Source: a virus (Duplodnaviria > Heunggongvirae > Uroviricota > Caudoviricetes). Taken from it: DNA of 48,167 nucleotides. Position 1 is the first letter of the stretch; the number at the start of each line of letters is the position of its first letter. The notes under the pieces are model-generated. The model worked only from the letters and a program-made list of their open reading frames with translations. It was not told where the DNA came from and made no database searches. The translations under genes were made by a program, and so were the position numbers. The DNA is taken from IMG/VR virus record IMGVR_UViG_2721755721_000005; one strand, 5' to 3'. This document shows, piece after piece, positions 1 to 48,167 of this stretch.

Positions 1-608
1 TATTTTTGTAGAGCCGGAGGAAACAGACCAGACGGTTTAAATGAGCCGGTTACCTTAAACGGATTATCTGCCAGGTAACCGTTATCAACACCAAACTGGA
101 ACACGGCGTTAAGATTTGTCATGTAATTATTTACAGTTACAGCCGATCTCCCTGGTTGTGTAACAATATAGTTACTTTTGGGGATCTGGTATCCAGTCAG
201 TAGCTCTTTACGAACCTCCAGTAATTTTTCTTTATTAATCGATGAGGCAAGATTTTTTTCACCGATTATGCTCAGGATATTTTTGATGACGGCACGGTAT
301 GTGTTGAGTGATGTTTTGGCGACTTCAGTTTCTTTCAGTGCCAGAAATTTTTCAGCCAGTTCTTTTATGGTTAAATCTTGTCGGGCCTCACCAAATTTTT
401 CCAGATTGCGTGAGGAGGGAAACTGTTTTGCATAGTCGAAAACACCAGTTTTTATTGCGTAACAAACAGAGGAGCGTAGTTCACCTGCAACGCGCCTGTT
501 TTTTGCTGTGTCAGGAACCCCCAGATTTTCCCTGACTCTTACGCCTTTATAAACAAACCAGATACGTAATTTCCCTCCATGGTTTTCCACGCCTGTCGGA
601 TATTTCAT
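1..608 (-). CDS. int: Phage tyrosine integrase, N-terminal ~200 aa only (3' end beyond left edge of window)
   Basis: Minus-strand ATG at 608-606; open frame runs to position 1 without a stop, so it is absent from the ORF track. Translation MKYPTGVENHGGKLRIWFVYKGVRVRENLG... has the IntR/lambda-Int-type N-terminal arm-binding pattern (PTGVE..G..RIWF.YKG.R.RE.L). Sits beside an excisionase-like gene at the prophage end. Confidence 0.75.
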   Translation of the reverse strand, partial: MKYPTGVENHGGKLRIWFVYKGVRVRENLGVPDTAKNRRVAGELRSSVCYAIKTGVFDYAKQFPSSRNLEKFGEARQDLTIKELAEKFLALKETEVAKTSLNTYRAVIKNILSIIGEKNLASSINKEKLLEVRKELLTGYQIPKSNYIVTQPGRSAVTVNNYMTNLNAVFQFGVDNGYLADNPFKVTGSFKPSGLFPPALQK

Positions 609-642
609 TTCAACTTCTCTCATTAGTTAGTGTGGCTTTTAG

Positions 643-894
643 TCAAGTAAGATGACGTCTTGGTCTCGCTGATGCCTGGCGCTCAATCCAGCGATCAATT
701 TCTTCCAGGTTGTAAAAGCATGGACTGTTATCCCATGGCATACCGTCATGAGCGACATGCTTATATTCCCTTCCTTCCATAAACGATTTTTCCCGGGCCT
801 TTTTTAACGTACCTTTTTTTATTCCTTTCAGCGCAATTAACTGCTCTTCGGATACCCATTTGCCGGGAGAGACAATCATGATTACTTCGCTCAT
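643..894 (-). CDS. xis: Excisionase-like small DNA-binding protein
   Basis: 83-aa ORF immediately upstream of int on the same strand; size and position typical of lambdoid Xis. Exact start uncertain. Confidence 0.55.
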   Translation of the reverse strand: MSEVIMIVSPGKWVSEEQLIALKGIKKGTLKKAREKSFMEGREYKHVAHDGMPWDNSPCFYNLEEIDRWIERQASARPRRHLT

Positions 895-966
895 CGATTT
901 CTTTATCTCTTACATCAGACGAGCGCCGGTTGCAGAATACCAGTCACAACCGGCGACAGTTGAACA

Positions 967-3438
967 TTAAGAATCAGCCTGACTCGGGATCAGTTTTTGC
1001 CAGATAACTGAAACGTATTTTGCCTGGTAACGGGCGTCATCAAGTGCATTATGGCGCTCACCTTCGAATGGAATAGCCGTTCTGGCATCGAAGTCTATGG
1101 CTTTCCCCAGCTCAACGATTGTGCGTACATCGCGATCGTTGTAGTAACGCCACGGGCAGGGGATCCCCTGCCGTTCGTATGAACGGCGCAAAATCGTGTT
1201 GTCGAAGTTGGCTCCATTTCCCCAAACCTGAACAAAAAATTCACCGGAGTTTTCGTCGATAAATTCCCGCAATTGTAACAGTGCATCATCTAACGGGATT
1301 TCATCGGTCATAATGGCAGATTGCGCTTCGCGTGATTGCTTAAGCCACCATTTAATGGTGTCCCGATCAATGACTCCGCCAGCAGTTTCCAGATCGATAG
1401 TCTTACTAAATTCCGGTCCCATATCTCCGGTTTGCGGATCGAAAAATATTGCACCTATTGAGATGATCGGGGCATCAGGATTTTTTCCCATGGTTTCAAG
1501 GTCGATCATTAGATGGTCACACGTCCTGCTGGTGGATGTGATTTCGTGATGACCGTTCACCTTAATTGGGTGATCTGCCGTCTCGCCAGTTTCATTATCG
1601 CTATTGTGATGCTGATTGCCGCCAGTGTTCTCCTTGTGTGGATGTTCAGCGCCTTCCATTTCCTCCGGATCATCTTCCTGAACTTCAACCTGATACTCTT
1701 CATCGAATGTTTCCTGGTATGTTGCGTCGCCCATCACCGCGCCACAATCAGGGCAGTTGCCGCTGCCGGTCTGACCGCAGGCGGTGCAGACTTTTTCCAC
1801 TTCCTGTTGCGCCACTGGTTCAGGCTGTTTCGTTTCTGGCTCGTTTTGTAACGCATTTGGACTGTTTTGTTCCGCTTTTTGGTAGTTCCGTTCCGATTCA
1901 TGCTGGTTCTGGTTCACAGAATCGCGGGTCTGGATCCCCTTAACCCATTTCGGATCATTCGGGTCACTAATCCCTTCAACAAATTCACCACGTGATGCAG
2001 CAAGCAACTTATCGGCGTCAGGCTGGCTGATATTGGCTGCCTGCATAATTTTGTTTACTTCGTCAGCGGTAACTTTTATCGGCTCTGGTTGTTCTAAATC
2101 TTCAGCGGTATCTACATTTTGCGGTAAGCCCGTGTATGTGCCATTTTTTCGGGCAAAATATTCTTCTTTTGTGATTTCAGTGGCGCCAGCAGCCAGTGCC
2201 TTATCCAGACCAGAAAGTTTGTTTGCGCGACCGTATTTTTCTCCGTCCTTATCTGCGAAGAGGAAATAGAACGGCCCCTCACGCTCTACAGATGGTTCAG
2301 CTTCCGGCGCGGTTTCATTTTTTGGGATATCAGATACCTCAGTTTCCACTGCATCAGTTTGTGTTTCTGATGACTGGAGAACATCAACAGTGCCCAGGTC
2401 TGTTTCTTCATTCTCAAACACGCCCTTTGTCGTCAGGTATTCGCAGATATATTTGTTCAGTGCTACGGGATCTTTGTGAATGTCGATCGGACGCTCACGG
2501 ACAAGGCCAAAAATAGTTTGGCGGTCGTAGCGAAGGGCATCTGGCTGTTTGCGCATTGATGCCGAGATACGCTTCCAGTCTTCGCGGTCGTTGTCGATAA
2601 CTTCTTTTTTTGCCCAGCGATGGATGCTGCCGTCAATGTTTCCGGCATCCACATCACCAGGCCAGAGAGCGTAGGCCAGTTCGTCATCCAGTGTTTTCCA
2701 TGTCTGCTTGTATTCGCGATGAAAGGCAGCAATGACCGGGCTGATTTTTCCTGTTGAATTTTCAGTGTACTGTTGATTGGTTCTGGCGCGGGCGAGATCA
2801 ACAACAGACGTGTATTTTCCGGTTTCCTTGCGTTCACCTTCGCGACGTTTTTTCCAGATGCGCATCTCTGCCTGAATTTCGGGCCATTTAGCACTAGGAA
2901 TACATTTATGCTTAACCCACCCAATGGCGTGCAACTTAAGCTCCGGATACATGGCGTTAACTTCTGGCATTTTCATCAACGCTTCAACGATATGTCCTTC
3001 GAATGTTGCCATGTCTTCCTGCAACAATTCCTGTGCGCTTATAACCATATCAACGGTGATGTTTTCACATGTGTCGAACTTAACCATGACAGCGTTCTGT
3101 ACTTCAGGGGCCAGCTTGTCAAAAGTGACGTTCATCGGATCGGATTCAGTCTCAACCGGGACAAAAGAAGCAGACTCCTCATCCCAGCGGTTTTCCTGCA
3201 TATATTCAGCATCCCATGAATCGAGGGCAGGGCGGGGTATGCCAGGTTTATCCTCGCAGACAATAAATTTATAAGCGCAGTCCTGAGCAGCCGGATAATG
3301 TTCCAGGAATTGCCAGTGAAATTTTGCTCGAGCACGGCGTTCGTCGCCAGCTTCAATGGCTGTGGCTACAGCCACAGCGCCTTCTTCCCTTGTTGCCAGT
3401 TCGTCAGGAATAGCGGCGCAAATAAAGACTTTACTCAT
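967..3438 (-). CDS. Large prophage exonuclease (exodeoxyribonuclease VIII-like position) with C-terminal DEDDh/DnaQ-type 3'-5' exonuclease domain and an internal Cys4 zinc ribbon
   Basis: 823-aa ORF. C-terminal region contains MIDLETMGKNPDAPIISIGAIFF...HNALDDARYQAKY, the DEDDh exonuclease signature. Internal CTACGQTGSGNCPDCG zinc-ribbon motif and a long acidic linker. Occupies the recE position next to int-xis in Rac-type prophages. Confidence 0.8.
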   Translation of the reverse strand: MSKVFICAAIPDELATREEGAVAVATAIEAGDERRARAKFHWQFLEHYPAAQDCAYKFIVCEDKPGIPRPALDSWDAEYMQENRWDEESASFVPVETESDPMNVTFDKLAPEVQNAVMVKFDTCENITVDMVISAQELLQEDMATFEGHIVEALMKMPEVNAMYPELKLHAIGWVKHKCIPSAKWPEIQAEMRIWKKRREGERKETGKYTSVVDLARARTNQQYTENSTGKISPVIAAFHREYKQTWKTLDDELAYALWPGDVDAGNIDGSIHRWAKKEVIDNDREDWKRISASMRKQPDALRYDRQTIFGLVRERPIDIHKDPVALNKYICEYLTTKGVFENEETDLGTVDVLQSSETQTDAVETEVSDIPKNETAPEAEPSVEREGPFYFLFADKDGEKYGRANKLSGLDKALAAGATEITKEEYFARKNGTYTGLPQNVDTAEDLEQPEPIKVTADEVNKIMQAANISQPDADKLLAASRGEFVEGISDPNDPKWVKGIQTRDSVNQNQHESERNYQKAEQNSPNALQNEPETKQPEPVAQQEVEKVCTACGQTGSGNCPDCGAVMGDATYQETFDEEYQVEVQEDDPEEMEGAEHPHKENTGGNQHHNSDNETGETADHPIKVNGHHEITSTSRTCDHLMIDLETMGKNPDAPIISIGAIFFDPQTGDMGPEFSKTIDLETAGGVIDRDTIKWWLKQSREAQSAIMTDEIPLDDALLQLREFIDENSGEFFVQVWGNGANFDNTILRRSYERQGIPCPWRYYNDRDVRTIVELGKAIDFDARTAIPFEGERHNALDDARYQAKYVSVIWQKLIPSQADS

Positions 3439-3531
3439 TTTGTTTTAACCTCATGACAGATTTAAGGATGAACAAATCCCTGCCATTGCTGGCATATAAG
3501 AATGAAACCGGATATTTATTACGGAACTGTT

Positions 3532-3723
3532 TTAAAGACCTGCCGGGATTTCGATATTATCCTGGTGAATAACTTTATCGACCGGGTAACAGTTACCGGG
3601 AATTTTCTGTTCGGTTGCTGCAGTCATACACTCCTGCATTGTCCTGTGAACACTGACTGCAATATCAACTGGCACTCCGGAAACAAGAAAAACTGTCAGA
3701 ACAAGCGCAAATGCTGAATTCAT
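3532..3723 (-). CDS. Hypothetical small protein with N-terminal signal-peptide-like hydrophobic segment
   Basis: Internal ATG (MNSAFALVLTVFLVSG...) overlaps the upstream gene stop in an ATGA arrangement, suggesting translational coupling. Positional analogue of Rac ydaE/kilR; function not assignable. Confidence 0.4.
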   Translation of the reverse strand: MNSAFALVLTVFLVSGVPVDIAVSVHRTMQECMTAATEQKIPGNCYPVDKVIHQDNIEIPAGL

Positions 3724-4013
3724 TGTGCACATCCTTTTGGCATCAGACGTAAACGAGCCAGCATTGAAACAATGCATATTTTATTTAATAGCTCCCGTTC
3801 TTGTTTTCTCTTGTTAATGGCATCTTCAGTAAATACAGGGTTACTGATCGTGACACCAATTTCAAAACAACCTTCAGACGTATTAACGTTTGGTAATAAC
3901 ATTTTCATTATCGCGTCCTCAACAATGAATTTTGTGATGCAGTGCCTGGTGCCTCCAGGTGACGTTAACCAGTTAACAATTAACGTCGGATACAGAGAAT
4001 CCACCCATAACAC
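3720..4013 (-). CDS. Hypothetical early-region protein (start uncertain)
   Basis: 97-aa ORF in the leftward early operon between the exonuclease and the sieB-like gene; coupled to the downstream small ORF. Confidence 0.4.
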   Translation of the reverse strand: MLWVDSLYPTLIVNWLTSPGGTRHCITKFIVEDAIMKMLLPNVNTSEGCFEIGVTISNPVFTEDAINKRKQERELLNKICIVSMLARLRLMPKGCAQ

Positions 4014-4394
4014 TGTTTTTGGTTTTAACTGTTCCGCGTGCGCTTAGCCGCATTCACAGCATCACAAAATTCACTTTAAAAACGGCGGCAGAGCAGTCAC
4101 GGAGTAAAACTGATACCGCCAAACGTCACCAGAAAATTGATAACAGAGGGCGTTGCAGCGGGGTTGTCACTTAAGCGTATGGTCAACCTGACAACTCGGT
4201 GTCCTCAACGGGGAAGGAATAACCCCGCCATACTTACCGCCGCGCCATTTTGCGGGTTGCCACAACCAGAAGCGCACGGTCGAATTAAATTTAACGACAC
4301 CGTACAGTGAGACGAACTTCGCCGTGCGCTTTCGTGTTGTGTGCCTGCTTTTAACCACGTCAGGCGAGGTGGTATCCTTAAAATCACCACAGTT

Positions 4395-4970
4395 TTAAGG
4401 ATTCATTAAGCAATGTCGCAACCACCAATAAATCCGCTTAAGAACATGAAAATTGATTACTGGTATAAAGCGCTTACAGTTGTTGGCGCTGCGTTGTTTG
4501 TCTTTAATGGAACGTCTTTTTTTGACAGATATCCCGTTGTTCCATTGGGTTTTTTGTCCTCCGGCATCTTTTTTATTGGTTTGGGGGAGTGGATTAATCA
4601 CCCTCTCAAAGTGAGATTTATTGGTCCTGGAGTTTGGACTCGTGGATATAATCGTTCTTCGTGCGCACTCGGTATCATCTTCGACATACTTGGTTGTTTC
4701 CTGATTGTTACAGGAGTCGTCAAGTTCTTCTGATGTAAAACCGCAAATGGGGCACGTAACGGGAATTTTGAAAAGCGTTTCTCCGGGTTCCAGAACAAAA
4801 TTTTCTGCGGTCTGATTTTGCTTCTCATATTTGTGCTCCGCGTCATTGTGAGAGCACATTCTTATTCTGAGTGCCTGTTTAAACTCACTGAAGCTGAGAG
4901 CTTCTTCGCCTTCGGCAAGGCCTTCGAAGTATTCTTCGTAAGCCTTTTCCATGATTGTGTCGAAATCCAT
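4395..4970 (-). CDS. Hypothetical protein; only the N-terminal ~79 aa (4734-4970) looks protein-like, the remainder overlaps the plus-strand membrane-protein gene
   Basis: ATG at 4970-4968 overlaps the stop of the upstream 51-aa gene (TGATATG). N-terminal part MDFDTIMEKAYEEYFEGLAEGEE...CPICGF has a CxxC motif; the part antisense to 4413-4733 is low-complexity N/K/R-rich. Confidence 0.3.
   Translation of the reverse strand: MDFDTIMEKAYEEYFEGLAEGEEALSFSEFKQALRIRMCSHNDAEHKYEKQNQTAENFVLEPGETLFKIPVTCPICGFTSEELDDSCNNQETTKYVEDDTECARRTIISTSPNSRTNKSHFERVINPLPQTNKKDAGGQKTQWNNGISVKKRRSIKDKQRSANNCKRFIPVINFHVLKRIYWWLRHCLMNP
4413..4733 (+). CDS. Small membrane protein, about 3 predicted TM helices (SieB-like position)
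   Basis: ATG preceded by AAGGA about 9 nt upstream. Hydrophobic segments ALTVVGAALFVF, GFLSSGIFFIGLG and ALGIIFDILGCFLIVTGVV. Plus-strand gene embedded among minus-strand early genes, as sieB is in Rac. Confidence 0.45.
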   Translation: MSQPPINPLKNMKIDYWYKALTVVGAALFVFNGTSFFDRYPVVPLGFLSSGIFFIGLGEWINHPLKVRFIGPGVWTRGYNRSSCALGIIFDILGCFLIVTGVVKFF

Positions 4971-4971
4971 A

Positions 4972-5127
4972 TCACTCACCTGAGTTTCTTTCCAGCCAGC
5001 GACGGGCACCATTTTCGGTTTTAAACGTTTTGCTTTTGGTATACGTCATCGCGGTGAACGTGCCGTCCTGGTTGGGGAACACGCCACATACCAGAGATTC
5101 GCTGTTGCCAAGATCGATAGTATCCAT
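4972..5127 (-). CDS. Small early protein, 51 aa (YdaF/YdaG-like)
   Basis: Internal ATG at 5127 with GAGG about 6 nt upstream gives MDTIDLGNSESLVCGVFPNQDGTFTAMTYTKSKTFKTENGARRWLERNSGE. First gene leftward of the repressor, as ydaF/ydaG are in Rac. Confidence 0.5.
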   Translation of the reverse strand: MDTIDLGNSESLVCGVFPNQDGTFTAMTYTKSKTFKTENGARRWLERNSGE

Positions 5128-5242
5128 GCTGACCTCATTTCCCCTTAACGCCGGGGTAGCGGAACTGTTTGCTGAGAACACCGTGCGGTGTCTTGATGGA
5201 GGTAATTTAGTTTTCTCATTATTTTTCGTCAAGGTTTTTTGA

Positions 5243-5262
5243 TGAGAAAACTCAAGTATTGG
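5243..5262. promoter_or_regulatory. Operator-like site (OL-type): TGAGAAAACTCAAGTATTGG
   Basis: Near-identical copy of the sequence at 5779-5797 (TGAGAAAACTCAATATTGG), on the other side of the repressor gene. Contains the inverted repeat TTGAG-N4-CTCAA and sits upstream of the leftward early genes. Confidence 0.5.
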
Positions 5263-5319
5263 CGCAAGATAAAGCCAATACATTGAAATGTAAGGCTTTA
5301 AAATTTTGTGAAGGGATGA

Positions 5320-5727
5320 TTATTGATGCTTGTTGCGTTTGCGAGCCTCTAATAGCTCGGTGAACAGGCGATTAAAATTCTCAACGCGGGCGCGGAGTTC
5401 GCTGAGTTGTGCTTGTTGCTCTGATTTAGGAAGTGCGCGATACAAACGCAGCATCTCTAACTCATCTTCCGATAAGTCTAAGGCACTATCGAGTGAAACA
5501 GGGGGAGCTGGTGTTTTGTCCTCGTCGCCAAACAGTATCCAGGTTGGTGAACATTGCAATACCTCGGCGAGGCGATGCAAATTTTGCCCGCGCGGGGCTG
5601 TATGGTCACTTTCCCATAATGAAATTGATGAGCCAGATACGCCAGCAGCTTTGCTTAAACCGTTTTGACTTAAGCCTACCTGCTTACGTCTTTCTCTAAT
5701 GCGTTGACCTAAAGTTTTCTCGTTCAT
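5320..5727 (-). CDS. Prophage repressor, XRE-family HTH (cI/RacR-like)
   Basis: Translation from the internal ATG (MNEKTLGQRIRERRKQVGLSQNGLSKAAGVSGSSISLWE...) has a classic XRE helix-turn-helix; divergent from a Cro-like gene. Confidence 0.8.
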   Translation of the reverse strand: MNEKTLGQRIRERRKQVGLSQNGLSKAAGVSGSSISLWESDHTAPRGQNLHRLAEVLQCSPTWILFGDEDKTPAPPVSLDSALDLSEDELEMLRLYRALPKSEQQAQLSELRARVENFNRLFTELLEARKRNKHQ

Positions 5728-5748
5728 ATTTAGATATCTTAATAACCC

Positions 5749-5797
5749 TTGACTTGAGATTCCTTGAGTGATTAGCATTGAGAAAACTCAATATTGG
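5749..5797 (+). promoter_or_regulatory. Rightward early promoter (pR-like: TTGACT-N18-TAGCAT) overlapped by an operator-like palindrome
   Basis: TTGACT at 5749-5754 and TAGCAT at 5773-5778; operator copy TGAGAAAACTCAATATTGG at 5779-5797 covers the predicted start region, just upstream of the cro-like SD (GGAGG) and ATG. Confidence 0.5.
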
Positions 5798-5804
5798 AGG
5801 TGCG

Positions 5805-6032
5805 ATGTTTAAATCAGACGTAATTAATTTTTACGGTACGAAAGCCAAAGTAGCGAAAGCTGCTGGCGTTGACCCATCTGCTGTTTCTCAATGGCAAGAG
5901 CTGGTTCCTGAAGGTCGCGCGATGCGTCTACAGGAGGCATCTGGCGGCGAGCTTCTGTATGATCCCAAGGTTTATGACGAATATCGTAAGACGAAGCGGG
6001 CGGGGCGGTTGAACAATGAAAATCACTCCTGA
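5805..6032 (+). CDS. Cro/YdaS-like small HTH regulator
   Basis: ATG at 5805 with GGAGG SD; 75 aa (MFKSDVINFYGTKAKVAKAAGVDPSAVSQWQ...), Cro/CI-type HTH, divergent from the repressor. Confidence 0.7.
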   Translation: MFKSDVINFYGTKAKVAKAAGVDPSAVSQWQELVPEGRAMRLQEASGGELLYDPKVYDEYRKTKRAGRLNNENHS

Positions 6033-6537
6033 ACAGGCTCGTGAGGCTCTGGATGCCTGGATATGTCGACCAGGAATGACACAGGAGCAGGCGACGATAT
6101 TAATCACTGAAGCATTCTGGGCTTTGAAAGAGCGCCCGAACATCGATGTTCAGCGTGTCACATATGAAGGTGGCGCGGTTGATCAGCGAGCGCTTAGCGT
6201 TAATCGAGTGAAGATATTCGAACGCTGGAAGGCTATCGACACCAGGGATAAGCGTGAAAAGTTCACAGCGCTAGTGCCTGCAATTATGGAGGCTATCCGG
6301 ATTAGTGATTTCAGGTTGTATCGTGAGATCAGTGATGGAAAAAGTATTACGTACATGATCGCCGGGTTAAATAAAGAATATGGCGATGTGGTGGAATCCG
6401 GACTGCTTTTTGCAGATCCTGCCGTTGTAGATCGTGAAACTGACGAACTTATAGAAAAAGCAATTGCTTTCAAGCTTGCGTATCGACAGCAATACCAACA
6501 AAAAGCTGGATGGAATTATGAGTCTTCTTTTTGCTGA
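6016..6537 (+). CDS. YdaT-like early protein (function uncertain)
   Basis: 173-aa ORF directly after the cro-like gene and overlapping the replication gene start, the position ydaT occupies in Rac. Confidence 0.5.
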   Translation: MKITPEQAREALDAWICRPGMTQEQATILITEAFWALKERPNIDVQRVTYEGGAVDQRALSVNRVKIFERWKAIDTRDKREKFTALVPAIMEAIRISDFRLYREISDGKSITYMIAGLNKEYGDVVESGLLFADPAVVDRETDELIEKAIAFKLAYRQQYQQKAGWNYESSFC

Positions 6538-7483
6538 ACGCCCACTGGTTATAAACACGCAGCTGGCAATGAAAATCGGCTTAAACGAAGCCATTGTTTT
6601 GCAACAACTGCACTACTGGTTGAGAGATACCAACTCCGGTATGGAATGTGATGGTGTTCGCTGGATTTATAACACAACGGAACAATGGCTGGAACAGTTC
6701 CCATTCTGGTCAGAGTCAACGTTAAAGCGCGCGTTTGCAAGTCTGAAAACGCTGGGGCTTTTGCGTTGTGAAAAGCTCAATAAATCAAAGCGCGATATGA
6801 CCAATTTCTACACGATCAACTATGGGAGCGAGCTTTTAGATGGTGGCAAATTGAACGAATCCATCGGTTCAAAATGCGCCGCTCCATCAGGTCAAAATGA
6901 CACGATGGAAGAGGTCAAAATGAAACGCTCCATTGGTTCAAAACGACCCAATGTCATCGGGTCAAAATGGCCCGATGATCCTACAGAGAATACAACAGAG
7001 ATTACTACAGAGAATAAAAACACTTTTAGTCCGGAAGCCTCGCAACCGGACCCGCAGACGGCTGAACAGGATTTTTTAATCCGGCACCCTGACGCAGTTG
7101 TGTTTAGCACGAAAAAACGCCAGTGGGGTAGCCATGAGGATTTGGCGTGTGCGCAGTGGATCTGGGGACGGATCGTGGGTCTCTACGAACAGGCCGCCAG
7201 TGATGATGGCGAGATCATGCGACCAAAAGAGCCTAACTGGACTGCCTGGGCCAATGACGTGCGTACAATGCGGATGCTGGATGGCAGAAGCCACAGACAA
7301 ATTTGCGAAATGTTTGGTCGGGTTCAGCGAGATCCATTCTGGGTAAAAAACATCATGAGCCCGTCAAAACTCCGTGAAAAATGGGACGAACTGGTCATCC
7401 GCCTGGGACGTTCACCTGTACAGCGTTGTGTGAATCATATTTCTGAACCGGATACAGAAATTCCGCCTGGTTTCAGGGGATAA
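6518..7483 (+). CDS. Replication initiator (O-like, replisome-organiser N-terminal domain) containing the origin iterons
   Basis: MSLLFAERPLVINTQLAMKIGLNEAIVLQQLHYWL... resembles the winged-helix N-terminus of phage replication initiators; five 23-bp-spaced direct repeats lie inside the ORF, as in lambda O. Confidence 0.65.
   Translation: MSLLFAERPLVINTQLAMKIGLNEAIVLQQLHYWLRDTNSGMECDGVRWIYNTTEQWLEQFPFWSESTLKRAFASLKTLGLLRCEKLNKSKRDMTNFYTINYGSELLDGGKLNESIGSKCAAPSGQNDTMEEVKMKRSIGSKRPNVIGSKWPDDPTENTTEITTENKNTFSPEASQPDPQTAEQDFLIRHPDAVVFSTKKRQWGSHEDLACAQWIWGRIVGLYEQAASDDGEIMRPKEPNWTAWANDVRTMRMLDGRSHRQICEMFGRVQRDPFWVKNIMSPSKLREKWDELVIRLGRSPVQRCVNHISEPDTEIPPGFRG
6862..6968. repeat. Five iterons (consensus CATCGGTTCAAAATG) at 23-bp spacing: putative replication origin
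   Basis: Copies at 6862, 6885, 6908, 6931 and 6954, followed by an A-rich stretch with repeated ACAGAGA (6975-7020); encoded as SIGSK-type peptide repeats in the initiator. Confidence 0.6.
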
Positions 7484-7523
7484 GTGTTGATTTCAGGTCA
7501 TGAGGTAATTTTAAGGGGGACTT

Positions 7524-7949
7524 GTGGCAAAAGTTTTTACACAAGAAGAGCGGGAAAAAATTAAAGGGCAGGTGGTGGAACTCGTGCGCCAGAGCGGTCG
7601 TGAGACGTTACGGCAACTGGAAGCTAAAACAGGTGCGACAAGATATCTGATGAGCGTTCTTGCCAGAGAGTTGGTTGCCAGTGGTGATGTATACAACTCC
7701 GGCTACGGGTTATTCCCGTCTGAACAGGCGCGTAAGGACTGGCAAAACGCCCGCAAAAAACTCTCGAGGGCAAAGGTGAAGAAACCTGCTGTGGTTGATC
7801 CGGATCTTATCTGGTCATTATCTGACGGAGAAATACGTCGCTACGACAGTCGTCTAAACATAATTTGTAGCGAGTGCCGGAGGAGTGAAGTTATGCAGCG
7901 CATACTGGCATTTTATCAGGGAAATGTTCGATATTTTAGACGTTACTAG
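7524..7949 (+). CDS. Hypothetical protein downstream of the replication initiator
   Basis: 141-aa ORF with a GTG start preceded by AAGGGGGA; no recognisable motif. Confidence 0.45.
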   Translation: MAKVFTQEEREKIKGQVVELVRQSGRETLRQLEAKTGATRYLMSVLARELVASGDVYNSGYGLFPSEQARKDWQNARKKLSRAKVKKPAVVDPDLIWSLSDGEIRRYDSRLNIICSECRRSEVMQRILAFYQGNVRYFRRY

Positions 7950-8321
7950 ATTAAAGAGCATTAGTTCAGATATGAATTGACATTTTCATGGCACAGGGTT
8001 GAGCTAGCGTGGTTGTCCGCTTTGTGCCAGTAACGGACGTTTTAAACATTTGTAATCACTAATCCGCGTAGAAAAGATCTCACCGCATAATCAGGCAAAC
8101 ATGCAGGAACATCTGAGGAGTTTTTTCGAGATACGGACAAGGAAAAGCAGCAGAACCTCGTTGAGGCCCTCTCAGGTGGTGCCGGAAAGAGATGTTATGG
8201 TAAATATCGCAGACATAGAGCATTTGAAGTGATATTTAGCATACTTATGCTCTTATTGTAGATTGGCTTTTACCAAATAAGCTTTTTACTACAATGTATG
8301 AACATAAGCCGATTGATCTTT

Positions 8322-9029
8322 TTAGGCAGCAGTCGCTTGCTCACTTCTGCTATCACCAAACATAGTCTGTGCTGCCATGTCAACATCTCCAGATACTGAA
8401 TTCTCGTATCTTCTAATAGCTTCATCTGGCGTTTCGGTAAAGGTTTTTTCAGCAAAAATAATATCTTGTAGTTCGCATATCTTTATTTTCAACTTTCTTA
8501 GGGTGTCACTATCGTTTTTTCCTGTGATCCTCACACAAGCATTAATACGATTAATTATTATTTCTTGGAATATGTTTTTCTTTTCCTCAATTATTCTTCT
8601 AAAAAGAACTATTGTTTTTTCTTTTCCTATAATATCCTCTTCAAGAGGCGCTTTTGCTTTCTCTATATCTTTCTTTGACGCAAACTCATTAAATGCAAAA
8701 GTGGTTATGTAACCTATTATTATAGGAAGGAATGAATAGGAAGTTGGTACTTTTGTTGTTAGGTAGGTTGATATGGCTCCTATGACTATTAATACTGTTC
8801 TTTTATACCAAGGTACAGAGATTATGAATTCGAAAAAACGTGTTATCGCCACATGCATCTTTTGCAAAAGGCAAAGGATTAAAACTACTATAACAACGAT
8901 AATAAGTATCGCAGCAAAACTTGAAGCGACCTCAGTTACTGATGAATTACTATTTTTTTCAGCAGTATAGCTACTTACAGTAGATGGCGTATTGATTTCT
9001 AATTGTTTGTTTTCAATCTCGGTGCCCAC
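8322..9029 (-). CDS. Uncharacterised membrane protein (gene B of a two-gene accessory operon): three predicted TM helices plus a ~110-aa charged C-terminal domain
   Basis: 235-aa ORF with a GTG start 10 nt after the gene A stop. Hydrophobic segments AAILIIVVIVVLILCLL, TVLIVIGAISTYL and FLPIIIGYITTFAF. Strongly AT-rich by eye. Confidence 0.6.
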   Translation of the reverse strand: MGTEIENKQLEINTPSTVSSYTAEKNSNSSVTEVASSFAAILIIVVIVVLILCLLQKMHVAITRFFEFIISVPWYKRTVLIVIGAISTYLTTKVPTSYSFLPIIIGYITTFAFNEFASKKDIEKAKAPLEEDIIGKEKTIVLFRRIIEEKKNIFQEIIINRINACVRITGKNDSDTLRKLKIKICELQDIIFAEKTFTETPDEAIRRYENSVSGDVDMAAQTMFGDSRSEQATAA

Positions 9030-9038
9030 GCTAATCCC

Positions 9039-9509
9039 TTAATCTTTGGCCATTCCTAATTTTTCAAATAATGTCGGTGCTCCAGCTAAAATTGCGGCTA
9101 GCATTCTTAACGAATCACCAGATAAGTTGAGCATCTTTTCATCAACAGCAATCTCTTCTACTGTGAAAACAATCAATGGTGTTTGTTCTTCTTCAATTAT
9201 TGTCGATTTTATTCCTATTGATTTTCTATTAAAATTATTAGCAATGGACAGTAGCGATTGTTTATCTTTGCCTATTTTCATGGCGTTGGTGTTAAAAGAG
9301 TTCATCAGTCTCATTACTATTATTCTAGATGCTACTCTCTTCTCAAGTATTAAATTGACTTCATTGAATTTAAATGCAACCAATTCAAATCCTTCTTCTC
9401 TCTCTAATTCTTTTATATTATTAAACTCACTTATGCTAGATATAATATCTATAAGGCTTTGATTATTTCTCTTTTGTGTTTCGGTTTTTTTCCTTCTTCC
9501 AGAAGACAT
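9039..9509 (-). CDS. Uncharacterised soluble protein (gene A of the two-gene accessory operon)
   Basis: 156-aa ORF with AAGGA SD about 8 nt upstream of the ATG; basic N-terminus (MSSGRRKKTETQKR); no recognisable motif; AT-rich. Confidence 0.6.
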   Translation of the reverse strand: MSSGRRKKTETQKRNNQSLIDIISSISEFNNIKELEREEGFELVAFKFNEVNLILEKRVASRIIVMRLMNSFNTNAMKIGKDKQSLLSIANNFNRKSIGIKSTIIEEEQTPLIVFTVEEIAVDEKMLNLSGDSLRMLAAILAGAPTLFEKLGMAKD

Positions 9510-9560
9510 CTTTTTTCCTTAATGAATTTATGTGTGGTGATAGTATCCAGCTCTAGATAA

Positions 9561-9590
9561 GAAAAAACACCGCTACCAATGGTGTTTTTT
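9561..9590. terminator. Perfect palindromic hairpin flanked by an A-run and a T-run (bidirectional terminator-like)
   Basis: AAAAAACACC-gctaccaat-GGTGTTTTTT, about 50 bp upstream of the gene A start codon. Confidence 0.4.
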
Positions 9591-10537
9591 CAAGGTTCTT
9601 AGAGCTACCAACTTTTTGAACCGTGGTAACTGGCTTTAACGGAGCGCAGTAACCAAAACTGTCTTTTCAGTGTATCTGTAGTTAGGCCGACACTTCAAGA
9701 ATTCTTTGTACTTTCGTGCGTTTACTCGCTCCATAAAACCAGTTACCAATGGTTACCACCATTGGCGATTTATCGTGCCTGTCAAGATTGGGATCAAGAG
9801 AACAGTTACCTAAATTGCTGTGGTAGTCGGGTGGATCGGGGAGTTCGTGCATATAGCCAAGCTTGGATCGCACCACCTTTAAGGAAACCCGTTGTACGGA
9901 AAGGAATGGGAAAACGCGACCTTACGGCGGTCTGCGACGGGTAAACCTCATGGTGGGAACAGGGCACCGCTTTGCTGAGATGCAGGATAGGGCAGACCCC
10001 CGCAAAATGTCGTCATTTGCGGTGTCTGCCCCGAAAACAGAATATTTTTTCCTGAGCCTGCAGCTGGCTCTAAAAACCGCTATCGCCTCACAAAGCTCGC
10101 TGCTTAACGCCTCACGTTCACCCACTAAACAGCGCACCTGTTAACCGTGAATCACGTACAGATTTATCAATATACTTCGCACGTTTACTGCCGGAAATCC
10201 TCCCTTAATTCCCGCATTTGCCCGAAACCGCCCGCCATTCACCCGCGTGCGCAGGCATTCAGATGCGCAGAAATTAGCATGGGTGTTTTTTCACAATACG
10301 GACGGGGAATAGTGCCGGAAACGGGCCGGACGCGCAAAGATCGCGCTGAGTGGGTGCGGCCAGGTCTTGTTGAGTTTAATGTAATAGTAAATCCAGTCTT
10401 TATGAGTGAAACGTCCACTTCTCGCTCATGGCGGCACTTTAGTGGGCCTGTAAAGTGGATGTTGCCAATCAACGATGAGCAAGGCATTCTAATTGCTTGA
10501 GGTGTTTTCGTATAAAATTTAAACAAAAGGAGCAATT

Positions 10538-11887
10538 ATGTCGAGTCTGAGAGATATGGAAGAGCTTATTGGTGATATCGTGGATGTTGAGCTTAAAGAA
10601 TACATGCGAGAAGCACTAATTTGCTATATGACTGGTGCTCATCGAGCATGCGTAGTGCTTTCGTTCATTGCCATCTTCGAGGACTTATTCAAAAAGTTAG
10701 ACGGGATGGCCACTACGAATAGAGTTGCTAAAGCGATCTTTACAGAAATATCCAAGAAAAGAGATGAACAAAAAGTTTACGAAAATGATTTGCTTAATAA
10801 ATTGAAATCTGAAAAAATAATTACAGAGATTGATGCTGACTTTCTCACTGTGTTAAGAACTCTCAGAAATAAAGCTGCACATCCTTCAGGCCATAAACCG
10901 ACAGCTGAAGAAGCTCGATATGTGTATTCAGAAACTATAAATAGATTTCTTTCAAAGCCAGTTCTTTCAACAACTCAAGTTGCCGACCAAATCCTATCTA
11001 AGCTTACCAATTCATACTTATTCCCAACATCTAATATTCAGGACCATGCTATCGTAGTAAATGAGGGTGTTAAAAATCTTCATCATGATGGTTACTCATA
11101 CCTCCTGAAAAAACTCATAGAGTCATTAGACAATGCCAATGAACAAATAAAACTTAATGCAAAAAGATATCTTTTAGGCCTATCTTTTAAACCACTAAAT
11201 AACGATGTTCTTGAGCAAATAAAAAAGCATTTCTTAGTTGAGTGCAGTTCGGATGAAAGTAAAAGACAATGTTTAATGGAATGTATTTCAACCAATGGTA
11301 ATTTGCTAAAAGGTATGGAGGATATTGTTTACTTAAGATTAAATAAAATGTTTGAGGATACAATTTCAACTACAAAATCCTCCGATCAGCATACCTATTT
11401 AAGGCACCCTGTACAGATTGCAATTAGTGTTCTTGGGTTGGAAAGAGAAATTATTGATAGATGCTTTAGATCTAGCATTGATGATGTTCTTGAAAAATAT
11501 AAACTTAGCCCAGTGCTGATGAAGAATATAAAAGGGCATGAGTGGGCTAGACAGAAAGTCATCCAATCAATTTTTGGGCAGGCCGGATCTACAACTTTCT
11601 CTGAAGCTAACACTTTTGCTCAGAGTGTAAATTCATACGATGGTGACATCTCCAGTTTGATGGACAACATAAATTGCTTCGAACTCATTGTTCATATCTG
11701 TGCTGCAGGCAATTGGGGTTCATTTGGAGCTGAAGGTATGATGAAAGGAAAATTCAATAATATCCCTAAAATTAAAGAAAAGGCTGTTAAAGCTCTGCAG
11801 GATAATATCTCTAATTGCCAAGAAATAATTGCAAGAATAAATCCAGCTCTATGTGAAGCAAAGGATTTTGAAGAAAGATATCTTTGA
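10538..11887 (+). CDS. HEPN-domain protein (Rx4H motif, DUF4145/Apea-like) with a ~300-aa uncharacterised C-terminal region
   Basis: 449-aa ORF with AAAGGAG SD. Motif LRTLRNKAAHP (nt 10864-10881), i.e. R-x4-H, in a predicted helical N-terminal domain. AT-rich; divergent from the two-gene operon. Confidence 0.7.
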   Translation: MSSLRDMEELIGDIVDVELKEYMREALICYMTGAHRACVVLSFIAIFEDLFKKLDGMATTNRVAKAIFTEISKKRDEQKVYENDLLNKLKSEKIITEIDADFLTVLRTLRNKAAHPSGHKPTAEEARYVYSETINRFLSKPVLSTTQVADQILSKLTNSYLFPTSNIQDHAIVVNEGVKNLHHDGYSYLLKKLIESLDNANEQIKLNAKRYLLGLSFKPLNNDVLEQIKKHFLVECSSDESKRQCLMECISTNGNLLKGMEDIVYLRLNKMFEDTISTTKSSDQHTYLRHPVQIAISVLGLEREIIDRCFRSSIDDVLEKYKLSPVLMKNIKGHEWARQKVIQSIFGQAGSTTFSEANTFAQSVNSYDGDISSLMDNINCFELIVHICAAGNWGSFGAEGMMKGKFNNIPKIKEKAVKALQDNISNCQEIIARINPALCEAKDFEERYL

Positions 11888-11906
11888 TATTCGTTTTAAA
11901 AATAAC

Positions 11907-11929
11907 AGAGGGAATCAATGACTCCCTCT
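11907..11929 (+). terminator. Weak hairpin terminator after the HEPN gene
   Basis: AGAGGGA-atcaatgac-TCCCTCT followed by TTTAT. Confidence 0.35.
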
Positions 11930-12520
11930 TTATAGGAGTTATTGGGTGGGTTAATATAACGTTTATTCACCATCAATCAACCGCAACCTTAATGGTGTTA
12001 TTTTCAACCGCGAACTTCCGCTTCTCGCTCAAAGCGGACTAAAATGTTGGCTTGCGCCGGACTTTGCGTATTTAAATAAGTGCTGGTGGTGACTGGTTGC
12101 TGTGTTCTATTTCTACAGAACAAAATTACAGAAACTATACCCAATAGTTGTATTGAATCACTGACGAGACAGCCTCATATTTATCAGGACAGGTGTACGT
12201 TCTATACAGGAGGTTGCCGTGCTGGTTCTCAAATGTGCGCTGGCTATTGTGGCTGTAATGGCGATTTATTGTCTTGCCATTATTCTTATGGATCGCCTTT
12301 CTGACTGATTTCATATTGGCGAGGTAACGGGAGTTAAGTAGAATGGCTGCGGGTGCTTGAGGCTGTCTGCCTCGGGCATGAACACCAACGGCAGATAGAG
12401 AAAAGCCCCAGTTAACATTACACGTCCTGCAAGACGCTTAACATTAATCTGAGGCCACATCTATACTTTGCATACGTAGATTAGCCTCTTACCGACCAAA
12501 AGGTCAAAGAGAAGCGGGCT

Positions 12521-12676
12521 ATGAAGCAGCAAAAGGCGATGTTAATCGCCCTGATCGTCATCTGTTTAACCGTCATAGTGACGGCGCTGGTAACGAGGAA
12601 AGACCTCTGCGAGGTACGAATCCGAACCGGCCAGACGGAGGTCGCTGTCTTCACAGCTTACGAACCTGAGGAGTAA
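12521..12676 (+). CDS. hokD: Hok/Gef-family type I toxin (HokD/RelF-type), 51 aa
   Basis: Not in the ORF track (under 60 aa). Translation MKQQKAMLIALIVICLTVIVTALVTRKDLCEVRIRTGQTEVAVFTAYEPEE has the Hok pattern: one TM helix plus the conserved RK.LCE.R...EVA.F.AYE periplasmic tail. Confidence 0.85.
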   Translation: MKQQKAMLIALIVICLTVIVTALVTRKDLCEVRIRTGQTEVAVFTAYEPEE

Positions 12677-12745
12677 GAGACCAGGCGGGGGAGAAATCCC
12701 TCGCCATCTCTGATGAGTCAGGCATCCTCAATGCACCCACACTTA

Positions 12746-12770
12746 ACCCGCTTCGGCGGGTTTTTGTTTT
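12746..12770 (+). terminator. Rho-independent terminator downstream of hok
   Basis: ACCCGC-ttcg-GCGGGT followed by TTTTTGTTTTTATTTT. Confidence 0.6.
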
Positions 12771-12892
12771 TATTTTCAACGCGTTTGAAGTTCTGGACGG
12801 TGCCGGAATAGAATCAAAAATACTTAAGTAGCGCGCAGGGATAAGAGGGATGGTCCCTTAAAGGGGAGAGCTAATTATCCGGAAGGATTCTG

Positions 12893-13144
12893 ATGATGAA
12901 CATCGAAGAACTGCGTAAAATTTTTTGTGAAGATGGCCTCTATGCTGTGTGCGTTGAAAATGGAAATCTTGTTAGTCATTACCGCATTATGTGTTTGCGA
13001 AAGAATGGGGCTGCGTTAATTAATTTTGTGGATAGTCGAGTGACAGACGGATTTATCTTGCGCGAAGGTGAGTTTGTCACTTCATTACAGGCACTGAAAG
13101 AGATCGGAATAAAAGCAGGCTTTTCAGCTTTTGCAGAAGAATAA
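12893..13144 (+). CDS. Small hypothetical protein (Rem-like position, 83 aa)
   Basis: 83-aa ORF between hok and the DUF968 gene, the position of rem in Qin; identity is by position and length only. Confidence 0.45.
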   Translation: MMNIEELRKIFCEDGLYAVCVENGNLVSHYRIMCLRKNGAALINFVDSRVTDGFILREGEFVTSLQALKEIGIKAGFSAFAEE

Positions 13145-13210
13145 ACTCATCTACAATCTTGCGCGGGGCTGAACTCCCGCTGAGTAACACCGTGCCACCG
13201 GAGAAAACCG

Positions 13211-13489
13211 ATGGCACGCAACGTAAAATATTACAATTCTGAGAATTCGCCCGTTCTTGCCTGCACGCACGAGCGGTATTCTCACGCATTCAAGTCTGAA
13301 TGGTTCCAGCATCCTCCATGCACTGAAGAGCAGGCTGAATGGATAATTCAGTGTTACCGCAGGCGCGGATACGAGGTTAAGAAAGCCCTTAGCCTTGACT
13401 ACCGTCACTGGATAATCTCAGTCAGACTCCCTTACTCCGAACGCCCACCGCGCCCATCCCGCACATTCCAGCAACGGATCTGGAGGTAA
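13211..13489 (+). CDS. Hypothetical protein
   Basis: 92-aa ORF ending 1 nt before the DUF968 gene start. Confidence 0.3.
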   Translation: MARNVKYYNSENSPVLACTHERYSHAFKSEWFQHPPCTEEQAEWIIQCYRRRGYEVKKALSLDYRHWIISVRLPYSERPPRPSRTFQQRIWR

Positions 13490-13490
13490 C

Positions 13491-14546
13491 GTGCGGGTAT
13501 TACTTCGACCTGCTCTGGTACCAGAACTTGGGCTGGTGGTCCTTAAACCAGGGCGTGAATCCATGCAGGTATTTCATAATCCTCGAGTGTTGGTGGAGCC
13601 GGAACCGAAAAGCATGTGTAATCTGCCGTCCGGGGTCGTTCCTGCCGTTCGCCAGCCGCTGGTGGAAGACAAAACATTGCTGCCGTTTTTCAGTAACGCA
13701 CGGGTGATTTGTGCTGCTGGTGGTGCTGGTGCATTGTCTGACTGGCTGTTGCGCCATATTAAATCCTGCCAGTGGCCACACGGCGATTATCATCACAGCG
13801 AAACCGTCATTCACCGTTATGGTACCGGCGCAATGGTGTTGTGCTGGCACTGCGACAACCAGCTGCGTGACCAGACATCCGAATCACTCGAGCAACTTGC
13901 TCATCAAAACCTGTCAGCATGGATGATTGACGTCATCGGTCACGCAATAAGCGGTACGCAGGAGCGTGAATTATCTCTGGCTGAATTATCCTGGTGGGCG
14001 GTCTGCAATCAGGTGGCGGACGCGCTACCGGAAGCGGTATTACGTCGTTCGCTGGGGTTGCGTGCGGAAAAAATCCGCTCAATGTACCGTGAAAGCGACA
14101 TCGTGCCGGGAGAGCAGACCGCCACCAGCATACTGAAGCAGCGCACAAAAAATCTTGCGCCGCTGCCTCACGCCCACCAGCAAAACCCGCCACAGGAAAA
14201 GACGGTGGTCAGCATTGCCGTTGATCCGGAGTCACCGGCTCAGTATCTCCAGCGCCAGAAACCACAACGGGAAGAGATGCCTGTATACACGCGCTGGGTA
14301 AAAACGCAGAAATGCATGACGTGCGGTAATCAGGCAGATGATCCGCATCACATCATTGGTCATGGACTGGGAGGGATGGGAACAAAGGCTGATGATTTGT
14401 TTGTTATTCCGCTGTGCCGTAAATGTCATAACGAACTGCACGCCGGGGTAAAAGATTTTGAAGAAAAACACGGCAGCCAGCTGTTGTTGCTGATTCGTTT
14501 TTTAATGCACGCGAGAAATTCGGGTGTCCTGAAGTGGAAAGCATGA
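13491..14546 (+). CDS. DUF968 (YdfU-like) protein with C-terminal HNH-type zinc-finger nuclease motif
   Basis: GTG start preceded by GGAGG; C-terminus CMTCGNQADDPHHIIGHGLGGMG...CRKCHNELH; precedes rusA and Q as ydfU does in Qin. Confidence 0.7.
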   Translation: MRVLLRPALVPELGLVVLKPGRESMQVFHNPRVLVEPEPKSMCNLPSGVVPAVRQPLVEDKTLLPFFSNARVICAAGGAGALSDWLLRHIKSCQWPHGDYHHSETVIHRYGTGAMVLCWHCDNQLRDQTSESLEQLAHQNLSAWMIDVIGHAISGTQERELSLAELSWWAVCNQVADALPEAVLRRSLGLRAEKIRSMYRESDIVPGEQTATSILKQRTKNLAPLPHAHQQNPPQEKTVVSIAVDPESPAQYLQRQKPQREEMPVYTRWVKTQKCMTCGNQADDPHHIIGHGLGGMGTKADDLFVIPLCRKCHNELHAGVKDFEEKHGSQLLLLIRFLMHARNSGVLKWKA

Positions 14547-14927
14547 ATGACTGAACGCATAGAATTTGTTTTGCCTTACCCGCCGACGGTGAATACCTAC
14601 TGGCGACGTCATGGCAATACGTATTTCATCTCGGAAGCCGGAAAGCGTTATCGCCGTGATGTGGCGCTAATTGTTCGCCAGCAGTGGCTGAAATTAAACC
14701 TGTCCGGAAGGCTGGCGATAAAGATTATTGCAGAGCCACCGGATAAGCGCCGTCGTGATCTGGACAATATCCTGAAAGCACCGCTAGATGCGCTGACGCA
14801 TGCCGGACTACTCATAGACGACGAGCAGTTTGATGAAATCAATATTGTGCGCGGTCAGCTCGTTTCTGGTGGGCGACTGGGCGTGAAGATTTACGAAATA
14901 ATGCATGATGGGCAGGTCCAAAAATGA
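14547..14927 (+). CDS. rusA: Holliday-junction resolvase RusA
   Basis: 126 aa; motifs YPPTVNTYWR and RRRDLDN...DAL..AG...DD match the RusA family. Confidence 0.85.
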   Translation: MTERIEFVLPYPPTVNTYWRRHGNTYFISEAGKRYRRDVALIVRQQWLKLNLSGRLAIKIIAEPPDKRRRDLDNILKAPLDALTHAGLLIDDEQFDEINIVRGQLVSGGRLGVKIYEIMHDGQVQK

Positions 14928-15745
14928 AACTGGAAGATTTACCGAAATACTATTCCCCAAAATCGCCAGGCCTGACTGATGCATCCGTCTCGACGTCAAA
15001 AGATGCGCTGAGCATCACTGATGTGATGGCTGCGCAGGGTATGACACAAAACCGGGCTGAGATGGGATTTTCTGCGTTCCTGGGGAAAATGGGCATTAGT
15101 ATGAATGACAGGGCGCGGGCAACAGAATTACTGGCAGATTATGCACTCAGTCGTTGCGATCGCGTGGCGGCGTTGAGAAAACTTCCGGCAGAAATAAAAC
15201 CGGCAGTGATGCGCATTATGGCTTCGTACGCTTTTGAGGATTATGCCCGCAGTGCAGCGAGTAAAAAACAGTGCCCTTGTTGCGGTGGGAAAAAATTTAT
15301 TGAAAGCGTAGTTTTTACAAACAAGGTCCAGCATCCGGATGGCAAGCCGCCAGTATGGGCAAAGTGTACAAAAGGCGTGTATCCGTCTTACTGGGAAGAA
15401 TGGAAAAAAGTCCGGGAAGTGGTAAAAGTTGCCTGTCCTGAATGCGGGGGAAAGGGTGAGGTCTCCACCGCCTGTAAGGATTGCCGTGGGCGTGGTGTCG
15501 CCATTCATCGTGAAGAGTCGGTAAAACGTGGTATGCCTGTTATCAGAGACTGCCAGCGTTGTGGTGGTCGTGGCTATGAAAGATTGCCGTCAACAGAGGC
15601 GTTTAATGCCATATGCAAAGTGACGAGCGCTATCACTCTTGATACATGGAAAAAATCAGTGAAGCGCTTTTACGATACGTTGGTGATTCGGTTTGACATT
15701 GAAGAGGCATGGGCGGAGCGGCAGTTAAAGAGGGTAACGCGATAG
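14924..15745 (+). CDS. Late antiterminator Q (zinc-finger Q family)
   Basis: 273 aa with multiple CxxC pairs (CPCCGG, CPECGG, CKDCRG, CQRCGG); immediately upstream of the late promoter/terminator and the lysis cassette. Confidence 0.8.
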   Translation: MKLEDLPKYYSPKSPGLTDASVSTSKDALSITDVMAAQGMTQNRAEMGFSAFLGKMGISMNDRARATELLADYALSRCDRVAALRKLPAEIKPAVMRIMASYAFEDYARSAASKKQCPCCGGKKFIESVVFTNKVQHPDGKPPVWAKCTKGVYPSYWEEWKKVREVVKVACPECGGKGEVSTACKDCRGRGVAIHREESVKRGMPVIRDCQRCGGRGYERLPSTEAFNAICKVTSAITLDTWKKSVKRFYDTLVIRFDIEEAWAERQLKRVTR

Positions 15746-15750
15746 TGTTG

Positions 15751-15778
15751 TTGATTTTTCCCGAATCTGTGGTAGATT
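15751..15778 (+). promoter_or_regulatory. Late promoter pR'-like (TTGATT-N16-TAGATT with TG extension)
   Basis: Located 6 bp after the Q stop; canonical position of pR' and the Q-utilisation site. Confidence 0.5.
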
Positions 15779-15826
15779 CGCCTTAACGATGGGCGTTTTA
15801 TGCCTGACGTTAGAGGCATTTTTACA

Positions 15827-15850
15827 ACCCGCCGCCGAGCGGGTTTTTTT
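15827..15850 (+). terminator. tR'-like intrinsic terminator
   Basis: ACCCGC-cgccga-GCGGGT followed by TTTTTTT; a second small hairpin (TGCCT...AGGCA-TTTTT) lies at about 15801-15820. Confidence 0.6.
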
Positions 15851-16180
15851 ATCTGCACAACAGGTAAGAGCACTGAACCCGCAGACCTCGCGGAATTGGT
15901 GAAAGGTGCCGCGCAGTGCTCTTTCCGTTGTGGTGAATGCGCAGGCTGATGCGCGAAAGACATTGCAGCTATTGCGGAAAAGAGCTGTCCGGCGGGGCAA
16001 TTAAACGCCCGTGAGAGTCTGAAATAACCGCAAGCCGGGGATCAGTACCGGCCACCACGATCTCAAATGAGCTGTAGTAACTGGCTGTCATGAATTAATC
16101 AGTGACAGTTATGCCGCGGCCTTCTTTTTTCCCTTCCCGATATAAGAATTACGCCATCCGTTCCGTGCGGAGGTGAGGCT

Positions 16181-16396
16181 ATGAAATCCATGGATAAAAT
16201 TTCAACGGGCATTGCCTACGGCACCTCCGCAGGCAGTGCTGGCTACTGGTTTTTACAGTGGCTTGATCAGGTCAGTCCGTCACAGTGGGCTGCGATTGGT
16301 GTACTGGGGAGTCTGGTTCTGGGCTTCCTGACTTATCTGACAAATCTGTACTTCAAAATCAGAGAAGACAAGCGTAAGGCTGCACGGGGAGAGTAA
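16181..16396 (+). CDS. Phage-21-type class II holin (pinholin S21-like)
   Basis: 71 aa, [63 protein letters not shown], with dual-start MK..M arrangement and two TM segments. Confidence 0.85.
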
Positions 16397-16400
16397 TTCA

Positions 16401-16745
16401 ATGACTCAAAACTATGAACTGATTGTGAAAGGGATCCGCAATTTTGAGAATAAAGTTACGGTAACTTTAGCGTTACGGGACAAAAAACGCTTTGACGGTG
16501 AAATTTTTGACCTGGACATCTCGCTGGACCGTGTTGAAGGTGCCGCGCTGGAGTTTTATGAGGCAGCAGCCAGAAGGAGCATCAGACAGGTCTTCCTGGA
16601 AGTTGCTGCCGGGTTATGTGAAGGGGATGAGCAGTCGCCGGAAAAGCGCCCCGTAATTTTAGATGCGCAGAATGTGTGGATAACCTACAAAGGAAAGCTA
16701 CCAGGAAGAATTACTGGTTCTCTGAAGACTCCACCGAAATGGTAA
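16401..16745 (+). CDS. YdfR-like (DUF1327) protein inside the lysis cassette
   Basis: 114-aa ORF between holin and endolysin, the position of ydfR in Qin; the C-terminal ~40 aa overlap a convergent minus-strand ORF. Confidence 0.55.
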   Translation: MTQNYELIVKGIRNFENKVTVTLALRDKKRFDGEIFDLDISLDRVEGAALEFYEAAARRSIRQVFLEVAAGLCEGDEQSPEKRPVILDAQNVWITYKGKLPGRITGSLKTPPKW

Positions 16746-16983
16746 TTTTACCAGCATATTTTTCTTCCAGTAATGCTACCAGCCACTTGAAAGAATTTTG
16801 TTGTTCCTGGGACCATTTGGGGTTGCGCGATTCAAGCAGGAGCGATGCCAGTGTTGGTTGCATTTGTTCTCTGGGAATTGATAAGGCCAGATATGAAAAT
16901 GCAACAGTGAGGGCATTTACATCATCCCGAAGCCTGGAAATGCAGTCGAGCAACTCCTGTAGAGAAATGGTGTTATTGTCCAT
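16711..16983 (-). CDS. Hypothetical protein encoded antisense within the lysis cassette
   Basis: 90-aa minus-strand ORF with balanced, non-repetitive composition, convergent with the YdfR-like gene. Confidence 0.35.
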   Translation of the reverse strand: MDNNTISLQELLDCISRLRDDVNALTVAFSYLALSIPREQMQPTLASLLLESRNPKWSQEQQNSFKWLVALLEEKYAGKITISVESSENQ

Positions 16984-17088
16984 AAATAATCCTCTTGATT
17001 GTCTTTACCTTTTCCCAGCCTGATTCAACAGGCCGGGACAGATAAACATATCCAGGGTTCAGAAACCGATAAATCCTGATAAATATCC

Positions 17089-17631
17089 ATGAACGCAAAA
17101 ATCAAATACGGCCTGTCAGCTGCTGTTCTGGCGCTGATTGGAGCAGGAGCATCTGCTCCTCAGATACTTGACCAGTTTCTGGATGAAAAAGAGGGTAACC
17201 ACACTACGGCATACCGCGATGGTTCCGGCATATGGACCATCTGTCGAGGGGCCACGATGGTGGATGGTAAACCTGTTATTCCTGGCATGAAACTGACGAA
17301 GGAAAAATGCGATCAGGTTAATGCCATTGAACGAGATAAGGCGCTGGCATGGGTGGAGCGCAACATTAAAGTGCCACTGACCGAACCACAGAAAGCGGGT
17401 ATAGCGTCATTTTGTCCCTATAACATTGGCCCCGGTAAGTGTTTCCCGTCGACGTTTTATAAGCGGCTGAATGCCGATGATCGTAAGGGGGCATGCGAGG
17501 CGATTCGCTGGTGGATAAAAGATGGTGGGCGTGATTGCCGCCTGACAAAAGGGCAGAAGAATGGCTGTTATGGGCAGGTCGAGCGGCGCGATCAGGAAAG
17601 CGCACTGGCGTGCTGGGGGCTGGACCAATGA
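17089..17631 (+). CDS. SAR endolysin (GH24 lysozyme with N-terminal signal-anchor-release segment)
   Basis: N-terminus MNAKIKYGLSAAVLALIGAGASAP (Gly/Ala-rich weak TM), then a lysozyme catalytic region with E..D..T pattern; follows the pinholin. Confidence 0.85.
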   Translation: MNAKIKYGLSAAVLALIGAGASAPQILDQFLDEKEGNHTTAYRDGSGIWTICRGATMVDGKPVIPGMKLTKEKCDQVNAIERDKALAWVERNIKVPLTEPQKAGIASFCPYNIGPGKCFPSTFYKRLNADDRKGACEAIRWWIKDGGRDCRLTKGQKNGCYGQVERRDQESALACWGLDQ

Positions 17632-18164
17632 AAATTAATCCGGATCTTATAGGCGTTGTCGTTATTGCTGGCCTTTCGGTCGCTCTCGTCAAGAGTTGCT
17701 CTCACGCCAGTAATCTTCAGAGCGATAACGACGTTCTGCGAAGTGACAACTCTATGCTGGAGCAGGTAATCGCCACCCAGGCATTCAACTTCAATCGATT
17801 CAATCAGGTTGCAGAACATGCCAACAGTCTTAACTCCCTGATCGACACCAGCACCGAAAAAACCGTAATCGAATACCGGGAGATTCTCCGCCGTGAAAAA
17901 ACCTGTGATCTGCCTGTTCCTGCTGATATCGCTGGTGGGTTGCTCGAATACACGTACCGTTTACGTGCCAGCGCCATGCACACCGATACCGGCAGACCTA
18001 ATGAAGCCTATGATCGTACCGCTGCCACCAGCTCAATGACCTACTGCCAAGCTGTCTTGTGGATTAAGCCGCTACTGGCGTTGATAGAAAAAGGAAATAA
18101 TAATTTTTCGAGTATTCGTGAAATTGATGAGTTGCGTTACAGACCATCTGAGCGTGGCCAGTAA
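17628..18164 (+). CDS. i-spanin Rz
   Basis: ATG at 17628 overlaps the endolysin stop; N-terminal TM segment (LIGVVVIAGLSVALV) then a coiled-coil-like periplasmic domain. Confidence 0.75.
   Translation: MKINPDLIGVVVIAGLSVALVKSCSHASNLQSDNDVLRSDNSMLEQVIATQAFNFNRFNQVAEHANSLNSLIDTSTEKTVIEYREILRREKTCDLPVPADIAGGLLEYTYRLRASAMHTDTGRPNEAYDRTAATSSMTYCQAVLWIKPLLALIEKGNNNFSSIREIDELRYRPSERGQ
17893..18039 (+). CDS. o-spanin Rz1 (lipoprotein) embedded in the +1 frame of Rz
   Basis: GTG start; translation (M)KKPVICLFLLISLVGCSNTRTVYVPAPCTPIPADLMKPMIVPLPPAQ has lipobox LVGC and a Pro-rich mature part. Below the ORF-track size threshold. Confidence 0.6.
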   Translation: MKKPVICLFLLISLVGCSNTRTVYVPAPCTPIPADLMKPMIVPLPPAQ

Positions 18165-18332
18165 GGTTACAGGAAATTTAAAATCTGGCGATGAAATTTA
18201 ATATTAGAAATTCATTGCCTAGTGAGATTAATAATGGGCATCCCTTTGTGACGATAAGCTTTAACACATTCACAAAGGGATATTTAATATAGGGTGGTTA
18301 AATCCCACTTGCTGTGGTGTTTAGGGGATAAT

Positions 18333-19025
18333 TCAAATCTTATCTAACTCATTATAGGCTTCGATAATAAAAATTCTGATTTTAATAAGGCATGATTCAA
18401 TGAAAGGAATTACTTCATAGTCATTCCCATGGAATCTTATTTTTTTCTCTTCGGTAATGACTATGTTTAAAGGTACACCATTACCACTTCTTTGTAATCT
18501 CCCATTTTCGAAAGTAAAGTCTTCTAATTTTTTTCCATTGATATGGTTGTTTTTAAAGAGAATTTTTGCTGAGCTCCCTGCTGTGATTAAATTAAAACCA
18601 TCTACGCTCACACTTAGTTCTTTAACAGAACTCTCTTCTCTTAAGGGGATTGGTTGTCTGTGCTTTACTTCATTAGTGAGATTACACATCATTTCCAACC
18701 AAGATTCGCCAGTGTGATAATCCTGTATAGAAGTAAAAATTTTATATAATGGAGAAGATGATGGTGGGTTTATTTTTAGCGTCTTTGAGAAAAATTTATC
18801 AATAAACTCTTTTTTTCTGTAAGGGAAATATATTTTGGGACGCTCATCATTACTGCTTGGAGAAATATATTTATCATAGGTATCATTAGCGAGATACTCT
18901 AAGGAACTTCGTAAGTTTTCCAAAATAGCTTTGACTTTTACAGGCTTGATATGCTGTGTCTGTCTCATTATGTCAAGACTTTCTTCAACCTCTTGCAATA
19001 AGTCCAACGAGCCTTCTCTAGACAT
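18333..19025 (-). CDS. Uncharacterised moron protein at the lambda bor position (between Rz and cos)
   Basis: 230-aa minus-strand ORF with a strong SD (AAAGGAG) and an upstream TATAAT; AT-rich; no TM segment or recognisable motif. Confidence 0.6.
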   Translation of the reverse strand: MSREGSLDLLQEVEESLDIMRQTQHIKPVKVKAILENLRSSLEYLANDTYDKYISPSSNDERPKIYFPYRKKEFIDKFFSKTLKINPPSSSPLYKIFTSIQDYHTGESWLEMMCNLTNEVKHRQPIPLREESSVKELSVSVDGFNLITAGSSAKILFKNNHINGKKLEDFTFENGRLQRSGNGVPLNIVITEEKKIRFHGNDYEVIPFIESCLIKIRIFIIEAYNELDKI

Positions 19026-19596
19026 ACAGGTAATTCTCCTTTTTGAATTTTCAACATGTTATAACTAATTATATATTTATCATATAACTGTATGAATAAA
19101 TTGTGAGATTAGTAATGCAAGTTTCTATCCATAGTGTTCCCTAAGTACCCGCTTCCATCATGTTGTTACGGACGGTATGGCTAAAACAAAGCACCTGAAG
19201 TTAAACGTTCTGAACTTTATGCTCGTTGAGCATATGAATTATCTGTAACCCGATGCGCTGGTTGTGGTTCAAATTGATGGTCGTAATCAGCAGCGGTAGT
19301 GCCTGATGGCATGCAACTTCTTACTTATAAAACTTCGTATGGAATTGTTGCCATAACGAGCCCAGCTTAGCAGTTTTTAATGGGTCCTCCCGGCAGTGTG
19401 TCCTGCCACGGGGCGGGAGCGTCGCGGAAAAAGGCTAGTTTTTGAAATTTCATCCGTCATCACCACTACTGTAATAGATTGATATTACAGTATTTTTATT
19501 TTTGTGGTGTCGATTTTGATTGTTTTTTGTTCATCACTAACACCGTTTGCCTAAAGTCGTTCGCAAGATGCATGTTTAAAACATTCTGGAGCGGGT

Positions 19597-20091
19597 ATGG
19601 ATCGAGAGTTAAAAAATCTGACGCTGAATATCAGTCAACTGGCGGCACTGTCAGGTGTACATCGCCAGACTGCTGCGGCAAGGCTGCAAAATCTACCCGT
19701 TGCAGGGGGGCATGAAAGCAACCTCAAGCTTTATCGGGTGGTTGATATTGTGTCGGCATTTCTGGCATTACCACCGCCGGTTGCAGAAGGCGAAATGGAC
19801 GCGCATGAGCGCAAAGCCTGGTATCAGTCTGAACGTGAGCGTCTTAAGTTCGAACAGGAAACGGCGCAACTCATTCCGGCCAGTGATGTCAGACGGGAGT
19901 TTGCCATCTGGGCAAAAGCGGTCGTGCAGGTGCTGGAGACATTACCGGATATTCTGGAACGTGACTGCGGTCTGCAGCCTGCCGCTGTGAGCCGTGTTCA
20001 GTCCATTATTGATGATCTGCGCGATCAGATAGCCCTGCGGGTGACTGTAGCAGGTGCGGATGATGAGGAGGAATTACAGCAGGAGGAGTAA
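19597..20091 (+). CDS. Terminase small subunit (Nu1-like)
   Basis: 164-aa ORF with an N-terminal HTH-like segment (LTLNISQLAALSGVHRQTAAARL) immediately upstream of and abutting the large terminase gene. Confidence 0.8.
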   Translation: MDRELKNLTLNISQLAALSGVHRQTAAARLQNLPVAGGHESNLKLYRVVDIVSAFLALPPPVAEGEMDAHERKAWYQSERERLKFEQETAQLIPASDVRREFAIWAKAVVQVLETLPDILERDCGLQPAAVSRVQSIIDDLRDQIALRVTVAGADDEEELQQEE

Positions 20092-22193
20092 TGCTGAATC
20101 AGGAAACCGCAAAGGCAGCACGAACCGATTCAGGTTATATCCTTCGCGCACCGAGACGAATGCGGGTTGCTGATGCCGTTGCTCAGTATATGCGGGTGCC
20201 CATGGGGGCAGGGAACTCAGTCCCGTGGGATCCGCTGGTGGCACCGTATGTTATTGAGCCGATGAACTGCCTGGCCTCGCGTGAATACGACGCAGTGATA
20301 TTTGTTGGCCCGGCACGAACCGGCAAGACTATCGGCCTGATTGACGGCTGGGTGATTTACAACGTGATTTGCGATCCTGCTGATATGCTGATCATTCAGA
20401 TGACGGAGGAAAAAGCCCGCGAACACTCCAAAAAACGACTCGCCAGAACGTTTCGCGTCAGCCCGGAAGTGGTCAGTCGCCTGAGTCCGAACAAAAATGA
20501 CAACAACGTTTATGACAGAACATTCCTTGCTGGCAACTACCTGAAAATCGGCTGGCCGTCAGTCAATATCATGTCTTCATCAGATTATAAATGCGTGGCG
20601 CTGACGGATTATGACCGTTTTCCGGAAGATATTGATGGTGAGGGGGATGCCTTCTCTCTTGCCTCAAAACGTACCACCACATTTATGTCCAGTGGTATGA
20701 CGCTTGTGGAGAGTTCCCCCGGCAGGGATGTGAAGGATGTGAAATGGCGACGGACTTCACCGCATGAGGCTCCACCAACCACGGGGATCCTGTCGCTCTA
20801 TAACCGTGGCGATCGCCGTCGCTGGTACTGGCCCTGTCCACACTGTGGTGAGTATTTTCAGCCCTGCGGCGATGTGGTTGCTGGTTTCCGTGATATTGCC
20901 GATCCTGTGCTGGCAAGTGAGGCGGCTTATATTCAGTGTCCTTCCTGTTCAGGACGGATTTTGCCTGAACAAAAACGCGAGCTGAACGGACGTGGGGTCT
21001 GGTTACGGGATGGTGAATCCATCAATGCAGATGGCAGTCGTTATGGTGATCCCCGGCGTTCACGTATTGCGTCATTCTGGATGGAGGGTCCGGCAGCTGC
21101 TTATCAGACACTCTCGCAACTCGTTTACAAACTGCTTACTGCAGAACAGGAATACGAGACAACCGGAAGTGAAGAGACACTCAAGACGGTTATCAATACC
21201 GACTGGGGATTACCTTATCTTCCCCGCGCCAGCATGGAGCAACGAAAAAGTGAATTGCTTGAGCAGCGGGCAGAGCCAGTTCCTTCCCGCAGTGTGCCGG
21301 ATGGCGTTAATTTCCTTGTGGCGACAGTGGATGTGCAGGCGGGACGTCATCGCCGTTTTGTGGTTCAGGTAACGGGCTATGGCAGCCGTGGCGAACGCTG
21401 GATTATTGATCGTTACAACATCACGCAGTCATTGCGCGGTGACAGCGACGGGGAGAGCCAGCGAATTGATCCGGCCAGCTATCCGGAAGACTGGGATGTC
21501 CTGCTGACGGATGTTTTTCATAAAAGCTGGCCGCTGGCCTCCGACCCTTCTCAACAAATGCGACTGATGGCAATGGCGGTGGACTCCGGCGGTGAAGACG
21601 GGGTCACTGATAATGCCTATAAATTCTGGCGTCGTTGCCGTCGTGATGGCCTTGGTAAACGTATTTACCTGTTTAAGGGCGACAGCATCCGGCGCGCAAA
21701 ACTGATCACCCGTACATTCCCTGATAACACCGGACGAACGGGCCGACGGGCGCAGGCCGCAGGTGATGTGCCGCTCTGGCTTCTTCAGACGGATGCCCTG
21801 AAAGACCGGGTGAATAACGCGTTATGGCGTGACTCGCCAGGTCCCGGCTATGTGCATTTCCCTGACTGGCTGGGGAGCTGGTTTTACGACGAACTGACGT
21901 ATGAAGAGCGGAGCAGTGACGGGAAATGGAGTAAGCCGGGTCGCGGTGCCAACGAAGCTTTTGACCTGATGGTGTATGCCGAGGCTCTGGTCATTCTGCA
22001 TGGATACGAAAAGATCCGCTGGCCGGATGCACCGGAGTGGGCGAGCCGGGAAACCTGGCTGGAGTGTGTCCCGGACAGTACCGAACCGTCACCCTCACCG
22101 GAACCGGTACCCACGCCTGTTAAAAAACAAAAACGGAAGAAAACAGTAACTGACGATGTTAACCCCTGGCTGACTTCCGGAGGATGGTTATGA
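20091..22193 (+). CDS. Terminase large subunit (GpA-like)
   Basis: 700 aa; Walker-A-like VGPARTGKT; lambda gpA-like size and position. Confidence 0.9.
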   Translation: MLNQETAKAARTDSGYILRAPRRMRVADAVAQYMRVPMGAGNSVPWDPLVAPYVIEPMNCLASREYDAVIFVGPARTGKTIGLIDGWVIYNVICDPADMLIIQMTEEKAREHSKKRLARTFRVSPEVVSRLSPNKNDNNVYDRTFLAGNYLKIGWPSVNIMSSSDYKCVALTDYDRFPEDIDGEGDAFSLASKRTTTFMSSGMTLVESSPGRDVKDVKWRRTSPHEAPPTTGILSLYNRGDRRRWYWPCPHCGEYFQPCGDVVAGFRDIADPVLASEAAYIQCPSCSGRILPEQKRELNGRGVWLRDGESINADGSRYGDPRRSRIASFWMEGPAAAYQTLSQLVYKLLTAEQEYETTGSEETLKTVINTDWGLPYLPRASMEQRKSELLEQRAEPVPSRSVPDGVNFLVATVDVQAGRHRRFVVQVTGYGSRGERWIIDRYNITQSLRGDSDGESQRIDPASYPEDWDVLLTDVFHKSWPLASDPSQQMRLMAMAVDSGGEDGVTDNAYKFWRRCRRDGLGKRIYLFKGDSIRRAKLITRTFPDNTGRTGRRAQAAGDVPLWLLQTDALKDRVNNALWRDSPGPGYVHFPDWLGSWFYDELTYEERSSDGKWSKPGRGANEAFDLMVYAEALVILHGYEKIRWPDAPEWASRETWLECVPDSTEPSPSPEPVPTPVKKQKRKKTVTDDVNPWLTSGGWL

Positions 22194-22402
22194 ATCAGAA
22201 TGATATTGAAGCCATGATTCAGCGTTATACGGAAGCTGAAATGGCGGTGCTGGACGGAAAATCCGTCACTTTTAATGGTCAGCAGATGACCATGGAAAAC
22301 TTATCTGAGATCCGGCAGGGGCGGCAGGAGTGGGAGCGCCGCCTTGCGGCTCTGATTACACGACGACGGGGGCATCCCGGGTACCGGCTGGCGAGGTTCT
22401 GA
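22184..22402 (+). CDS. Head-tail joining protein gpW-like
   Basis: About 70-aa ORF overlapping the terminase stop and the portal start, as W does in lambda. Confidence 0.6.
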   Translation: MVMNQNDIEAMIQRYTEAEMAVLDGKSVTFNGQQMTMENLSEIRQGRQEWERRLAALITRRRGHPGYRLARF

Positions 22403-23910
22403 TGGCATTTCTTGATGATGTGATTGGCGTTTTTTCACCAGGATGGAAAGCGGCAAGGCTGCGTTCCCGTGCGGTGATCCAGGCTTATGAGGCCGTAAAA
22501 ACGACGCGGACACACAAAGCCCGACGGGAGAACCGAACTGCCGACCAGTTAAGCCAGTACGGGGCCGTGTCGTTACGTGAGCAGGCTCGTTACCTTGATA
22601 ACAACCACGATCTGGTCATTGGTGTATTTGACAAGCTGGAAGAACGGGTGGTGGGGAAAAACGGGATTATTGTCGAGCCACATCCGGTATTACGCAATGG
22701 GGCCATTGCCCGTGATCTGGCAGCGGAGATACGTACCCGATGGAGTGAATGGTCTGTCAGTCCGGAGGTCACCGGGCAGTTTACCCGTCCGATGCTGGAA
22801 CGTCTGATGCTGCGTACCTGGCTGCGCGATGGTGAGGTGTTTGCCCAGATGGTTTCCGGGCGCATAAACAGCCTGACGCCTTCTGCCGGTGTTCATTTCT
22901 GGCTGGAGGCGCTCGAGCCGGACTTTATTCCCATGACCAGTGATGAGAGCAACAGGCTGAATCAGGGCGTGTTTGTTGATGACTGGGGGCGTCCCGAAAA
23001 ATATCTGGTGTATAAAAGCCGTCCCGTATCCGGGCGGCAGATGGAAACCAAAGAAGTGGATGCAGAGCGAATGCTGCATCTTAAATTTGTTCGCCGTCTG
23101 CACCAGATGCGCGGGACGTCTTTGTTGTCCGGTGTGCTGATCCGCCTCAGTGCTCTGAAAGAGTATGAAGATTCTGAGCTGACTGCAGCAAGGATCGCCG
23201 CTGCTCTGGGGATGTACATCCGGAAAGGCGACGGGCAGAGCTATGAACCGGATGGTAATGGCAGCAAGGAGAATGAACGCGAGCTTACCATTCAGCCAGG
23301 CATTATTTACGACGATCTGAAACCCGGCGAAGAAATCGGAATGGTGAAGTCGGATCGTCCCAATCCTAACCTTGAAACTTTTCGTAATGGTCAGTTGCGT
23401 GCCGTGGCGGCGGGCAGTCGTCTGAGTTTTTCCAGTACGGCACGCAACTATAACGGCACTTACAGCGCCCAGCGTCAGGAACTGGTTGAGTCTACTGATG
23501 GCTACCTGATCCTGCAGGACTGGTTTATTGGTGCCGTCACCCGCCCGATGTATCGTGCCTGGCTGAAACAGGCTGTGGCATCCGGTGTTATCAGGCTACC
23601 CCGTGATCTTGACCGTTCTTCACTGTATACCGCGGTGTATTCCGGACCGGTGATGCCGTGGATTGACCCTGTTAAGGAGGCTGAGGCCTGGAAAATCCAG
23701 ATTCGTGGTGGAGCGGCGACAGAATCAGACTGGGTACGTGCTGGTGGTCGTAATCCGGATGATGTCAAACGTCGGCGCAAGGCCGAAATTGATGAAAACC
23801 GCAAGCTGGATCTGGTATTTGATACCGATCCGGCCAGTGATAAAGGAGGCAGCAGTGCCGCAACGAAACGACAGGAGCCGCAGCACACCGACGACCAGTC
23901 CGAAGAATAA
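22402..23910 (+). CDS. Portal protein (gpB-like)
   Basis: ATG overlaps the W stop (ATGA); about 500 aa, directly after terminase and W. Confidence 0.85.
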   Translation: MAFLDDVIGVFSPGWKAARLRSRAVIQAYEAVKTTRTHKARRENRTADQLSQYGAVSLREQARYLDNNHDLVIGVFDKLEERVVGKNGIIVEPHPVLRNGAIARDLAAEIRTRWSEWSVSPEVTGQFTRPMLERLMLRTWLRDGEVFAQMVSGRINSLTPSAGVHFWLEALEPDFIPMTSDESNRLNQGVFVDDWGRPEKYLVYKSRPVSGRQMETKEVDAERMLHLKFVRRLHQMRGTSLLSGVLIRLSALKEYEDSELTAARIAAALGMYIRKGDGQSYEPDGNGSKENERELTIQPGIIYDDLKPGEEIGMVKSDRPNPNLETFRNGQLRAVAAGSRLSFSSTARNYNGTYSAQRQELVESTDGYLILQDWFIGAVTRPMYRAWLKQAVASGVIRLPRDLDRSSLYTAVYSGPVMPWIDPVKEAEAWKIQIRGGAATESDWVRAGGRNPDDVKRRRKAEIDENRKLDLVFDTDPASDKGGSSAATKRQEPQHTDDQSEE

Positions 23911-25885
23911 TTCCTGGTTCAGGATGCAGGCTGGTCACCAGAGTGACGCGGATATTTATATTTATGACGAGATTGGTTTCTGGGGTGTTACAGCGAAGCA
24001 GTTTATCAGTGATCTGAATGCACTGGGCGATATCACCCACATTAATCTCCATATTAATTCACCGGGTGGCGATGTCTTTGAAGGCATCGCCATTTTTAAT
24101 GCGCTGAAAACACATGGTGCGTCCATTACCGTTTATGTCGACGGTGTGGCGGCGTCAATGGCGTCGGTCATTGCGATGGTGGGAAACCCGGTCATTATGC
24201 CGGAAAACACCTTCATGATGATTCATAAACCATTTGGCTTTACGGGCGGTGATGCGGAGGACATGCGCACCTATGCCGACCTGCTCGATAAGGTTGAGGC
24301 GGTTCTGTTACCCGCTTATGCACAGAAAACCGGGAAAACCACCGATGAAATTGCTGCCATGCTGGTGGATGAGACCTGGATGTCCGGTGCCGAATGTCTG
24401 GCACATGGATTTGCTGATCAGGTAACGCCAGCCGTTAAGGCAATGGCATGTATTCAGTCAAAACGTACAGAGGAATTTAAAAAGATGCCGGAATCCATTC
24501 GAAACATGATTACTCCGCCACGCAACAGTGCTCCACGCGTACAGGATGATGAACCTGCAGCCTCCCGGACGCCAGTGCAGGCAGCAGCAGCACCCGTGGT
24601 GGATGAAAACAGCATCCGTGCGCAGGTCCTGGCAGAGCAAAAAGCGCGTGTAAACGGTATTAATGATCTGTTTGCCATGTTTGGCGGGCGTTATCAGTCG
24701 CTGCAGGCTCAGTGTCTTGCCGATCCTGAATGTTCGCTGGAGCAGGCCCGCGAAAAGCTGTTGAACGAGATGGGGCACGAGTCCACGCCATCCAATAAAA
24801 ATACCCCGGCTCATATTTATGCCGGTAACGGTAATTTTGTGGGGGACGGGATCCGCCAGGCGCTGATGGCGCGTGCCGGATTTGAAAAAACCGAACGTGA
24901 TAATGTCTACAACGGGATGACCCTGCGTGAATATGCCCGTATGTCACTGACTGAACGGGGTATTGGGGTTTCCAGTTATAACCCGATGCAGATGGTCGGT
25001 GCGGCGTTCACACACAGTACGTCTGACTTCGGTAATATTCTGCTGGATGTTGCGAACAAAGCCATTCTGCAGGGCTGGGAAGATGCCCCTGAAACCTATG
25101 AACAGTGGACGCGGAAAGGTCAGTTGTCTGATTTTAAAATTGCCCATCGTGTGGGTATGGGGGGCTTCAGTGCTCTGCGTCAGGTGCGTGAAGGGGCGGA
25201 ATATAAATACGTCACCACCGGAGATAAACAGGCCACTATTGCACTGGCGACCTATGGCGAGCTGTTCAGTATCACCCGTCAGGCCATTATCAATGATGAT
25301 CTGAATATGCTGACCGATGTCCCGATGAAACTGGGCCGTGCGGCGAAATCCACTATTGCCGATCTGGTTTATGCCATTCTGACGTCTAACCCGAAAATCT
25401 CCACAGATAATGTAAGTCTGTTCGATAAAGCGAAACATGCAAACGTACTGGAGAGCGCTGCAATGGACGTGGCATCGCTGGATAAAGCCCGCCAGTTGAT
25501 GCGCGTTCAGAAAGAGGGGGAGCGTCATCTGAATATTCGTCCTGCGTTCGTACTGGTACCGACGGCGATGGAGTCTGTTGCTAACCAGGTCATTCGCTCC
25601 TCAAGTGTCAAGGGGGCTGACATTAACGCCGGTATTATTAACCCGGTGAAAGATTTTGCGACCGTTATTGCAGAGCCTCGTCTTGATGATAACAGCCAGA
25701 CCACCTTCTACCTGGCTGCGTCAAAAGGCTCCGATACGATTGAAGTGGCTTATCTCAACGGTGTGGATACGCCATATATTGATCAGATGGAGGGCTTCAG
25801 TGTGGATGGCGTGACAACGAAAGTGCGTATTGACGCCGGTGTCGCGCCAGTTGATCACCGCGGTCTGGTGAAATGTACGGCGTAA
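23855..25885 (+). CDS. Fused prohead protease (ClpP/S14-like) and HK97-fold major capsid protein
   Basis: GTG start with AAGGAGG SD. N-terminal region IYIYDEIGFWGV...INSPGGDVFEGIAIFNAL...VDGVAASMASVIAM is ClpP-like; the C-terminal ~330 aa is major-capsid-like. Confidence 0.8.
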   Translation: MPQRNDRSRSTPTTSPKNNSWFRMQAGHQSDADIYIYDEIGFWGVTAKQFISDLNALGDITHINLHINSPGGDVFEGIAIFNALKTHGASITVYVDGVAASMASVIAMVGNPVIMPENTFMMIHKPFGFTGGDAEDMRTYADLLDKVEAVLLPAYAQKTGKTTDEIAAMLVDETWMSGAECLAHGFADQVTPAVKAMACIQSKRTEEFKKMPESIRNMITPPRNSAPRVQDDEPAASRTPVQAAAAPVVDENSIRAQVLAEQKARVNGINDLFAMFGGRYQSLQAQCLADPECSLEQAREKLLNEMGHESTPSNKNTPAHIYAGNGNFVGDGIRQALMARAGFEKTERDNVYNGMTLREYARMSLTERGIGVSSYNPMQMVGAAFTHSTSDFGNILLDVANKAILQGWEDAPETYEQWTRKGQLSDFKIAHRVGMGGFSALRQVREGAEYKYVTTGDKQATIALATYGELFSITRQAIINDDLNMLTDVPMKLGRAAKSTIADLVYAILTSNPKISTDNVSLFDKAKHANVLESAAMDVASLDKARQLMRVQKEGERHLNIRPAFVLVPTAMESVANQVIRSSSVKGADINAGIINPVKDFATVIAEPRLDDNSQTTFYLAASKGSDTIEVAYLNGVDTPYIDQMEGFSVDGVTTKVRIDAGVAPVDHRGLVKCTA

Positions 25886-25907
25886 ACGTCGCAGACAACA
25901 ACTCTGA

Positions 25908-25928
25908 TGGCCCGTAAGGGCTTTTTTT
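25908..25928 (+). terminator. Weak hairpin plus T7 run after the capsid gene (possible attenuator)
   Basis: GGCCC-gtaa-GGGC followed by TTTTTTT; a second hairpin CAGCCCC-tgaa-CGGGGCTG at 25940-25958. Confidence 0.3.
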
Positions 25929-25971
25929 GTACCTGAAATCAGCCCCTGAACGGGGCTGTGCGGAGGCAGTT

Positions 25972-26295
25972 ATGGCAAAGAATTTTGTAGAAGAAGGAAA
26001 AACGGTGGCGATTGTTGCCAGTGCAGCCATCAGCAGCGGAGATCTGGTGCAGGTGGGTGATGTTTTTGCGGTGGCGCTGACCAATATTCCACAGGGTGAA
26101 ACAGGCGACGGCATGACCGAAGGTGTGTTTATGCTGCCTAAGCTGAAAACGGATGACATGAAAACGGGTAAGAAGGTTTATCTGAAGTCCGGAAAAGTTC
26201 AGCTGACTAACAGCGGCTCTGATCCGCTGGTCGGGGTTGTCTGGGCAGATGCCGGAACCAGTGCAGAAGAAGTGCCGGTAAAACTCAATGTCTGA
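25972..26295 (+). CDS. Small head protein (possible decoration or head-completion protein)
   Basis: 108 aa from an internal ATG with GGAGG SD; immediately after the capsid gene. Confidence 0.45.
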   Translation: MAKNFVEEGKTVAIVASAAISSGDLVQVGDVFAVALTNIPQGETGDGMTEGVFMLPKLKTDDMKTGKKVYLKSGKVQLTNSGSDPLVGVVWADAGTSAEEVPVKLNV

Positions 26296-26563
26296 TCCCT
26301 TTTCCCGGCTGGCAGCGCGTATGGATGCTATCACGGTCAGAAAGATGGGAAAGACAGCCTCGATTAATGATGTCGATATGACTGTGATCCCGGGAGAAAC
26401 ACTGGCAGAGCTGAATGCTCTGTCCGGACCTGCGGTCTCTCTGGTGGTGTTTTCTTCGGGATACCGCCCACGGCGCGGGGATCGCGTTGTTTATGACGGA
26501 CAACAATGGACGGTCACACGGCATGAACGTTTTAACGGTAAGCCAATGATCTTTATTGAGTAA
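26288..26563 (+). CDS. Head-tail connector/adaptor-like protein
   Basis: 91-aa ORF between the head genes and gpZ. Confidence 0.45.
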   Translation: MSDPFSRLAARMDAITVRKMGKTASINDVDMTVIPGETLAELNALSGPAVSLVVFSSGYRPRRGDRVVYDGQQWTVTRHERFNGKPMIFIE

Positions 26564-26574
26564 AGAGGTGTGGG

Positions 26575-27153
26575 ATGAAGGGGCTTGAGAATGCCATCCG
26601 CAATCTGAACAGCCTTGATACCCATATGGTGCCACAGGCCAGCGCATGGGCGATAAACCGTGTGGCACAGAAAGCGGTCTCGGTTGCCACCCGGCAGGTT
26701 GCCGGGAATACCGTTGCGGGAGATAACCAGGTGAAAGGGATCCCCCTGAAACTGGTACGTCAGCGTGTCCGGGTGTTTAAAGCCAGTCCGTCAGGAAAAA
26801 TGACGGCCAGGATCCGCGTTAACCGGGGCAATCTGCCCGCCATTAAGCTGGGGACAGCCCGGGTCAGACTGGCCCGGCGTGGTGGAAAACTGCAGTACCG
26901 TGGCAGTGTGCTGAAGGTGGGTAAATATCTTTTCCGGGATGCGTTTATTCAGCAACTGGCGAATGGTCGCTGGCATGTGATGCGGCGTATTGATGGCAAA
27001 AATCGTTACCCCATTGATGTGGTGAAAATCCCGCTGTCCGGACCGCTGACACAGGCATTTGAAGATGCCCGCGACCGCATCATTGCTGCGGAAATGCCGA
27101 AACAGCTGGGGTATGCACTGAAACAACAACTGAGGTTATGGCTGACCCGATGA
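26575..27153 (+). CDS. Z: Minor tail protein Z
   Basis: 192 aa; MKGLE...NGRWHVMRRIDGKNRYPIDVVKIP...LGYAL.QQLR closely matches lambda gpZ. Confidence 0.8.
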   Translation: MKGLENAIRNLNSLDTHMVPQASAWAINRVAQKAVSVATRQVAGNTVAGDNQVKGIPLKLVRQRVRVFKASPSGKMTARIRVNRGNLPAIKLGTARVRLARRGGKLQYRGSVLKVGKYLFRDAFIQQLANGRWHVMRRIDGKNRYPIDVVKIPLSGPLTQAFEDARDRIIAAEMPKQLGYALKQQLRLWLTR

Positions 27154-27551
27154 ACCGACATACACAAATCCGCCAGGCCGTACTGGCACGCCTTCGGGAA
27201 CAGTGTGGAGACAGCGCCACGTTTTTTGACGGGCTTCCGGCATTTATTGATGCGCAGGAACTGCCTGCCGTGGCGGTGTGGCTGAGTGATGCTCAGTACA
27301 CCGGAAAAATGACGGATGAAGATGACTGGCAGGCTGTTCTGCATATTGCTGTCTTCATCCGGGCACAGGCACCGGATTCAGAGCTGGATATGTGGATGGA
27401 GAGCACCATTTTCCCGGCTCTGAATGATATACCGGCACTTTCCGGACTCATCGACACCCTGATCCCTCTCGGTTTTAACTATCAACGTGATAATGAGATG
27501 GCCACCTGGGCGATGGCGGAAATCACGTACCAGATCACGTACACGAATTAA
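27150..27551 (+). CDS. U: Minor tail protein U (tail terminator)
   Basis: ATGA overlap with the Z stop; ATFFDG...AVAVWLSDAQYTG...PDSELDMWMES...IPALS matches lambda gpU. Confidence 0.8.
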   Translation: MNRHTQIRQAVLARLREQCGDSATFFDGLPAFIDAQELPAVAVWLSDAQYTGKMTDEDDWQAVLHIAVFIRAQAPDSELDMWMESTIFPALNDIPALSGLIDTLIPLGFNYQRDNEMATWAMAEITYQITYTN

Positions 27552-27556
27552 AGGAG

Positions 27557-28306
27557 GTGGCAATGACCACACCAAATCCACTGGCAAAAACGAAAGGTGC
27601 GGGAACGACGTTCTGGATGTACACCGGCAATGGCGATGCGTTTGCGAACCCTTTATCGGACACTGACTGGCTGCGTCTTGCGATGGTGAAGGATCTGCAA
27701 CCTGGCGAAATGACCGCTGATGCAGAAGATGACACTTATCTCGATGATGAAGATGCAGACTGGAAAACGACAACCCAGGGGCAGAAATCCGTCGGTGATA
27801 CTTCGGCGACGCTGGCCTGGCGTCCGGGTGACAGCGGGCAGAAAAAACTGGTTCAGTTGTTCGACTCCGGTGAAGTCTGCGCGTTTCGTATCAAATATCC
27901 CAACGGCACTGTTGATGTTTTCCGTGGCTGGCTGAGCTCACTGGGTAAAACCATTGCCTCAAAAGACGTGATGACCCGCACAGTGAAAATCAGCGGTGTG
28001 GGGCGTCCGCATCTGGCAGAGGAAGGCACTGAAACAGTGAGCGTTACCGGGCTGACGGTGGCACCGGCATCTGCCAGTGTAAAAGTGGGAGCAACCACCA
28101 CGCTGACCTTTACAGTAAAACCTGACGGAGCCAGTGACAAAGCGATCAGTGTGCATTCGACAGATCCACAGACTGCCACGGTGACCCTGAACGGGCTTGT
28201 GGCCACGGTGAAAGGCGTGAAGCAGGGCAGTGTCAGCATTGTGGGCATGACTTCTGACGGCGATTTTGTGGCCGTGGCTGCGGTGGCTGTCAGCGCCGCA
28301 GGTTAA
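27557..28306 (+). CDS. V: Major tail protein V with C-terminal Ig-like domain
   Basis: 249 aa; lambda gpV-like size and position; C-terminal VSVTGLTVAPASASVKVGATTTLTFTVKPDGASDKAISVHSTDPQTATV is Big_2-like. Confidence 0.85.
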   Translation: MAMTTPNPLAKTKGAGTTFWMYTGNGDAFANPLSDTDWLRLAMVKDLQPGEMTADAEDDTYLDDEDADWKTTTQGQKSVGDTSATLAWRPGDSGQKKLVQLFDSGEVCAFRIKYPNGTVDVFRGWLSSLGKTIASKDVMTRTVKISGVGRPHLAEEGTETVSVTGLTVAPASASVKVGATTTLTFTVKPDGASDKAISVHSTDPQTATVTLNGLVATVKGVKQGSVSIVGMTSDGDFVAVAAVAVSAAG

Positions 28307-28325
28307 CAGGACGATACTCATCATT

Positions 28326-28349
28326 TGCCCCGGTTATCCGGGGCTTTTT
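28326..28349 (+). terminator. Hairpin terminator/attenuator after V
   Basis: GCCCCGG-ttat-CCGGGGC followed by TTTTTT. Confidence 0.5.
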
Positions 28350-28548
28350 TGCAGGTGGAGAACATGATGTTTCTGAAACAGGGCTCGTTTAATTATGAAA
28401 AGCAGTCCGTGGTGCTCAGTGAGCTGTCCGGGCTGCAGAGAATTGAATATCTGGCGTTTGTTCGTAAGCGTAAACTGACCGCCGTATGTAGCCATCAGAC
28501 GAGAATTGGTAACTTAGACGCCCATCTGATATAGACGGACATCTAAGT

Positions 28549-28974
28549 ATGGAATTACAGGACTGGCGAAAAGAACCTCGTAAAAACTATTCGAATGAAT
28601 TCAAACTTCGTATGGTGGAACTGGCATCACAACCTGGAGCTTGTGTTGCACAGATTGCACGTGAAAATGGCGTCAATGATAATGTTATTTTCAAATGGCT
28701 CAGGCTCTGGCAGAACGAAGGGCGTGTTTCGCGGCGTCTTCCGGTAACGACCTCTTCTGACACTGGCGTTGAATTATTACCTGTAGAAATAACGCCGGAT
28801 GAGCAGAAAGAACCTGTGGCGGCCATTGCGCCGTCTTTATCCACTTCCACTCAGACCAGAGTCAGTGCCAGTTCCTGCAAGGTGGAATTCCGTCACGGTA
28901 ACATGACGCTGGAAAATCCATCGCCAGAGCTGCTCACAGTGTTGATCCGTGAACTGACCGGGAGGGGAAGATGA
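28549..28974 (+). CDS. IS66-family accessory protein TnpA (orf1)
   Basis: 141 aa; first ORF of the IS; HTH-like N-terminus. Confidence 0.8.
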   Translation: MELQDWRKEPRKNYSNEFKLRMVELASQPGACVAQIARENGVNDNVIFKWLRLWQNEGRVSRRLPVTTSSDTGVELLPVEITPDEQKEPVAAIAPSLSTSTQTRVSASSCKVEFRHGNMTLENPSPELLTVLIRELTGRGR

Positions 28975-29321
28975 TCTCACTCCCATCAGGTACCCGTATC
29001 TGGCTCGTTGCCGGCGTTACCGATATGCGTAAATCCTTCAACGGACTGGGAGAACAGGTACAACATGTGCTGAATGATAATCCCTTCTCCGGTCACCTGT
29101 TTATCTTCCGTGGCCGACGGGGTGACACCGTCAAAATTCTTTGGGCTGATGCTGATGGTCTGTGCCTGTTCACCAAACGCCTGGAGGAAGGCCAGTTTAT
29201 CTGGCCTGCGGTACGTGACGGCAAGGTATCCATTACCCGCTCGCAACTGGCAATGCTCCTCGATAAGCTGGACTGGCGTCAGCCAAAAACATCCAGCCGT
29301 AACTCACTGACAATGTTGTAA
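28971..29321 (+). CDS. IS66-family accessory protein TnpB (orf2)
   Basis: 116 aa; ATGA overlap with the tnpA stop; MISLPSGTRIWLVAGVTDMRKSFNGL pattern. Confidence 0.8.
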   Translation: MISLPSGTRIWLVAGVTDMRKSFNGLGEQVQHVLNDNPFSGHLFIFRGRRGDTVKILWADADGLCLFTKRLEEGQFIWPAVRDGKVSITRSQLAMLLDKLDWRQPKTSSRNSLTML

Positions 29322-29351
29322 AAAACTCCTGACCGCATTATAAAAACGGTC

Positions 29352-30965
29352 ATGAGTCAGAAATACCTCATTCGCATCGCAGAGCTGGAAAGGTTGCTCT
29401 CTGAGCAGGCTGAAGCCCTCCGTCAGAAAGACCAGCAACTGAGTCTGGTTGAAGAGACGGAAGCCTTCCTGCGCTCTGCACTGACACGTGCCGAAGAAAA
29501 GATCGAAGAAGATGAACGGGAAATAGAACATCTGCGGGCTCAGATAGAAAAACTGCGCCGGATGCTGTTCGGTACCCGTTCTGAAAAACTGCGTCGTGAA
29601 GTTGAACTGGCTGAGGCTCTGCTGAAACAACGTGAACAGGACAGCGATCGTTACAGTGGGCGGGAAGACGATCCTCAGGTTCCCCGCCAGTTGCGACAGT
29701 CGCGCCATCGTCGTCCGTTACCGGCACACCTTCCCCGTGAAATACACCGCCTGGAGCCAGAAGAAAGCTGTTGCCCGGAGTGTGGCGGTGAGCTGGATTA
29801 TCTGGGGGAAGTCAGCGCTGAACAGCTGGAACTGGTGAGCAGTGCCCTGAAAGTGATCCGCACAGAACGGGTAAAAAAAGCCTGTACAAAATGTGACTGT
29901 ATTGTTGAAGCACCGGCGCCGTCCCGCCCGATAGAGCGTGGTATCGCGGGCCCCGGATTACTTGCCCGCGTGTTAACGGGAAAATACTGCGAACATCTGC
30001 CACTGTATCGTCAGAGTGAAATCTTTGCCCGCCAGGGTGTCGAACTGAGCCGGGCCTTACTCTCCAACTGGGTTGACGCGTGCTGCCAGTTAATGACACC
30101 GGTGAATGATGCCCTGTACCGTTATGTAATGAACACCCGCAAGGTTCACACTGATGACACACCGGTAAAGGTACTGGCACCGGGTCAGAAAAAGGCGAAA
30201 ACAGGGCGTATCTGGACGTATGTCCGGGATGATCGCAATGTGGGTTCGTCATCTCCTCCAGCGGTCTGGTTCGCGTACTCGCCGAACCGGCAGGGGAAAC
30301 ACCCGGAGCAACACCTCCGCCCCTTCCGGGGTATCCTGCAGGCGGATGCGTTCACAGGTTACGACAGGTTGTTCAGTGCAGAACGTGAAGGTGGTGCACT
30401 GACAGAAGTTGCGTGCTGGGCCCATGCCCGGCGAAAAATCCACGATGTATACATCAGCAGCAAAAGTGCGACGGCAGAAGAAGCCCTGAAGCGAATCAGT
30501 GAACTGTACGCCATCGAGGATGAAATACGGGGATTACCGGAGTTAGAGCGTCTTGCCGTCAGGCAGCAGCGAAGCAAAGTGTTACTGACGTCGCTGCATG
30601 AATGGATGGTGGAGAAGAATGGTACGCTGTCGAAAAAATCCAGACTGGGCGAAGCGTTCAGCTATGTACTGAATCAGTGGGATGCCCTCTGTTATTACAG
30701 TGATGACGGTCTGGCGGAGGCGGATAATAATGCTGCGGAAAGAGCGCTTCGTGCAGTCTGTCTCGGAAAGAAAAACTTTATGTTCTTTGGCAGCGATCAC
30801 GGCGGCGAGCGTGGAGCACTGTTGTACGGGCTGATCGGCACCTGCCGTCTGAACGGTATCGATCCGGAAGCGTATCTGCGCCATATCCTGAGCGTACTGC
30901 CGGAATGGCCTTCCAACCGAGTTGATGAACTCCTGCCATGGAACGTAGTACTCACCAATAAATAA
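29352..30965 (+). CDS. IS66-family transposase TnpC (orf3)
   Basis: 537 aa; N-terminal leucine-zipper/coiled coil, CPECGG zinc motif, central DDE-type region. Confidence 0.85.
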   Translation: MSQKYLIRIAELERLLSEQAEALRQKDQQLSLVEETEAFLRSALTRAEEKIEEDEREIEHLRAQIEKLRRMLFGTRSEKLRREVELAEALLKQREQDSDRYSGREDDPQVPRQLRQSRHRRPLPAHLPREIHRLEPEESCCPECGGELDYLGEVSAEQLELVSSALKVIRTERVKKACTKCDCIVEAPAPSRPIERGIAGPGLLARVLTGKYCEHLPLYRQSEIFARQGVELSRALLSNWVDACCQLMTPVNDALYRYVMNTRKVHTDDTPVKVLAPGQKKAKTGRIWTYVRDDRNVGSSSPPAVWFAYSPNRQGKHPEQHLRPFRGILQADAFTGYDRLFSAEREGGALTEVACWAHARRKIHDVYISSKSATAEEALKRISELYAIEDEIRGLPELERLAVRQQRSKVLLTSLHEWMVEKNGTLSKKSRLGEAFSYVLNQWDALCYYSDDGLAEADNNAAERALRAVCLGKKNFMFFGSDHGGERGALLYGLIGTCRLNGIDPEAYLRHILSVLPEWPSNRVDELLPWNVVLTNK

Positions 30966-31301
30966 GCGTCAATACGGTGCTCCGTTGACGCTTACGTTTG
31001 TTCAGCAGCGAACGGCAAAGTTTGATGCCGAAGAGGGAGAACTGCCGGAGGCTGAACGACAGATTGCTTTTCTGCGGATGGGGATGGATATCAATGCCTG
31101 GCTGGTTTCCCGCTCACTGTGGAATGCGGAACAGTCTCAGGATGTTGAGACGCTTTGCGCATCCGTTATTACAACATGGTCGTATGATGCCCTGGGAGCG
31201 GGGGCGGAGATGGTTCTGTCGCTGAGCGGTATGGGAGCCATTGAGAATGCCGGGGATTTGGAGCATGAGGTGCTGACGCCGGAAAAGTCCTGACGCGGGA
31301 A

Positions 31302-31631
31302 ATGCAGTTTGTCATGCGGCTTGCCCGGGAGTTCCGGCGGGCAGACTGGCGGCGGATGCTGTCGGAAATGTCGGCCACTGAGCTTGGTGAATGGGGCGAT
31401 TATTTCCAGATGCAGAGCTTCAGTGATGTGTGGATGGATGCGCAGTTTGCCTCGCTGAAGGCATTGATCGTGAGAATGGTGTCCGGTAGCAGTGATGCTG
31501 CGGTGGCTGATTTCAGCCTTTTACCGGAAGAGAACGGGATACCGGAGCGAACGGACGAAGAACTGATGCATCTTGGGGAAGGTATTTCCGGAGGTGTGCG
31601 TTATGGACCAGATAGCCAACCTGGTCATTGA
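31302..31631 (+). CDS. T: gpT segment of the G-T frameshift product (-1 frame relative to G)
   Basis: The frame is open from 31269 and is -1 relative to the G frame; it overlaps the G 3' end across GGAAAAG (31281-31287). Same architecture as the lambda G/GT programmed frameshift. Confidence 0.6.
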   Translation: MQFVMRLAREFRRADWRRMLSEMSATELGEWGDYFQMQSFSDVWMDAQFASLKALIVRMVSGSSDAAVADFSLLPEENGIPERTDEELMHLGEGISGGVRYGPDSQPGH

Positions 31632-34600
31632 TTTGGGGATTGATGCGGCAGAGTTTAAAAATGAAATTCCCCGTATCAAAAACCTTCTGAATGGTGCAGC
31701 CAGCGATGCAGAACGGTCTTCTGCCCGTATGCAGCGTTTTATGGAGCGTCAGACTCAGGCCGCCCGGCAGACAATGCAGGCGGCTTCTTCGGCTGCAACA
31801 GCCGCATCCGTCCATGCGCAGACGGTGGAGAAGAGCGCACAGGCTCATGAACGCATGGCCCGCGAGGTGGAGCAAACCCGCCAGCGTATGGAGGCACTGA
31901 GCCAGAAAATGCGCGAGGAACAGGCGCAGGCCATGGCTCTGGCGGAGGCTCAGGATAAAGCGGCTGCCGCGTTTTATCGTCAGATTGACAGTGTGAAACA
32001 GGCCAGTGCGGGACTGCAGGAATTACAGCGTATTCAGCAGCAGATCCGACAGGCCAGAAACAGTGGCGGGATTGGTCAGCAGGATTATCTGGCGCTGATT
32101 TCTGAGGTTACGGCGAAAACCGGTGTTCTTACGCAGGCTGAGGCAGAGGCTACCCGACAGAAAGTGGCGTTTATCCGTCAGCTTAAAGAGCAGGCAACCC
32201 GCCAGAATCTTTCTTCTTCTGAGTTGCTTCGTGCTAAGGCTGCCCAGCTGGGGGTAAGCAGTGCTGCAGAAGTGTATATCCGCAAAATGGAGCAGGCAGG
32301 AAAAGCCACGCATTCGCTGGGTCTGAAAAGTGCAGCGGCCCGCCAGGAGATAGGCGTTCTGATAGGTGAACTGGCTCGCGGCAATTTAGGTGCGCTGAGG
32401 GGATCCGGGATAACGCTGGCTAACCGTGCCGGATGGATAGACACACTGATGTCACCGAAAGGCATGATGCTGGGCGGGGTTATTGGCGGTATTGCCGCGG
32501 CCGTCTATGGTCTGGGTAAAGCCTGGTATGATGGTCAGAAGGAGGGGGAAGAATTTAACCGCCAGTTGTCGCTGACGGGGCATTATGCCGGAGTCACTGC
32601 CGGGCAGCTGTGGACGCTCAGTCGTGCTATTTCCGGGAATGGTATTACGCAACATGCTGCAGCCGGTGCGCTGGCTCAGGTGGTGGGGAGTGGTGCATTT
32701 CGTGGAAACGATATCGGTATGGTGGCGAGAGCTGCCGCACAGATGGAGCGATCGGTTGGCCAGTCGGTCAGCGATACCATAAATCAGTTTAAGCGGCTGA
32801 AGGATGATCCTGTAAATGCCGCGAAGGCTCTGGACAATGAGCTGCATTTTCTTACTGCCACTCAGCTTGAGCAGATACGCGTCCTTGGGGAACAGGGGCG
32901 GTCCAGTGATGCGGCACGGATAGCCATGTCTGCACTGGCAGAGGAAACCGGTCGGCGTACTGCGGATATTGATAATAACCTCAATGCGCTGGGCAGTACG
33001 CTGAAGTATCTGTCTGATTTATGCAGTCGTTTCTGGGATGCGGCCATGAATATTGGTCGTGAAGACTCGCTGGATGAACAGATTTCCGCTTTACAGGAGA
33101 AAGTGTCGCGGGCGAAAAGACTCCCCTGGACGGCATCATCTTCTCAGGTTGAGTACGATCAGCAGCGTCTTAACGAGCTTCAGGAGAAAAAACGCCAGAA
33201 GGATTTGCAGGATGCAAAAGAGCAGGCAGAGCGGAATTATCAGGAGCAACAGAAACGCCGTAATGCTGAAAATGCTGCACTGAACCGGATGAATGAAACG
33301 GAAGCAGCACGACATCAGCGTGAAATTGCGCGTATTAATTCCATGCAGTACGCCGATCAGGCTGTCAGGGATGCGGCGATACAACGTGAAAATGAACGTT
33401 ACGAGAAAGCCCTGGCATCCGGTAAGAAAAAAACACGCGACCCCCGTAATGATGAGGCCACCCGGTTATTGCTGCAGTACAGTCAGCAACAGGCACAGGT
33501 GGAAGGACAGATTGCTGCTGCCAGACAGTCAGCAGGCATTGCCACGGAAAGGATGACAGAAGCGCATAAACAGCTTCTGGCTCTGCAGCAGCGCATCAGC
33601 GACCTGGACGGGAAAAAACTGACGGCAGATGAAAAGAGTGTGCTGGCCCGTAAAGATGAACTGATTCAGGCACTGACGCTGCTGGATGTAAAACAGCAGG
33701 AGCTTCAGAAACAGACGGCACTCAACGAGCTGAAGAAAAAAACAATTCAGCTGACCAGTCAACTGGCTGAAGAAGAGCGCGCTCAGCGTCAGCAACATGA
33801 CCTGGATATCGCCACGGTGGGTATGGGTGATCAGCAGCGGCAGCGATATCAGGTACAACTGAGTCTTCGCCAGAAATACCAGCAACAGCTGGAGCAGTTG
33901 AGGCGGGATAGTGAGCAGAAAGGAACATATAACACGGATGACTACAGAAAGGCCGAGCAGGCGCTGACGGAGAGCCTGAACCGACAACTGAATGAGAATC
34001 GCCGTTACTGGCAACAGCTTGAAGTTGTGCAGGGTAACTGGAAAAACGGAGTCCTGCGTGCATTTCAGGATTTTACCGTGGATGCAGATAATACGGCAGG
34101 AACAGCAGAACAGGTGTTCTCGTCAGCCTTCAGCAACATGGGAAATGGCCTGGCAACTTTTGTCACTACCGGCAAACTCAATTTCAAATCCTTCACCTCT
34201 TCTGTGCTGTCAGATATGGCGAAAATCCTGGCGCAGGCAACCATGATGAAATCGATAAAAGGGATTGGCAGTGTACTGAGATTTGATCTCAGCAGCCTTT
34301 CCCTGAATGCCAATGGGGGGATTTATCAGTCTGCTGATTTGAGTCGTTACAGTGGCACGGTGGTTAACCGTCCGACGTTTTTTGCTTTTGCAAAAGGCGC
34401 GGGTGTGATGGGGGAAGCGGGACCTGAAGCCATTCTGCCACTGCGTCGTGGTGCTGACGGTAAGCTGGGGGTTGTGGCGGATATTGGTGGTTCAGGTATG
34501 GCGATGTTTGCCCCGCAGTACAACATCGAGATCAATAACGATGGCACGAACGGGCAGATAGGTCCGGCTGCCCTGAAGGTGGTTTATGACCTCGGGAAAA

Positions 34601-34668
34601 AAGCGGCAGCGGACTTTATGCAACAGCAGGCCCGTGATGGTGGTCGGTTAAGTGGAGCATATCGGTAA
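31603..34668 (+). CDS. H: Tail tape-measure protein (gpH-like)
   Basis: About 1020 aa; start MDQIANLVIDLGIDAAEF with GGAGGTG SD; C-terminus ...NNDGTNGQIGPAALKVVYD matches the lambda gpH C-terminus. Confidence 0.85.
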   Translation: MDQIANLVIDLGIDAAEFKNEIPRIKNLLNGAASDAERSSARMQRFMERQTQAARQTMQAASSAATAASVHAQTVEKSAQAHERMAREVEQTRQRMEALSQKMREEQAQAMALAEAQDKAAAAFYRQIDSVKQASAGLQELQRIQQQIRQARNSGGIGQQDYLALISEVTAKTGVLTQAEAEATRQKVAFIRQLKEQATRQNLSSSELLRAKAAQLGVSSAAEVYIRKMEQAGKATHSLGLKSAAARQEIGVLIGELARGNLGALRGSGITLANRAGWIDTLMSPKGMMLGGVIGGIAAAVYGLGKAWYDGQKEGEEFNRQLSLTGHYAGVTAGQLWTLSRAISGNGITQHAAAGALAQVVGSGAFRGNDIGMVARAAAQMERSVGQSVSDTINQFKRLKDDPVNAAKALDNELHFLTATQLEQIRVLGEQGRSSDAARIAMSALAEETGRRTADIDNNLNALGSTLKYLSDLCSRFWDAAMNIGREDSLDEQISALQEKVSRAKRLPWTASSSQVEYDQQRLNELQEKKRQKDLQDAKEQAERNYQEQQKRRNAENAALNRMNETEAARHQREIARINSMQYADQAVRDAAIQRENERYEKALASGKKKTRDPRNDEATRLLLQYSQQQAQVEGQIAAARQSAGIATERMTEAHKQLLALQQRISDLDGKKLTADEKSVLARKDELIQALTLLDVKQQELQKQTALNELKKKTIQLTSQLAEEERAQRQQHDLDIATVGMGDQQRQRYQVQLSLRQKYQQQLEQLRRDSEQKGTYNTDDYRKAEQALTESLNRQLNENRRYWQQLEVVQGNWKNGVLRAFQDFTVDADNTAGTAEQVFSSAFSNMGNGLATFVTTGKLNFKSFTSSVLSDMAKILAQATMMKSIKGIGSVLRFDLSSLSLNANGGIYQSADLSRYSGTVVNRPTFFAFAKGAGVMGEAGPEAILPLRRGADGKLGVVADIGGSGMAMFAPQYNIEINNDGTNGQIGPAALKVVYDLGKKAAADFMQQQARDGGRLSGAYR

Positions 34669-34997
34669 TGGAGACGTTTCACTGGAAAGTGCGCCCGGAT
34701 ATGAATGTGGTATCAGAGCCGAAAGTGGTGACAGTGAAGCTGGGCGATGGTTATGAACAGCGTCGTGCGGCGGGACTGAATAACCAGTTGTCGATTTACA
34801 GCGTGACGATACGTGTTCGTAAATGTGAACACCCATCTTTAAAAGCCTTTCTGGAACGGCACGGTGGCGTCCGCGCATTTCAGTGGACGCCACCTTATGA
34901 CTGGAAGCCGATCAGGGTGGTTTGTCGTAAATGGTCGGCAAGCGTGGGGGCGCTGTGGATAACCATAACGGCAGATTTTGAACAGGTCGTGGCATAG
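34668..34997 (+). CDS. M: Minor tail protein M
   Basis: 109 aa; METFHWKV...WTPPYDWKPIRVVCRKWS matches lambda gpM. Confidence 0.85.
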   Translation: METFHWKVRPDMNVVSEPKVVTVKLGDGYEQRRAAGLNNQLSIYSVTIRVRKCEHPSLKAFLERHGGVRAFQWTPPYDWKPIRVVCRKWSASVGALWITITADFEQVVA

Positions 34998-35006
34998 GAG
35001 GCTCTG

Positions 35007-35705
35007 ATGCAGGATATTCCACAGGAAACACATCATGAGACGACACGCCTCACTCAGTCAGCCCAGGTGGTGCTCTGGGAAATCGATCTGACAGAGGTCG
35101 GTGGTGAACGTTATTTTTTCTGTAATGAGCAGAACGAAAAAGGTGAGCCGGTTACCTGGCAGGGGCGGCAGTATCAGGCATACCCCATTCAGGGGACGGG
35201 ATTTGAACTGAATGGCAAGGGCAGTGCTGCCCGTCCGACACTGACGGTTTCTAACCTGCACGGCATGGTCACCGGGATGGCGGAAGACCTGCAGAGTCTG
35301 GTCGGCGGAACGGTGGTCCGGCGTAAGGTTTACGCCCGTTTTCTGGATGCGGTGAACTTCGTCAACGGAAACAGTGACGCCGATCCGGAGCAGGAGGTGA
35401 TTAGCCGCTGGCGCATCGAGCAGTGCAGCGAACTGAGCGCGGTGAGTGCCTCTTTTGTACTGTCCACGCCGACGGAAACGGACGGTGCCGTTTTTCCGGG
35501 ACGTATCATGCTGGCCAACACCTGCACCTGGACCTATCGCGGTGACGAGTGCGGTTATCACGGTCCGGCGGTCGCGGATGAATATGATCAGCCGACGTCC
35601 GATATCACGAAGGATAAATGCAGCAAATGCCTGAGCGGCTGTAAGTTTCGCAATAACGTCGGCAACTTTGGCGGCTTCCTTTCCATTAACAAACTTTCGC
35701 AGTGA
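35007..35705 (+). CDS. L: Minor tail protein L
   Basis: 232 aa; lambda gpL-like size and position. Confidence 0.85.
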   Translation: MQDIPQETHHETTRLTQSAQVVLWEIDLTEVGGERYFFCNEQNEKGEPVTWQGRQYQAYPIQGTGFELNGKGSAARPTLTVSNLHGMVTGMAEDLQSLVGGTVVRRKVYARFLDAVNFVNGNSDADPEQEVISRWRIEQCSELSAVSASFVLSTPTETDGAVFPGRIMLANTCTWTYRGDECGYHGPAVADEYDQPTSDITKDKCSKCLSGCKFRNNVGNFGGFLSINKLSQ

Positions 35706-36454
35706 ATCCCATGACAGAGACAGAATCAGCGATTCTGGCGCATGCCCGGCGATGTGCGCCAGCGGAGTCGTGCGGCTTCGTGGTGAGAACACCGGAGGGG
35801 GAAAGATATTTTCCCTGCGTGAATATCTCTGGTGAGCCGGAGGCGTATTTCCGGATGTCGCCGGAGGACTGGCTGAGTGCAGAAATGCAGGGAGAGATTG
35901 TGGCGCTGGTCCACAGCCACCCCGGTGGTCTGCCCTGGCTGAGTGAGGCCGACCGGCGGCTGCAGGTGCAGAGTGATTTGCCGTGGTGGCTGGTCTGCCG
36001 GGGGACGATTCATAAGTTCCGCTGTGTGCCGCATCTCACCGGGCGGCGCTTTGAGCACGGTGTGACGGACTGTTACACACTGTTCCGGGATGCTTATCAT
36101 CTGGCGGGGATTGAGATGCCGGACTTTTATCGTGAGGATGACTGGTGGCGTAACGGCCAGAATCTCTATCTGGATAATCTGGAGGCGACGGGGCTGTATC
36201 AGGTGCCGTTGTCAGCGGCACAGCCGGGCGATGTGCTGCTGTGCTGTTTTGGTTCATCAGTGCCGAATCACGCCGCAATTTACTGCGGCGACGGCGAGCT
36301 GCTGCACCATATTCCTGAACAACTGAGCAAACGAGAGAGGTACACCGACAAATGGCAGCGACGCACACACTCCCTCTGGCGTCACCGGGCATGGCACGCA
36401 TCTGCCTTTACGGGGATTTGCAACGATTTGGTCGCCGTATCGACCTTCGTGTGA
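35702..36454 (+). CDS. K: Tail tip assembly protein K (JAB/MPN plus NlpC/P60-like)
   Basis: HSHPGG (JAB-type) and CYTLFRDAYH (NlpC/P60-type Cys) motifs; overlaps L and I. Confidence 0.8.
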   Translation: MNPMTETESAILAHARRCAPAESCGFVVRTPEGERYFPCVNISGEPEAYFRMSPEDWLSAEMQGEIVALVHSHPGGLPWLSEADRRLQVQSDLPWWLVCRGTIHKFRCVPHLTGRRFEHGVTDCYTLFRDAYHLAGIEMPDFYREDDWWRNGQNLYLDNLEATGLYQVPLSAAQPGDVLLCCFGSSVPNHAAIYCGDGELLHHIPEQLSKRERYTDKWQRRTHSLWRHRAWHASAFTGICNDLVAVSTFV

Positions 36455-36999
36455 AAACGGGGGCTGAAGCCATCCGGGCACTGGCCACACAGCTCCCGGT
36501 GTTTCGTCAGAAACTGAATGAGGGCTGGTATCAGGTGCGCATTGCCGGGCGTGATGCAGGCGAAAATGAATTATCTGCCCGTCTTAATGAGCCGCTGGCA
36601 AATGGTGCCGTGATCCACATCGTGCCGCGTCTGGCGGGAGCTAAAAGTGGCGGTGTGTTTCAGGTGGTGCTTGGGGCGGCGCTGATTGCGGTGGCATGGT
36701 GGAACCCTGTGGGCTGGCTGGGGGCCGCGGCTGTATCGGGCATGTATGCGGCAGGGGCCAGTATGATCCTGGGCGGAGTGGCGCAGATGCTGGCACCGAA
36801 AGCCAGGACGCCCACGGCAGCCAGTACAGATAACGGCAAACAGAACACCTATTTCTCCTCACTGGATAACATGGTTGCCCAGGGCAATGTTCTGCCGGTT
36901 CTGTACGGTGAAATGCGCGTGGGGTCACGCGTGGTTTCTCAGGAAATCAGCACGGCAGACGAAGGGGATGGTGGGCAGGTTGTGGTGATTGGTCGCTGA
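36352..36999 (+). CDS. I: Tail assembly protein I
   Basis: MAATHTLPLASPGMARICLYGDLQRFGRRIDLRV... and C-terminal DNGKQNTYFSSLDNMVAQGNVLPVLYGEMRVGSRVVSQEISTADEGDGGQVVVIGR match lambda gpI. Confidence 0.85.
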   Translation: MAATHTLPLASPGMARICLYGDLQRFGRRIDLRVKTGAEAIRALATQLPVFRQKLNEGWYQVRIAGRDAGENELSARLNEPLANGAVIHIVPRLAGAKSGGVFQVVLGAALIAVAWWNPVGWLGAAAVSGMYAAGASMILGGVAQMLAPKARTPTAASTDNGKQNTYFSSLDNMVAQGNVLPVLYGEMRVGSRVVSQEISTADEGDGGQVVVIGR

Positions 37000-37059
37000 T
37001 GCAAAATGTTTTATGTGAAACCGCCTCCGGGCGGTTTTATCGTTTATGGAGCATGACGA

Positions 37060-40000
37060 ATGGGTAAAGGCAGCAGTAAGGGGCATACCCCGCGCGAAGC
37101 GAAGGACAACCTGAAGTCCACGCAGCTGCTGAGTGTGATCGATGCCATCAGCGAAGGGCCGGTTGAAGGTCCGGTGGATGGATTAAAAAGCGTGCTGCTG
37201 AACAGTACGCCGGTGCTGGACAGTGAGGGGAATACCAATATATCCGGCGTCACGGTGGTGTTCCGGGCCGGTGAGCAGGAGCAGACACCGCCGGAGGGAT
37301 TTGAATCCTCCGGTTCCGAGACGGTGCTGGGTACGGAAGTGAAATACGACACGCCGATTACCCGGACCATCACGTCGGCAAACATCGACCGTCTGCGCTT
37401 TACCTTCGGTGTGCAGGCACTGGTGGAAACCACCTCAAAGGGGGACCGGAATCCGTCGGAAGTCCGCCTGCTGGTTCAGATACAGCGTAACGGTGGCTGG
37501 GTGACGGAAAAAGACATCACCATTAAAGGCAAAACCACCTCACAGTATCTGGCCTCGGTGGTGGTGGATAACCTGCCGCCGCGCCCGTTTAATATCCGGA
37601 TGCGCAGAATGACGCCGGACAGCACCACAGACCAGTTGCAGAACAAAACGCTCTGGTCGTCATACACCGAAATTATCGATGTGAAACAGGGCTACCCGAA
37701 CACGGCACTGGTCGGCGTACAGGTGGATTCGGAGCAGTTCGGCAGCCAGCAGGTGAGCCGTAATTATCATCTTCGCGGGCGCATTCTGCAGGTGCCGTCG
37801 AACTATAACCCGCAGACGCGACAATACAGCGGTATTTGGGACGGAACGTTAAAACCAGCATACAGCAACAACATGGCCTGGTGTCTGTGGGATATGCTGA
37901 CCCACCCGCGCTACGGCATGGGAAAACGTCTTGGTGCGGCGGATGTGGACAAATGGGCGCTGTATGTCATCGGCCAGTACTGCGACCAGTCAGTGCCGGA
38001 CGGCTTTGGCGGCACGGAGCCGCGCATCACCTGTAATGCGTACCTGACCACACAGCGCAAGGCGTGGGATGTGCTCAGTGATTTCTGCTCGGCGATGCGC
38101 TGTATGCCGGTATGGAACGGGCAGACGCTGACGTTCGTGCAGGACCGACCGTCGGATAAGGTGTGGGCCTATAACCGCAGTAATGTGGTGATGCCGGATG
38201 ATGGCGCGCCGTTCCGCTACAGTTTCAGCGCCCTGAAAGACCGCCATAATGCCGTTGAGGTGAACTGGATTGACCCGGATAACGGCTGGGAGACGGCGAC
38301 AGAGCTTGTTGAAGATACGCAGGCCATTGCCCGTTACGGTCGTAACGTCACGAAGATGGATGCCTTTGGCTGTACCAGCCGGGGGCAGGCGCACCGCGCC
38401 GGGCTGTGGCTGATTAAAACGGAACTGCTGGAAACGCAGACCGTGGACTTCAGCGTGGGTGCGGAAGGGCTTCGCCATGTACCGGGGGATGTCATTGAAA
38501 TCTGCGATGATGACTATGCGGGTATCAGCACCGGCGGGCGCGTGCTGGCGGTGAACAGCCAGACCCGGACGCTGACGCTCGACCGTGAAATCACGCTGCC
38601 ATCCTCCGGTACCACGCTGATAAGCCTGGTTGACGGTCAGGGTAATCCGGTCAGCGTGGAGGTCCAGTCCGTCACCGACGGCGTGAAGGTGAAAGTGAGC
38701 CGTGTTCCTGACGGCGTTGCAGAATACAGCGTGTGGGGGCTGAAGCTGCCGACGCTGCGCCAGCGCCTGTTCCGCTGCGTGAGTATCCGTGAGAACGACG
38801 ACGGCACGTATGCCATCACCGCCGTGCAGCATGTACCGGAAAAAGAAGCCATCGTGGATAACGGGGCGCACTTTGACGGCGACCAGAGCGGCACGGTGAA
38901 TGGTGTCACGCCGCCAGCGGTGCAGCATCTGACCGCAGAAGTCACCGCAGACAGCGGGGAATACCAGGTGCTGGCCCGCTGGGACACGCCGAAGGTGGTG
39001 AAGGGCGTGAGCTTCCTGCTTCGCCTGACCGTGGCAGCGGATGACGGCCGTGAGCGGCTGGTCAGCACGGCCCGGACGACGGAAACCACTTACCGCTTCA
39101 CACAACTGGCTCTGGGGAACTACAGGCTGACAGTCCGGGCAGTAAATGCGTGGGGGCAGCAGGGCGATCCGGCGTCGGTATCGTTCCGGATTGCCGCACC
39201 GGCAGCGCCGTCGCGGATTGAGCTGACGCCGGGCTATTTTCAGATAACCGCCACGCCGCATCTTGCGGTTTATGACCCGACGGTACAGTTTGAGTTCTGG
39301 TTCTCGGAAAAACGGATTGCGGATATCAGGCAGGTTGAAACCAGCGCGCGTTATCTTGGTACGGCACTGTACTGGATAGCCGCCAGTATCAATATCAAAC
39401 CGGGCCATGATTATTATTTTTACGTTCGCAGTGTGAACACCGTTGGCAAATCGGCATTCGTGGAGGCTGTCGGTCAGCCGGGTGATGATGCATCAGGCTA
39501 TCTGGATTTTTTCAAAGGCGAGATAGGGAAAACCCATCTGGCTCAGGAGCTGTGGACGCAGATTGATAACGGTCAGCTTGCGCCTGACCTGACTGAAATC
39601 AGGACGTCCATAACGGATGTCAGCAATGAAATAACACAGACCGTCAATAAGAAACTGGAAGACCAGAGTGCAGCGATCCAGCAGATACAGAAGGTTCAGG
39701 TTGATACAAATAATAACCTGAACAGCATGTGGGCAGTGAAGCTGCAGCAGATGCAGGACGGACGCCTTTATATTGCGGGTATCGGTGCCGGTATTGAGAA
39801 CACCCCTGACGGCATGCAGAGTCAGGTGCTGCTGGCGGCGGACAGGATTGCGATGATTAATCCTGCAAATGGCAACACAAAACCGATGTTTGTTGGTCAG
39901 GGTGATCAGATATTCATGAATGACGTGTTCCTGAAACGCCTGACGGCTCCCACCATTACCAGCGGTGGAAATCCGCCGGCATTTTCCCTGACACCGGACG

Positions 40001-40557
40001 GAAAGCTGACCGCTAAAAATGCGGATATCAGTGGCAGTGTGAATGCGAACGCCGGGACGCTCAACAATGTCACGGTAAATGAAAACTGTACGATTAAGGG
40101 CATGCTGGAGGCGACTCAGGTCAGAGGTGACTTCGTTAAAGCTGTATCCAAATCATTCCCGAAACAGGCTGGTACGTGGGGTAATACGGAAACACCAAAC
40201 GGGACGGTTACAGTCACCATCAGCGATGATCATAACTTTGACCGTCAAATCATTATTCCGCCCATTATCTTTAACGGAATAGCGTATAGCGATCCGGGAA
40301 GTGGTAATAACCCGGGAGGTACAAGATACACGGGTTATGGTTTTGAAGTTCGCAAAAACGGCGTATTAATCGCATCCAGAGAAACTAAAGGGGCCATTCC
40401 CGGTAGTTACAGTGCAGTTATTGATATGCCGAGTGGCAGGGGAAGCGTCACTCTGGAGTTTAAGATTTTCCAGAAAGGCAATCAGGGGGCAGGCAATATC
40501 ACCGACTGTACGGTGATTGTGACCAAAAAAGCCGCTTCCGGCATCAGTATTCGTTGA
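37060..40557 (+). CDS. J: Central tail fibre / host-specificity protein J
   Basis: 1165 aa; lambda gpJ-like size and position. Confidence 0.9.
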
Positions 40558-40576
40558 AATATTTATAACCCAATAA

Positions 40577-40606
40577 AGGGCGTCAGGAATGACGCCTTTT
40601 TTATTG
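40577..40606 (+). terminator. Intrinsic terminator after J
   Basis: GGCGTCA-ggaa-TGACGCC followed by TTTTTTATT. Confidence 0.6.
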
Positions 40607-40626
40607 CAGAAAAGCGAGAGGTAATT

Positions 40627-41226
40627 ATGCGTAAAGTTTGTGCAGCAATTTTGTCCGCAGCCATTTGTCTGGCCGTATCCGGTGCGCCTGCATGGGCGTC
40701 TGAACATCAGTCCACGCTGAGCGCGGGGTATCTTCATGCCCGGACGAACGCTCCCGGTAGCGATAATCTTAACGGGATTAACGTGAAATACCGTTATGAA
40801 TTCACGGACACGCTGGGGCTGGTGACGTCATTCAGCTATGCAGGAGACAGGAATCGCCAGATTACCCGTTACAGCGATACCCGCTGGCATGAAGATTCCG
40901 TGCGTAACCGCTGGTTCAGCGTAATGGCGGGGCCGTCTGTGCGCGTGAATGAATGGTTCAGCGCGTATGCGATGGCGGGTGTGGCTTACAGCCGTGTGTC
41001 GACTTTCTCCGGGGATTATCTCCGCGTAACTGACAACAAGGGGAAAAAGCACGATGTGCTGACCGGAAGTGATGACGGTCGCCACAGCAACACGTCTCTG
41101 GCGTGGGGGGCTGGCGTGCAGTTTAACCCGACCGAATCCGTGGCCATTGATATTGCTTATGAAGGCTCCGGCAGTGGTGACTGGCGCACTGACGGTTTCA
41201 TCGTGGGTGTCGGTTATAAATTCTGA
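40627..41226 (+). CDS. lom: Outer-membrane protein Lom (Ail/Lom family)
   Basis: Signal peptide [24 protein letters not shown]; beta-barrel-like alternating pattern; C-terminal GYKF; between J and stf as in lambda. Confidence 0.85.
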
Positions 41227-41252
41227 TTAGCCAGGTAACACAGTGTTATGAC

Positions 41253-41280
41253 AGCCCGCCGGTTCAGGCGGGCTTTTTTG
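41253..41280 (+). terminator. Intrinsic terminator after lom
   Basis: AGCCCGCC-ggttca-GGCGGGCT followed by TTTTTT. Confidence 0.6.
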
Positions 41281-41290
41281 TGGGGTGAAT

Positions 41291-44200
41291 ATGGCAGTAA
41301 AGATTTCAGGTGTACTGAAAGACGGCACAGGAAAACCGGTACAGAACTGCACAATCCAGCTGAAAGCAAAACGTAACAGCACCACGGTGGTGGTGAACAC
41401 GCTGGCCTCAGAAAATCCGGATGAAGCCGGGCGTTACAGCATGGACGTTGAGTACGGGCAGTACAGCGTTATTCTGTTGGTGGAGGGATTCCCGCCGTCA
41501 CATGCCGGGACCATCACCGTGTATGAAGATTCCCGACCCGGTACGCTGAATGATTTTCTCGGTGCCATGACGGAGGATGATGCCCGTCCTGAGGCACTGC
41601 GCCGTTTTGAACTGATGGTGGAAGAGGTGGCGCGTAACGCGTCCGCGGTGGCACAGAACACGGCAGCCGCGAAGAAGTCAGCCAGCGATGCCAGCACATC
41701 AGCCCGTGAGGCGGCAACCCATGCGACTGATGCTGCAGGCTCAGCACGTGCAGCCAGCACGTCAGCCGGACAGGCCGCTTCGTCGGCTCAGTCAGCGTCT
41801 TCCAGCGCAGGAACGGCATCAACAAAGGCCACTGAAGCATCGAAAAGTGCTGCTGCTGCAGAGTCCTCAAAAAGCGCGGCAGCTACCAGTGCCGCTGCGG
41901 CGAAAACGTCAGAAACGAATGCGGCAGCGTCACAACAATCAGCAGCCACTTCTGCATCCGCCGCGACCACGAAGGCGTCAGAAGCTGCCACCTCAGCCCG
42001 GGATGCGGCGGCCTCAAAAGAGGCAGCGAAATCATCAGAAACGAACGCATCCTCGAGCGCCAGTAGCGCAGCTTCCTCGGCAACAGCGGCAGGAAATTCC
42101 GCGAAGGCGGCAAAAACGTCAGAGACGAACGCCAGGTCTTCTGAAACGGCAGCGGGACAGAGCGCCTCGGCTGCGGCAGGCTCAAAAACAGCGGCTGCGT
42201 CGTCTGCCAGTGCCGCGTCAACAAGTGCCGGGCAGGCCTCAGCCAGTGCCACCGCCGCCGGAAAATCGGCAGAAAGCGCTGCATCGTCCGCTTCAACAGC
42301 TACAACGAAGGCTGGCGAAGCCACTGAACAGGCCAGCGCAGCAGCGAGGTCTGCATCCGCAGCGAAGACATCCGAAACGAACGCGAAAGCGTCGGAAACC
42401 AGCGCAGAATCCTCAAAAATGGCAGCTGCATCGTCCGCCAGTTCGGCGGCGTCATCGGCATCATCTGCGTCTGCTTCAAAAGATGAGGCGAGCAGACAGG
42501 CATCAGCAGCGAAAGGCAGCGCCACGACAGCATCCACGAAGGCGACAGAGGCAGCTGGCAGTGCGACGGCGGCATCTCAGAGCAAAACTACTGCTGAATC
42601 CGCTGCGACCCGTGCGGAAGCTGCTGCTGATCGTGCTGAAGAGATTGCCGGTGCAGTTGCGATGGAAGACGCAAGCCTTACAACTAAAGGTGTTGTGAAA
42701 CTTAGCAGTGCTGTTGATAGCACCAGTGAATCGCTGGCCGCAACGCCAAAAGCAGTTAAAGCAGCCAATGACAATGCGAATAGCAGGGTGCCATCTAACC
42801 GAAAAGTTAACGGAAAAGCACTGACTGCGGATATAACATTAACGCCGAAAGATATTGGTACTTTAAATTCAGTAACGATGTCTTTCTCTGGCGGGGCTGG
42901 GTGGTTCAAACTGGCTACGGTTACCATGCCACAAGCGAGTTCCATCGTTTACATCGCATTGATTGGTGGCGCTGGTTACAACGTCGGTTCCCCACATCAG
43001 GCAGGCATTTCAGAACTGGTTCTACGAGCAGGCAATGGAAACCCCAAAGGAATTACCGGGGCTTTGTGGAAGCGTACAGCCGTCGGATTAACGAATTTCG
43101 CCTGGATCAACACATCCGGCGATACATATGATATTTACGTTGAGATTGGCAATTATGCGACGAGTGTAAATATCCATTGGGATTGTACTGCAAATGCGTC
43201 AGTTTCTGTTTATACCTCGCCAACATATTCAGCGAGTAAGCCTTCCAGCGTTACCTATGGTGTTGTTTATACGATGTATAGCTCACATCAGAAACCTACA
43301 CCATCAGATATTGGAGCACTGCCAACAACCGGAGGAACAGTTTCAGGTCCGTTGTCTGTTACAGGTGGATTAACTGGTTCATTGAATGGTAATGCAAGTA
43401 CAGCCACGAAATTGCAGACGGCAAGATCTATCGGTGGAGTTGTTTTCGACGGTTCTGCAAATATTAACCTTCCAGGTGTAAACACTACGGGTAATCAGAA
43501 CACCACTGGTAATGCTGCAACTGCTACAAAACTCCAGACTGCAAGAAAAATATCCGGTGTTCCATTTGATGGTTCCAAAGATATTACTTTAACCGCCGCG
43601 CATGTGGCTGCTTTTGCCAGAAGGGCAACGGATACATATGCCGATGCGGATGGTGGCGTTCCCTGGAATGCCGAATCAGGCGCTTACAATGTCACCCGCT
43701 CTGGCGACAGCTATATTCTGGTTAACTTCTATACCGGAGTCGGAAGTTGCCGGACCCTGCAGATGAAGGCGCATTACAGAAATGGTGGTCTGTTCTACCG
43801 TTCTTCAAGAGACGGTTATGGTTTTGAGGAAGGCTGGGCAGAAGTTTATACCTCGAAAAATCTTCCACCAGAAAGCTACCCAGTCGGCGCACCAATCCCG
43901 TGGCCATCAGATACCGTTCCGTCTGGTTATGCCCTGATGCAGGGGCAGACTTTTGACAAATCTGCTTACCCGAAACTTGCAGCCGCTTATCCGTCAGGCG
44001 TGATCCCTGATATGCGTGGCTGGACGATTAAGGGCAAACCTGCCAGTGGTCGGGCCGTATTGTCTCAGGAACAGGACGGCATTAAATCGCACACCCACAG
44101 CGCCAGCGCATCCAGTACGGATTTGGGGACGAAAACCACATCGTCGTTTGATTACGGAACCAAATCCACGAATAACACCGGGGCGCATACCCATAGTATT

Positions 44201-44569
44201 AGCGGGACCGCAAATAGTGCCGGTGCGCACCAACACAAGAGTTCCGGTGCATTTGGTGGCACGAACACGAGCATTTTCCCTAATGGTTATACCGCGATTT
44301 CAAATCTAAGCGCGGGGATTATGAGCACAACAAGCGGTAGTGGCCAGACTCGTAATGCAGGGAAGACATCATCAGATGGTGCTCATACCCACTCGCTGTC
44401 CGGCACTGCTGCAAGCGCAGGCGCACATGCACATACTGTCGGTATTGGTGCTCATACGCACTCCGTTGCGATTGGCTCACATGGACACACCATCACCGTT
44501 AACGCTGCTGGTAACGCGGAAAACACCGTCAAAAACATCGCATTTAACTATATTGTGAGGCTTGCATAA
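41291..44569 (+). CDS. stf: Side tail fibre protein Stf
   Basis: [26 protein letters not shown]..., a long Ala/Ser/Thr-rich repeat region, and C-terminal GAHTHS-type repeats ending [11 protein letters not shown]; lambda Stf-like. Confidence 0.85.
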
Positions 44570-45150
44570 TGGCATTCAGAATGAGTGAACAAGCACGGAC
44601 CATAAAAATTTATAATCTGCTGGCCGGAACTAATGAATTTATTGGTGAAGGTGACGCATATATTCCGCCTCATACAGGTCTGCCAGCAAACAGTACCGAT
44701 ATTGCACCACCAGATATTCCGGCAGGCTTCGTGGCTGTTTTCAACAGTGATGAGGCATCGTGGCATCTCGTTGAAGACCATCGGGGTAAAACGGTTTATG
44801 ACGTGGCTTCCGGCGACGCGTTATTTATTTCTGAACTCGGTCCGTTACCGGAAAATGTTACCTGGTTGTCGCCGGGAGGGGAATATCAGAAGTGGAACGG
44901 CACAGCCTGGGTGAAGGATACGGAAGCAGAAAAACTGTTCCGGATCCGGGAGGCAGAAGAAACAAAAAACAGCCTGATGCAGGTAGCCAGTGAGCATATT
45001 GCGCCACTTCAGGATGCTGTAGATCTGGAAATCGCAACGGAGGAAGAAATCTCGTTGCTGGAAGCCTGGAAGAAGTATCGGGTGTTGCTGAACCGTGTTA
45101 ATACAACAACTGCACCGGATATTGAATGGCCAGTAGCACCTATAGGGTAA
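44569..45150 (+). CDS. tfa: Tail fibre assembly protein Tfa
   Basis: [43 protein letters not shown]... lambda Tfa-like; ATG overlaps the stf stop. Confidence 0.9.
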
Positions 45151-45738
45151 ATTCGTAATGATTACCTAAATACGTTATTCTTTTGTTCAAAAAGTGATTT
45201 TGCTATAGGTAGGGAGTATGTTCTTGGATTAAGAATAAAAATCGCCATGAAAGAGCTTCATGGCGAGTACATAAACGTACAAAATATGATGAAAGTAGAG
45301 TGGCGTAAGCCACTATATTAAGATATGACAATAGCGAAGAAAAGTAAATAAAATTTTATGGGCGTTTAATTGTTAATTATAAAAACTAGAGTGCCCGATA
45401 TTGTTTATCTTGCTTTAAAATAATGTACTCAAACCAAATTTTTGAGCTAAAAGCTCAAATAATATAAATGCAATGATAATGTTTAATAAGACAATTAGCT
45501 TGCTTTGTATTTTCATTTCGGAATACTGTTAAGTAACTTTGATGACACTAACAATAGATCGGAATTTTCTTAGAGTCAATGGTCACTGTTTTTGCTTGCA
45601 AAGCAAATGTTTTTGGTGGTTATAAGTTTTCTTAATATAGTCACCTATGCAACTTGTTCCGTGTGGAGATCAAAGGTTAAAATTTAATGCGAAGATGGAA
45701 TTATAATATATTTTTTTATAATTAATTTAACCTTAACA

Positions 45739-45838
45739 TCGTTGCTGTCGGCATGGAAGAAATATCGGGTCTTGCTGATGTCGTGTTGGCACTTCCTTAG
45801 TGCGGTTATCGAATGGCCAGCTGTACCTGTGGGGTAAA
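45739..45838 (+). repeat. Degenerate duplicate of the tfa 3' end (remnant 1)
   Basis: TCGTTGCTG...GGAAGAAATATCGGGTCTTGCTGA...ATCGAATGGCCAGCTGTACCTGTGGGGTAA aligns with tfa 45050-45150 (..KKYRVLL...IEWP.VP.G*). Confidence 0.6.
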
Positions 45839-46502
45839 AACTTTATATGGGTGCTATTTTTATAATAGCTGGTAAAAACTGGCCGAACTGAAATTCACTG
45901 TTGATAAAAAAGATGTGTTTGAGTGTATGTCATTGTTTTCTTAATGGAATCCACTAGAATGCAGCGAATTTAAGAAGGTGGGTTTTTATTGGAATATAAA
46001 CTACAATAATGCTCAACTCGTTCGTAGAATTGTTTTTTCTTATTTTTGGGAATGCTAACCATTATATGCATTATGGGGGCGATACTTCCTGATAATTTAC
46101 ATGATGCATACATTGAAGCAATAAATTCAATATCATTGTCATCAAAGTTAAAGCTTTCTCCGTCCATTTCAATTCCTTATGTGTTTGGCACAACTGATGC
46201 TGTATCCCATGAGAATTTATGCAAGTTGTTATGTTTGATTTGATATTGCAATGATAATTGTAGCTAATTGTTTTCAATTGAGTGAAAGTTTATTTCGAGT
46301 GATTAAGTCGAAAAAAAAGATTTCTCACGGTTAGTAAGCGTATTAGGTTAGTATTCAGATATGAATGGTATTAATGACTAAATTTTCAATCATATATGGA
46401 TTTTTATGCTGATGAAGATGTTTTATTTGGCGATTCGTCAAGCATCTTCACTTAAGTAATCGTATATTTTAAGAGTGTAAAAGAGAAAGGGACAACGTTG
46501 CT

Positions 46503-46595
46503 CGCACTCTGGATTAAATATAGGGTGTTGTTAAACTGCGTTGATACATAATTGTACCGGATATTGAGTGGTCTGAAGTCCCAGTCATTAAGTAA
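46503..46595 (+). repeat. Degenerate duplicate of the tfa 3' end (remnant 2)
   Basis: CTGGATTAAATATAGGGTGTTGTTAAACTGCGTTGATACA...ACCGGATATTGAGTGG aligns with the same tfa 3' segment. Confidence 0.5.
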
Positions 46596-46883
46596 TCGTT
46601 TCGTGATATGCCGCAGAAACGTTGTATGCAATAACGTTCTGCGGTTGGCTGATGCACTTTCGAGAGTGTATTGAATAATTTCAAGCCGTTATTGTTTTTA
46701 CGCGTAACACCATGAAAAGACTGCTTATCTGTTGGGGTGTTTTTTGGGGCATATATGGGACAGAAATAGGCCACAGGTAGATAGTAAGATCGAACTCAGG
46801 ATGCTTTTGAAAAAATGTAACTATCTGAAAAAACCTAGAAAGCGCCAAGGAAACCACAGAATGAGAAAAAACATCTGTGAATT

Positions 46884-48167
46884 ATGGATTTCCAGTTATA
46901 TTCGCTCGGCGCAGCGTTAGTGTTTCATGAAATATTTTTTCCTGAATCATCAACGGCAATGGCGTTAATTTTGGCAATGGGAACCTACGGTGCAGGTTAT
47001 GTGGCGCGTATTGTCGGAGCATTTATTTTCGGCAAAATGGGCGACAGAATAGGGCGTAAAAAAGTGCTCTTTATTACCATCACCATGATGGGGATCTGTA
47101 CCACCTTAATTGGTGTGTTACCGACCTATGCACAGATTGGTGTTTTTGCCCCCATCTTGCTGGTGACGCTGCGTATTATTCAGGGGTTGGGTGCAGGTGC
47201 GGAAATTTCCGGTGCCGGTACGATGCTGGCGGAATATGCACCAAAAGGTAAGCGCGGAATTATCTCCTCATTTGTAGCTATGGGAACTAACTGCGGAACC
47301 TTGAGCGCAACGGCAATCTGGGCCTTTATGTTCTTCATTCTCAGTAAAGAGGAACTGCTGGCGTGGGGATGGCGTATACCGTTCCTGGCGAGCGTTGTCG
47401 TGATGGTCTTTGCTATCTGGTTACGTATGAATCTGAAAGAAAGCCCGGTCTTTGAGAAGGTTAATGACAGCAACCAACCCACAGCAAAACCTGCACCTGC
47501 TGGTAGCATGTTCCAGAGCAAATCCTTCTGGCTGGCAACAGGGCTGCGTTTTGGTCAGGCGGGTAACTCCGGGTTAATTCAGACTTTCCTTGCAGGCTAT
47601 TTAGTGCAGACGTTATTGTTTAACAAAGCAATTCCAACAGATGCATTGATGATTAGTTCGATTCTCGGCTTTATGACCATTCCGTTCCTTGGTTGGTTAT
47701 CCGATAAAATTGGTCGCCGGATCCCGTATATTATTATGAATACCTCCGCGATTGTGCTGGCATGGCCAATGCTTTCTATCATTGTAGATAAAAGCTATGC
47801 CCCGAGCACCATTATGGTTGCACTGATTGTGATTCATAACTGTGCGGTGCTGGGATTATTTGCTCTGGAAAACATTACCATGGCAGAAATGTTCGGCTGT
47901 AAAAACCGCTTTACCCGGATGGCCATTTCTAAAGAAATTGGTGGTCTTATCGCTTCCGGTTTTGGTCCTATCCTGGCGGGTATTTTCTGCACCATGACGG
48001 AATCCTGGTATCCGATCGCCATTATGATCATGGCATATTCAGTGATTGGTTTAATCTCTGCGCTGAAAATGCCAGAAGTGAAAGACCGTGATTTAAGTGC
48101 GCTGGAAGACGCTGCGGAAGATCAACCGCGTGTTGTAAGAGCTGTGCAACCTTCCAGAAGTCTGTAA
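46884..48167 (+). CDS. ydfJ: MFS transporter, metabolite:H+ symporter family (ShiA/ProP-like), apparently 5'-truncated host gene (ydfJ-like)
   Basis: 427-aa ORF starting at the position of the conserved WYDF motif (MDFQLYSLGAALVF...); the ~25 residues that normally precede it are missing and an in-frame stop lies 2 codons upstream. Symbol assigned from recalled K-12 synteny (ydfJ beside the Qin tail-fibre end); this is a recollection, not a search. Confidence 0.8.
   Translation: MDFQLYSLGAALVFHEIFFPESSTAMALILAMGTYGAGYVARIVGAFIFGKMGDRIGRKKVLFITITMMGICTTLIGVLPTYAQIGVFAPILLVTLRIIQGLGAGAEISGAGTMLAEYAPKGKRGIISSFVAMGTNCGTLSATAIWAFMFFILSKEELLAWGWRIPFLASVVVMVFAIWLRMNLKESPVFEKVNDSNQPTAKPAPAGSMFQSKSFWLATGLRFGQAGNSGLIQTFLAGYLVQTLLFNKAIPTDALMISSILGFMTIPFLGWLSDKIGRRIPYIIMNTSAIVLAWPMLSIIVDKSYAPSTIMVALIVIHNCAVLGLFALENITMAEMFGCKNRFTRMAISKEIGGLIASGFGPILAGIFCTMTESWYPIAIMIMAYSVIGLISALKMPEVKDRDLSALEDAAEDQPRVVRAVQPSRSL

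Follow-up and report, generated by a model that had tools for sequence, protein, structure and literature searches.

The classic morons of lambdoid phages are the bor and lom genes of phage lambda. The bor gene, which is expressed in the lysogen, follows Rz at the end of the lysis cassette in reverse orientation, and its product is a secreted lipoprotein. Expression of bor and lom from the prophage was reportedly described by Barondess and Beckwith, and the moron concept itself is said to come from Juhala and Hendrix. Another group of small genes located in or next to lysis cassettes codes for antiholins and other regulators of lysis timing, such as S21-71, lambda S107, T4 RI and RIII, and P1 LydB. 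The products of these genes are membrane, periplasmic or holin-binding proteins, and they come from the same late or lysis transcripts. Finally, the interval between the holin and endolysin genes of the Qin prophage of Escherichia coli K-12 is occupied by ydfR, which directly overlaps the endolysin gene rrrQ, with no backward gene at this place. A 2026 study reported that residues 1-72 of K-12 YdfR bind the N-terminal (catalytic) half of RNase E, that RNA co-purifies with the protein while the transcriptome is little changed on its over-expression, and that YdfR is linked to envelope integrity (PMC13232886). Our literature search on DUF1327, the family to which YdfR belongs, returned one incidental mention.

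Here we describe a lysis cassette found in a stretch of viral DNA of 48,167 nucleotides (Duplodnaviria; Heunggongvirae; Uroviricota; Caudoviricetes; IMG/VR record IMGVR_UViG_2721755721_000005), which is called the window below. The window represents a lambdoid prophage of E. coli, and its cassette consists of genes for the Q antiterminator, an S21-type holin, a YdfR homologue, a backward gene which we call orf90, an endolysin and Rz/Rz1. The same arrangement is annotated in E. coli 13KWH46, within a complete prophage adjoining rspAB. The Q gene (14924-15745, plus strand) was recognized by its match to PF03589 (Antiterm, E 2.2e-50) and is annotated by PGAP as “antitermination protein” in an identical prophage; it sets the direction of late transcription, and orf90 runs against that direction. 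Terminator-like hairpins were found by a terminator scan after the Q gene, at 15779-15845. The next gene (16181-16396, plus strand) codes for a class II holin of 71 amino acids with an M-K-S-M dual-start motif, which matches PF04971 (“P21 holin S”, E 1.4e-35) and is annotated as holin in relatives. The endolysin gene (17089-17631, plus strand) is divergent from orf90, and its product belongs to the T4-lysozyme family (PF00959, E 4.4e-24; “rrrQ lysozyme” according to PGAP). The Gly/Ala/Ser-rich hydrophobic segment seen on inspection of the translated N-terminus is of the SAR type, and the enzyme would thus be expected to behave as a SAR endolysin. The Rz spanin gene (17628-18164, plus strand) was taken from the list of open reading frames and assigned by its position and by the annotation of its equivalents in relatives, while a Pfam search with Rz gave no match; Rz1 (17893-18039), from the same list, is embedded in Rz and has the lipobox LVGC.

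The original prediction placed two extra genes between the holin and the endolysin, one YdfR-like and the other a convergent, overlapping minus-strand ORF of 90 codons, and the ORF list and the sequence put both there. The first one (16401-16745, plus strand; 114 amino acids) matches PF07041 (DUF1327; E 1.5e-42; 144.2 bits against a Pfam gathering cut-off of 25) and phrog_406 over residues 1-114 of 114. It is a common and well-known DUF1327 passenger of S21-type cassettes. Like its counterpart from K-12, it occupies the holin-endolysin interval, and its conserved N-terminal domain (residues 1-74) is 82% identical to that of K-12 YdfR. In contrast, its C-terminal 40 residues, a variant tail ending in ...RITGSLKTPPKW, are unrelated to the K-12 tail, and orf90 separates it from the endolysin gene, which ydfR of K-12 directly overlaps. 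The second extra gene, orf90 (16711-16983, minus strand), is convergent to the ydfR homologue, and the 3' ends of the two genes overlap by 35 nt.

Comparison of the available copies indicates that orf90 is a real protein-coding gene under purifying selection. Its product matches phrog_2411 over the entire length (its 90 residues cover all 90 profile positions, E 2e-56). The only name found for identical or near-identical proteins in UniRef and NCBI is “Ybl58”; otherwise, they are annotated as hypothetical, as is the case in phages Chlobot and vB_EcoS-783R2 (783R2 below) and in E. coli genomes processed by PGAP, and a literature search on Ybl58 and PHROG 2411 retrieved no paper. The original prediction was to be doubted if the ORF were not conserved in related phages, and it is conserved. 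In pairwise comparisons with divergent copies (those of Citrobacter and 783R2 and a copy located next to the adhesin gene iha in an E. coli island), the dN/dS ratio of orf90 is 0.10-0.36, and third codon positions change about twice as often as the first or second ones. The intact 90-aa frame is present in 77 of 80 IMG/VR loci and in about 68 of 70 metagenome loci, i.e., in about 145 of the 150 loci sampled (approximately 97%). Each exact variant is found on at least 1000 contigs, and among 5426 complete E. coli genomes 1160-1221 (about 21%), including those of BL21-AI, NU14 and ST131 strains, contain the segment that carries the gene. In E. coli BL21 the gene is GSU80_RS06755 (CP047231, 1375260-1375532). 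An overlapping plus-strand ORF of 115 codons (16676-17023) was also considered. It shares third codon positions with orf90, so the position bias alone is uninformative as to which of the two frames is coding. The plus-strand frame has from one to four stops in the homologues from 783R2, Citrobacter, the iha-adjacent copy and contig L012, while the minus-strand frame is open in all of them; because of these stops the plus-strand ORF was rejected as a true gene.

The predicted product of orf90 is a soluble acidic protein of 10.3 kDa with a pI of 4.6. Its maximal hydropathy over 19 residues is 0.93, and the analysis of sequence properties found neither a transmembrane segment nor a signal peptide. 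Two AF2 models were made, with pLDDT of 72 and 83; the better one, built with a 44-sequence alignment (pLDDT 82.8), contains helices at residues 8-35, 38-52 and 59-76 followed by a C-terminal tail that is predicted to be disordered and that varies among the copies. No match was obtained in Pfam, NCBIfam or PDB sequences with the single protein, the members of the alignment or the profile, nor among the PADLOC defence models for either orf90 or YdfR at E <= 1, and the Foldseek searches with the orf90 models, run twice against the PDB and also against BFVD, returned nothing at E below 0.6. A weak likeness in topology to AroQ chorismate mutase (PchB) was rejected: the TM score is about 0.4 and the E values of 4-9 are not significant. 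The AroQ active site is expected to include Arg or Lys, and the conserved positions of the orf90 family contain neither.

The segment with orf90 is variably present. A 1.6-kb region of the cassette matches 359 phage records, of which only two cover the orf90 segment; in the remaining 357 the holin, ydfR and endolysin genes are present with a gap at that place. Alignment with phage vB_EcoS-689R5 (689R5 below), which, as most related phages, lacks the segment, maps the indel at about 16737-17030. About half of the E. coli genomes that have the flanking sequences carry orf90. The G+C content is 0.43-0.455 across 16700-17100 and 0.51-0.53 in the holin and endolysin genes, a modest difference. In local alignments, homology of the window to the iha-adjacent copy extends over 16766-17111 and homology to the Citrobacter copy over 16710-16957. 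The edges of the indel do not coincide with those of the gene: the block contributes the last two codons and the stop codon of ydfR, and about eight last codons of orf90 come from sequence that is common to 689R5, which has no block. In the 689R5 allele an 18-nt filler joins the end of YdfR, ...ITGSLKTPP, to a remnant of the leader, GTTTATCTGTTCCGG, and, because remnants of both ends of the module are retained, this allele has the look of a deletion derivative. This points to an origin of the 689R5 allele by deletion in that lineage. For the segment with orf90, the word “inserted” holds in the sense of a presence/absence difference between related phages, and the event may have been an insertion or a later deletion.

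The family to which orf90 belongs is small: an exhaustive HMMER search produced only 19 hits among 1.84 billion representatives. A profile search extends it to proteins of about 90 amino acids from Serratia, Sodalis, Chania, Gibbsiella, Chimaeribacter, Acerihabitans and Citrobacter, with identity falling to 28% across genera. The conserved core is formed around AFSYLAF and L.(F/Y/L)E(S/A). The family member (X) is syntenic on the chromosomes of Serratia marcescens, Chimaeribacter and Chania, where the gene order is rne-...-pyrC-dinI-X-bssS-solA, and further chromosomal loci with family members are found in Sodalis and in an environmental bacterium. The dinI-X-bssS gene codes for a protein of the same length as orf90 that is about 30-37% identical to it and shares with it the motif ELL..I....L.VL..AFSYLAF...K....I.SL.LE.QN. 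Unlike orf90, it is vertically conserved and co-directional with its neighbours, has no convergent partner ORF and is surrounded by no phage genes; this gene is also uncharacterised.

All phage-borne copies examined are antisense to late genes, and their positions vary. In E. coli phages orf90 is located between ydfR and the endolysin gene, and in Citrobacter phages upstream of two different holin/endolysin sets. In contig L012 the gene follows Rz and precedes the terminase genes, and in contig L028 it is flanked by tail genes M and L. When divergent phage contexts were sought in IMG/VR (two scans) and in metagenome contigs, nearly everything recovered was of the E. coli type. Two further copies belong to islands and plasmids: an intact stand-alone one in an E. 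coli island, divergent from iha and surrounded by IS debris, and one that is frameshifted in a poly-A run and lies beside an autotransporter gene. The homology of the iha-adjacent copy to the window reaches position 17111, i.e., it includes about 23 nt that are antisense to the endolysin coding sequence, and this copy must therefore be derived from a lysis cassette.

Signals that could drive expression of orf90 are located between its start codon and the endolysin gene. A Shine-Dalgarno sequence AAGAGGA (16990-16996, minus strand), read from the sequence, lies 6 nt 5' of the ATG, and its GAGGA is conserved in the alignment of the Escherichia copies. The predicted leader contains a 10-bp hairpin, UCCCGGCCUG-UUGAAU-CAGGCUGGGA (17013-17038, minus strand), with a folding energy of -21.1 kcal/mol (z -3.5 versus shuffled sequences). 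Chlobot and 783R2 retain the hairpin core GCCTG/CAGGC, which is lost from the iha-adjacent copy. A candidate promoter (17045-17073, minus strand) consists of TTTATC at 17073-17068 as the -35 element, a 17-nt spacer, and TATGTT at 17050-17045 as the -10 element. It was picked up by a simple weight-matrix scan whose matrix values are approximate. This TTTATC-17-TATGTT site is present at one position, 61-64 nt 5' of the ATG, in all Escherichia copies (the window, Chlobot, 783R2 and the iha-adjacent copy), being the best sigma-70-like site of conserved position among them, and the homologous motif found by the same scan in Citrobacter is TTGCCG-17-TATTGT. The motif CCYTGGATATKKT is found in every orf90 copy, and CCCACGGACAGGTT in 689R5, which has no orf90 and where TATGTT is changed to CAGGTT. 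The candidate promoter is weak, with three of six matches in the -35 element and four of six in the -10 element. In the iha-adjacent copy, where no endolysin exists, the promoter-like motif is kept, and the upstream block is about 79% identical to that of the window versus 52% at the third codon positions of orf90, which may reflect constraint on the block. The same block is also constrained in the phage lineage by the expression of the endolysin, so its conservation in the iha-adjacent copy is no more than suggestive. No LexA box was seen by eye upstream of orf90 or of the Serratia orthologue, and an Rfam search of the region detected no RNA family.

Taken as a whole, orf90 is a real, conserved and variably present gene whose family also occupies loci outside phages. 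We consider it moderately likely that orf90 is a lysogen-expressed moron, i.e., an autonomous accessory unit within the late operon. Cargo is favoured because homologues are found intact outside lysis cassettes, both at the syntenic locus of the Serratia group and beside iha. The traits by which morons are recognized are seen here to a different degree: the gene is present in some and absent from most collinear phages, its base composition is modestly distinct, and of the promoter and terminator of its own it has a weak, positionally conserved promoter-like site with no terminator-like site downstream. According to this reading, orf90 would be transcribed leftward from its own weak sigma-70-type promoter located in the 105-bp spacer that separates it from the endolysin gene, giving a transcript with a structured leader of about 55 nt and a strong ribosome-binding site. 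Because no terminator is visible, such transcripts would continue through ydfR and reach the holin gene, both in antisense. In the lysogen, transcripts from the late promoter would stop at the terminator just downstream and the late operon would be silent, and orf90 could be made because of this silence, while after induction rightward Q-modified polymerases would override its transcription. The protein most likely binds another protein, since it has no enzyme-like or membrane features; its partner would be cytoplasmic, and the benefit would be to the lysogen rather than to the process of lysis.

The layout of orf90 resembles that of lambda bor, and also of lom. In both cases an extra gene of the late region lies at the lysis cassette and is oriented against late transcription, has its own signals (candidate ones in orf90) and a distinct composition, and is carried by some relatives and absent from others. 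There is no sequence similarity between the two, and whereas Bor is a secreted lipoprotein, orf90 would be a cytoplasmic acidic helical protein, encoded not after Rz but between ydfR and the endolysin gene; also, no terminator was found for orf90, and its expression in the lysogen is a prediction. Two observations sit uneasily with the moron reading. A strict consensus scan found no minus-strand promoter, the candidate site being weak, and, unlike in a textbook moron, there is no terminator after the gene. The original prediction had offered lysogen-expressed cargo as one of its two proposals. The cargo part of it fits the presence/absence pattern, the lower G+C content, the Shine-Dalgarno site and promoter-like motif, the antisense orientation and the non-lysis homologues; expression from the lysogen, the promoter and the mode of action are inferred.

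A regularity that pure cargo leaves unexplained concerns the phage-borne copies: all of them are located within or next to late or lysis genes, and the 3' end of each is overlapped by a convergent ORF. Such a small ORF overlaps the family member by 14-35 nt in every mobile context examined, about five independent contexts in all, and there is none at any chromosomal Serratia-type locus examined. The partner is the YdfR homologue of 114 amino acids in E. coli, an ORF of 238 or 63 amino acids in Citrobacter, and ORFs of 62, 85 and 60 amino acids in contigs L012, L026 and L028, respectively; in L028 the orf90 homologue and its partner are wedged as a pair between tail genes M and L. None of the partner ORFs received a Pfam or PHROG annotation. 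It can be proposed that orf90 is one half of a mobile two-gene convergent cassette, the other half being a small forward ORF on the late strand, and that this cassette hops among sites in late operons, which are found upstream of the holin, within the lysis cassette, downstream of Rz, and between M and L. The helical protein made in the lysogen and/or the antisense transcript would then hold the late-expressed partner in check, for example as an antagonist or antidote to a late-made effector or through mutual regulation by the antisense overlap, and in E. coli the tail of the forward partner would have been fused onto the DUF1327 domain of YdfR. The 63-aa partner from Citrobacter and the 62-aa partner from L012 are indeed full-length homologues (E 4e-7) despite their different phage contexts, the partners from E. 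coli, Citrobacter and L012 have similar ends, R/K-I/L-T-G-S/D-L, and the 11-nt junction GAACCAGTAAT is identical in the window and in Citrobacter, though dS between them exceeds 1.6, i.e., synonymous sites are saturated.

We nevertheless regard a two-gene cassette as rather unlikely. Only about 17 last residues of the YdfR tail resemble the partner ORFs, which is not significant by profile comparison (hhalign probability of 7.5%), and the idea that this tail is a complete partner domain was rejected. The partners from L026 and L028 show marginal similarity; the end of the latter is loosely similar to those of the other partners, and the end of the former is not. Within E. coli, the overlapped tails vary freely on both strands. 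Homologues of orf90 exist without a partner in chromosomes and beside iha, the YdfR tail exists without orf90 in 689R5, and the number of independent contexts is small. Nor does the pair look like a toxin-antitoxin module: the two ORFs occur together in mobile contexts only, they are convergent rather than arranged in an operon, and neither matches a Pfam or PHROG family of known function. The shared tail may be mere DNA that travels with the module: about 50 nt past the orf90 stop codon may move together with the gene and recode the end of whichever gene it abuts.

The second proposal of the original prediction was that orf90 regulates lysis timing, for which the pinholin, the SAR endolysin or YdfR could be the target. 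The location of the gene inside the lysis cassette of E. coli phages and the closeness of its relatives to lysis genes in the Citrobacter and L012 phages make this idea natural, and the adjacent gene codes for YdfR, a protein with reported links to the integrity of the envelope and to binding of RNase E (PMC13232886). Like the known antiholins and timing regulators, orf90 is small and lies in the cassette, but here the likeness ends. Known antiholins and lysis inhibitors have transmembrane or periplasmic targeting features, whereas orf90 is predicted to be soluble and has no membrane or periplasmic segment. It is a separate gene that does not arise from the holin frame, it lies on the strand opposite to that of the lysis genes, which is wrong for co-expression with them, and its homologues occur in non-phage loci. 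Most phages with the same holin and endolysin do without it, and its place relative to the holin, endolysin and Rz genes is not conserved. In the Serratia group the orthologues belong to the chromosomal core and have no lysis genes around them, and the copy beside iha is intact while standing alone. A gene that is core in one bacterial group, stands by itself in islands and is found at various places in phages is unlikely to be a dedicated lysis component, which is the chief reason for preferring cargo. No positive evidence for a regulator of lysis timing was obtained, and we consider this part of the original prediction improbable.

According to yet another view, the functional product is not the protein but the antisense transcript, whose role would be to silence late transcripts that leak in the lysogen or to split, through the formation of double-stranded RNA, the late mRNA in the interval from ydfR to the endolysin gene. 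A scan of 15700-18400 found no terminator-like site on the minus strand, so a transcript of orf90 would extend through ydfR and the holin gene S, and the 3' overlap with a forward gene is conserved across contexts. The strong constraint on orf90 at the protein level, the conservation of the protein family down to 28% identity across genera and the presence of its members in loci where there is nothing to be antisense to all speak against this view, which we consider highly improbable; antisense action would at most be a secondary effect of a protein-coding gene. Lastly, the view of orf90 as a chance or decaying open frame without function, which could draw on truncated variants of 50-56 amino acids, the frameshifted plasmid copy and the absence of a known function or literature, is effectively refuted by a dN/dS ratio well below 1, the intact frame in approximately 97% of the sampled loci, homologues of 28-40% identity with a conserved core motif in other genera, the confident AF2 model and the strong ribosome-binding site.

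The analysis of the orf90 locus leaves the understanding of lysis by a pinholin and a SAR endolysin unchanged, and orf90 would join the morons as one more uncharacterised member. It is, at the same time, a very common gene, found in roughly one in five sequenced strains of E. coli, among them BL21, ST131 and uropathogenic ones, with a second type of copy beside iha. Despite being so common, it has no assigned function and no Pfam or NCBIfam model, and no publication on it was found. The status of a real, selected and probably lysogen-expressed gene makes orf90 a cheap target for functional work. A cellular role that was borrowed by phages is suggested by the conserved counterpart of orf90 that lies between dinI and bssS on the chromosomes of the Serratia group.

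Although the N-terminus of YdfR, the forward gene that converges with the 90-aa minus-strand gene orf90, varies among loci, its end does not. A 157-aa variant of YdfR, which starts MEHNNEKS... and is found, for example, at three metagenome loci and one IMG/VR locus, retains the unchanged tail ...PGRITGSLKTPPKW and is convergent with orf90, and N-terminally shortened versions of 72-73 aa are also present among IMG/VR and metagenome loci. What is swapped is thus the N-terminus of the forward gene, with its tail and the junction with orf90 remaining fixed. Convergent partners are also seen at unrelated phage positions, where the 3' ends of orf90 homologues are overlapped by forward ORFs of 60-63 aa (L028 456-1195, L012 4001-4436 and L022 4001-4430). 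The 62-aa and 63-aa ORFs are homologous to each other (E 4e-7), and at L028 the forward ORF and the orf90 homologue are wedged as a pair between tail genes M and L.

A 115-aa open frame (window 16676-17023, plus strand) lies exactly antisense to orf90 and has third codon positions in common with it. The frame is uninterrupted in the window and in E. ruysiae, but 1-4 stops interrupt it in more distant homologues, which makes it a shadow ORF rather than a gene.

Copies of orf90 are also found in islands, on a plasmid and in a prophage remnant. In E. coli VTB97420v, an intact paralogue (L008 4946-5349) is located next to, and divergent from, iha, an adhesin/siderophore-receptor gene, and its exact protein is present in at least 1000 contigs. 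This copy is a fragment captured from a phage lysis cassette, since about 23 nt from the 5' part of the endolysin coding sequence, in antisense orientation, are still retained upstream of it. The copy located beside an autotransporter gene on plasmid p-1122 (L007 4971-5260) contains one A fewer than its intact relative P0066 in a poly-A run just past the start (ATGATGAAAAAAC...), and thus carries either a frameshift or a sequencing error. In E. coli B, the entire holin-ydfR-orf90-lysozyme-Rz block (L006 5448-7347, from strain BL21-AI) resides within the defective Rac prophage, with ydaF on one side and trkG on the other; every gene of the block is annotated as intact, and no Q gene is present upstream of it.

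The family also has a chromosomal orthologue (L009 5001-5282; L019 and L020 3001-3270; L021 3001-3279), which lies between dinI and bssS in the pyrC-dinI-X-bssS-solA synteny conserved in Serratia, Chimaeribacter and Chania. In E. coli K-12, dinI adjoins bssS, and no gene of this family is known between them.

Elsewhere in the window, Rfam matches exceeding the gathering score correspond to DicF sRNA (4083-4134, minus strand), the sok antitoxin RNA adjoining hokD (12351-12526, plus strand), IS009 (44912-45110, plus strand) and an RNAI-like element (9559-9661, minus strand), the last being unusual for a prophage.

A second backward gene, encoding 230 aa (window 18333-19025, minus strand), is found just 3' of Rz/Rz1, the place occupied by bor in lambda. 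It is labeled hypothetical by PGAP, its product has no match in Pfam or PADLOC, and the surrounding stretch is low in G+C (0.35-0.42). This gene is probably another moron, i.e., an autonomous accessory gene of the phage late region.

Follow-up and report, generated by a model that had tools for sequence, protein, structure and literature searches.

A promoter-bearing antisense moron in the Rz-cos slot of a lambdoid Qin prophage encodes a putative HEPN-like protein and is a candidate single-gene defence cassette

Results

An AT-rich antisense gene between the lysis genes and cos

The DNA analysed here, a stretch of 48,167 nucleotides (IMG/VR record IMGVR_UViG_2721755721_000005, taken at its full length and called the window below), belongs to an E. 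coli prophage of the lambdoid group that occupies the Qin (ydfJ) site. At this locus it is identical to strain 1943 (NZ_CP023359), which carries the protein WP_000085745.1. The genes run in the order Q, holin, YdfR, lysozyme, Rz-like/Rz1, an oppositely oriented 230-aa gene, a non-coding stretch of about 570 bp, a DUF1441 small terminase and the large terminase. The last gene of the lysis cassette, an Rz-like i-spanin ORF (17628..18164, plus strand) in which an Rz1-like lipoprotein ORF is embedded (17893-18039), converges on the 230-aa gene, and the first packaging gene is the DUF1441 small terminase (19597..20091, plus strand), followed by the large terminase (20091-22193). Linear phage records of the mEp460 type start at window position 19406 or 19572, which places cos in 19382-19596, just downstream of the promoter of the 230-aa gene. 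The flanks named in the original prediction, Rz/Rz1 on one side and cos with the small terminase on the other, are therefore those found. Lambda has its bor gene, a lone antisense moron, in the interval from Rz to cos, and the 230-aa gene occupies this same position.

The gene is intact (18333..19025, minus strand), with its ATG at 19025 and its TGA at 18333-18335, and encodes a protein of 26.7 kDa and pI 6.5 that is identical to WP_000085745.1, annotated as 'hypothetical protein'; a literature search for this accession returned nothing. The GC content is 0.32-0.34 over 18200-19200, compared with 0.45-0.55 upstream in the lysis genes and 0.54-0.57 downstream in the terminase genes, so that a gene of 32-34% GC stands between flanks of about 52%. 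The gene is thus the AT-rich, minus-strand ORF that had been predicted. Because AT-rich DNA is rich in stop codons, a 693-nt ORF in such a region is improbable by chance.

The gene had also been credited with a strong Shine-Dalgarno sequence of its own and an upstream TATAAT, and we found both. The sequence AAGGAGA lies at 19035-19041 (minus strand), 10 nt ahead of the ATG. The TATAAT (19073-19068) belongs to a promoter-like arrangement on the minus strand in which it follows TTCATA (19096-19091) after 17 nt, with 10/12 positions matching. This arrangement is the top-scoring of 8 promoter-like sites in the region; since shuffled DNA yields 5.2 +/- 2.2 such sites, the promoter match alone is weak evidence. 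The Shine-Dalgarno sequence and both promoter elements (-10 at 19068-19073, -35 at 19091-19096) are carried on an upstream segment (19026..19152, minus strand) that contains the conserved blocks TAGtTATAAcATGTTG and TTGCATTACTAaTCTCACA and is 78% identical, as far as 19152, to the corresponding DNA of an Enterobacter cassette.

On the other side of the gene, a hairpin with a 13-bp stem (ATCCCTTTGTGA...TCACAAAGGGAT; 18241..18283) is placed between the convergent stop codons of Rz and the 230-aa gene. It has a folding energy of -26.1 kcal/mol and a z score of -3.3, is without a clear U-tract, and may act as a terminator; a scan of the gene region for canonical terminators gave none.

The encoded protein has no transmembrane segment, in line with the original prediction: the highest 19-residue Kyte-Doolittle mean is 1.66, and it falls on the amphipathic C-terminal helix of the bundle. 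Neither a signal peptide nor a lipobox was found, and the N-terminus is acidic (MSREGSLDLLQEVEE). The gene at 18333..19025 is real and self-contained.

The gene is exchangeable cargo on a mobile cassette

Similarity between the window and sibling Qin/mEp460-like prophages ends at 17631 and restarts at 19382. The variable segment in between (17632..19381) holds the Rz/Rz1 variant, the 230-aa gene and unique spacers, and the siblings fill the same interval with other Rz alleles and unrelated cargo, either cspI-ymcF-ynfN-gnsB or a set of small ORFs that includes an HNH remnant. The whole island is present in 98 of 5426 complete E. coli genomes, and the carrier strains come from varied sources (dog, pig, chicken, human and wastewater). 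For comparison, a 1.3-kb query finds a partial match in 2066 E. coli genomes and a 5-kb query spanning the lysis genes to the terminase matches 4650 of the 5426. Sibling prophages and the viable phages PhiR40_1 and mEp460 are without the gene, and a tblastn search of 50,697 sequenced phage records, a set that includes phi80, found the protein encoded in none of them. A rare island that siblings and phages do without is dispensable, exchangeable cargo.

Next, we examined where the relatives of the gene are found. In all six further enterobacterial relatives whose contexts were examined, the last lysis gene stands on one side of the gene and the first packaging gene on the other, and the gene itself is encoded on the strand opposite to theirs (contexts from E. 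coli, P0032; Enterobacter, P0005, P0010 and P0217; Raoultella, P0057; Cronobacter, P0020; and Citrobacter, P0050). The orientation against the late operon, which had been predicted from the window, therefore holds in these relatives as well. The packaging modules beside them are of three types (DUF1441/TerL, Nu1/gpA and HNH/Terminase_4/TerL) and the endolysins are GH19 or GH24; one E. coli relative resides in a true lambda-type prophage with Nu1/gpA. What the window has in common with the Enterobacter and Cronobacter loci at the DNA level is limited to the coding sequence plus an upstream stretch of at most about 127 bp (18330-19152). Because only the coding sequence and the promoter-bearing upstream DNA are shared, the mobile unit is a promoter plus a gene, which is a moron by definition. 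The original prediction of a moron at the bor position is borne out by this cassette structure, together with the breaks in sibling similarity and the other cargo found in the same interval. A 485-aa neighbour, with no match in Pfam or PADLOC, is specific to the Enterobacter lineage.

Further relatives occupy other places in mobile elements. The Pseudomonas veronii relative is located in the early-left region of a prophage, that of Cupriavidus in an integrase/resolvase island, and that of Caballeronia at a prophage end, adjoining lysis genes. In Rouxiella silvae, the gene lies between the terminase gpP/portal gpQ genes and the replication gene gpA of a P2-like prophage; the cos-proximal gpQ-gpA (old/tin) locus of P2 has been described as a hotspot of anti-phage systems (Rousset et al., PMC9122126). 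Distant loci in Methylotuvimicrobium, Shewanella, a Bacillota MAG and Rheinheimera have housekeeping-like neighbours, read from their translations as RNR, ValRS and HtpG and by Pfam as SpoU methylase and amidohydrolase. A PADLOC analysis of ten neighbours gave no match except a generic helicase. Given the housekeeping neighbours and the lack of PADLOC defence matches, the family associates with mobile elements and not with defence islands of the classical kind. We found no conserved partner gene at any of the loci examined, and the flanks contain no Rfam family and no conserved small ORF.

A broad family of stand-alone proteins under purifying selection

The original prediction recognised no motif in the protein, and the curated libraries give the same answer: we found no match in Pfam or NCBIfam, and with the 5027 models of PADLOC-DB v2 no family was matched at E values up to 10. 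The sole family match is PHROG 13652, of unknown function. A word-indexed search at 45% identity or more returned 60 clusters, all from Enterobacteriaceae and all annotated as 'hypothetical', while a full HMM search with the family profile returned 491 representative clusters (50% identity) at E <= 0.001. Nearly all of the 491 are stand-alone proteins of 220-250 aa that match end to end. Members reach Pseudomonas, Cupriavidus, Caballeronia, Neisseria, Acinetobacter, Shewanella and Methylotuvimicrobium; the family extends to the Bacillota and Actinomycetota and is also present in Bacillota and Solirubrobacterales MAGs and on Bacillus megaplasmids. The extra domains of the few longer members were uninformative, with one sub-threshold match to DUF6941.

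The gene is under purifying selection. Compared with an Enterobacter ortholog of 81% identity, dN/dS is 0.09 at a dS of 1.27, and over five pairwise comparisons dN/dS ranges from 0.04 to 0.11. In the region of codons 128-198, which is predicted to form a beta domain (see below), omega is 0.07-0.18, indicating lower constraint only and no positive selection.

A predicted helical bundle with an inserted beta domain

We modelled the protein with AlphaFold2 using the family alignment (mean pLDDT 89.4, pTM 0.73). In the model, which is of good confidence, two helices (residues 3-23 and 28-53) are followed by short helices within 72-105 and then by a helix spanning 109-121; after these come a beta domain (128-198) and a last helix (205-229), and residues 54-108 make up the insertion that separates helices 2 and 3. 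A second model, made from independent distant relatives headed by the P. veronii protein, which is 25% identical to the window protein, shows the same order of elements (pLDDT 91.1, pTM 0.83).

Conservation concentrates on two of these elements. Helix 2 (28-53) and helix 3 (109-123) are the most conserved segments, their pairwise identities being 0.79-0.83 among close relatives and 0.48-0.49 across the wide family. The beta region (128-198) falls from 0.45 among close to 0.18 among distant members and is the least conserved after the 54-65 loop. In a set of 56 sequences with a mean mutual identity of about 29%, L42, F67, P68 and H122 are invariant, and R39, Y44, D48, Q101, L110, N118 and K121 are kept in at least 90%. 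The conserved face of helix 2 (codons 36-48; 18882..18920, minus strand) comprises E36 (48/56), R39 (54/56), S40, L42, an acidic residue at 43 (D or E in 56/56), Y44 and D48 (52/56). At the C-terminal end of helix 3 stands the sequence T-N-E-V-K-H (codons 117-122; 18660..18677, minus strand), in which H122 is present in 56/56, K121 in 55/56 and N118 in 53/56; position 117 is T in 42/56 and otherwise N, V or A, never R. The predicted beta-strand domain (codons 128-198; 18432..18644, minus strand) is inserted directly after this motif.

This anatomy can be compared with the published description of HEPN domains. There, a catalytic motif R-[NDH]-x3-H, in which N, D or H commonly follows the Arg, lies at the end of helix 3, a second conserved acidic/basic element lies in helix 2, and inserts between helices 2 and 3 are typical (PMC3710099). 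Furthermore, Csx1 has a beta hairpin right after the HEPN motif, PaREP1/8 proteins keep the His and have lost the Arg, with other basic residues presumably substituting for it, and AbiV/AF0298 use an alternative His (PMC3710099). As modelled, the window protein appears to match this description with Thr in place of the motif Arg. The sequence T117-N118-E-V-K121-H122 has the spacing of R-N-x3-H with only its His and Asn parts present, the Arg of the canonical R-x4-6-H motif is absent from every one of the 56 family members examined, and the spacing in helix 2 is E-x2-R compared with the E-x3-[KR] typical of HEPN domains.

We then asked whether sequence or structure comparison connects the family with HEPN proteins. 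At the sequence level, no such support was obtained: Pfam scans of 56 distant members gave scattered sub-threshold noise and no HEPN family, and searches of PDB sequences gave chance-level matches only (Cyt2Ba, E 0.27; apolipoprotein A-IV, E 0.14). A structure-based search, which had been proposed with the original prediction, was carried out with Foldseek and returned nothing from the PDB at E <= 0.001 and one unnamed viral protein from BFVD (A0A514TZW7, E 2e-4). We also aligned the family profile by hhalign with an alignment of HEPN (DUF4145) sequences whose starting point was the DUF4145 protein encoded in the window itself, which has LRTLRNKAAH. T117, N118 and H122 fall on the R, N and H of the motif, at an E value of 0.13-0.27 that is not significant in an underpowered comparison, and the sole local alignment superposes WLxxLCxLTNxxKH on FLTVLRTLRNKAAH, likewise without significance. 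The control, phi80 gp52, which has RNDLAH, failed as well; the hhalign test is thus of low power and cannot decide.

On the predicted fold and the position of the conserved residues, we consider an HEPN fold probable for the window protein. That it is an active RNase is plausible, with considerably less assurance, since catalysis cannot be assumed where the motif Arg is missing. The original prediction left the nature of the cargo open between lysogenic conversion and defence; the HEPN-like predicted fold speaks more for defence or toxin cargo than for a surface factor of the Bor kind.

Discussion

A candidate HEPN-type defence protein

The slot between Rz and cos also holds cargo unrelated to defence, such as lambda bor and cspI/gnsB in Qin-like prophages, so that position alone does not imply defence. 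With the predicted fold taken into account, we tentatively favour the hypothesis that the gene encodes a prophage-encoded HEPN-type abortive-infection effector, an RNase switched on by a superinfecting phage. The gene is a good candidate, and a testable one, for a further variant among solo HEPN defence proteins.

Under this hypothesis, the moron would be a single-gene expression cassette in the cos-proximal cargo slot of temperate phages, and its product a cytoplasmic, stand-alone protein with a core HEPN-type four-helix bundle. The lysogen would make the protein from the gene's own promoter and hold it inactive. On superinfection, a phage-derived cue might be sensed through the variable beta domain beside the active site and would activate a metal-independent RNase centre, formed by His122, Lys121 and Asn118 where helix 3 ends and by Arg39, Asp/Glu43, Tyr44 and Asp48 of helix 2. 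This centre would probably span a dimer interface. The resulting RNA cleavage would halt phage growth and thereby give the lysogen its defence phenotype. When the prophage itself goes through lytic growth, the Q-dependent late transcript would read through the gene in antisense and could damp its expression.

The closest parallels to such a protein are two solo HEPN systems of prophages. HepS (STM14_3211) of the Salmonella prophage Gifsy-1 is a solo HEPN abortive-infection protein that is constitutively expressed and inactive at rest; it is triggered by siphovirus tail-tip proteins and cuts tRNA anticodon loops (PMC13043305). Like HepS, the window protein is a single protein of fewer than 250 aa with a (here predicted) HEPN fold, partner-less, carried as accessory cargo of a lambdoid prophage and found in gene neighbourhoods without a conserved partner. 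Synthesis in the lysogen in a form inactive by default, shown for HepS, is what we propose here. Unlike HepS, the window protein does not have the canonical RX4-6H motif and carries instead the Arg-less T-N-x-x-K-H, followed by a predicted beta domain of about 70 residues, and its gene lies at the Rz-cos junction. Tha-1 and Tha-2 of S. aureus prophages are HEPN defence proteins activated by minor tail proteins; Tha has 301 aa; the fold of its N-terminal part is unknown, its C-terminal part is a HEPN domain bearing the canonical motif RNSIMH, and its cognate inhibitor, Ith, is phage-encoded (PMC11087260). In the window protein, by contrast, the additional element appears to lie within the HEPN domain, and we saw no gene for an inhibitor.

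The unusual features of the putative active site have separate precedents. As in PaREP1/8, helix 3 ends in a His and the motif Arg is missing, and the window protein would have further conserved basic residues, K121 and R39, to draw on. As in Csx1, a beta element directly follows the motif, although it is a hairpin in Csx1 and would be a whole domain here. PaREP1/8, AbiV/AF0298 and Csx1 are presumably unrelated families, archaeal or CRISPR-associated.

What appears to be new is the combination of an HEPN-like predicted fold bearing an Arg-less T-N-x-x-K-H and an inserted beta domain, a broad family of solo proteins and a recurring cos-proximal cassette. A more far-reaching version is possible, if rather doubtful: the family could be an undescribed branch of HEPN proteins with a rebuilt, Arg-less centre made of the His-Lys pair closing helix 3 together with Arg, Tyr and Asp of helix 2. 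A variable beta sensor placed right behind the catalytic His could gate catalysis when it binds a ligand or a phage protein, all in one chain of 230 residues, and the resulting single-gene defence, missing from present defence catalogues, would have spread through the cos-proximal slots of two or more unrelated lineages of temperate phages, lambdoid and P2-like. If the HEPN defence reading is right, a very compact single-protein immune effector would join the small set of solo prophage HEPN proteins (HepS and Tha); its active site would be unusual in having no arginine, and its sensor domain would be part of the same protein. The same cargo would then be traded between the 'bor slot' of lambda and the old/tin slot of P2. 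Furthermore, many 'hypothetical proteins' could be annotated and defence-system finders improved, as the 491 clusters are invisible to Pfam, NCBIfam and PADLOC. If it is wrong, the gene is an ordinary moron of unknown function.

Alternative functions

The absence of the motif Arg can also be read as the sign of a protein that binds and does not cleave RNA. HEPN domains without the motif are known to serve as binding modules (PMC3710099), and an HEPN-like binder could block a component of the phage or host, protecting the lysogen or excluding competitors. The gene taiEcA (orf63) of phi80 offers a precedent, as it lies in the same Rz-cos slot and orientation and is of similar size. It points against the late operon that depends on Q, its expression is constitutive in the lysogen and drops once Q is made, and its product is reported to block tail assembly; a counter-defence gene, atiEcA, is adjacent (PMC11364771). 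In the phi80 record, TaiEcA corresponds to gp52, a 204-aa protein on the minus strand. The moron of the window thus resembles tai in lying between the lysis genes and cos/packaging and antisense within the Q-dependent late operon, whereas no counter-defence gene is seen beside it and the action of Tai is not RNA cleavage. Membership of the window protein in the Tai group was considered and rejected: the tblastn search of the phage records, phi80 included, found nothing, and hhalign against phi80 gp52 gave a probability of 0.1%. Besides this lack of sequence similarity to TaiEcA, the catalytic-type residues argue against a Tai-type binder. They stay fixed down to about 25% identity, with H122 invariant and K121, N118, R39, Y44, D48 and Q101 at 90% or more, a pattern seen more in enzymes than in binding surfaces. 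Accordingly, we regard a non-catalytic binder as unlikely, and the abortive-infection RNase remains the reading that we prefer. By analogy, the window protein seems to share the logic of HepS, Tha and Tai and not to be a member of any of the three.

The protein could alternatively act as toxin in an addiction or toxin-antitoxin module that keeps the prophage stable, with an antitoxin, either a small protein or an antisense RNA, that lies unrecognised within the cassette. This is quite improbable, since no partner ORF is conserved at any locus, no Rfam family was matched, and the shared DNA extends no further than the stop codon on one side and 19152 on the other, which is enough for a promoter and a 5' UTR only. 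An antitoxin would also be unnecessary for a protein of this type, HepS and Tha being solo HEPN proteins that need none (PMC13043305, PMC11087260).

A bor-like role, in which the gene would be a lysogenic-conversion factor of use to its host in a given niche (stress, virulence or metabolism) and unconnected with phages, earns still less of our confidence. It would be in keeping with the slot, which is used by lambda bor and by the Qin-type cargo cspI/ynfN/gnsB, and with the animal, human and wastewater origins of the carrier strains. Bor of lambda is a small secreted lipoprotein. The window gene is like bor in being a single antisense moron between Rz and cos; its product, unlike Bor or Lom, would be cytoplasmic, has neither signal peptide, lipobox nor transmembrane segment, and is predicted to be a soluble helical bundle whose fold points to nucleic-acid chemistry. 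Moreover, relatives are carried by prophages and mobile elements of bacteria from soil and water (Pseudomonas veronii, Caballeronia, Cupriavidus, Shewanella, Methylotuvimicrobium and, on megaplasmids, Bacillus), and no niche common to these hosts is evident.

Finally, the strikingly constant placement at the lysis-packaging junction might suggest a function in the phage life cycle itself, such as the timing of lysis or packaging, which is highly improbable for a compositionally foreign gene that is antisense to the late operon, missing from sibling prophages, from PhiR40_1 and mEp460 and from every phage record searched, and confined to an island in 98 E. coli genomes when 4650 match the surrounding lysis-to-terminase region.

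Possible HEPN-type genes in the nin region and in phi80

We found that the nin region of the prophage carries, upstream of hokD/rem, a plus-strand gene (10538-11887) whose 449-aa product has a DUF4145 annotation. Near the N-terminus of this protein, residues 106-115 (LRTLRNKAAH) form a canonical HEPN motif, and approximately 300 further residues have no Pfam match. Furthermore, Pfam PF27235 is present in relatives of the protein. This gene is possibly a second HEPN-type cargo gene of the prophage.

Next, we considered phi80 gp52, a protein of 204 aa encoded on the minus strand (44365-44979 of NC_021190; 4366-4980 of our locus L027). Judged from its position and size, gp52 corresponds to TaiEcA (orf63), the tail assembly inhibition (Tai) defence gene of phi80. 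From the sequence alone, SMRNDLAH within gp52 fits the pattern of a canonical HEPN motif, R-N-x3-H; the text of the Tai paper (PMC11364771) contains no occurrence of the term HEPN, and gp52 has neither a Pfam match nor a PDB sequence match.

Neighbours of the moron and of its relatives

The Rz-like gene beside the moron (17628-18164, plus strand) is part of the variable segment, as homology to the sibling prophages stops at position 17631. Its product has no Pfam match, and the Rz alleles of the sibling prophages are of the DUF2514 type or annotated as "lysis protein". The moron may be exchanged jointly with the spanin pair.

In the Enterobacter prophages (L003, L018 and L041-L043), the family member is always flanked by a divergent gene on the late-operon strand (minus strand, 4455-5912 in L003), which encodes a 485-aa protein with neither a Pfam nor a PADLOC match. 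The identity of the adjoining HEPN-like allele to the window protein varies among these prophages from 49% to 81%. The family loci of E. coli, Citrobacter, Cronobacter and Raoultella lack the gene for the 485-aa protein.

A relative 31% identical to the 230-aa window protein is found as a solo gene on Bacillus megaplasmids of 270-285 kb. On the Bacillus pseudomycoides plasmid NZ_CP007625 (L044, 6884-7630), it is oriented opposite to its neighbours, with a recombinase gene 1.9 kb away.

Other genes and an insertion in the prophage

Two adjoining hypothetical genes on the minus strand follow the replication genes (8322-9029, 235 aa, and 9039-9509, 156 aa). They are oriented opposite to the early-right operon, neither product has a significant Pfam match, and they look like another cargo pair. 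Inside the lysis cassette, the 3' end of the YdfR gene overlaps a 90-aa minus-strand ORF (WP_000369848.1, 16711-16983; no Pfam match) that lies antisense to the late operon. Three sibling prophages (L014, L015 and L016) also have an annotated antisense ORF similar to this one.

Finally, the tail-assembly/tape-measure region is interrupted by an IS66-family element (28549-30965, plus strand) comprising tnpA (HTH_Tnp_1), tnpB (TnpB_IS66) and tnpC (DDE_Tnp_IS66). Strain 1943 has a prophage that matches in other respects but is devoid of this element, and the gpG, gpT and tape-measure genes of that prophage are contiguous. Tail formation is probably defective in the window prophage.

What the first reader, a model, noticed from the sequence alone, without database searches (positions are those of the whole stretch)
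23855..25885. Single ORF fusing a ClpP-like prohead protease to the major capsid protein
The N-terminal ~200 aa carry ClpP/S14 protease motifs, a Pro/Ala/Gln-rich linker follows, and the C-terminal half is capsid-like. A GTG start with a strong SD overlaps the portal 3' end. This implies autoproteolytic release of mature capsid protein without a separate scaffold gene, an arrangement worth confirming because it sets the mature capsid N-terminus.
Basis: partly seen in the sequence, partly recalled or inferred. Interest (0 to 1): 0.35.

Follow-up and report, generated by a model that had tools for sequence, protein, structure and literature searches.

The report
Fused phage protease-scaffold-capsid gene
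This is an intact copy of a well-known prophage gene that encodes the head protease, an assembly scaffold and the capsid shell protein as one chain (first studied in Salmonella phage Gifsy-2); the only new point is a conserved internal ribosome-binding site suggesting that a shorter, protease-less product is also made.

Summary
Window 23855..25885 (+) is one uninterrupted 676-codon ORF, starting at a GTG with a strong Shine-Dalgarno sequence and overlapping the portal gene by 56 nt. Residues ~19-195 are a ClpP-fold serine protease (Ser101 and His124 invariant). Residues ~375-676 are an HK97-fold capsid protein. The arrangement is already known. RefSeq annotates these exact coordinates as [quoted passage not shown] (NCBIfam NF045540, 984 bits vs cut-off 475). 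The region occurs in 2122 of 5426 complete E. coli genomes. The protein is 70% identical to the Gifsy-2 "tripartite capsid gene" product (Effantin 2010). Two refinements. The middle is not just a linker: a conserved helical, scaffold-like block (aa ~251-309) sits between two disordered, variable linkers that are the likely cleavage regions. Second, and not found in the literature I could search, an in-frame ATG (M211, 24485) preceded by GAGGA is conserved at the nucleotide level. Across 89 non-redundant homologues, 77 have an SD-preceded ATG in this linker zone versus ~20 expected. This suggests a nested 466-aa scaffold+capsid product, analogous to lambda C/Nu3. That part is inference only. 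This prophage also carries an insertion element in tail chaperone gene G.

The parts
23843..23849 (+). Shine-Dalgarno AAGGAGG for the GTG start
   Evidence: Sequence; duplex with the 16S 3' end -11.6 kcal/mol, the best of all in-frame start candidates.
23855..25885 (+). Tripartite gene: ClpP-like prohead protease, scaffold-like domain and major capsid protein (676 aa, 73.6 kDa predicted)
   Evidence: Uninterrupted ORF. NF045540 983.7 bits vs cut-off 475. PHROG 133. RefSeq CDS at the same coordinates. 70% identity to the Gifsy-2 gene product. Mass.
23909..24439 (+). ClpP-fold serine protease domain (aa ~19-195). Ser101 codon 24155-24157; His124 codon 24224-24226; Glu173 (24371-24373) sits at the position of the ClpP catalytic Asp.
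   Evidence: Pfam PF00574 aa 31-191. S101 and H124 invariant in 27- and 33-sequence alignments spanning 35-96% identity. E173 aligns with the Asp of 'RDNW' in S. pneumoniae ClpP. Foldseek TM ~0.8 to ClpP structures.
24470..24487 (+). Candidate internal translation start: GAGGA (24470-24474), A/T-rich 10-nt spacer, ATG 24485-24487 (Met211)
   Evidence: Duplex -6.0 kcal/mol. The codon 5 positions before the Met ends in G in 29/29 homologues vs 0.44 gene-wide usage, and the amino-acid changes there preserve AGGA/GGAG. Replicated in a second locus set. Composition control. Inferred, not demonstrated.
24485..25885 (+). Predicted nested in-frame product: scaffold + capsid without protease (aa 211-676, 466 aa, 50.7 kDa)
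   Evidence: Inference. Protease-less homologues P0166 (443 aa) and P0229 (468 aa) begin 'MP.S' aligned exactly on M211-P212. NF045541 shares the module from aa ~222 onward.
24512..24607 (+). Variable Pro/Ala/Gln-rich disordered linker 1 (aa ~220-251); candidate cleavage region
   Evidence: Poorly conserved and gap-rich in alignments; pLDDT <50.
24605..24781 (+). Conserved helical scaffold-like (delta-domain-like) block (aa ~251-309)
   Evidence: Helices 251-274, 281-289 and 295-307 in the model. R265 invariant and F273, A298, L303 at least 90% conserved. No Pfam family matches it.
24782..24832 (+). Variable disordered linker 2 (aa ~310-326); the most likely region for the cut that frees the capsid protein
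   Evidence: pLDDT <50; variable and gapped in alignments. The cleavage position itself is not determined.
24836..25882 (+). Capsid protein region: conserved N-terminal helices (aa ~328-372) plus HK97-fold core (aa ~375-676)
   Evidence: Pfam PF25209 aa 378-673, E 1.6e-54, and weak PF10124 Mu-like_gpT. Foldseek hits only to HK97-fold shells, E down to 1e-7. Weak sequence hits to Mu GpT-domain capsid structures 8rkx/8rkc.
25909..25929 (+). Terminator-like hairpin (GGCCC-GUAA-GGGCU) followed by T7, just after the stop codon
   Evidence: Consensus scan. Only 5 bp of stem, and the fold is not significantly better than shuffles. Function not tested.
22402..23910 (+). Lambda-family portal gene whose 3' end overlaps the fusion gene
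   Evidence: TIGR01539 455.7 bits and PF05136; RefSeq start maps to 22402.
25972..26295 (+). Head decoration (cement) protein, 107 aa
   Evidence: PF09956 E 2e-20 and PHROG 122 'head decoration'; 60% identical to the Gifsy-2 homologue.

Best explanation
The gene at 23855-25885 is an orthologue of the Gifsy-2 'tripartite capsid gene'. One ORF encodes, in order, a ClpP-fold serine protease (aa ~19-195), a scaffold-like helical domain flanked by two flexible linkers (aa ~211-327), and an HK97-fold major capsid protein (aa ~328/375-676). Likely mechanism: translation starts at GTG 23855 (shown by sequence and comparison). The chains co-assemble on the portal into a T=7 procapsid, with the protease and scaffold parts inside. 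The Ser101/His124 protease then cuts in the linkers, the N-terminal parts are degraded and leave, and the shell expands and is stabilised by the product of the next gene, a trimeric decoration protein. These assembly steps are inferred from the Gifsy-2, HK97 and lambda precedents. In addition, I infer that a conserved internal ribosome-binding site (GAGGA-N10-ATG at 24470-24487, Met211) yields a second, protease-less 466-aa scaffold+capsid chain. Shells would then be built from a mixture in which only some subunits carry the protease, analogous to the nested lambda C/Nu3 genes. Confidence is about 0.95 for the identity and general mechanism and about 0.65-0.7 for the internal start. In this particular prophage the gene is intact, but the element is probably unable to make tails because an insertion element disrupts gene G.
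For: Identity: NF045540 983.7 bits vs 475; PHROG 133; RefSeq annotation at identical coordinates; present in 2122/5426 complete E. coli genomes; 70% identity over aa 18-675 to the Gifsy-2 gene and 60% for the adjacent decoration protein. Literature: PMC12315714 (Gifsy-2 protease and coat genes fused), PMC8538268 (Gifsy-2 trimeric decoration protein at 3-fold axes), PMC8508860 (same single-gene arrangement in Pseudomonas phage MD8). Domains. Start codon. More than 100 clusters at 50% identity keep the full-length architecture. Internal start: in 31 class-1 genes the DNA 11-15 nt upstream of the conserved Met is GAGGA, CAGGAG, AAGGA or GGAGA although the amino acids differ, with a G-ending codon in 29/29 cases vs 0.44 expected. 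In 7 distant genes lacking that Met, a single linker ATG lies 5-9 nt after GGAG/GAGG. Replication: 46/55 genes vs 10.7 expected. Composition-matched control: 77/89 vs 19.5 expected, null maximum 36 in 20,000 draws. Protease-less homologues start exactly at M211-P212. The sister family NF045541, with a different protease, has GAGG-N8-ATG at the same boundary in phage LPPA33.
Against: No experimental data for this gene were available; processing sites and the mature N-terminus are not determined. For the internal start: in the window's clade the SD is modest (-6.0 kcal/mol) and the spacing is long (11 nt from GAGG to ATG). Per-gene synonymous resampling is weak (p ~0.25 each; Fisher p 0.005), and the sequences are not phylogenetically independent. 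About 12 of 89 genes show no qualifying ATG (GTG and TTG were not examined). The genomic context of the protease-less homologues could not be fetched, so they may be gene calls rather than separate genes. I could not read the primary Gifsy-2 paper, so I do not know whether it reports one or two precursor species. An SD-like sequence could also be a relic of an ancestral gene boundary.
Confidence: 0.9

Rival explanations
1. The gene is expressed only as the full-length 676-aa polyprotein, so every shell subunit brings its own protease. The SD-like sequence plus ATG in the linker is a non-functional relic of an ancient protease/capsid gene boundary, or a translational pause site.
For: The GTG start has a much stronger SD (-11.6) than the internal ATG (-6.0, long spacing). 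The published descriptions I could read speak of a single fused gene. Per-gene synonymous tests are individually weak.
Against: A relic should decay, yet the signal persists from 99% down to ~38% identity. When the Met at the 'xxMP' position is lost, a new SD+ATG appears further into the linker. ATGs in the zone are SD-preceded about 4 times more often than the zone's own SD density predicts. The third-position G is kept in 29/29 cases.
Confidence: 0.25
2. Translation starts at ATG 23924 (653 aa), just after the portal stop codon, rather than at the overlapping GTG 23855.
For: ATG is the commoner start codon and it avoids the 56-nt overlap. The NCBIfam and Pfam profile matches begin at aa 31-32.
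Against: The SD upstream is weak (-2.7 kcal/mol vs -11.6). Met24 lies inside the conserved N-terminal motif K-x-W-Y/F-x-I-K-A. Homologues' own N-termini align 2-6 residues upstream of window W21, and similarity to Gifsy-2 and to Pseudomonas and Vibrio phage proteins begins at aa 1-18.
Confidence: 0.08
3. The single ORF is an artefact: two genes (protease and capsid) joined by a sequencing error.
For: None found. Frameshift artefacts do occur nearby in other assemblies, giving 1159-aa portal fusions.
Against: The same uninterrupted ORF is present at 95% identity or more in about 1870 complete genomes, in phage Tritos and Gifsy-2, and in more than 100 divergent clusters as one continuous match. 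The curated family is defined by the fusion.
Confidence: 0.01

Closest known systems
Salmonella phage Gifsy-2 tripartite capsid gene (STM1034.3n in NC_010393; Effantin et al. 2010, Virology 402:355)
   Same: Same three-part order in one ORF, same size (696 vs 676 aa), 70% identity over aa 18-675. Same neighbours: a lambda-type portal upstream with an overlapping start, and a 107-aa decoration protein downstream (60% identical). The GAGGAG-N10-ATG 'EEFEHMP' internal site is also present (-8.8 kcal/mol).
   Different: The first ~17-27 residues and both linkers differ. The host differs (E. coli). The copy in this window sits in a prophage with an insertion element in gene G.
NCBIfam NF045540 'ClpP-like prohead protease/major capsid protein fusion protein' / PHROG 133
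   Same: Full-length match far above the curated cut-off; the RefSeq product name is identical.
   Different: Nothing of note; it is a typical member. The family annotation does not mention a nested product.
Phage lambda C / Nu3 (also Mu I/Z): a protease gene with an in-frame nested scaffold gene
   Same: Protease at the N-terminus and scaffold downstream in the same frame. An internal SD+ATG would give a protease-less product sharing the C-terminus. The neighbouring head genes are lambda-like (gpA-type terminase, gpW-like protein, lambda-family portal, trimeric decoration protein).
   Different: In lambda the capsid protein gpE is a separate gene and the protease is of the S49 type. Here the capsid protein is part of the same ORF. 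The internal start here is inferred only. The lambda facts are from established knowledge (Shaw & Murialdo 1980, cited in PMC8508860).
Phage HK97 gp4 protease and gp5 (delta domain + capsid protein)
   Same: No separate scaffold protein: an N-terminal helical domain of the capsid precursor acts as scaffold and is removed by the protease. The predicted nested 466-aa product has the same layout as gp5. The capsid domain has the HK97 fold.
   Different: The HK97 protease is a separate gene of a different family (no Pfam hit here). The capsid sequence family differs (PF25209 with weak Mu gpT similarity). Stabilisation is presumably by a decoration protein rather than by HK97-type covalent cross-links; cross-linking was not tested.
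NF045541 'prohead protease/major capsid protein fusion protein' (e.g. Pseudomonas phage LPPA33) and Pseudomonas phage MD8 gp5
   Same: The scaffold+capsid module is homologous from window aa ~222 onward (399 bits). It is also fused to a protease, and there is also an SD+ATG at the domain boundary.
   Different: In NF045541 the protease domain is unrelated to ClpP. The window protein scores below that family's cut-off (399 vs 525).

Membership tests
NF045540 ClpP-like prohead protease/major capsid fusion (Gifsy-2-type tripartite capsid gene) | Full-length profile match above the curated cut-off | tested here: met
   983.7 bits vs cut-off 475, aa 32-675 on profile positions 2-651 of 652.
NF045540 ClpP-like prohead protease/major capsid fusion (Gifsy-2-type tripartite capsid gene) | Protease and capsid domains in one uninterrupted reading frame | tested here: met
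   No stop codon between 23654 and 25883; the same holds in thousands of genomes.
NF045540 ClpP-like prohead protease/major capsid fusion (Gifsy-2-type tripartite capsid gene) | N-terminal ClpP-fold domain with catalytic Ser and His | tested here: met
   PF00574 E 8e-36; S101 and H124 invariant; Foldseek TM ~0.8 to ClpP.
NF045540 ClpP-like prohead protease/major capsid fusion (Gifsy-2-type tripartite capsid gene) | C-terminal HK97-fold major capsid domain | tested here: met
   PF25209 E 1.6e-54; the model of aa 250-676 (pLDDT 75.6) matches only HK97-fold shells.
NF045540 ClpP-like prohead protease/major capsid fusion (Gifsy-2-type tripartite capsid gene) | Head-module context: after the portal gene, before a small decoration protein, with no separate scaffold or capsid gene | tested here: met
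   same gene order as Gifsy-2.
NF045540 ClpP-like prohead protease/major capsid fusion (Gifsy-2-type tripartite capsid gene) | Proteolytic processing to a mature capsid protein that forms T=7 shells | not testable with these tools
   Requires particles, mass spectrometry or cryo-EM. Inferred from 70% identity to the Gifsy-2 gene product.
Cellular ATP-dependent ClpP (TIGR00493 and related equivalogs) | Score above the equivalog cut-off | tested here: not met
   58.6 bits vs cut-off 308.6; other ClpP models are likewise far below cut-off. It has the ClpP fold but is not a cellular ClpP.
HK97 gp4/gp5 families | Sequence membership in the HK97 prohead protease family and the HK97-type Phage_capsid family | tested here: not met
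   Neither family appears among the Pfam hits at E <= 0.01. The resemblance is in fold and in assembly logic only.
Nested protease/scaffold genes (lambda C/Nu3 type) | Conserved in-frame internal start codon with a ribosome-binding site downstream of the protease domain | tested here: met
   77/89 homologues vs 19.5 expected; third-position G in 29/29 cases; the site relocates in distant clades. This is sequence evidence only.
Nested protease/scaffold genes (lambda C/Nu3 type) | Two protein products sharing a C-terminus are actually made | not testable with these tools
   Needs western blot, N-terminal sequencing or initiation-site ribosome profiling.

The most novel reading that the evidence does not exclude
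Gifsy-2-type tripartite capsid genes are not simple polyprotein genes. A conserved internal ribosome-binding site (here GAGGA-N10-ATG, Met211) makes a second, protease-less scaffold+capsid chain from the same frame. The ratio of protease-bearing to protease-free shell subunits would then be set by translation initiation. This would extend the lambda C/Nu3 nested-gene principle to a gene that also contains the capsid protein, and I did not find it described in the literature I could search.
Probability: 0.45. Interest if true: 0.5.

Novelty: already known. Interest (0 to 1): 0.27.

Why it matters
As posed, the finding matters little. The fused protease-scaffold-capsid gene is a curated family, is annotated as such in about 40% of complete E. 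coli genomes, and has been studied in Gifsy-2. Its practical value is for annotation: the GTG start at 23855 is better supported than the ATG starts used in some records. The gene should be called a capsid precursor, not "Clp protease ClpP" or "ATP-dependent Clp protease". The conserved internal start is the one point with research value. If real, it changes the assembly model from "every subunit carries a protease" to a tunable mixture of two chains. It would explain how such phages avoid packing about 415 protease domains into one procapsid. It can be tested directly with a few point mutations in Gifsy-2 or phage Tritos.

Tried and rejected
(1) Reading the primary Gifsy-2 paper: not held. 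I relied on citing papers and on memory of the abstract, so the published mature N-terminus could not be mapped onto this protein.
(2) Programmed frameshift joining portal and protease: 1159-aa portal+protease+capsid ORFs exist in other assemblies, but the two I examined have different single-base deletions. They are sporadic mutations or sequencing errors; rejected.
(3) Sequence search of solved structures for the capsid part: only weak hits to Mu GpT-domain capsids (E 2e-4). No close solved relative.
(4) Pfam search of the middle region alone (aa 200-377): nothing significant. Its scaffold role rests on position, helicity and conservation.
(5) Foldseek with the full-length model returned only ClpP hits, so a second model of aa 250-676 was needed.
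(6) Genomic context of the protease-less homologues P0166 and P0229: not retrievable.
(7) Phage LPPA33 was expected to be an unfused example. It is instead a fused gene of the sister family NF045541.
(8) Literature searches for an internal start in such fused genes found nothing relevant. Absence from this library is not proof of novelty.
(9) Internal start candidates other than M211, for example M137 with GGAGG, lie inside the protease fold with a 3-nt spacing. I did not check their conservation and did not pursue them.
Full report
OBSERVATION. The window between 23654 and 25885 is open in one frame. It is preceded by AAGGAGG (23843-23849) with a 5-nt spacer. The computed duplex with the 16S rRNA 3' end is -11.6 kcal/mol, the strongest of any in-frame start candidate. 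The next candidate, ATG 23924, scores -2.7. The lambda-family portal gene upstream (TIGR01539, 456 bits) ends at 23910, so the two genes overlap by 56 nt in different frames.

WHAT IT IS. Pfam finds CLP_protease at aa 31-191 (E 8e-36) and Phage_capsid_4 at aa 378-673 (E 1.6e-54), plus a weak Mu-like gpT match. NCBIfam model NF045540, [quoted passage not shown], matches end to end at 983.7 bits against a curated cut-off of 475. PHROG 133 matches at 1202 bits. A megablast of 23600-26300 against complete E. coli genomes finds the region in 2122 of 5426 genomes. RefSeq annotates a CDS (WP_001583540.1) whose coordinates map exactly to 23855..25885, with that product name. Escherichia phage Tritos carries a 99.3% identical copy.

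The experimentally studied relative is the Salmonella phage Gifsy-2 gene at 22471-24561 of NC_010393. Its product is 70% identical over aa 18-675, and the adjacent 107-aa decoration protein is 60% identical. The primary paper (Effantin et al. 2010, Virology 402:355) is not held in the library. [quoted passage not shown] The same single-gene protease-scaffold-capsid arrangement has been described for Pseudomonas phage MD8 (PMC8508860). It is also called a common feature of several small actinophage clusters (PMC7302621). An exhaustive HMMER search shows more than 100 clusters at 50% identity, 640-740 aa long, that match aa ~18-673 in one stretch. The arrangement is therefore real, widespread and already known.

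ANATOMY. I used two alignments, of 27 sequences (35-70% identity to the window protein) and 33 sequences (42-96%).
(a) Nearly all homologues begin 2-6 residues before a conserved K-x-W-Y/F-x-I-K-A motif (window aa 19-26). ATG 23924 is Met24 inside that motif, and GTG 23855 is the only start codon between the strong SD and the motif. The GTG start is therefore well supported. The ATG at 23762 used in the Tritos record would add 93 nt more overlap with the portal gene, and I found nothing that favours it.
(b) Ser101 (24155-24157) and His124 (24224-24226) are invariant. Glu173 occupies the position of the ClpP catalytic Asp and is at least 90% conserved.
(c) After the protease comes "EEFKKMP" (Met211-Pro212; Pro212 invariant or nearly so), then a variable Pro/Ala/Gln-rich stretch (aa ~220-251).
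(d) A conserved block follows at aa ~251-309 (R265 invariant; F273, A298, L303 at least 90% conserved).
(e) A second variable stretch lies at aa ~310-326.
(f) Conserved sequence then runs to the C-terminus.
AlphaFold2 models agree with this layout. The full-length model has mean pLDDT 68 and the aa 250-676 model has 75.6. The protease and capsid parts are confident, three helices span 251-307, and aa 1-18, 220-251 and 310-326 are disordered. Foldseek matches the N-terminal domain to ClpP structures (target-normalised TM ~0.8). It matches the C-terminal model only to HK97-fold shells: encapsulins, T5 pb8, SaPI1/80alpha, SU10, NF5 and XM1, with E down to 1e-7. By sequence, the nearest solved capsids are Mu GpT-domain proteins, and only weakly. 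The middle region has no Pfam family. That is the layout expected of a built-in scaffold like the HK97 delta domain, with the two flexible segments as the likely cleavage regions. The exact mature N-terminus cannot be determined here. Cuts at 310, 327 or 372 would give 39.9, 38.2 or 33.1 kDa.

A CONSERVED INTERNAL START (new inference). In the first alignment, many distant homologues had a lone Met in the variable linker preceded by Glu- or Gly-rich residues. I fetched DNA for 80 viral loci and analysed 40 genes with less than 85% mutual identity. In 31 of them (class 1, down to ~47% identity to the window) the Met of "xxMP" is conserved. The DNA 11-15 nt upstream is GAGGA (20 genes), CAGGAG (5), AAGGA (4) or GGAGA (2). 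The amino acids there differ (EE, ED, QE, KD, KE, GD), but the substitutions are exactly those that keep AGGA or GGAG. The first of these codons ends in G in 29 of 29 cases, although G-ending codons for those amino acids are used only 44% of the time in the same genes. In 7 more distant genes (class 2) the Met is replaced by Ile or Thr. In each, a single ATG 20-40 codons further into the linker lies 5-9 nt after GGAG, GAGG or AGGAG.

I repeated the test with fixed criteria on 80 loci from bacterial genomes, seeded with the distant homologues. Of 55 non-redundant genes, 46 have a linker ATG with a duplex of -5.5 kcal/mol or better. Equal-sized zones elsewhere in the same genes predict 10.7, and the maximum in 20,000 null draws was 25. 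Many class-2 sites are canonical, for example AAGGAGG-N8-ATG. The linker is purine-rich, so I also compared against the zone's own density of SD-like sequence, which is 15% of positions. On that control, 77 of 89 genes qualify versus 19.5 expected, with a null maximum of 36.

Two further observations fit. Protease-less homologues P0166 (443 aa) and P0229 (468 aa) start "MPPS" and "MPKS", aligned exactly on Met211-Pro212. The sister family NF045541 fuses an unrelated protease to the same scaffold+capsid module, and in phage LPPA33 it has GAGG-N8-ATG at the same boundary. In the window the site is GAGGAATTTAAAAAGATG (24470-24487), with an energy of -6.0 kcal/mol and an A/T-rich spacer. The nested product would be 466 aa and 50.7 kDa.

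Caveats. The spacing in class 1 is long (11 nt from GAGG to ATG). Per-gene synonymous resampling is weak (p ~0.25 each; Fisher p 0.005). The sequences are related by descent. About 12 genes lack a qualifying ATG. Nothing here shows that the shorter protein is made.

MECHANISM. Shown by sequence and comparison: one ORF; a GTG start; a ClpP-fold Ser/His protease; a conserved helical middle domain between two flexible linkers; an HK97-fold capsid domain; and a lambda-like head module with a decoration protein and no separate scaffold gene. Inferred from the Gifsy-2, HK97 and lambda precedents: the chains assemble on the portal into a T=7 procapsid with protease and scaffold inside. The protease cuts in the linkers, the fragments leave, and the shell expands and is cemented by decoration-protein trimers. 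Inferred from nucleotide conservation (about 0.65-0.7): a second initiation at Met211 supplies protease-free scaffold+capsid chains, so that only a fraction of subunits carry the protease. This is the logic of lambda C/Nu3 and of the separate HK97 gp4.

COMPARISON AND NOVELTY. The gene meets every testable defining feature of NF045540 and the Gifsy-2-type tripartite capsid gene. It is not a cellular ClpP: TIGR00493 scores 58.6 bits against a cut-off of 308.6. It is not a sequence-family member of HK97 gp4 or gp5. The finding as posed is already known, and interest is low. The internal start is a modest but testable addition.

CONTEXT. Compared with the uninterrupted prophage of E. coli strain 1943, the window carries a 2531-bp insertion at 28464-30994. 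The insertion has three IS66-like ORFs and lies about 97 nt into tail assembly chaperone gene G. This copy of the prophage is therefore probably unable to complete tails, although its head genes are intact.

Noticed in passing
window 28464-30994: A 2531-bp insertion relative to the otherwise 99.99% identical prophage of E. coli strain 1943. It has an 8-9 bp target duplication and three ORFs in IS66-family layout (28549-28974, 28971-29321, 29352-30965). It sits about 97 nt into tail assembly chaperone gene G, so the prophage is probably tail-defective.
   Followed up: partly
L004 ~2950-2960 and L005 ~2770-2775 (window ~23883 and ~23674): Several public assemblies encode a single 1159-aa portal+protease+capsid ORF. 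The two examined have different single-base deletions in the stretch where the protease frame is already open upstream of the GTG. These are sporadic frameshifts or sequencing errors, not a programmed event.
   Followed up: yes
window 25909-25929: Short hairpin GGCCC-GUAA-GGGCU followed by TTTTTTT, 24 nt after the capsid gene's stop codon and before the decoration gene. It is terminator-like or an mRNA-stabilising hairpin. The stem is only 5 bp and the fold is not significantly better than shuffles.
   Followed up: partly
window 23762 / 23855 / 23924; L002 4398: Public records disagree on the start of this gene. The phage Tritos record and a 146-member NCBI cluster (707 aa, named 'Clp protease ClpP') use the ATG at window 23762, while PGAP uses GTG 23855. 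Many records name the whole capsid precursor 'ATP-dependent Clp protease proteolytic subunit', which is misleading.
   Followed up: partly
window 26288-26563: The 91-aa ORF after the decoration gene is named 'DNA breaking-rejoining protein' by RefSeq and falls in the Pfam 'Gifsy-2' family, which is described as an ATP-binding sugar transporter. PHROG 153 calls it a minor tail protein and the Tritos record calls it a head completion protein. The RefSeq and Pfam names look like legacy misnomers for a head-tail connector protein.
   Followed up: no
L234 2338-4326 (Pseudomonas phage LPPA33): This fused gene of the sister family NF045541 (different, non-ClpP protease) shares the scaffold+capsid module from window aa ~222 onward. 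It also has GAGG-N8-ATG in its linker (aa 213). This suggests protease-domain swapping at a fixed module boundary that coincides with the putative internal start.
   Followed up: partly
P0166, P0229 (no window coordinates): Protease-less homologues of 443 and 468 aa begin 'MPPS' and 'MPKS', aligned exactly on window Met211-Pro212. Whether they are stand-alone genes downstream of a separate protease gene or gene calls at the internal start could not be determined.
   Followed up: partly

Follow-up and report, generated by a model that had tools for sequence, protein, structure and literature searches.

The tail-assembly chaperone gene G of the lambdoid prophage considered here, which resides at the ydfJ locus, has been interrupted at codon 33 by transposition of ISEc23 (a known three-gene member of the IS66 family of insertion sequences, widespread in Escherichia coli), an event that, judging from lambda, would have cost the prophage its tails. 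The window analysed, that is, the whole 48,167-nucleotide stretch of viral DNA (IMG/VR record IMGVR_UViG_2721755721_000005), had been the subject of a preliminary description, which placed within G an IS66-family element of 2532 bp with ends of the GTAAGCG type and three open reading frames; family, length, ends, reading frames and coordinates were all confirmed to the base. As read from the comparisons described below, the insertion is real, recent and lineage-specific, because a near-identical prophage free of the IS is available, none of 5,426 complete genomes carries the junction, and one NCBI draft assembly does. The element is known and so is the phenomenon, prophage decay of this kind being ordinary.

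Disruption and reconstruction of gene G

Two copies of the octamer GTTTGTTC, at 28456..28463 and 30996..31003 (both on the plus strand), enclose exactly the 2532 bp of the element (28464..30995, plus strand, the orientation of the phage late operon), which bears out the 8-bp target-site duplication that had been claimed; an identical 8-mer would occur by chance at two fixed positions with a probability of 4^-8, or approximately 1.5e-5. The left copy forms part of the G codons A-F-V. The frame of G breaks after ...EYLAFV, continues through 23 foreign codons and reaches a stop at 28532-28534, and the corresponding entry in the list of open reading frames is a truncated product of 55 amino acids (28367..28534, plus strand) made up of 32 residues of G and 23 encoded by the IS. 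The orphaned 3' part of the gene (codons 34-129 in the numbering of the 129-residue protein; 31004..31293, plus strand) shares the frame of the 5' part after deletion of the IS and a single repeat, and the open frame of 129 amino acids that results (128 with the PGAP start, the second ATG, at 28367) agrees with the earlier statement that excision restores G exactly.

The rejoined protein is a lambda-type tail assembly chaperone of the family Phage_TAC_2 (E 3.1e-39, with a score of 134 bits where the cut-off is 27) and shows 34% identity to the G protein of lambda (BLASTP E 1e-16); its gene lies downstream of the major tail gene and upstream of the tape measure gene, in the order V-G-T-H. Re-initiation at a TTG at 30985 or at internal ATG codons, leading to a functional, N-terminally truncated G, was considered and rejected: no Shine-Dalgarno-like sequence is visible upstream, and the N-terminal 32 residues that such a product would have lost are the stretch of G best conserved with its lambda counterpart. 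Exact-protein look-ups returned no record for the 56-residue truncated G that begins at the first ATG, nor for the 102-residue 3' reading frame of G that begins at the TTG; among the truncated forms tried, only the 55-residue G is on record, in the draft assembly GCA_017119405.1. The gene should be annotated as G::ISEc23, a pseudogene.

The inserted element and its other copies

The element matches annotated ISEc23 copies at 2532 of 2532 positions, and by the RefSeq annotation of such identical DNA (in which the transposase is termed an 'IS66-like element ISEc23 family transposase') it is the known ISEc23 rather than a new IS. Elements of the IS66 family have inverted repeats of 20-30 bp that start with GTAAGCG, and are flanked by 8-bp direct repeats (PMC11946415). 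The termini here read GTAAGCGTAAAC... on the left and ...GTTGACGCTTAC on the right; both ends start with GTAAGCGT, as is typical of the family's repeats of approximately 20-30 bp, and the left terminal inverted repeat (GTAAGCGTAAACTGACCGCCGTAT, 28464..28487, plus strand) agrees with the reverse complement of the right one (...ATACGGTGCTCCGTTGACGCTTAC, 30972..30995, plus strand) at 8/8, 14/17 or 20/24 positions, according to the length compared. The 8-bp duplication likewise conforms to the family, with GTTTGTTC on both sides of the element and in single copy in the empty site.

All three reading frames of the element are intact and lie on the same (plus) strand. The first, tnpA (28549..28974, 141 amino acids), encodes a helix-turn-helix accessory protein (Pfam HTH_Tnp_1, E 5e-12) and is identical in its DNA to the stretch annotated as WP_000422741.1 in another copy (L002); its stop overlaps, as ATGA, the start of tnpB (28971..29321, 116 amino acids), which encodes an IS66 Orf2-type accessory protein (Pfam TnpB_IS66, E 1e-36). 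Downstream of these two accessory genes, an arrangement characteristic of the family, lies tnpC (29352..30965, 537 amino acids), the product of which is a DDE transposase whose DDE_Tnp_IS66 domain (E 2.8e-97) covers positions 1-283 of the 284 in the Pfam profile, and which also contains the domains zf-IS66, LZ_Tnp_IS66 and DDE_Tnp_IS66_C. The transposase is a Leu398 variant, as opposed to the Ser398 of the commonest copies, through one changed nucleotide, at IS position 2081. All three frames have the same sequence as copies that are flanked by fresh duplications elsewhere.

ISEc23-related sequence is present in many copies (genomes have it at a median of 3 places and at 47 at most), and short-read assemblies break at ISEc23. 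Nine other copies, which represent seven independent sites (L004 and L016 being one insertion, and L005 and L007 flanking the same ESPR-type pseudogene), share the first and last bases of the matched element. Perfect 8-bp duplications surround five of the nine (at four independent sites), with a duplication of 7 bp at one copy, of 9 bp at another, and none at the remaining two. A preference of ISEc23 for T-rich targets, considered on the basis of the first five duplications, was abandoned, since further copies (CAATATCA and CTTCAGC) lent no support to the idea and too few sites are available.

The empty site and the age of the insertion

Related prophages that lack the IS, the comparison proposed at the outset, are available and give the expected answer: in Escherichia coli strain 1943 the two flanks abut at a single GTTTGTTC. 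Leftwards of the insertion, this 'twin' prophage differs at 3 of approximately 28,400 positions, and identity to it is 99.99% in one flank and 99.83% in the other. Many E. coli genomes, as well as phage vB_EcoS-569R4, moreover contain uninterrupted loci annotated as gpG that match a rebuilt empty site of 600 bp with 100% identity.

The suggestion that the insertion is recent is upheld by the complete identity of the IS to other copies, by the near-identity of its flanks to those of the IS-free twin, and by the absence of the junction from the genomes searched. When a junction-spanning 600-mer was compared with 5,426 complete E. coli genomes, no record covered at least 80% of it, and the exact left junction (a 37-mer) was found 0 times both in GTDB species-representative genomes and in JGI metagenome contigs. 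A contig of the draft assembly GCA_017119405.1, which is possibly from the same strain as the source of this DNA, is 100% identical to window positions 18367-28579 and ends 116 nucleotides into the IS, which confirms the left junction independently.

The prophage and a second disrupted gene

The prophage that received ISEc23 is lambdoid and full-length, at approximately 46 kb; it occupies the ydfJ (Qin) locus, with a ydfJ fragment at 46884..48167, and has its complete complement of head and tail genes. Its cargo comprises dicB, DicF, ydfD, hokD/sok, rem, rrrQ and tfaQ, as well as lom and a PD-T7-3-like defence candidate; the 'moron' region (8200-12000) gave no match in the phage collection. 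The earlier impression that the other morphogenesis genes are intact stands, as the head, tail and lysis reading frames have the same lengths as those of the twin, where they are annotated without pseudogene flags. From terminase to V, the head and tail genes are approximately 98-99% identical to those of plaque-forming phages such as mEp460, Ayreon and phi458.

A second IS66-family element, of the ISCro1 type, splits the integrase gene; it went unnoticed in the preliminary description, and brings the disrupted genes of this prophage to two. Only its terminal 53 nucleotides (1..53, minus strand) lie within the window, the edge of which cuts it. They are 100% identical to the ends of a multi-copy IS that adjoin tnpA in other genomes, and in four other copies the similarity breaks off directly beyond position 53. 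The adjoining fragment (54..608, minus strand) encodes codons 1-185 of the 426 of a tyrosine integrase, as judged by translation against the intact integrase of strain 1943. Since the gene is split after codon 185, excision of the prophage is probably lost as well. At the far end of the full ISCro1-type element, a repeat of CTTAAACG is expected. A search for the junction between integrase and IS returned only four two-piece matches, approximately 400 bp apart, which are not the same junction; neither this junction nor that in G occurs in any complete genome searched, and an exact-protein look-up of the reconstructed 202-residue truncated integrase gave no record.

Predicted consequences for tail assembly

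The genes that surround the insertion are those of a lambda-like tail operon, all on the plus strand. Upstream is the major tail tube gene V (27563..28306; Pfam Phage_TTP_12, E 7e-67, and Big_2, in agreement with the annotation of the twin), followed, between V and G, by a terminator-like hairpin and T-run (28327..28350) that is phage-derived rather than part of the IS, and that the annotation of phage Ayreon lists as a terminator. Downstream are the T reading frame (31302..31631; Pfam Phage_tail_T, E 5e-15), which by frame analysis is -1 relative to G, and the tape measure gene H (31603..34668; Pfam TMP_2, Tape_meas_lam_C and TMP_4), the product of which is the client of G and G-T. In lambda, T is made only as a G-T fusion. 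The T frame here is open only from 31269, leaving an overlap with G of 22 nucleotides (31269-31290), and the sole slippery-type site in that overlap is the heptamer G GAA AAG (31281..31287), which stands where lambda has GGGAAAG, contains an A-AAG lysine codon as in lambda and departs from the canonical X XXY YYZ pattern; it is the probable -1 frameshift site of G, as far as its sequence and position indicate. PGAP assigns T an ATG of its own at 31302, and a free T protein is formally possible.

Lambda requires both gpG and gpGT, and the tape measure is what they act upon (PMC3296357, PMC5009743). According to the lambda model, G would coat the tape measure protein H and G-T would recruit the tube protein V. 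Transposition of ISEc23 into codon 33 created the family-typical 8-bp duplication of GTTTGTTC, and ribosomes that start at G would halt 23 codons into the IS, without producing full-length G; nor should any G-T fusion be made, because T would be reached only if ribosomes slipped by -1 on arriving at the 3' end of G. The loss of both proteins would, by the biology of lambda, leave no functional tails, and by this analogy tail production has almost certainly stopped; on induction, the expected outcome would be DNA-filled heads and cell lysis. The tail genes downstream are probably still transcribed, because the IS is co-oriented with the late operon, which is Q-antiterminated, and offers no convincing intrinsic terminator: counts of intrinsic terminators and promoters inside the IS (as possible sources of polarity or outward transcription) were not above those in shuffled controls. 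Together with the split integrase, the lesion in G would represent an early stage of IS-driven prophage decay.

These observations raise no new question about IS66 elements or tail assembly. Their use lies in annotation and strain biology, where the prophage should be listed as deficient in tail assembly as well as in integration/excision; software that detects prophages would report it as intact despite the two lesions. Because the twin without the IS is nearly base-identical, the pair also lends itself naturally to a clean comparison of an mEp460-type phage with and without G and G-T.

Alternative explanations

An insertion that is real and yet has no phenotypic effect of its own is unlikely: the prophage might already have been immobilised by the IS in its integrase, or a co-resident lambdoid prophage might supply G and G-T in trans and so allow tailed particles to form after all, a point that bears on the tail-loss argument itself. 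The split integrase agrees with such an account, as do the related G loci, of which there are up to 6 per E. coli genome, and defective O157 prophages are packaged and transferred (PMC2669165). Loss of the integrase, however, blocks excision and not late-gene expression, so that the lesion in G still decides whether tails are made from this operon, and both the helper prophage and the order of the two insertions are assumptions. That the assembler wrongly placed a repeated IS in G is scarcely credible; ISEc23-related sequence is indeed multi-copy and short-read assemblies do break there, but a misjoin would not yield a perfect 8-bp duplication at both ends together with an exactly closing frame, and the identical left junction is present in a public draft assembly (possibly of the same strain).

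DDE-type IS elements are rarely excised precisely. A selected or reversible inactivation, in which the IS acts as a 'switch' that the host lineage has retained for silencing virion production while useful cargo is kept, and in which precise excision could restore G, is very improbable, even with two independent IS66-family insertions in one prophage, an intact duplication that would permit exact reversion, and cargo worth keeping (the PD-T7-3-like defence candidate, hokD/sok, dicB/DicF and lom). With its lysis genes intact, the prophage would still kill the cell on induction, and two insertions are indistinguishable from chance in a genome that is probably rich in IS copies. There is only a slim prospect that the two insertions in this otherwise pristine prophage are not coincidental, and reflect either a host-favoured 'grounding' of the prophage (in which excision and virions are lost, and immunity, defence and toxin-antitoxin cargo is kept) or a real tendency of IS66-family elements to favour lambdoid prophages as targets. 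Transposition of ISEc23 into G, with loss of tails as its predicted consequence, is the reading strongly preferred here.

Comparison with known systems

With ISEc23 as known from other genomes, a name in use both in RefSeq/PGAP annotation and in the nomenclature of ISfinder, the element shares all 2532 bp, the three genes, the termini and the 8-bp duplication, and differs only in its site of insertion (gene G, not occupied in the complete genomes searched) and in carrying Leu398, rather than the commoner Ser398, in TnpC. IS66, IS679 and ISCro1 (ISEc8-like) have the same tnpA-tnpB-tnpC organization, terminal repeats of approximately 20-30 bp beginning GTAA and an 8-bp duplication, but are distinct from ISEc23 at the nucleotide level; the ISCro1-type end at window positions 1..53 reads GTAACCGG and not GTAAGCG. 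The correspondence with lambda gpG and gpGT extends to the Phage_TAC_2 and Phage_tail_T families, to a location flanked by V and H, and to a T frame that is shifted by -1 and briefly overlaps G where the latter ends, whereas the two G proteins are only 34% identical, the lambda slip site is GGGAAAG as against the candidate GGAAAAG, and G is disrupted here.

IS-disrupted lambdoid prophages of E. coli O157 Sakai (Sp4, for example, in which an IS disrupts nu1) likewise owe their inactivation to an IS in one essential late gene with intact neighbours; the IS, the gene and the prophage are different, and in the present case a near-identical twin free of the IS exists, the almost identical sequence of which indicates that the ISEc23 event is very young. 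The Qin prophage of K-12 (at ydfJ) occupies the same chromosomal site and has the same cargo (dicB, DicF, ydfD, hokD/sok, rem, rrrQ and tfaQ), but Qin is a short remnant, whereas the prophage described here is complete, at approximately 46 kb, with full sets of head and tail genes.

The inserted element

The lambda-type tail assembly chaperone gene (G) of this prophage carries a 2532-bp element (28464..30995) enclosed by two copies of the octamer GTTTGTTC, at 28456-28463 and 30996-31003, exactly as the preliminary description had reported. Its termini (left GTAAGCGTAAACTGACC..., right ...GGAGCACCGTTGACGCTTAC) form an inverted repeat that matches at all of the first 8 positions and at 20 of the first 24, and its plus strand encodes three ORFs: tnpA (28549..28974; HTH_Tnp_1, E 5e-12), tnpB (28971..29321; TnpB_IS66, E 1e-36), the start of which overlaps the preceding stop, and tnpC (29352..30965; DDE_Tnp_IS66, E 3e-97, with zf-IS66, LZ_Tnp_IS66 and DDE_Tnp_IS66_C). 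Judged by these Pfam domains, they are the tnpA-tnpB-tnpC trio that is canonical for the IS66 family. That family is characterized by 8-bp direct repeats and by terminal repeats of 20-30 bp starting GTAAGCG (PMC11946415), and both are found in 28464..30995; every testable hallmark of the family is present in the sequence, and the earlier assignment, reported with GTAAGCG-type ends and three transposition ORFs, stands.

The 2532 bp are matched (megablast) in 4,795 of 5,426 complete E. coli genomes, with at least 80% coverage at one place or more in 2,489. Among the matches listed, 16 records are 100% identical over 1-2532, with tnpA and tnpB present, and all 16 are annotated 'IS66-like element ISEc23 family transposase'. 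On this identity, the inserted element is ISEc23, a known IS. The probability that an 8-mer is repeated by chance at two prescribed positions is ~1.5e-5, and the biological controls that follow render a chance origin of the repeat irrelevant.

Nine other copies were examined with their flanks, some of which represent one insertion in different records (those at L004 and L016 are the same insertion, and those at L005 and L007 adjoin the same ESPR-type pseudogene), so that roughly seven sites are independent. The boundaries of the matched element fall at identical positions in every one of the nine, with GTAAGCGTAAAC at the start and GTTGACGCTTAC at the end. A perfect 8-bp duplication flanks five (four independent sites), and two more have direct repeats of another length, 7 bp at L007 (CTTCAGC) and 9 bp at L015 (TCAATATCA); a direct duplication is absent from two of the nine, L005 and L017, which suggests later rearrangement. 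Two chromosomal copies, in strains O39:NM F8704-2 and E110019, are base-identical to the window's copy and both have fresh duplications, so that this ISEc23 variant, with Leu398 in TnpC, is presumably active.

The interrupted gene

Conceptual excision restores the frame of G, as had been claimed: 28364..28463 joined to 31004..31293 yields an open frame of 129 aa (128 aa from the second ATG, at 28367, the start chosen by PGAP and one other gene caller) that belongs to Phage_TAC_2, the 'lambda tail assembly chaperone G' family (E 3.1e-39). The rejoined product is 34% identical to lambda G and best conserved in an N-terminal block, MFLK..SF....V.LSELS.LQRIE.LA. Upstream lies V (Phage_TTP_12 and Big_2), and downstream lie T (Phage_tail_T) and H (TMP_2 and Tape_meas_lam_C). 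As it now stands, the frame runs through 32 G residues and 23 IS-encoded residues to a stop at 28532-28534.

The T frame, at -1 relative to G, is open only from 31269 and overlaps G by 22 nt. The sole slippery-type heptamer within this overlap is G GAA AAG (31281-31287), which is non-canonical, whereas the corresponding lambda heptamer is G GGA AAG; the P-site codon would re-pair from GAA to GGA, so slippage may depend solely on the Lys codon in the A site. Its family, its position and the arrangement of the frames identify the target as a lambda-type gene for the chaperones G and G-T (the -1 frameshift product), with the frameshift itself predicted.

Empty sites and the age of the insertion

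When 300 bp of either flank are joined with a single GTTTGTTC, the resulting conceptual empty site matches uninterrupted gpG loci annotated in many E. coli genomes, and also phage vB_EcoS-569R4, at 100% identity, and 708 of the matching records are at least 99% identical to it. The IS-free twin prophage of E. coli strain 1943 (NZ_CP023359) aligns in two blocks, window 53-28463 with 842-29252 (3 mismatches) and window 30995-48167 with 29244-46416 (29 mismatches, mostly clustered in lom and stf). In strain 1943 these blocks overlap by exactly the duplicated octamer and one coincident base, and in this comparison with an IS-free relative, of the kind that had been proposed, the two flanks meet at a single octamer. 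Of the 29 right-side differences, 23 fall in two tight clusters, at 40741..40902 (lom) and 41749..42355 (stf, a tail-fibre gene), a distribution that would fit short patches of recombination better than point mutation.

The junction of G with the element (G::ISEc23) was found in none of the 5,426 complete E. coli genomes searched, nor in GTDB representative genomes or JGI metagenome contigs. The exact 55-aa truncated G product is recorded in one NCBI draft assembly (GCA_017119405.1, contig PQSI01000047.1). Over the 10,213 bp retrieved, this contig matches window 18367-28579 at 100% identity, and it stops 116 nt inside the IS, as expected of a short-read assembly. The near-identical twin, the absence of the junction from these genome sets and its presence in the draft assembly together show that the insertion is real, recent (as first proposed) and limited to one lineage.

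The host prophage

A lambdoid prophage at ydfJ (the Qin locus) makes up the window, which has a ydfJ fragment at its right end (46884..48167). The genes begin with xis and continue through exo, dicB, DicF, cI/cro, hokD/sok, Q, lysis, terminase, portal and a protease-capsid fusion to Z, U, V, G, T, H, M, L, K, I, J, lom, stf and tfa. For head, tail and lysis, the ORFs match in length those annotated in strain 1943, none of which is flagged there as a pseudogene, and the stretch from terminase to V (head and proximal tail genes) is ~98-99% identical to the isolated phages mEp460, Ayreon and phi458. The morphogenesis genes are, in this respect, as intact as initially described, but the integrase is split, which had been missed.

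Window 1-53 has no match to the twin prophage. A multi-copy sequence with 100% identity to it occurs in 1,450 genomes, at up to 17 places per genome, on chromosomes and plasmids, and in annotated records lies directly upstream of tnpA of an 'IS66-like element ISCro1 family' IS; four independent copies diverge mutually straight after position 53. This ISCro1-type end bears the terminus GTAACCGGCTCATTT on the minus strand and abuts an integrase fragment (54..608, minus strand) split after codon 185 of 426, the C-terminal half being severed from the promoter-proximal part. The window therefore opens within a second IS66-family element, with its far side beyond the window edge, that splits the tyrosine integrase, by simple insertion or at the edge of a rearrangement; this junction, too, occurs in none of the 5,426 complete E. 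coli genomes. In either case, excision and tail formation are probably both defective in this prophage. The same prophage has, in strains 2017.15.01CC and 19SZHZ803Rt, a ~1.26 kb IS3-family insertion in its head-to-tail part (the region corresponding to window 19000..28463), indicating that independent IS insertions recur on this prophage type.

Rfam matches above the gathering score comprise the DicF sRNA (4083..4134, minus strand), the sok antitoxin RNA beside hokD (12351..12526, plus strand), an 'IS009' RNA within the tail-fibre assembly gene tfa (44912..45110, plus strand) and a full-length RNAI (9559..9661, minus strand; 68 bits, gathering score 47). The last lies in ~590 bp (9559..10148) that share 72-82% identity with the replication regions of small ColE1-type plasmids, thousands of which match. 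It belongs to a low-GC moron region and is next to two minus-strand ORFs without an assigned function (8322..9029 and 9039..9509). Only 26 of the 5,426 complete E. coli genomes, and no phage record, contain the 2.3-kb segment; its ColE1-type RNAI/RNAII stretch is a putative origin inside the prophage. A 449-aa DUF4145 protein (10538..11887, plus strand) matches the PADLOC model PD-T7-3 (E 4e-15) and is a candidate prophage-encoded anti-phage defence gene. The origin-like RNAI/RNAII stretch and the adjacent PD-T7-3-like gene are more unusual than the IS insertion, and form no part of that finding.

Predicted consequences for tail assembly

In lambdoid phages, Q antiterminates late transcription, and a Q-type antiterminator gene is present at 14924..15745. 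A terminator scan inside the IS returned nothing exceeding shuffled expectation. With the IS co-oriented with the late operon, no terminator signal above chance and Q antitermination, polarity on H-J would probably be limited. Heads, packaging and lysis would be expected to go ahead.

Lambda requires both gpG and the frameshift product gpGT, at a ratio of ~30:1; G attaches to the tape measure and the T part brings in the tube protein, and neither G nor G-T is found in the virion (PMC3296357, PMC5009743). From the disrupted gene, full-length G would not be made, and neither would G-T, because translation in the G frame would end before the slip site; lacking both, the tape measure would be left unchaperoned and functional tails would not form. 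Re-initiation from TTG 30985 or from internal ATGs was considered and rejected, as there is no visible ribosome-binding site and any product would lack the conserved N-terminus.

Alternative explanations and known parallels

An assembly artefact is a very unlikely explanation in view of the target duplication, a frame that closes exactly on excision and the match to the left junction in a public draft assembly. The predicted tail defect could be relieved in trans by G and G-T from a co-resident lambdoid prophage: related G loci number up to six per genome, and defective prophages of O157 are packaged and transferred (PMC2669165). There is no evidence that the insertion is a selected or reversible 'switch'; with intact lysis genes in the prophage, induction would bring its host no gain in survival.

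Although accurate, the observation is an ordinary one, in which both the element and the process are known and only the site had no earlier record. Insertion of an IS into single essential genes of lambdoid prophages is already well documented, as in the Sakai prophage Sp4, where nu1 is IS-disrupted much as G is here.

Follow-up and report, generated by a model that had tools for sequence, protein, structure and literature searches.

In the K-12 prophage DLP12, the tail-fibre assembly gene tfaD is followed by minus-strand cargo (ybcY'), by a tfa 3' fragment in direct orientation (tfaX, 186 nt, aligning to tfa nt 409 to 562) and then by AT-rich cargo with the regulator appY, and phage 2G7b has the same arrangement with the methyltransferase intact. 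Phage lambda carries its b region (ea47, ea31, and ea59), dispensable DNA of lower GC content that runs from the last late gene to attP, occurs in some close relatives and not in others, and is oriented opposite to the late operon, with promoter-like and terminator-like signals of its own. The comparable 'morons' of lambdoid phages were reportedly described by Juhala et al. in 2000 and by Hendrix and colleagues. Invertible segments of the Pin/Gin/Cin type (G in Mu, C in P1, P in e14, and pinQ in Qin) occupy the slot directly after stf–tfa and diversify the tail fibre. Tobe et al. are said to have reported, in 2006, exchangeable effector loci downstream of the tail-fibre genes in EHEC lambdoid prophages, that is, cargo cassettes between these genes and the prophage end that are shuffled among lambdoid prophages.

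Here we analysed a 48,167-nt stretch of viral DNA (IMG/VR record IMGVR_UViG_2721755721_000005; the window) that holds one end of a lambda-like prophage of E. coli. Its arrangement resembles that of DLP12, but DLP12 has one decayed tfa end, or scar, whereas two are stacked here (scars A and B); the cargo here is a 65-aa orphan ORF and possibly a 33-aa peptide, and scars A and B, unlike tfaX with its protein annotation, are disrupted and carry no annotation. The likeness to the lambda b region extends to position, composition, patchy presence, and orientation, with signals that are predicted here, but two tiny units stand in place of the three lambda genes, with tfa scars at the module borders. 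The slot is that of the Pin/Gin/Cin segments, but there is no invertase, the repeats are direct, and the sampled complete genomes give no sign of switching. It is also the slot of the EHEC effector loci, but the window is without an effector gene. We conclude that the 1.7-kb AT-rich interval between tfa and the attachment site is ordinary accessory DNA and a record of past tail-fibre module swaps, and that it represents no new system.

RESULTS

Borders and composition of the prophage end

The features of the region are as follows.

44569 to 45150, plus strand: tfa, intact tail-fibre assembly gene of 193 aa, TfaQ type (Pfam Caudo_TAP, E 2.8e-42; PHROG 105, E 3.7e-99)
45151 to 45734: block 1, AT-rich accessory DNA (GC 0.289), directly 3' of this tfa allele
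45242 to 45266, minus strand: intrinsic-terminator-like hairpin from a terminator scan, 11-bp stem with 5 GC pairs, then TTTTTATTCT
45415 to 45516, minus strand: weak candidate, from the ORF list, for a 33-aa hydrophobic (possibly membrane) peptide, MKIQSKLIVLLNIIIAFILFELLAQKFGLSTLF
45735 (or 45739) to 45838, plus strand: scar A, decayed last ~100 nt of tfa, aligning to tfa nt 480 (or 484) to 582
45839 to 46483: block 2, AT-rich accessory DNA (GC 0.31) with one small gene, colinear at ~65 to 89% with a prophage at prfC (L004)
45970 to 46167, minus strand: 65-aa orphan ORF, annotated in RefSeq as WP_000348576.1
46484 (or 46496) to 46595, plus strand: scar B, lambda-type tfa 3' end, aligning to tfa nt 473 (or 485) to 585
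46599 to 46702: conserved hairpin element, a hairpin (46611 to 46644) plus ~60 nt, defined by alignment to lambda
46703 to 46877: attR-side P arm of the attachment site, of a type specific to phages that integrate in ydfJ, by comparison with Tritos and Qin
46878 to 46892: att core TGAATTATGGATTTC at the prophage/ydfJ junction, common to attL of strain 1943, attR of the window, and attP of Tritos
46884 to 48167, plus strand: ydfJ, host MFS transporter gene, 5'-truncated (RefSeq 'missing N-terminus'; the N-terminal part is at attL)

The interval thus lies between the last late gene, tfa, and the att core, within the prophage; the earlier note had considered that it might be host DNA, and the comparison of attL, attR, and attP places it inside. 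Its AT-richness, also claimed there, is clear (GC 0.29 to 0.31 in the two blocks versus 0.50 in the rest of the prophage). The core occurs once in the window. The P arm is 92.5% identical to the attP of phage Tritos, where it adjoins the Tritos int gene, and 88.6% identical to the end of K-12 Qin, and homology to the prfC prophage ends at 46702, the exact boundary between hairpin element and P arm. The integration site is that of Qin, and about 2,800 of 5,426 genomes have Qin-type or window-type ends at ydfJ.

Two decayed copies of the tfa 3' end

The resident tfa is 95.7% identical at the nucleotide level to K-12 tfaQ. It is the homology source for both scars. The local alignment score of scar A is 40 to 41, compared to 9.3±1.3 for shuffled sequence (z≈24), and that of scar B corresponds to z values of 25 to 31; 0 of 300 shuffles reached the score of either copy. 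Scar A matches tfa with a blastn E value of about 1e-13, and a repeat search gave 85% and 81% identity over blocks of 40 and 36 nt. The sequences flanking the scars score at z≤0.2, so the homology to tfa is restricted to its 3' end. The two decayed copies described in the earlier note, in the same orientation as the resident gene, are therefore genuine.

Scar B is nearer to the tfa of phage lambda than to the resident tfa. In a search of 2.3 Gb of phage DNA, its region matched lambda 22457 to 22608 at 83.6% (E 1e-35), and scar B together with the hairpin element corresponds to the end of lambda tfa and the 50 nt downstream of it. For scar A, no intact tfa allele nearer than ~74 to 85% was present in 5,426 genomes. 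Neither scar can encode Tfa, as the first ~480 nt are absent; scar B has a 1-nt deletion and an in-frame premature TAA, and scar A has two frameshifts, which compensate each other relative to the Tfa frame. The longest exact identity is 10 to 12 nt at most between the scars and the live tfa and 7 nt between scars A and B. Because exact identity between the copies is at most 12 nt, it is unlikely that the scars now recombine with each other, and no deletion or swap variant was found among 60 evenly spaced rows sampled from 5,099 matching E. coli records.

Rfam family IS009 (RF02111) matches the resident tfa with 229 bits, its model spanning tfa nt 344 to 542, whereas the scars reach only 28.5 and 34.9 bits, below the gathering score of 117, and align only to the 3' portion of the model, which is unstructured. 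The family also falls within coding sequence in tfaD, tfaQ, and lambda tfa, and nothing points to an RNA function. IS009, on tfa and the scars, was the only Rfam family in or adjoining the interval when the region and four relatives were scanned. An Rfam alignment had hinted that scar B reaches back to 46362; this was rejected, since 46300 to 46494 scores below the shuffle mean. The short direct repeat that the earlier note had placed near 46450 and 46585 exists as the 12-mer TTAAGTAATCGT at 46452 and 46588, but as a junction microhomology or target duplication it was rejected. An exact 12-mer direct repeat occurs in 27% of dinucleotide shuffles of the region, a second one (TGCAATGATAAT) is present, the two sites are not identical in an 80%-diverged relative, and the second site is the stop-codon region of lambda-type tfa, so the repeat is at chance level.

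Small genes in the AT-rich blocks

Block 1 is present in 831 of 5,426 complete E. coli genomes and block 2 in 591 genomes, with the arrangement seen here in 578. Block 1 lies directly behind an intact tfa in five other contexts that we inspected (loci L003 and L005 and the phages mEp332, ev099, and PhiR70_1; 93 to 96%) and behind a truncated tfa end in contigs L162 and L166. These contexts include other att sites and plaque-forming phages. The homology of block 1 to other contexts stops at 45696 to 45729, and the tfa homology of scar A begins at 45735.

The earlier note had found no convincing gene in the interval, a statement that holds only in part, given the 65-aa ORF in block 2. This ORF has an orthologue of equal length in the prfC prophage, with 78% nucleotide identity and a pN/pS of 0.36; AAGGA lies 6 nt ahead of its ATG, and there is a promoter-like site at 46286 to 46257. 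A homology search of a large database retrieved only near-identical E. coli sequences and no family. Judged from annotation and substitution pattern, the ORF is probably a real small gene. Between the window and the prfC prophage, the stretch from 46290 to 46598 is better conserved (89 to 90%) than the ORF itself (78%), which could reflect constraint or a more recent exchange.

The 33-aa ORF in block 1 is intact in five diverged copies, where the L005 copy has five nucleotide changes that result in one amino acid change, and its DNA is identical in phage mEp332, although a tblastn search of phages gave no match for the peptide, probably owing to low-complexity masking. On the minus strand, a promoter-like TTGACT-17-TATTGT lies at 45579 to 45551, and a clear Shine-Dalgarno sequence is absent. 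The terminator at 45242 to 45266 is near-invariant in five aligned copies of block 1, with one loop and one stem-base substitution in L005. Nothing credible was found for six small ORFs, including these two, in Pfam or PHROGs. The promoter-like sites resemble the consensus, but their number is no higher than in shuffled sequence; there is one strong minus-strand terminator. Each AT-rich block probably carries one small minus-strand transcription unit, as predicted from these signals.

The hairpin element

In lambda the hairpin element comes after tfa, and elsewhere it comes after prophage dinI. It occurs in more than 120 IMG/VR contigs, with a dinI-like gene adjoining it in 56 contexts and a pin gene in several, and in L005 it is found on both sides of sitABCD cargo. 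The stem at 46611 to 46644 shows compensatory changes at at least three pairs. These were counted from per-sequence folds, as RNAalifold on 48 copies missed the hairpin because indels shift the stems out of register. Neither strand has a U-run after this stem in the window or in lambda. A minus-strand TTTTT is seen in many relatives, and counts of G·U (25) against A·C (27) revealed no strand preference. The scan of the region and four relatives assigned the element to no Rfam family, a full-text literature search for its sequence found no paper, and there was no similarity to the 3' flank of chromosomal dinI. Extra constraint on the element was rejected, as its pairwise identity of 91.5%, a value partly fixed by the search pattern, compares with 89.9% at dinI third-codon positions. 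An analogy to lambda sib/tI was also rejected, since the lambda homologue adjoins tfa, 5 kb from attP.

The scars in relatives

The unit consisting of scar A, block 2, scar B, and the hairpin element (45735 to 46702, ~970 bp) is colinear at ~80% in the prfC prophage, whose tfa fragment at position A is longer and less decayed and whose scar B is 90% identical to the copy here. By this comparison the stretch is one inherited unit, and its scars were not produced in the present prophage. Scar A, block 2, and scar B are also found in contigs with other downstream sequence (L158), and from its presence there and at prfC it follows that the unit moves inside phage genomes.

Similar scars lie behind unrelated tail-fibre modules in phages mEp460, Tritos, and 2G7b and in DLP12 (tfaD–ybcY–tfaX). 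Each independent left end is tied to one upstream module: nt 454 after the two-fibre module of Tritos, 2G7b, and L004, nt 440 after the long fibre of mEp460, and nt 409 for tfaX. In contigs L162 and L166, an mEp460-type side-fibre gene (99.3% and 91.4%) is joined to block 1, scar A, block 2, and scar B, and the join lies in a 122-nt overlap that corresponds to tfa nt 440 to 562. At the level of sequence comparison, these joins show tail-fibre modules exchanged by crossovers inside the conserved tfa 3' end.

The slot holds other cargo or none in relatives, which indicates that its content is dispensable. Two relatives that share the att site, K-12 Qin and phage Tritos, have pin and ydfK there, and in lambda and H201 the hairpin element follows tfa directly. 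The absence of pin noted earlier holds for the whole window, where the best tblastn match of K-12 PinQ, YdfK, and YnfT had E=1.9; it is probably explained by this lineage carrying different cargo where Qin and Tritos carry pin–ydfK. The accompanying statement that relatives have pin and an inverted alternative tfa is correct for pin in Qin, but Qin has no inverted alternative tfa.

DISCUSSION

With a probability of roughly 0.75, the interval is the non-essential accessory end (b region or moron type) of a lambda-like prophage in ydfJ, built from stacked modules of which two boundaries are marked by scars. As part of this explanation, the scars have no present function and are passengers that move with their cargo. 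The oldest state would have been a lambda-like tfa–hairpin–att region, and the junction is indeed exactly as in lambda. The resident fibre genes would then have given way to a segment that ended in 'tfa(A)–block 2' and whose right end joined non-homologously ~113 nt before the resident tfa stop, leaving scar B; the longer and better preserved fragment at position A in the prfC prophage supports this step. Most recently, a segment with 'TfaQ-type tfa–block 1' at its end would have entered in the same way, joining ~100 nt before the tfa(A) stop and leaving scar A. The predicted intermediate, an intact tfa followed by block 2 and scar B, was not found in a non-exhaustive search of genomes. The conserved 3' end of functional tfa and of young scars would meanwhile serve as a zone of homologous crossover between fibre modules and downstream cargo stacks, as the comparison of L162 and L166 with mEp460 shows. 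No duplicate results from homologous crossover at the tfa end; the left junction of each scar must therefore be non-homologous. The repeated cassette replacement at the tfa 3' end that had been proposed is therefore only partly right: the conserved end is used for crossovers, but the scars are old, are inherited, and have non-homologous left joins. All left ends fall within tfa nt 409 to 484, a range narrower than expected from random breakage of the 3.5-kb fibre locus. We attribute this to deletion bias together with a detection limit; other possible reasons are a preference for certain breakpoints and illegitimate recombination aided by homology, with the tfa end as its anchor.

A broader idea, which we consider unlikely, is that the conserved end of tfa (~100 to 175 nt) and the hairpin element behind it (~100 nt) form a portable linker pair bracketing a 'cargo slot' in Escherichia lambdoid phages. 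If so, fibre modules would be swapped via the left linker and cargo (sitABCD, dinI, pin–ydfK, and small orphan genes) via the right one, and the stacked scars would be fossils of illegitimate insertions that homology had facilitated and that were anchored in the tfa end. In a weaker variant, the hairpin element might be an undescribed RNA derived from a dinI 3'UTR, by analogy with DinR of Klebsiella (PMC10907235). That selection retains the tfa fragments and the hairpin, either as homology for exchange or for a cis-acting or RNA function, is unlikely. The crossover in L162 and L166, the hairpin elements flanking sitABCD, the 90% conservation of scar B next to an ORF at 78%, the constant scar length of 100 to 175 nt, and the listing of the tfa region as IS009 would all fit it. 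Exact identities of 10 to 12 nt to the live tfa and of 7 nt between the scars are, however, below what homologous recombination needs, the scars carry frameshifts and stops, their IS009 matches (28 to 35 bits against 117) cover only the unstructured 3' part of what is tfa coding sequence, and deletion or swap variants are absent among the sampled complete genomes.

The heavy use of ydfJ as an attachment site (~2,800 of 5,426 genomes) would suit a history in which tandem or neighbouring prophages collapsed by deletion and left the fibre ends of successive lysogens as scars, but the window has one att core, with none between the copies, and the unit also occurs at prfC and ahead of other downstream sequence, which makes such a collapse very improbable. 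Hardly tenable is the view that the copies remain from an invertible segment of the Pin/Gin type that once carried alternative fibre and tfa genes and has decayed, for although pinQ or pinR separates the fibre genes from the hairpin element in relatives at the same att site, and a pin gene adjoins this element in several IMG/VR contexts, both copies are direct and not inverted, which already contradicts it, no recombinase homologue is found anywhere in the window, the only inverted repeats bracketing the region are short and at chance level, and the scar–block–scar unit occurs without pin in the 8.6-kb stretch examined of the prfC prophage.

In the preferred reading, an accessory prophage end with scar-marked module borders, the mosaicism is of the ordinary kind and of little importance by itself. 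The analysis gives exact borders for a common ydfJ prophage end that is present in ~10% of complete E. coli genomes and draws attention to two candidate small genes and to a conserved hairpin element that lacks annotation. It also calls for caution: IS009 matches or short 'tail fiber assembly protein' annotations that turn up at a prophage end usually reflect coding sequence or scars. The region is a clear example of how accessory DNA builds up at the ends of lambdoid prophages and how host-range (tail-fibre) modules are reshuffled.

Results

The window is an E. coli prophage, lambda-like and ~48 kb long, and the interval studied lies in it, between tfa and the host transporter gene ydfJ. Over its last 1.8 kb the window is 100% identical to strain 1943; the RefSeq annotation of that strain has gpJ, lom, a side tail-fibre gene, tfaQ, a hypothetical protein of 65 aa and a ydfJ truncated at the 5' end. 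When attL (strain 1943), attR (window) and attP (phage Tritos) are compared, the 15-nt att core TGAATTATGGATTTC, present once in the window, falls at 46878-46892. Therefore, the entire interval 45150-46883 is prophage DNA, which eliminates the possibility, raised in the earlier note, that it is host DNA outside the prophage. The K-12 cryptic prophage Qin uses the same attachment site. A perfect 10-bp palindrome, TTACGCGTAA, occupies 46698-46707, exactly where homology to a prophage at prfC (strain STEFF_1, L004) ends and the ydfJ-specific P arm starts, and it may be a protein-binding site of the att arm. At the other end, positions 1-52, inside int, do not align to int of strain 1943 or Tritos, and positions 53-300 match at 99.6-100%; recombination may have had a breakpoint here, or the int alleles may differ.

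Features between tfa and ydfJ
44569-45150, intact tfa (Caudo_TAP, E 2.8e-42)
45151-45734, block 1, GC 0.289
45266-45242, minus strand, predicted strong intrinsic terminator in block 1
45415-45516, minus strand, 33-aa hydrophobic ORF between this terminator and the promoter-like site
45579-45551, promoter-like site in block 1
45735-45838, same orientation as tfa, copy A (scar A), aligning to tfa nt 480-582
45839-46483, block 2, GC 0.31
45970-46167, minus strand, 65-aa ORF, RefSeq annotated, AAGGA 6 nt upstream of ATG
46484-46595, same orientation as tfa, copy B (scar B), aligning to tfa nt 473-585
46599-46702, unannotated, conserved hairpin element of ~100 nt (hairpin 46611-46644 and a GGCTGG…CCAGCC segment)

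Both copies reach local-alignment scores 24-31 standard deviations over shuffles, a level attained by 0 of 300. Just upstream of either copy, and in the rest of both blocks, tfa likeness is absent (scores at or below the shuffle mean). Two frameshifts that compensate each other interrupt copy A, and copy B has an in-frame stop and a 1-nt deletion. The GC content of the rest of the prophage is 0.50, and no homologue of PinQ, YdfK or YnfT was found anywhere in the whole window. The earlier description of an AT-rich stretch with two decayed tfa 3' ends in the same orientation and no pin invertase is thus borne out. The short direct repeat that it also reported, the 12-mer TTAAGTAATCGT, is indeed present twice, but we take it as chance, since 27% of dinucleotide shuffles of the interval, AT-rich as it is, also contain an exact 12-mer repeat, and the two sites are not alike in a diverged relative. 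Its second occurrence is the stop-codon region of lambda-type tfa.

That the interval has no convincing gene is not quite correct. The annotated 65-aa ORF keeps its exact length in the prfC prophage, with a pN/pS of 0.36; no family was found for it, and its relatives are in E. coli only. The 33-aa ORF is a weak candidate gene. It is intact in five copies, and in the prophage end beside sitABCD (L005) five nucleotide changes give one amino acid change, but it has no clear ribosome-binding site. It shares slot and orientation with the K-12 small protein YnfT (37 aa; 4891-5004 in the Qin region, L002), with no detectable sequence similarity.

The pieces have separate histories. Copy B and the next ~50 nt match lambda 22457-22608, the tfa end and its downstream flank (83.6%, E 1e-35); therefore, the junction of tfa stop and hairpin is old and conserved, and copy B represents the end of a lambda-type tfa. 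Positions 45735-46702, from copy A to the hairpin element, are colinear with the prfC prophage at ~80% identity (copy A, 66%; 65-aa ORF, 78%; around copy B, 89-90%; hairpin element, 83%), and identity drops to background exactly at 46702. Therefore, the two scars are an inherited unit, older than the window prophage. At position A the prfC prophage carries a longer tfa fragment (from tfa nt 454), much better kept (89%), directly after a different two-fibre module; an intact tfa formerly stood at position A.

Of 5,426 complete genomes, 831 carry block 1. In every other context inspected (prophage ends beside zinT and beside sitABCD; phages mEp332, ev099 and PhiR70_1) it comes directly after an intact tfa of the window's type, and homology to these contexts stops at 45696-45729, a few nucleotides short of copy A. 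In mEp332 and ev099 an AraC-family regulator and transposase fragments lie between block 1 and int (4130-6600 in L009/L010), an arrangement like that in K-12 DLP12, where appY lies downstream of tfaX. In one IMG/VR contig (L155) unrelated sequence stands ahead of block 1–scar A–block 2–scar B, with the junction just ~8 nt short of the tfa stop; the prophage is probably defective and has probably lost a large segment.

The hairpin element recurs in the Qin region (~4440-4580 in L002), the prfC prophage (4757-4865 in L004), on both sides of sitABCD (4595-4681 and 8410-8486 in L005) and at loci L015-L134. It is widespread: an anchor pattern outside the hairpin detects it in >120 IMG/VR contigs and, among genomes, in Escherichia/Shigella only. 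Its left neighbours vary (tfa ends of several types, pin, ydfK, other DNA); on its right, 56 contexts have a dinI-like gene on the minus strand whose end is 8-10 nt from the element, the usual position of the element. The stem shows compensatory changes at at least three pairs. Minus-strand T-runs are found in many variants but in neither the window nor the lambda version. Hairpin stability has no strand bias. Conservation of the core does not exceed that of dinI third-codon positions. The element shows no relation to the 3' flank of chromosomal dinI and belongs to no Rfam family. We read the element as the 3' end and terminator of a leftward dinI/int transcription unit, at its convergent junction with the late operon, retained in the window without dinI. 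An unsupported but possible alternative is a DinR-like RNA (PMC10907235) from a dinI 3'UTR.

Rfam RF02111 (IS009) gives full-score matches inside the intact coding sequences of this tfa, K-12 tfaD and tfaQ, and lambda tfa (window 44912-45110; L012 3857-4055; L002 6345-6543; L006 1317-1515) and looks like part of the tfa protein-coding sequence, not like an RNA gene. On the minus strand of another locus (L038, 6987-7166), CssrB ('Chromosome-encoded Shigella sRNA B') has a match of 229 bits, ~0.75 kb upstream of a tfa 3' end and apparently inside the tail-fibre/tfa gene region; it may be another family built on phage coding sequence.

Discussion

The scars are tfa ends inherited with downstream cargo, and the conserved end of tfa is a zone of crossover. 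Such scars, without a long ORF, occur behind several unrelated upstream modules, starting at tfa nt 454 after the Tritos/2G7b/L004 two-fibre module, nt 440 after the mEp460 long side-fibre gene and nt 409 in K-12 DLP12 (tfaD–ybcY'–tfaX). Each left end is tied to a single module, a pattern that fits a single ancestral non-homologous join, then inherited with the module. Most informative are two IMG/VR contigs (L162 and L166). Both carry the mEp460-type side tail-fibre gene (99.3% and 91.4%), including the scar from nt 440, and then run into the stack of the window, from its tfa end through block 1, scar A and block 2 to scar B. Overlap of the two homologies covers tfa nt 440-562, about 150 nt before block 1, and marks a homologous crossover within the conserved end of tfa, giving three stacked scars.

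Homologous recombination alone cannot leave a duplicate. Each scar would have arisen as the resident genes gave way to an incoming segment made up of new fibre genes, a new tfa and some of the DNA downstream. On the left, the crossover would lie in conserved upstream sequence; on the right, the join would be illegitimate, inside the resident tfa, with the useless remainder trimmed by later deletion. All scar left ends fall within tfa nt 409-484. Our reading of this clustering, though not a full explanation, is deletion bias together with the detection limit; alternatively, illegitimate recombination may have been facilitated by homology, with the tfa end as its anchor. The longest exact identity is at most 10-12 nt between scars and live tfa and at most 7 nt between scars. 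Among 60 evenly spaced rows from 5,099 matching records, coverage fell into classes of 100, 95, 41, 36, 21, 14 and 12%, none of them at the 60-75% that repeat-mediated deletions would give. The earlier note described the region correctly, and its model of repeated tail-fibre cassette replacement at the tfa 3' end survives in part: L162 and L166 support the crossover zone, but the scars were inherited and predate this prophage, as L004 indicates.

The interval has none of the marks of a Pin/Gin invertible switch. In position, composition and dispensability it agrees with lambdoid accessory (moron, b-region) DNA, and its closest described analogue is tfaD–ybcY–tfaX of DLP12. About 10% of complete E. 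coli genomes have the arrangement, which is ordinary lambdoid mosaicism, a well-resolved fresh example and not a new system.

Follow-up and report, generated by a model that had tools for sequence, protein, structure and literature searches.

[quoted passage not shown]

The DNA analysed here is a single stretch of 48,167 nucleotides, referred to throughout as the window. Its right end carries a transporter gene that lacks its 5′ end and directly follows sequence assigned to the phage side of a prophage junction. The features at this end were as follows.

44569–45150, + strand: tfa, the last recognisable phage gene before attR
46625–46877, strand not given: P arm of attP, the phage side of attR (from megablast break points, alignment and contiguity with the P′ arm in free phages)
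46878–46895, strand not given: att core in attR, TGAATTATGGATTTCCAG, 18 bp (from the four-way alignment)
46878–46880, + strand: in-frame TGA stop upstream of ydfJ′, separated from its ATG by a single ATT codon
46884–48167, + strand: ydfJ′, 427 aa, codons 29–455 plus stop of an MHS-family MFS transporter gene, 5′-truncated

The prophage genes of the window include those for terminase, portal, protease-capsid, tail tube, tape measure, J, lom, tail fibre and tfa. Between tfa and the P arm lies 1.7 kb of AT-rich sequence (29–37% GC). The 3′ end of tfa occurs in three direct copies, namely the true gene end (45052–45151) and two decayed copies (45739–45838 and 46495–46578), spaced ∼690–760 bp apart in this 29–37% GC stretch without convincing genes. 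The decayed copies are 85% and 73% identical over the first 40 nt, and the second copy 81% over the last 36.

Protein comparison showed that the window ORF, whose final base is also the final base of the window, corresponds to residues 29–455 of the 455-aa YdfJ found in strains with an empty site. It is ydfJ without the first 28 codons, and has been separated from both its original start codon and rspAB. Pfam identified MFS_1 and Sugar_tr in the product. On TIGR00883, the NCBIfam profile for metabolite:H+ symporters, the window ORF scored 453.5 bits, above the family cutoff of 443.45, and full-length YdfJ scored 462.9 bits. Residues 23–418 of the full-length protein aligned to profile positions 1–400, whereas residue 1 of the window ORF aligned to position 7, leaving the N-terminus of the family core incomplete. 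The two alignments place the start of the window ORF a few residues inside the family core (GTALEF/MDFQLYS, the slash marking the start). Likewise, the match to MFS_1 began at profile position 2 in full-length YdfJ but only at position 33 in the truncated form. The original prediction, made from the sequence alone, held that the transporter ORF starts at a conserved region without the usual preceding residues and that an in-frame stop lies two codons upstream of its ATG; both points were borne out, by the 28 missing residues and by the TGA at 46878–46880. ydfJ′ is a gene fragment and not a full member of the MHS family (TIGR00883).

A shorter but functional YdfJ could in principle be made from Met29, using a phage-side or cryptic promoter, in which case the gene would be modified rather than inactivated. 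The ORF is intact over 427 codons, exceeds the TIGR00883 cutoff, and keeps its ATG in all lineages. However, the 28 missing residues include the start of both the family core and the MFS_1 domain, no Shine-Dalgarno-like sequence was found within 30 nt upstream of the ATG, and sigma-70-like sites were not detected on the + strand from 45354 to 47100. The total number of sigma-70-like sites in this search of the P arm for a ydfJ′ promoter was below the shuffle expectation. The identical sequence of strain 1943 is a pseudogene in the PGAP annotation ('missing N-terminus'), as is the ydfJ remnant in the K-12 derivative J53 and in the other ydfJ-prophage strains compared. Frequent acquisition and loss of prophages at the ydfJ site would account just as well for the intact ORF, and a functional product from Met29 seems unlikely. 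The preferred reading is that ydfJ has been left as a promoterless, 5′-truncated remnant that has presumably lost its function, since integration would separate codons 29–455 from the start codon and rspAB with no replacement promoter or Shine-Dalgarno sequence seen.

The only ORF to cross the junction (46732–46920), considered as a fusion that might supply a new N-terminus, lies in another frame and stops inside ydfJ. A gathering-score Rfam scan of the whole window identified no structured RNA in 45110–48167.

Empty sites and the four att sequences

To place the junction among other genomes, window positions 46500–47300 were used as a megablast query against 5426 complete E. coli genomes. Matches were found in 5236 of them, and fell into discrete classes: full length, or starting at query positions 112–131 (K-12-like), 246 (O157/O26-like) or 379, the last equivalent to window position 46878. 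Empty attB sites were inspected in detail in three strains from this last class, JL05, TW01221 and SX48 (n = 3). All three are prophage-free, with the gene order rspA-rspB-ydfJ-ydfI and a ydfJ of 1368 bp that starts 57 bp after rspB. Homology between the window and prophage-free strains thus begins at 46878. A 301-bp attB probe was uninterrupted in 2009 of the 5426 genomes and interrupted at the core in the majority of the others. The same-nucleotide junction recurs in thousands of genomes, and so is not a chance feature.

Occupancy of ydfJ in ∼60% of E. coli, together with the preserved ORF, is the basis for a further reading, which we regard as very unlikely. Here, the prophage would act as a reversible switch, uncoupling ydfJ-ydfI from rspAB and silencing substrate uptake until excision restored it, or else YdfJ′ from Met29 would have altered transport; in the present strain, the arrangement would be frozen by the insertion sequence (IS) in int. 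The rspAB-ydfJ-ydfI cluster is presumably linked to L-gulonate/D-mannonate catabolism; a literature search on its physiological role gave nothing usable.

A search of the whole window, allowing up to three mismatches, found neither the 5′ end of ydfJ nor a second copy of the core, which places attL outside the window. As the window ends short of its own attL, this site was taken from the near-identical prophage of strain 1943, which matches window positions 53–28463 at 99.99% and 30995–48167 at 99.83% identity, with one IS fewer. In strain 1943, the interval between rspB and the integrase gene contains ydfJ codons 1–31 followed by phage DNA (P′ arm, int), so that the 84 nt of ydfJ missing from the window sit beside rspB at attL. 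The four att sites were then aligned, using attR from the window, attL from strain 1943, attB from JL05, TW01221 and SX48, and attP from the phages mEp460_ev081 and Tritos.

attP: CTGTGAATT-ATGGATTTCAAGAGTCAT
attB: GCTTGAATTTATGGATTTCCAGTTATAT
attL: GCTTGAATTTATGGATTTCAAGAGTCAT
attR: CTGTGAATT-ATGGATTTCCAGTTATAT

All four sites have a common core, with the flanks recombined as B-O-P′ and P-O-B′. An 11-bp block, TTATGGATTTC (46882–46892), is identical across attP, attB, attL and attR, and the alignment places strand exchange inside it. Around this block is a wider, imperfect att of 18/19 bp, TGAATT[T]ATGGATTTC[C/A]AG, equivalent to window 46878–46895. On the phage side, the core has one T fewer than attB (TGAATT-ATG versus TTGAATTTATG), and it is this missing T that brings a TGA in frame before Met29. 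The core agrees with the 18- or 19-bp att published for ydfJ prophages, which was obtained by aligning a PCR-derived attP with attL, attR and attB (PMC8112680, S7 Fig). To the left of the window, the core expected at attL is TTGAATTTATGGATTTC, and an attB restored by excision would read GCTTGAATTTATGGATTTCCAGTT.

Two other origins for the truncation were weighed against these results. An assembly or sequencing artefact, with a frameshift hiding the true N-terminus in another frame upstream, might be suspected from the 1-nt difference in length between the core and attB. Every attR and attP copy, taken from genomes independent of one another, shows this same difference, and no similarity to ydfJ codons 1–26 was found upstream of 46878 in any frame; such an error is exceedingly improbable. 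Deletion or illegitimate recombination beside the prophage, for example mediated by an IS, might instead be proposed from the two IS66-family elements that the prophage carries. Both elements, however, are tens of kb from the junction, the 84 nt missing from the window are kept at attL in lysogens, the same-nucleotide junction occurs in unrelated prophage lineages, and free phage genomes contain an attP with this same core. There is next to no likelihood that the truncation arose in this way.

Site-specific integration in ydfJ is the reading that we favour. Judged by these alignments, 46878–46895 is very probably the core of attR in a lambdoid prophage with the Qin/mEp460 type of integration. 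A lambda-like tyrosine integrase would have recombined the phage attP with the chromosomal attB in ydfJ codons 26–31, the exchange taking place inside the 11-bp identity, although the exact cleavage positions are inferred. Codons 1–28 and the rspAB context would have been left at attL, and codons 29–455 placed at attR, behind the phage P arm. The one-T-shorter phage core would then put the TGA in frame upstream of Met29.

The original prediction had placed the prophage inside the 5′ end of the transporter gene, with attR within about 46840–46900, and the ydfJ sequence beside rspB in strain 1943 and the core at 46878–46895 agree with it on both counts. A search of the flanks against prophage-free E. 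coli, which it had recommended, defined attB and the core repeat in JL05, TW01221 and SX48, and the matching repeat at attL was located in strain 1943. It had also named two findings that would count against integration. One, an intact N-terminus in another frame, was not found upstream of 46878; the other, a gene that is full length from this same start in prophage-free strains, was not the case, these strains encoding the 455-aa YdfJ instead.

P arm, candidate arm-type sites and related elements

Megablast matches broke off at query positions 126 and 246, which delimited the P arm. Its homology with K-12 Qin and mEp460-type elements begins at ∼46625, and that with O26/O157-type ydfJ prophages at 46745, so that the last ∼140 bp before the core are common to all the lineages compared and ∼250 bp are common to the K-12-type elements. 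In both length and location, this shared stretch fits a P arm. Two blocks within it were invariant.

46745–46762, + strand: TGGGGCATATATGGGACA, 18 nt, at −139 from the core, containing TGGGGCA
46823–46834, strand not given: ATCTGAAAAAAC, from the alignment of ydfJ-prophage P arms

An attP was reconstructed from the window P arm, the core and the strain 1943 P′ arm. TGGGGCA occurs in it at −139, +68 and +78, the P arm having one copy and the P′ arm a tandem pair, and a TGGGGTG variant occurs at −152. In the 48-kb window the motif is rarer than expected, with three copies against 8.2 in shuffled sequence. These data suggest that the TGGGGCA blocks are candidate arm-type integrase-binding sites; the copies in the P′ arm lie within the int coding sequence, and their conservation is therefore not independent evidence. 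A match to the IHF consensus was observed at +24 of the P′ arm.

The reconstructed attP was found as contiguous sequence in four phage genome records, HannyBb, PhiR42_1, Tritos and mEp460_ev081, with 100% coverage. The P arm, core and P′ arm are the same in these phages, at 94–95% identity over 409 nt, and in all four attP directly adjoins int (1281 nt), xis and exo, in the order of the window prophage type. The comparison covered the attP-int-xis module. The integrase gene is uninterrupted in the free phage records, unlike that of the window, and in mEp460 tfa is separated from attP by pin and a ydfK-like gene, both absent from the window.

The junction TGAATT/ATGGATTTC/CAG was also identified in K-12 J53 Qin, JNEC-KY174 and O26 RM10386. 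In CU37RT-2 the junction is at the same place with one core substitution (ATGGACTTC), and P-arm homology is common to all these prophages. K-12 Qin (Kim) has the same attB, junction nucleotide and attR as the window element, a P arm homologous from ∼250 bp upstream (∼94% identity), and the same flank order of rspB, prophage and ydfJ′-ydfI. The early-region genes dicB, ydfD, ydfA, hokD/sok, rem and DicF are also common to both. The statement in the original prediction that the arrangement matches that of Qin and ydfJ in K-12 was therefore correct, J53 having an identical junction and a homologous P arm. Its further statement, that the prophage is far more complete than Qin, held for gene content but has to be qualified for gene integrity. 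At ∼20.5 kb, the Qin of J53 has neither xis nor most of exo, and of the head and tail genes it keeps only nohA, a tail-fibre fragment and tfaQ. The window element exceeds 46.9 kb and has a full morphogenesis set, but its int and gpG are each split by an IS. The means of inactivation also differ, with IS66-family elements in int and gpG of the window element, and IS2 plus deletions in Qin. Beside attR, Qin carries pinQ, ydfK and ynfT, which the window element does not.

The ydfJ prophages of STEC O26, O157 and O145 (PPydfJ; Nakamura et al. 2021, PMC8112680) occupy the same locus, with an 18/19-bp att, and an attP PCR has been published for O26 PPydfJ-R (PMC8112680). In O26 RM10386 the core is identical to that of the window, and the two P arms are homologous over their last ∼140 bp. 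The STEC elements carry T3SS effector genes (nleC) and a DinI-like gene beside attR, and the elements themselves often form tandem clusters; the window shows none of these features. In O26 RM10386, nleC and the DinI-like gene were observed at 1–1508 of the extracted locus. The sitABCD iron/manganese transporter genes were observed beside attR at the same att site in CU37RT-2 (1–1320 of the extracted locus). Sequence immediately internal to attR is a hot spot for cargo genes.

The window type resembles lambda in its prophage order (attL-int-xis-exo … J-stf-tfa-attR), in its tyrosine integrase with a separate arm-binding domain, in its short identity core, and in its long P arm (at least 140 bp conserved) and short P′ arm abutting int. 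It differs from lambda in its arm-binding domain, Arm-DNA-bind_2 (PF12167), and its DUF1233 excisionase. Lambda also uses an intergenic site between gal and bio, with a 15-bp core, whereas the window element lies inside a coding sequence and truncates ydfJ.

The junction is thus the Qin-type ydfJ integration site, ordinary and already described, and its identification here is a correct rediscovery. The integration site, the att sequence and the effect on ydfJ have all been published (PMC6379469, PMC8112680), with Qin reported to be integrated at the 5′ end of ydfJ with loss of the promoter and 28 codons (PMC6379469). For annotation, the right boundary of the prophage is fixed at 46878–46895, with the crossover predicted inside 46882–46892; ydfJ here should be recorded as a 5′-truncated remnant and not as a short transporter gene. 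The element is placed in the Qin/mEp460 integration group.

Interrupted genes and other features of the prophage

Two genes of the prophage are interrupted, one at its left end and one among the tail genes. The relevant features were as follows.

1–53, strand not given: terminal 53 nt of an ISCro1-like IS66-family element, interrupting the integrase gene at window 52/53
53–608, − strand: N-terminal 185 codons of the tyrosine integrase gene (Arm-DNA-bind_2 and SAM-like domain)
643–894, − strand: xis, excisionase gene (DUF1233 family, from Pfam on the strain 1943 copy with coordinates transferred)
28464–30995, + strand: second IS66-family element, with tnpA, tnpB and tnpC (Pfam), an 8-bp target duplication GTTTGTTC and GTAAGCGT termini
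28549–28974: tnpA of the second element
28971–29321: tnpB of the second element
29352–30965: tnpC of the second element

The integrase of the window is 100% identical to the 426-aa Int of strain 1943 up to residue 185, where identity stops. Strain 1943 Int has Arm-DNA-bind_2 at residues 4–67 and the Phage_integrase catalytic domain at 201–392, and adjoins an 83-aa DUF1233 excisionase. Positions 1–53 of the window are non-integrase sequence, identical to the end of ISCro1-like IS66 elements, and the catalytic half of the integrase lies beyond the insertion, outside the window. The architecture of the IS-interrupted left end was inferred from strain EC45, in which a different IS66-family member occupies nearly the same position in int. 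None of the complete genomes searched matched window 1–400 as a single piece at 100%, strains 1943 and EC45 being the closest stand-ins. In TUM1880 and RS571, ISCro1-like elements are inserted elsewhere in an integrase gene of the same kind. Since the integrase gene is split, autonomous excision is unlikely, and the prophage in this strain is probably locked in place.

The second IS66-family element splits the tail assembly chaperone gene gpG after codon 32, making tail assembly unlikely. It is absent from the otherwise near-identical prophage of strain 1943, which has no IS elements. Judged by its sequence, then, the prophage is predicted to be defective despite a gene set that looks complete, int and gpG each being split by an IS66-family element. 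Because of these two interruptions, attempts to induce the prophage of this strain and obtain its excision would probably be unsuccessful unless Int were provided in trans.

Several matches at the Rfam gathering score were observed elsewhere in the window. IS009 (229 bits; 44912–45110, + strand) lies inside the tfa coding sequence, the sok antitoxin RNA (12351–12526, + strand) lies beside hokD, and the DicF sRNA was found at 4083–4134 (− strand); all three are typical features of the Qin family. A segment resembling a ColE1-type plasmid replication origin was also found inside the prophage, at 9543–10353. It contains a match to RNAI (9559–9661, − strand) at 68.4 bits against a gathering score of 47, and over 5000 small ColE1-like plasmids match the segment at 68–78% identity. 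In the phage collection there are few matches, including phiX174, Listeria phage and lambda records; these are weak and partial, and look like cloning-vector sequence.
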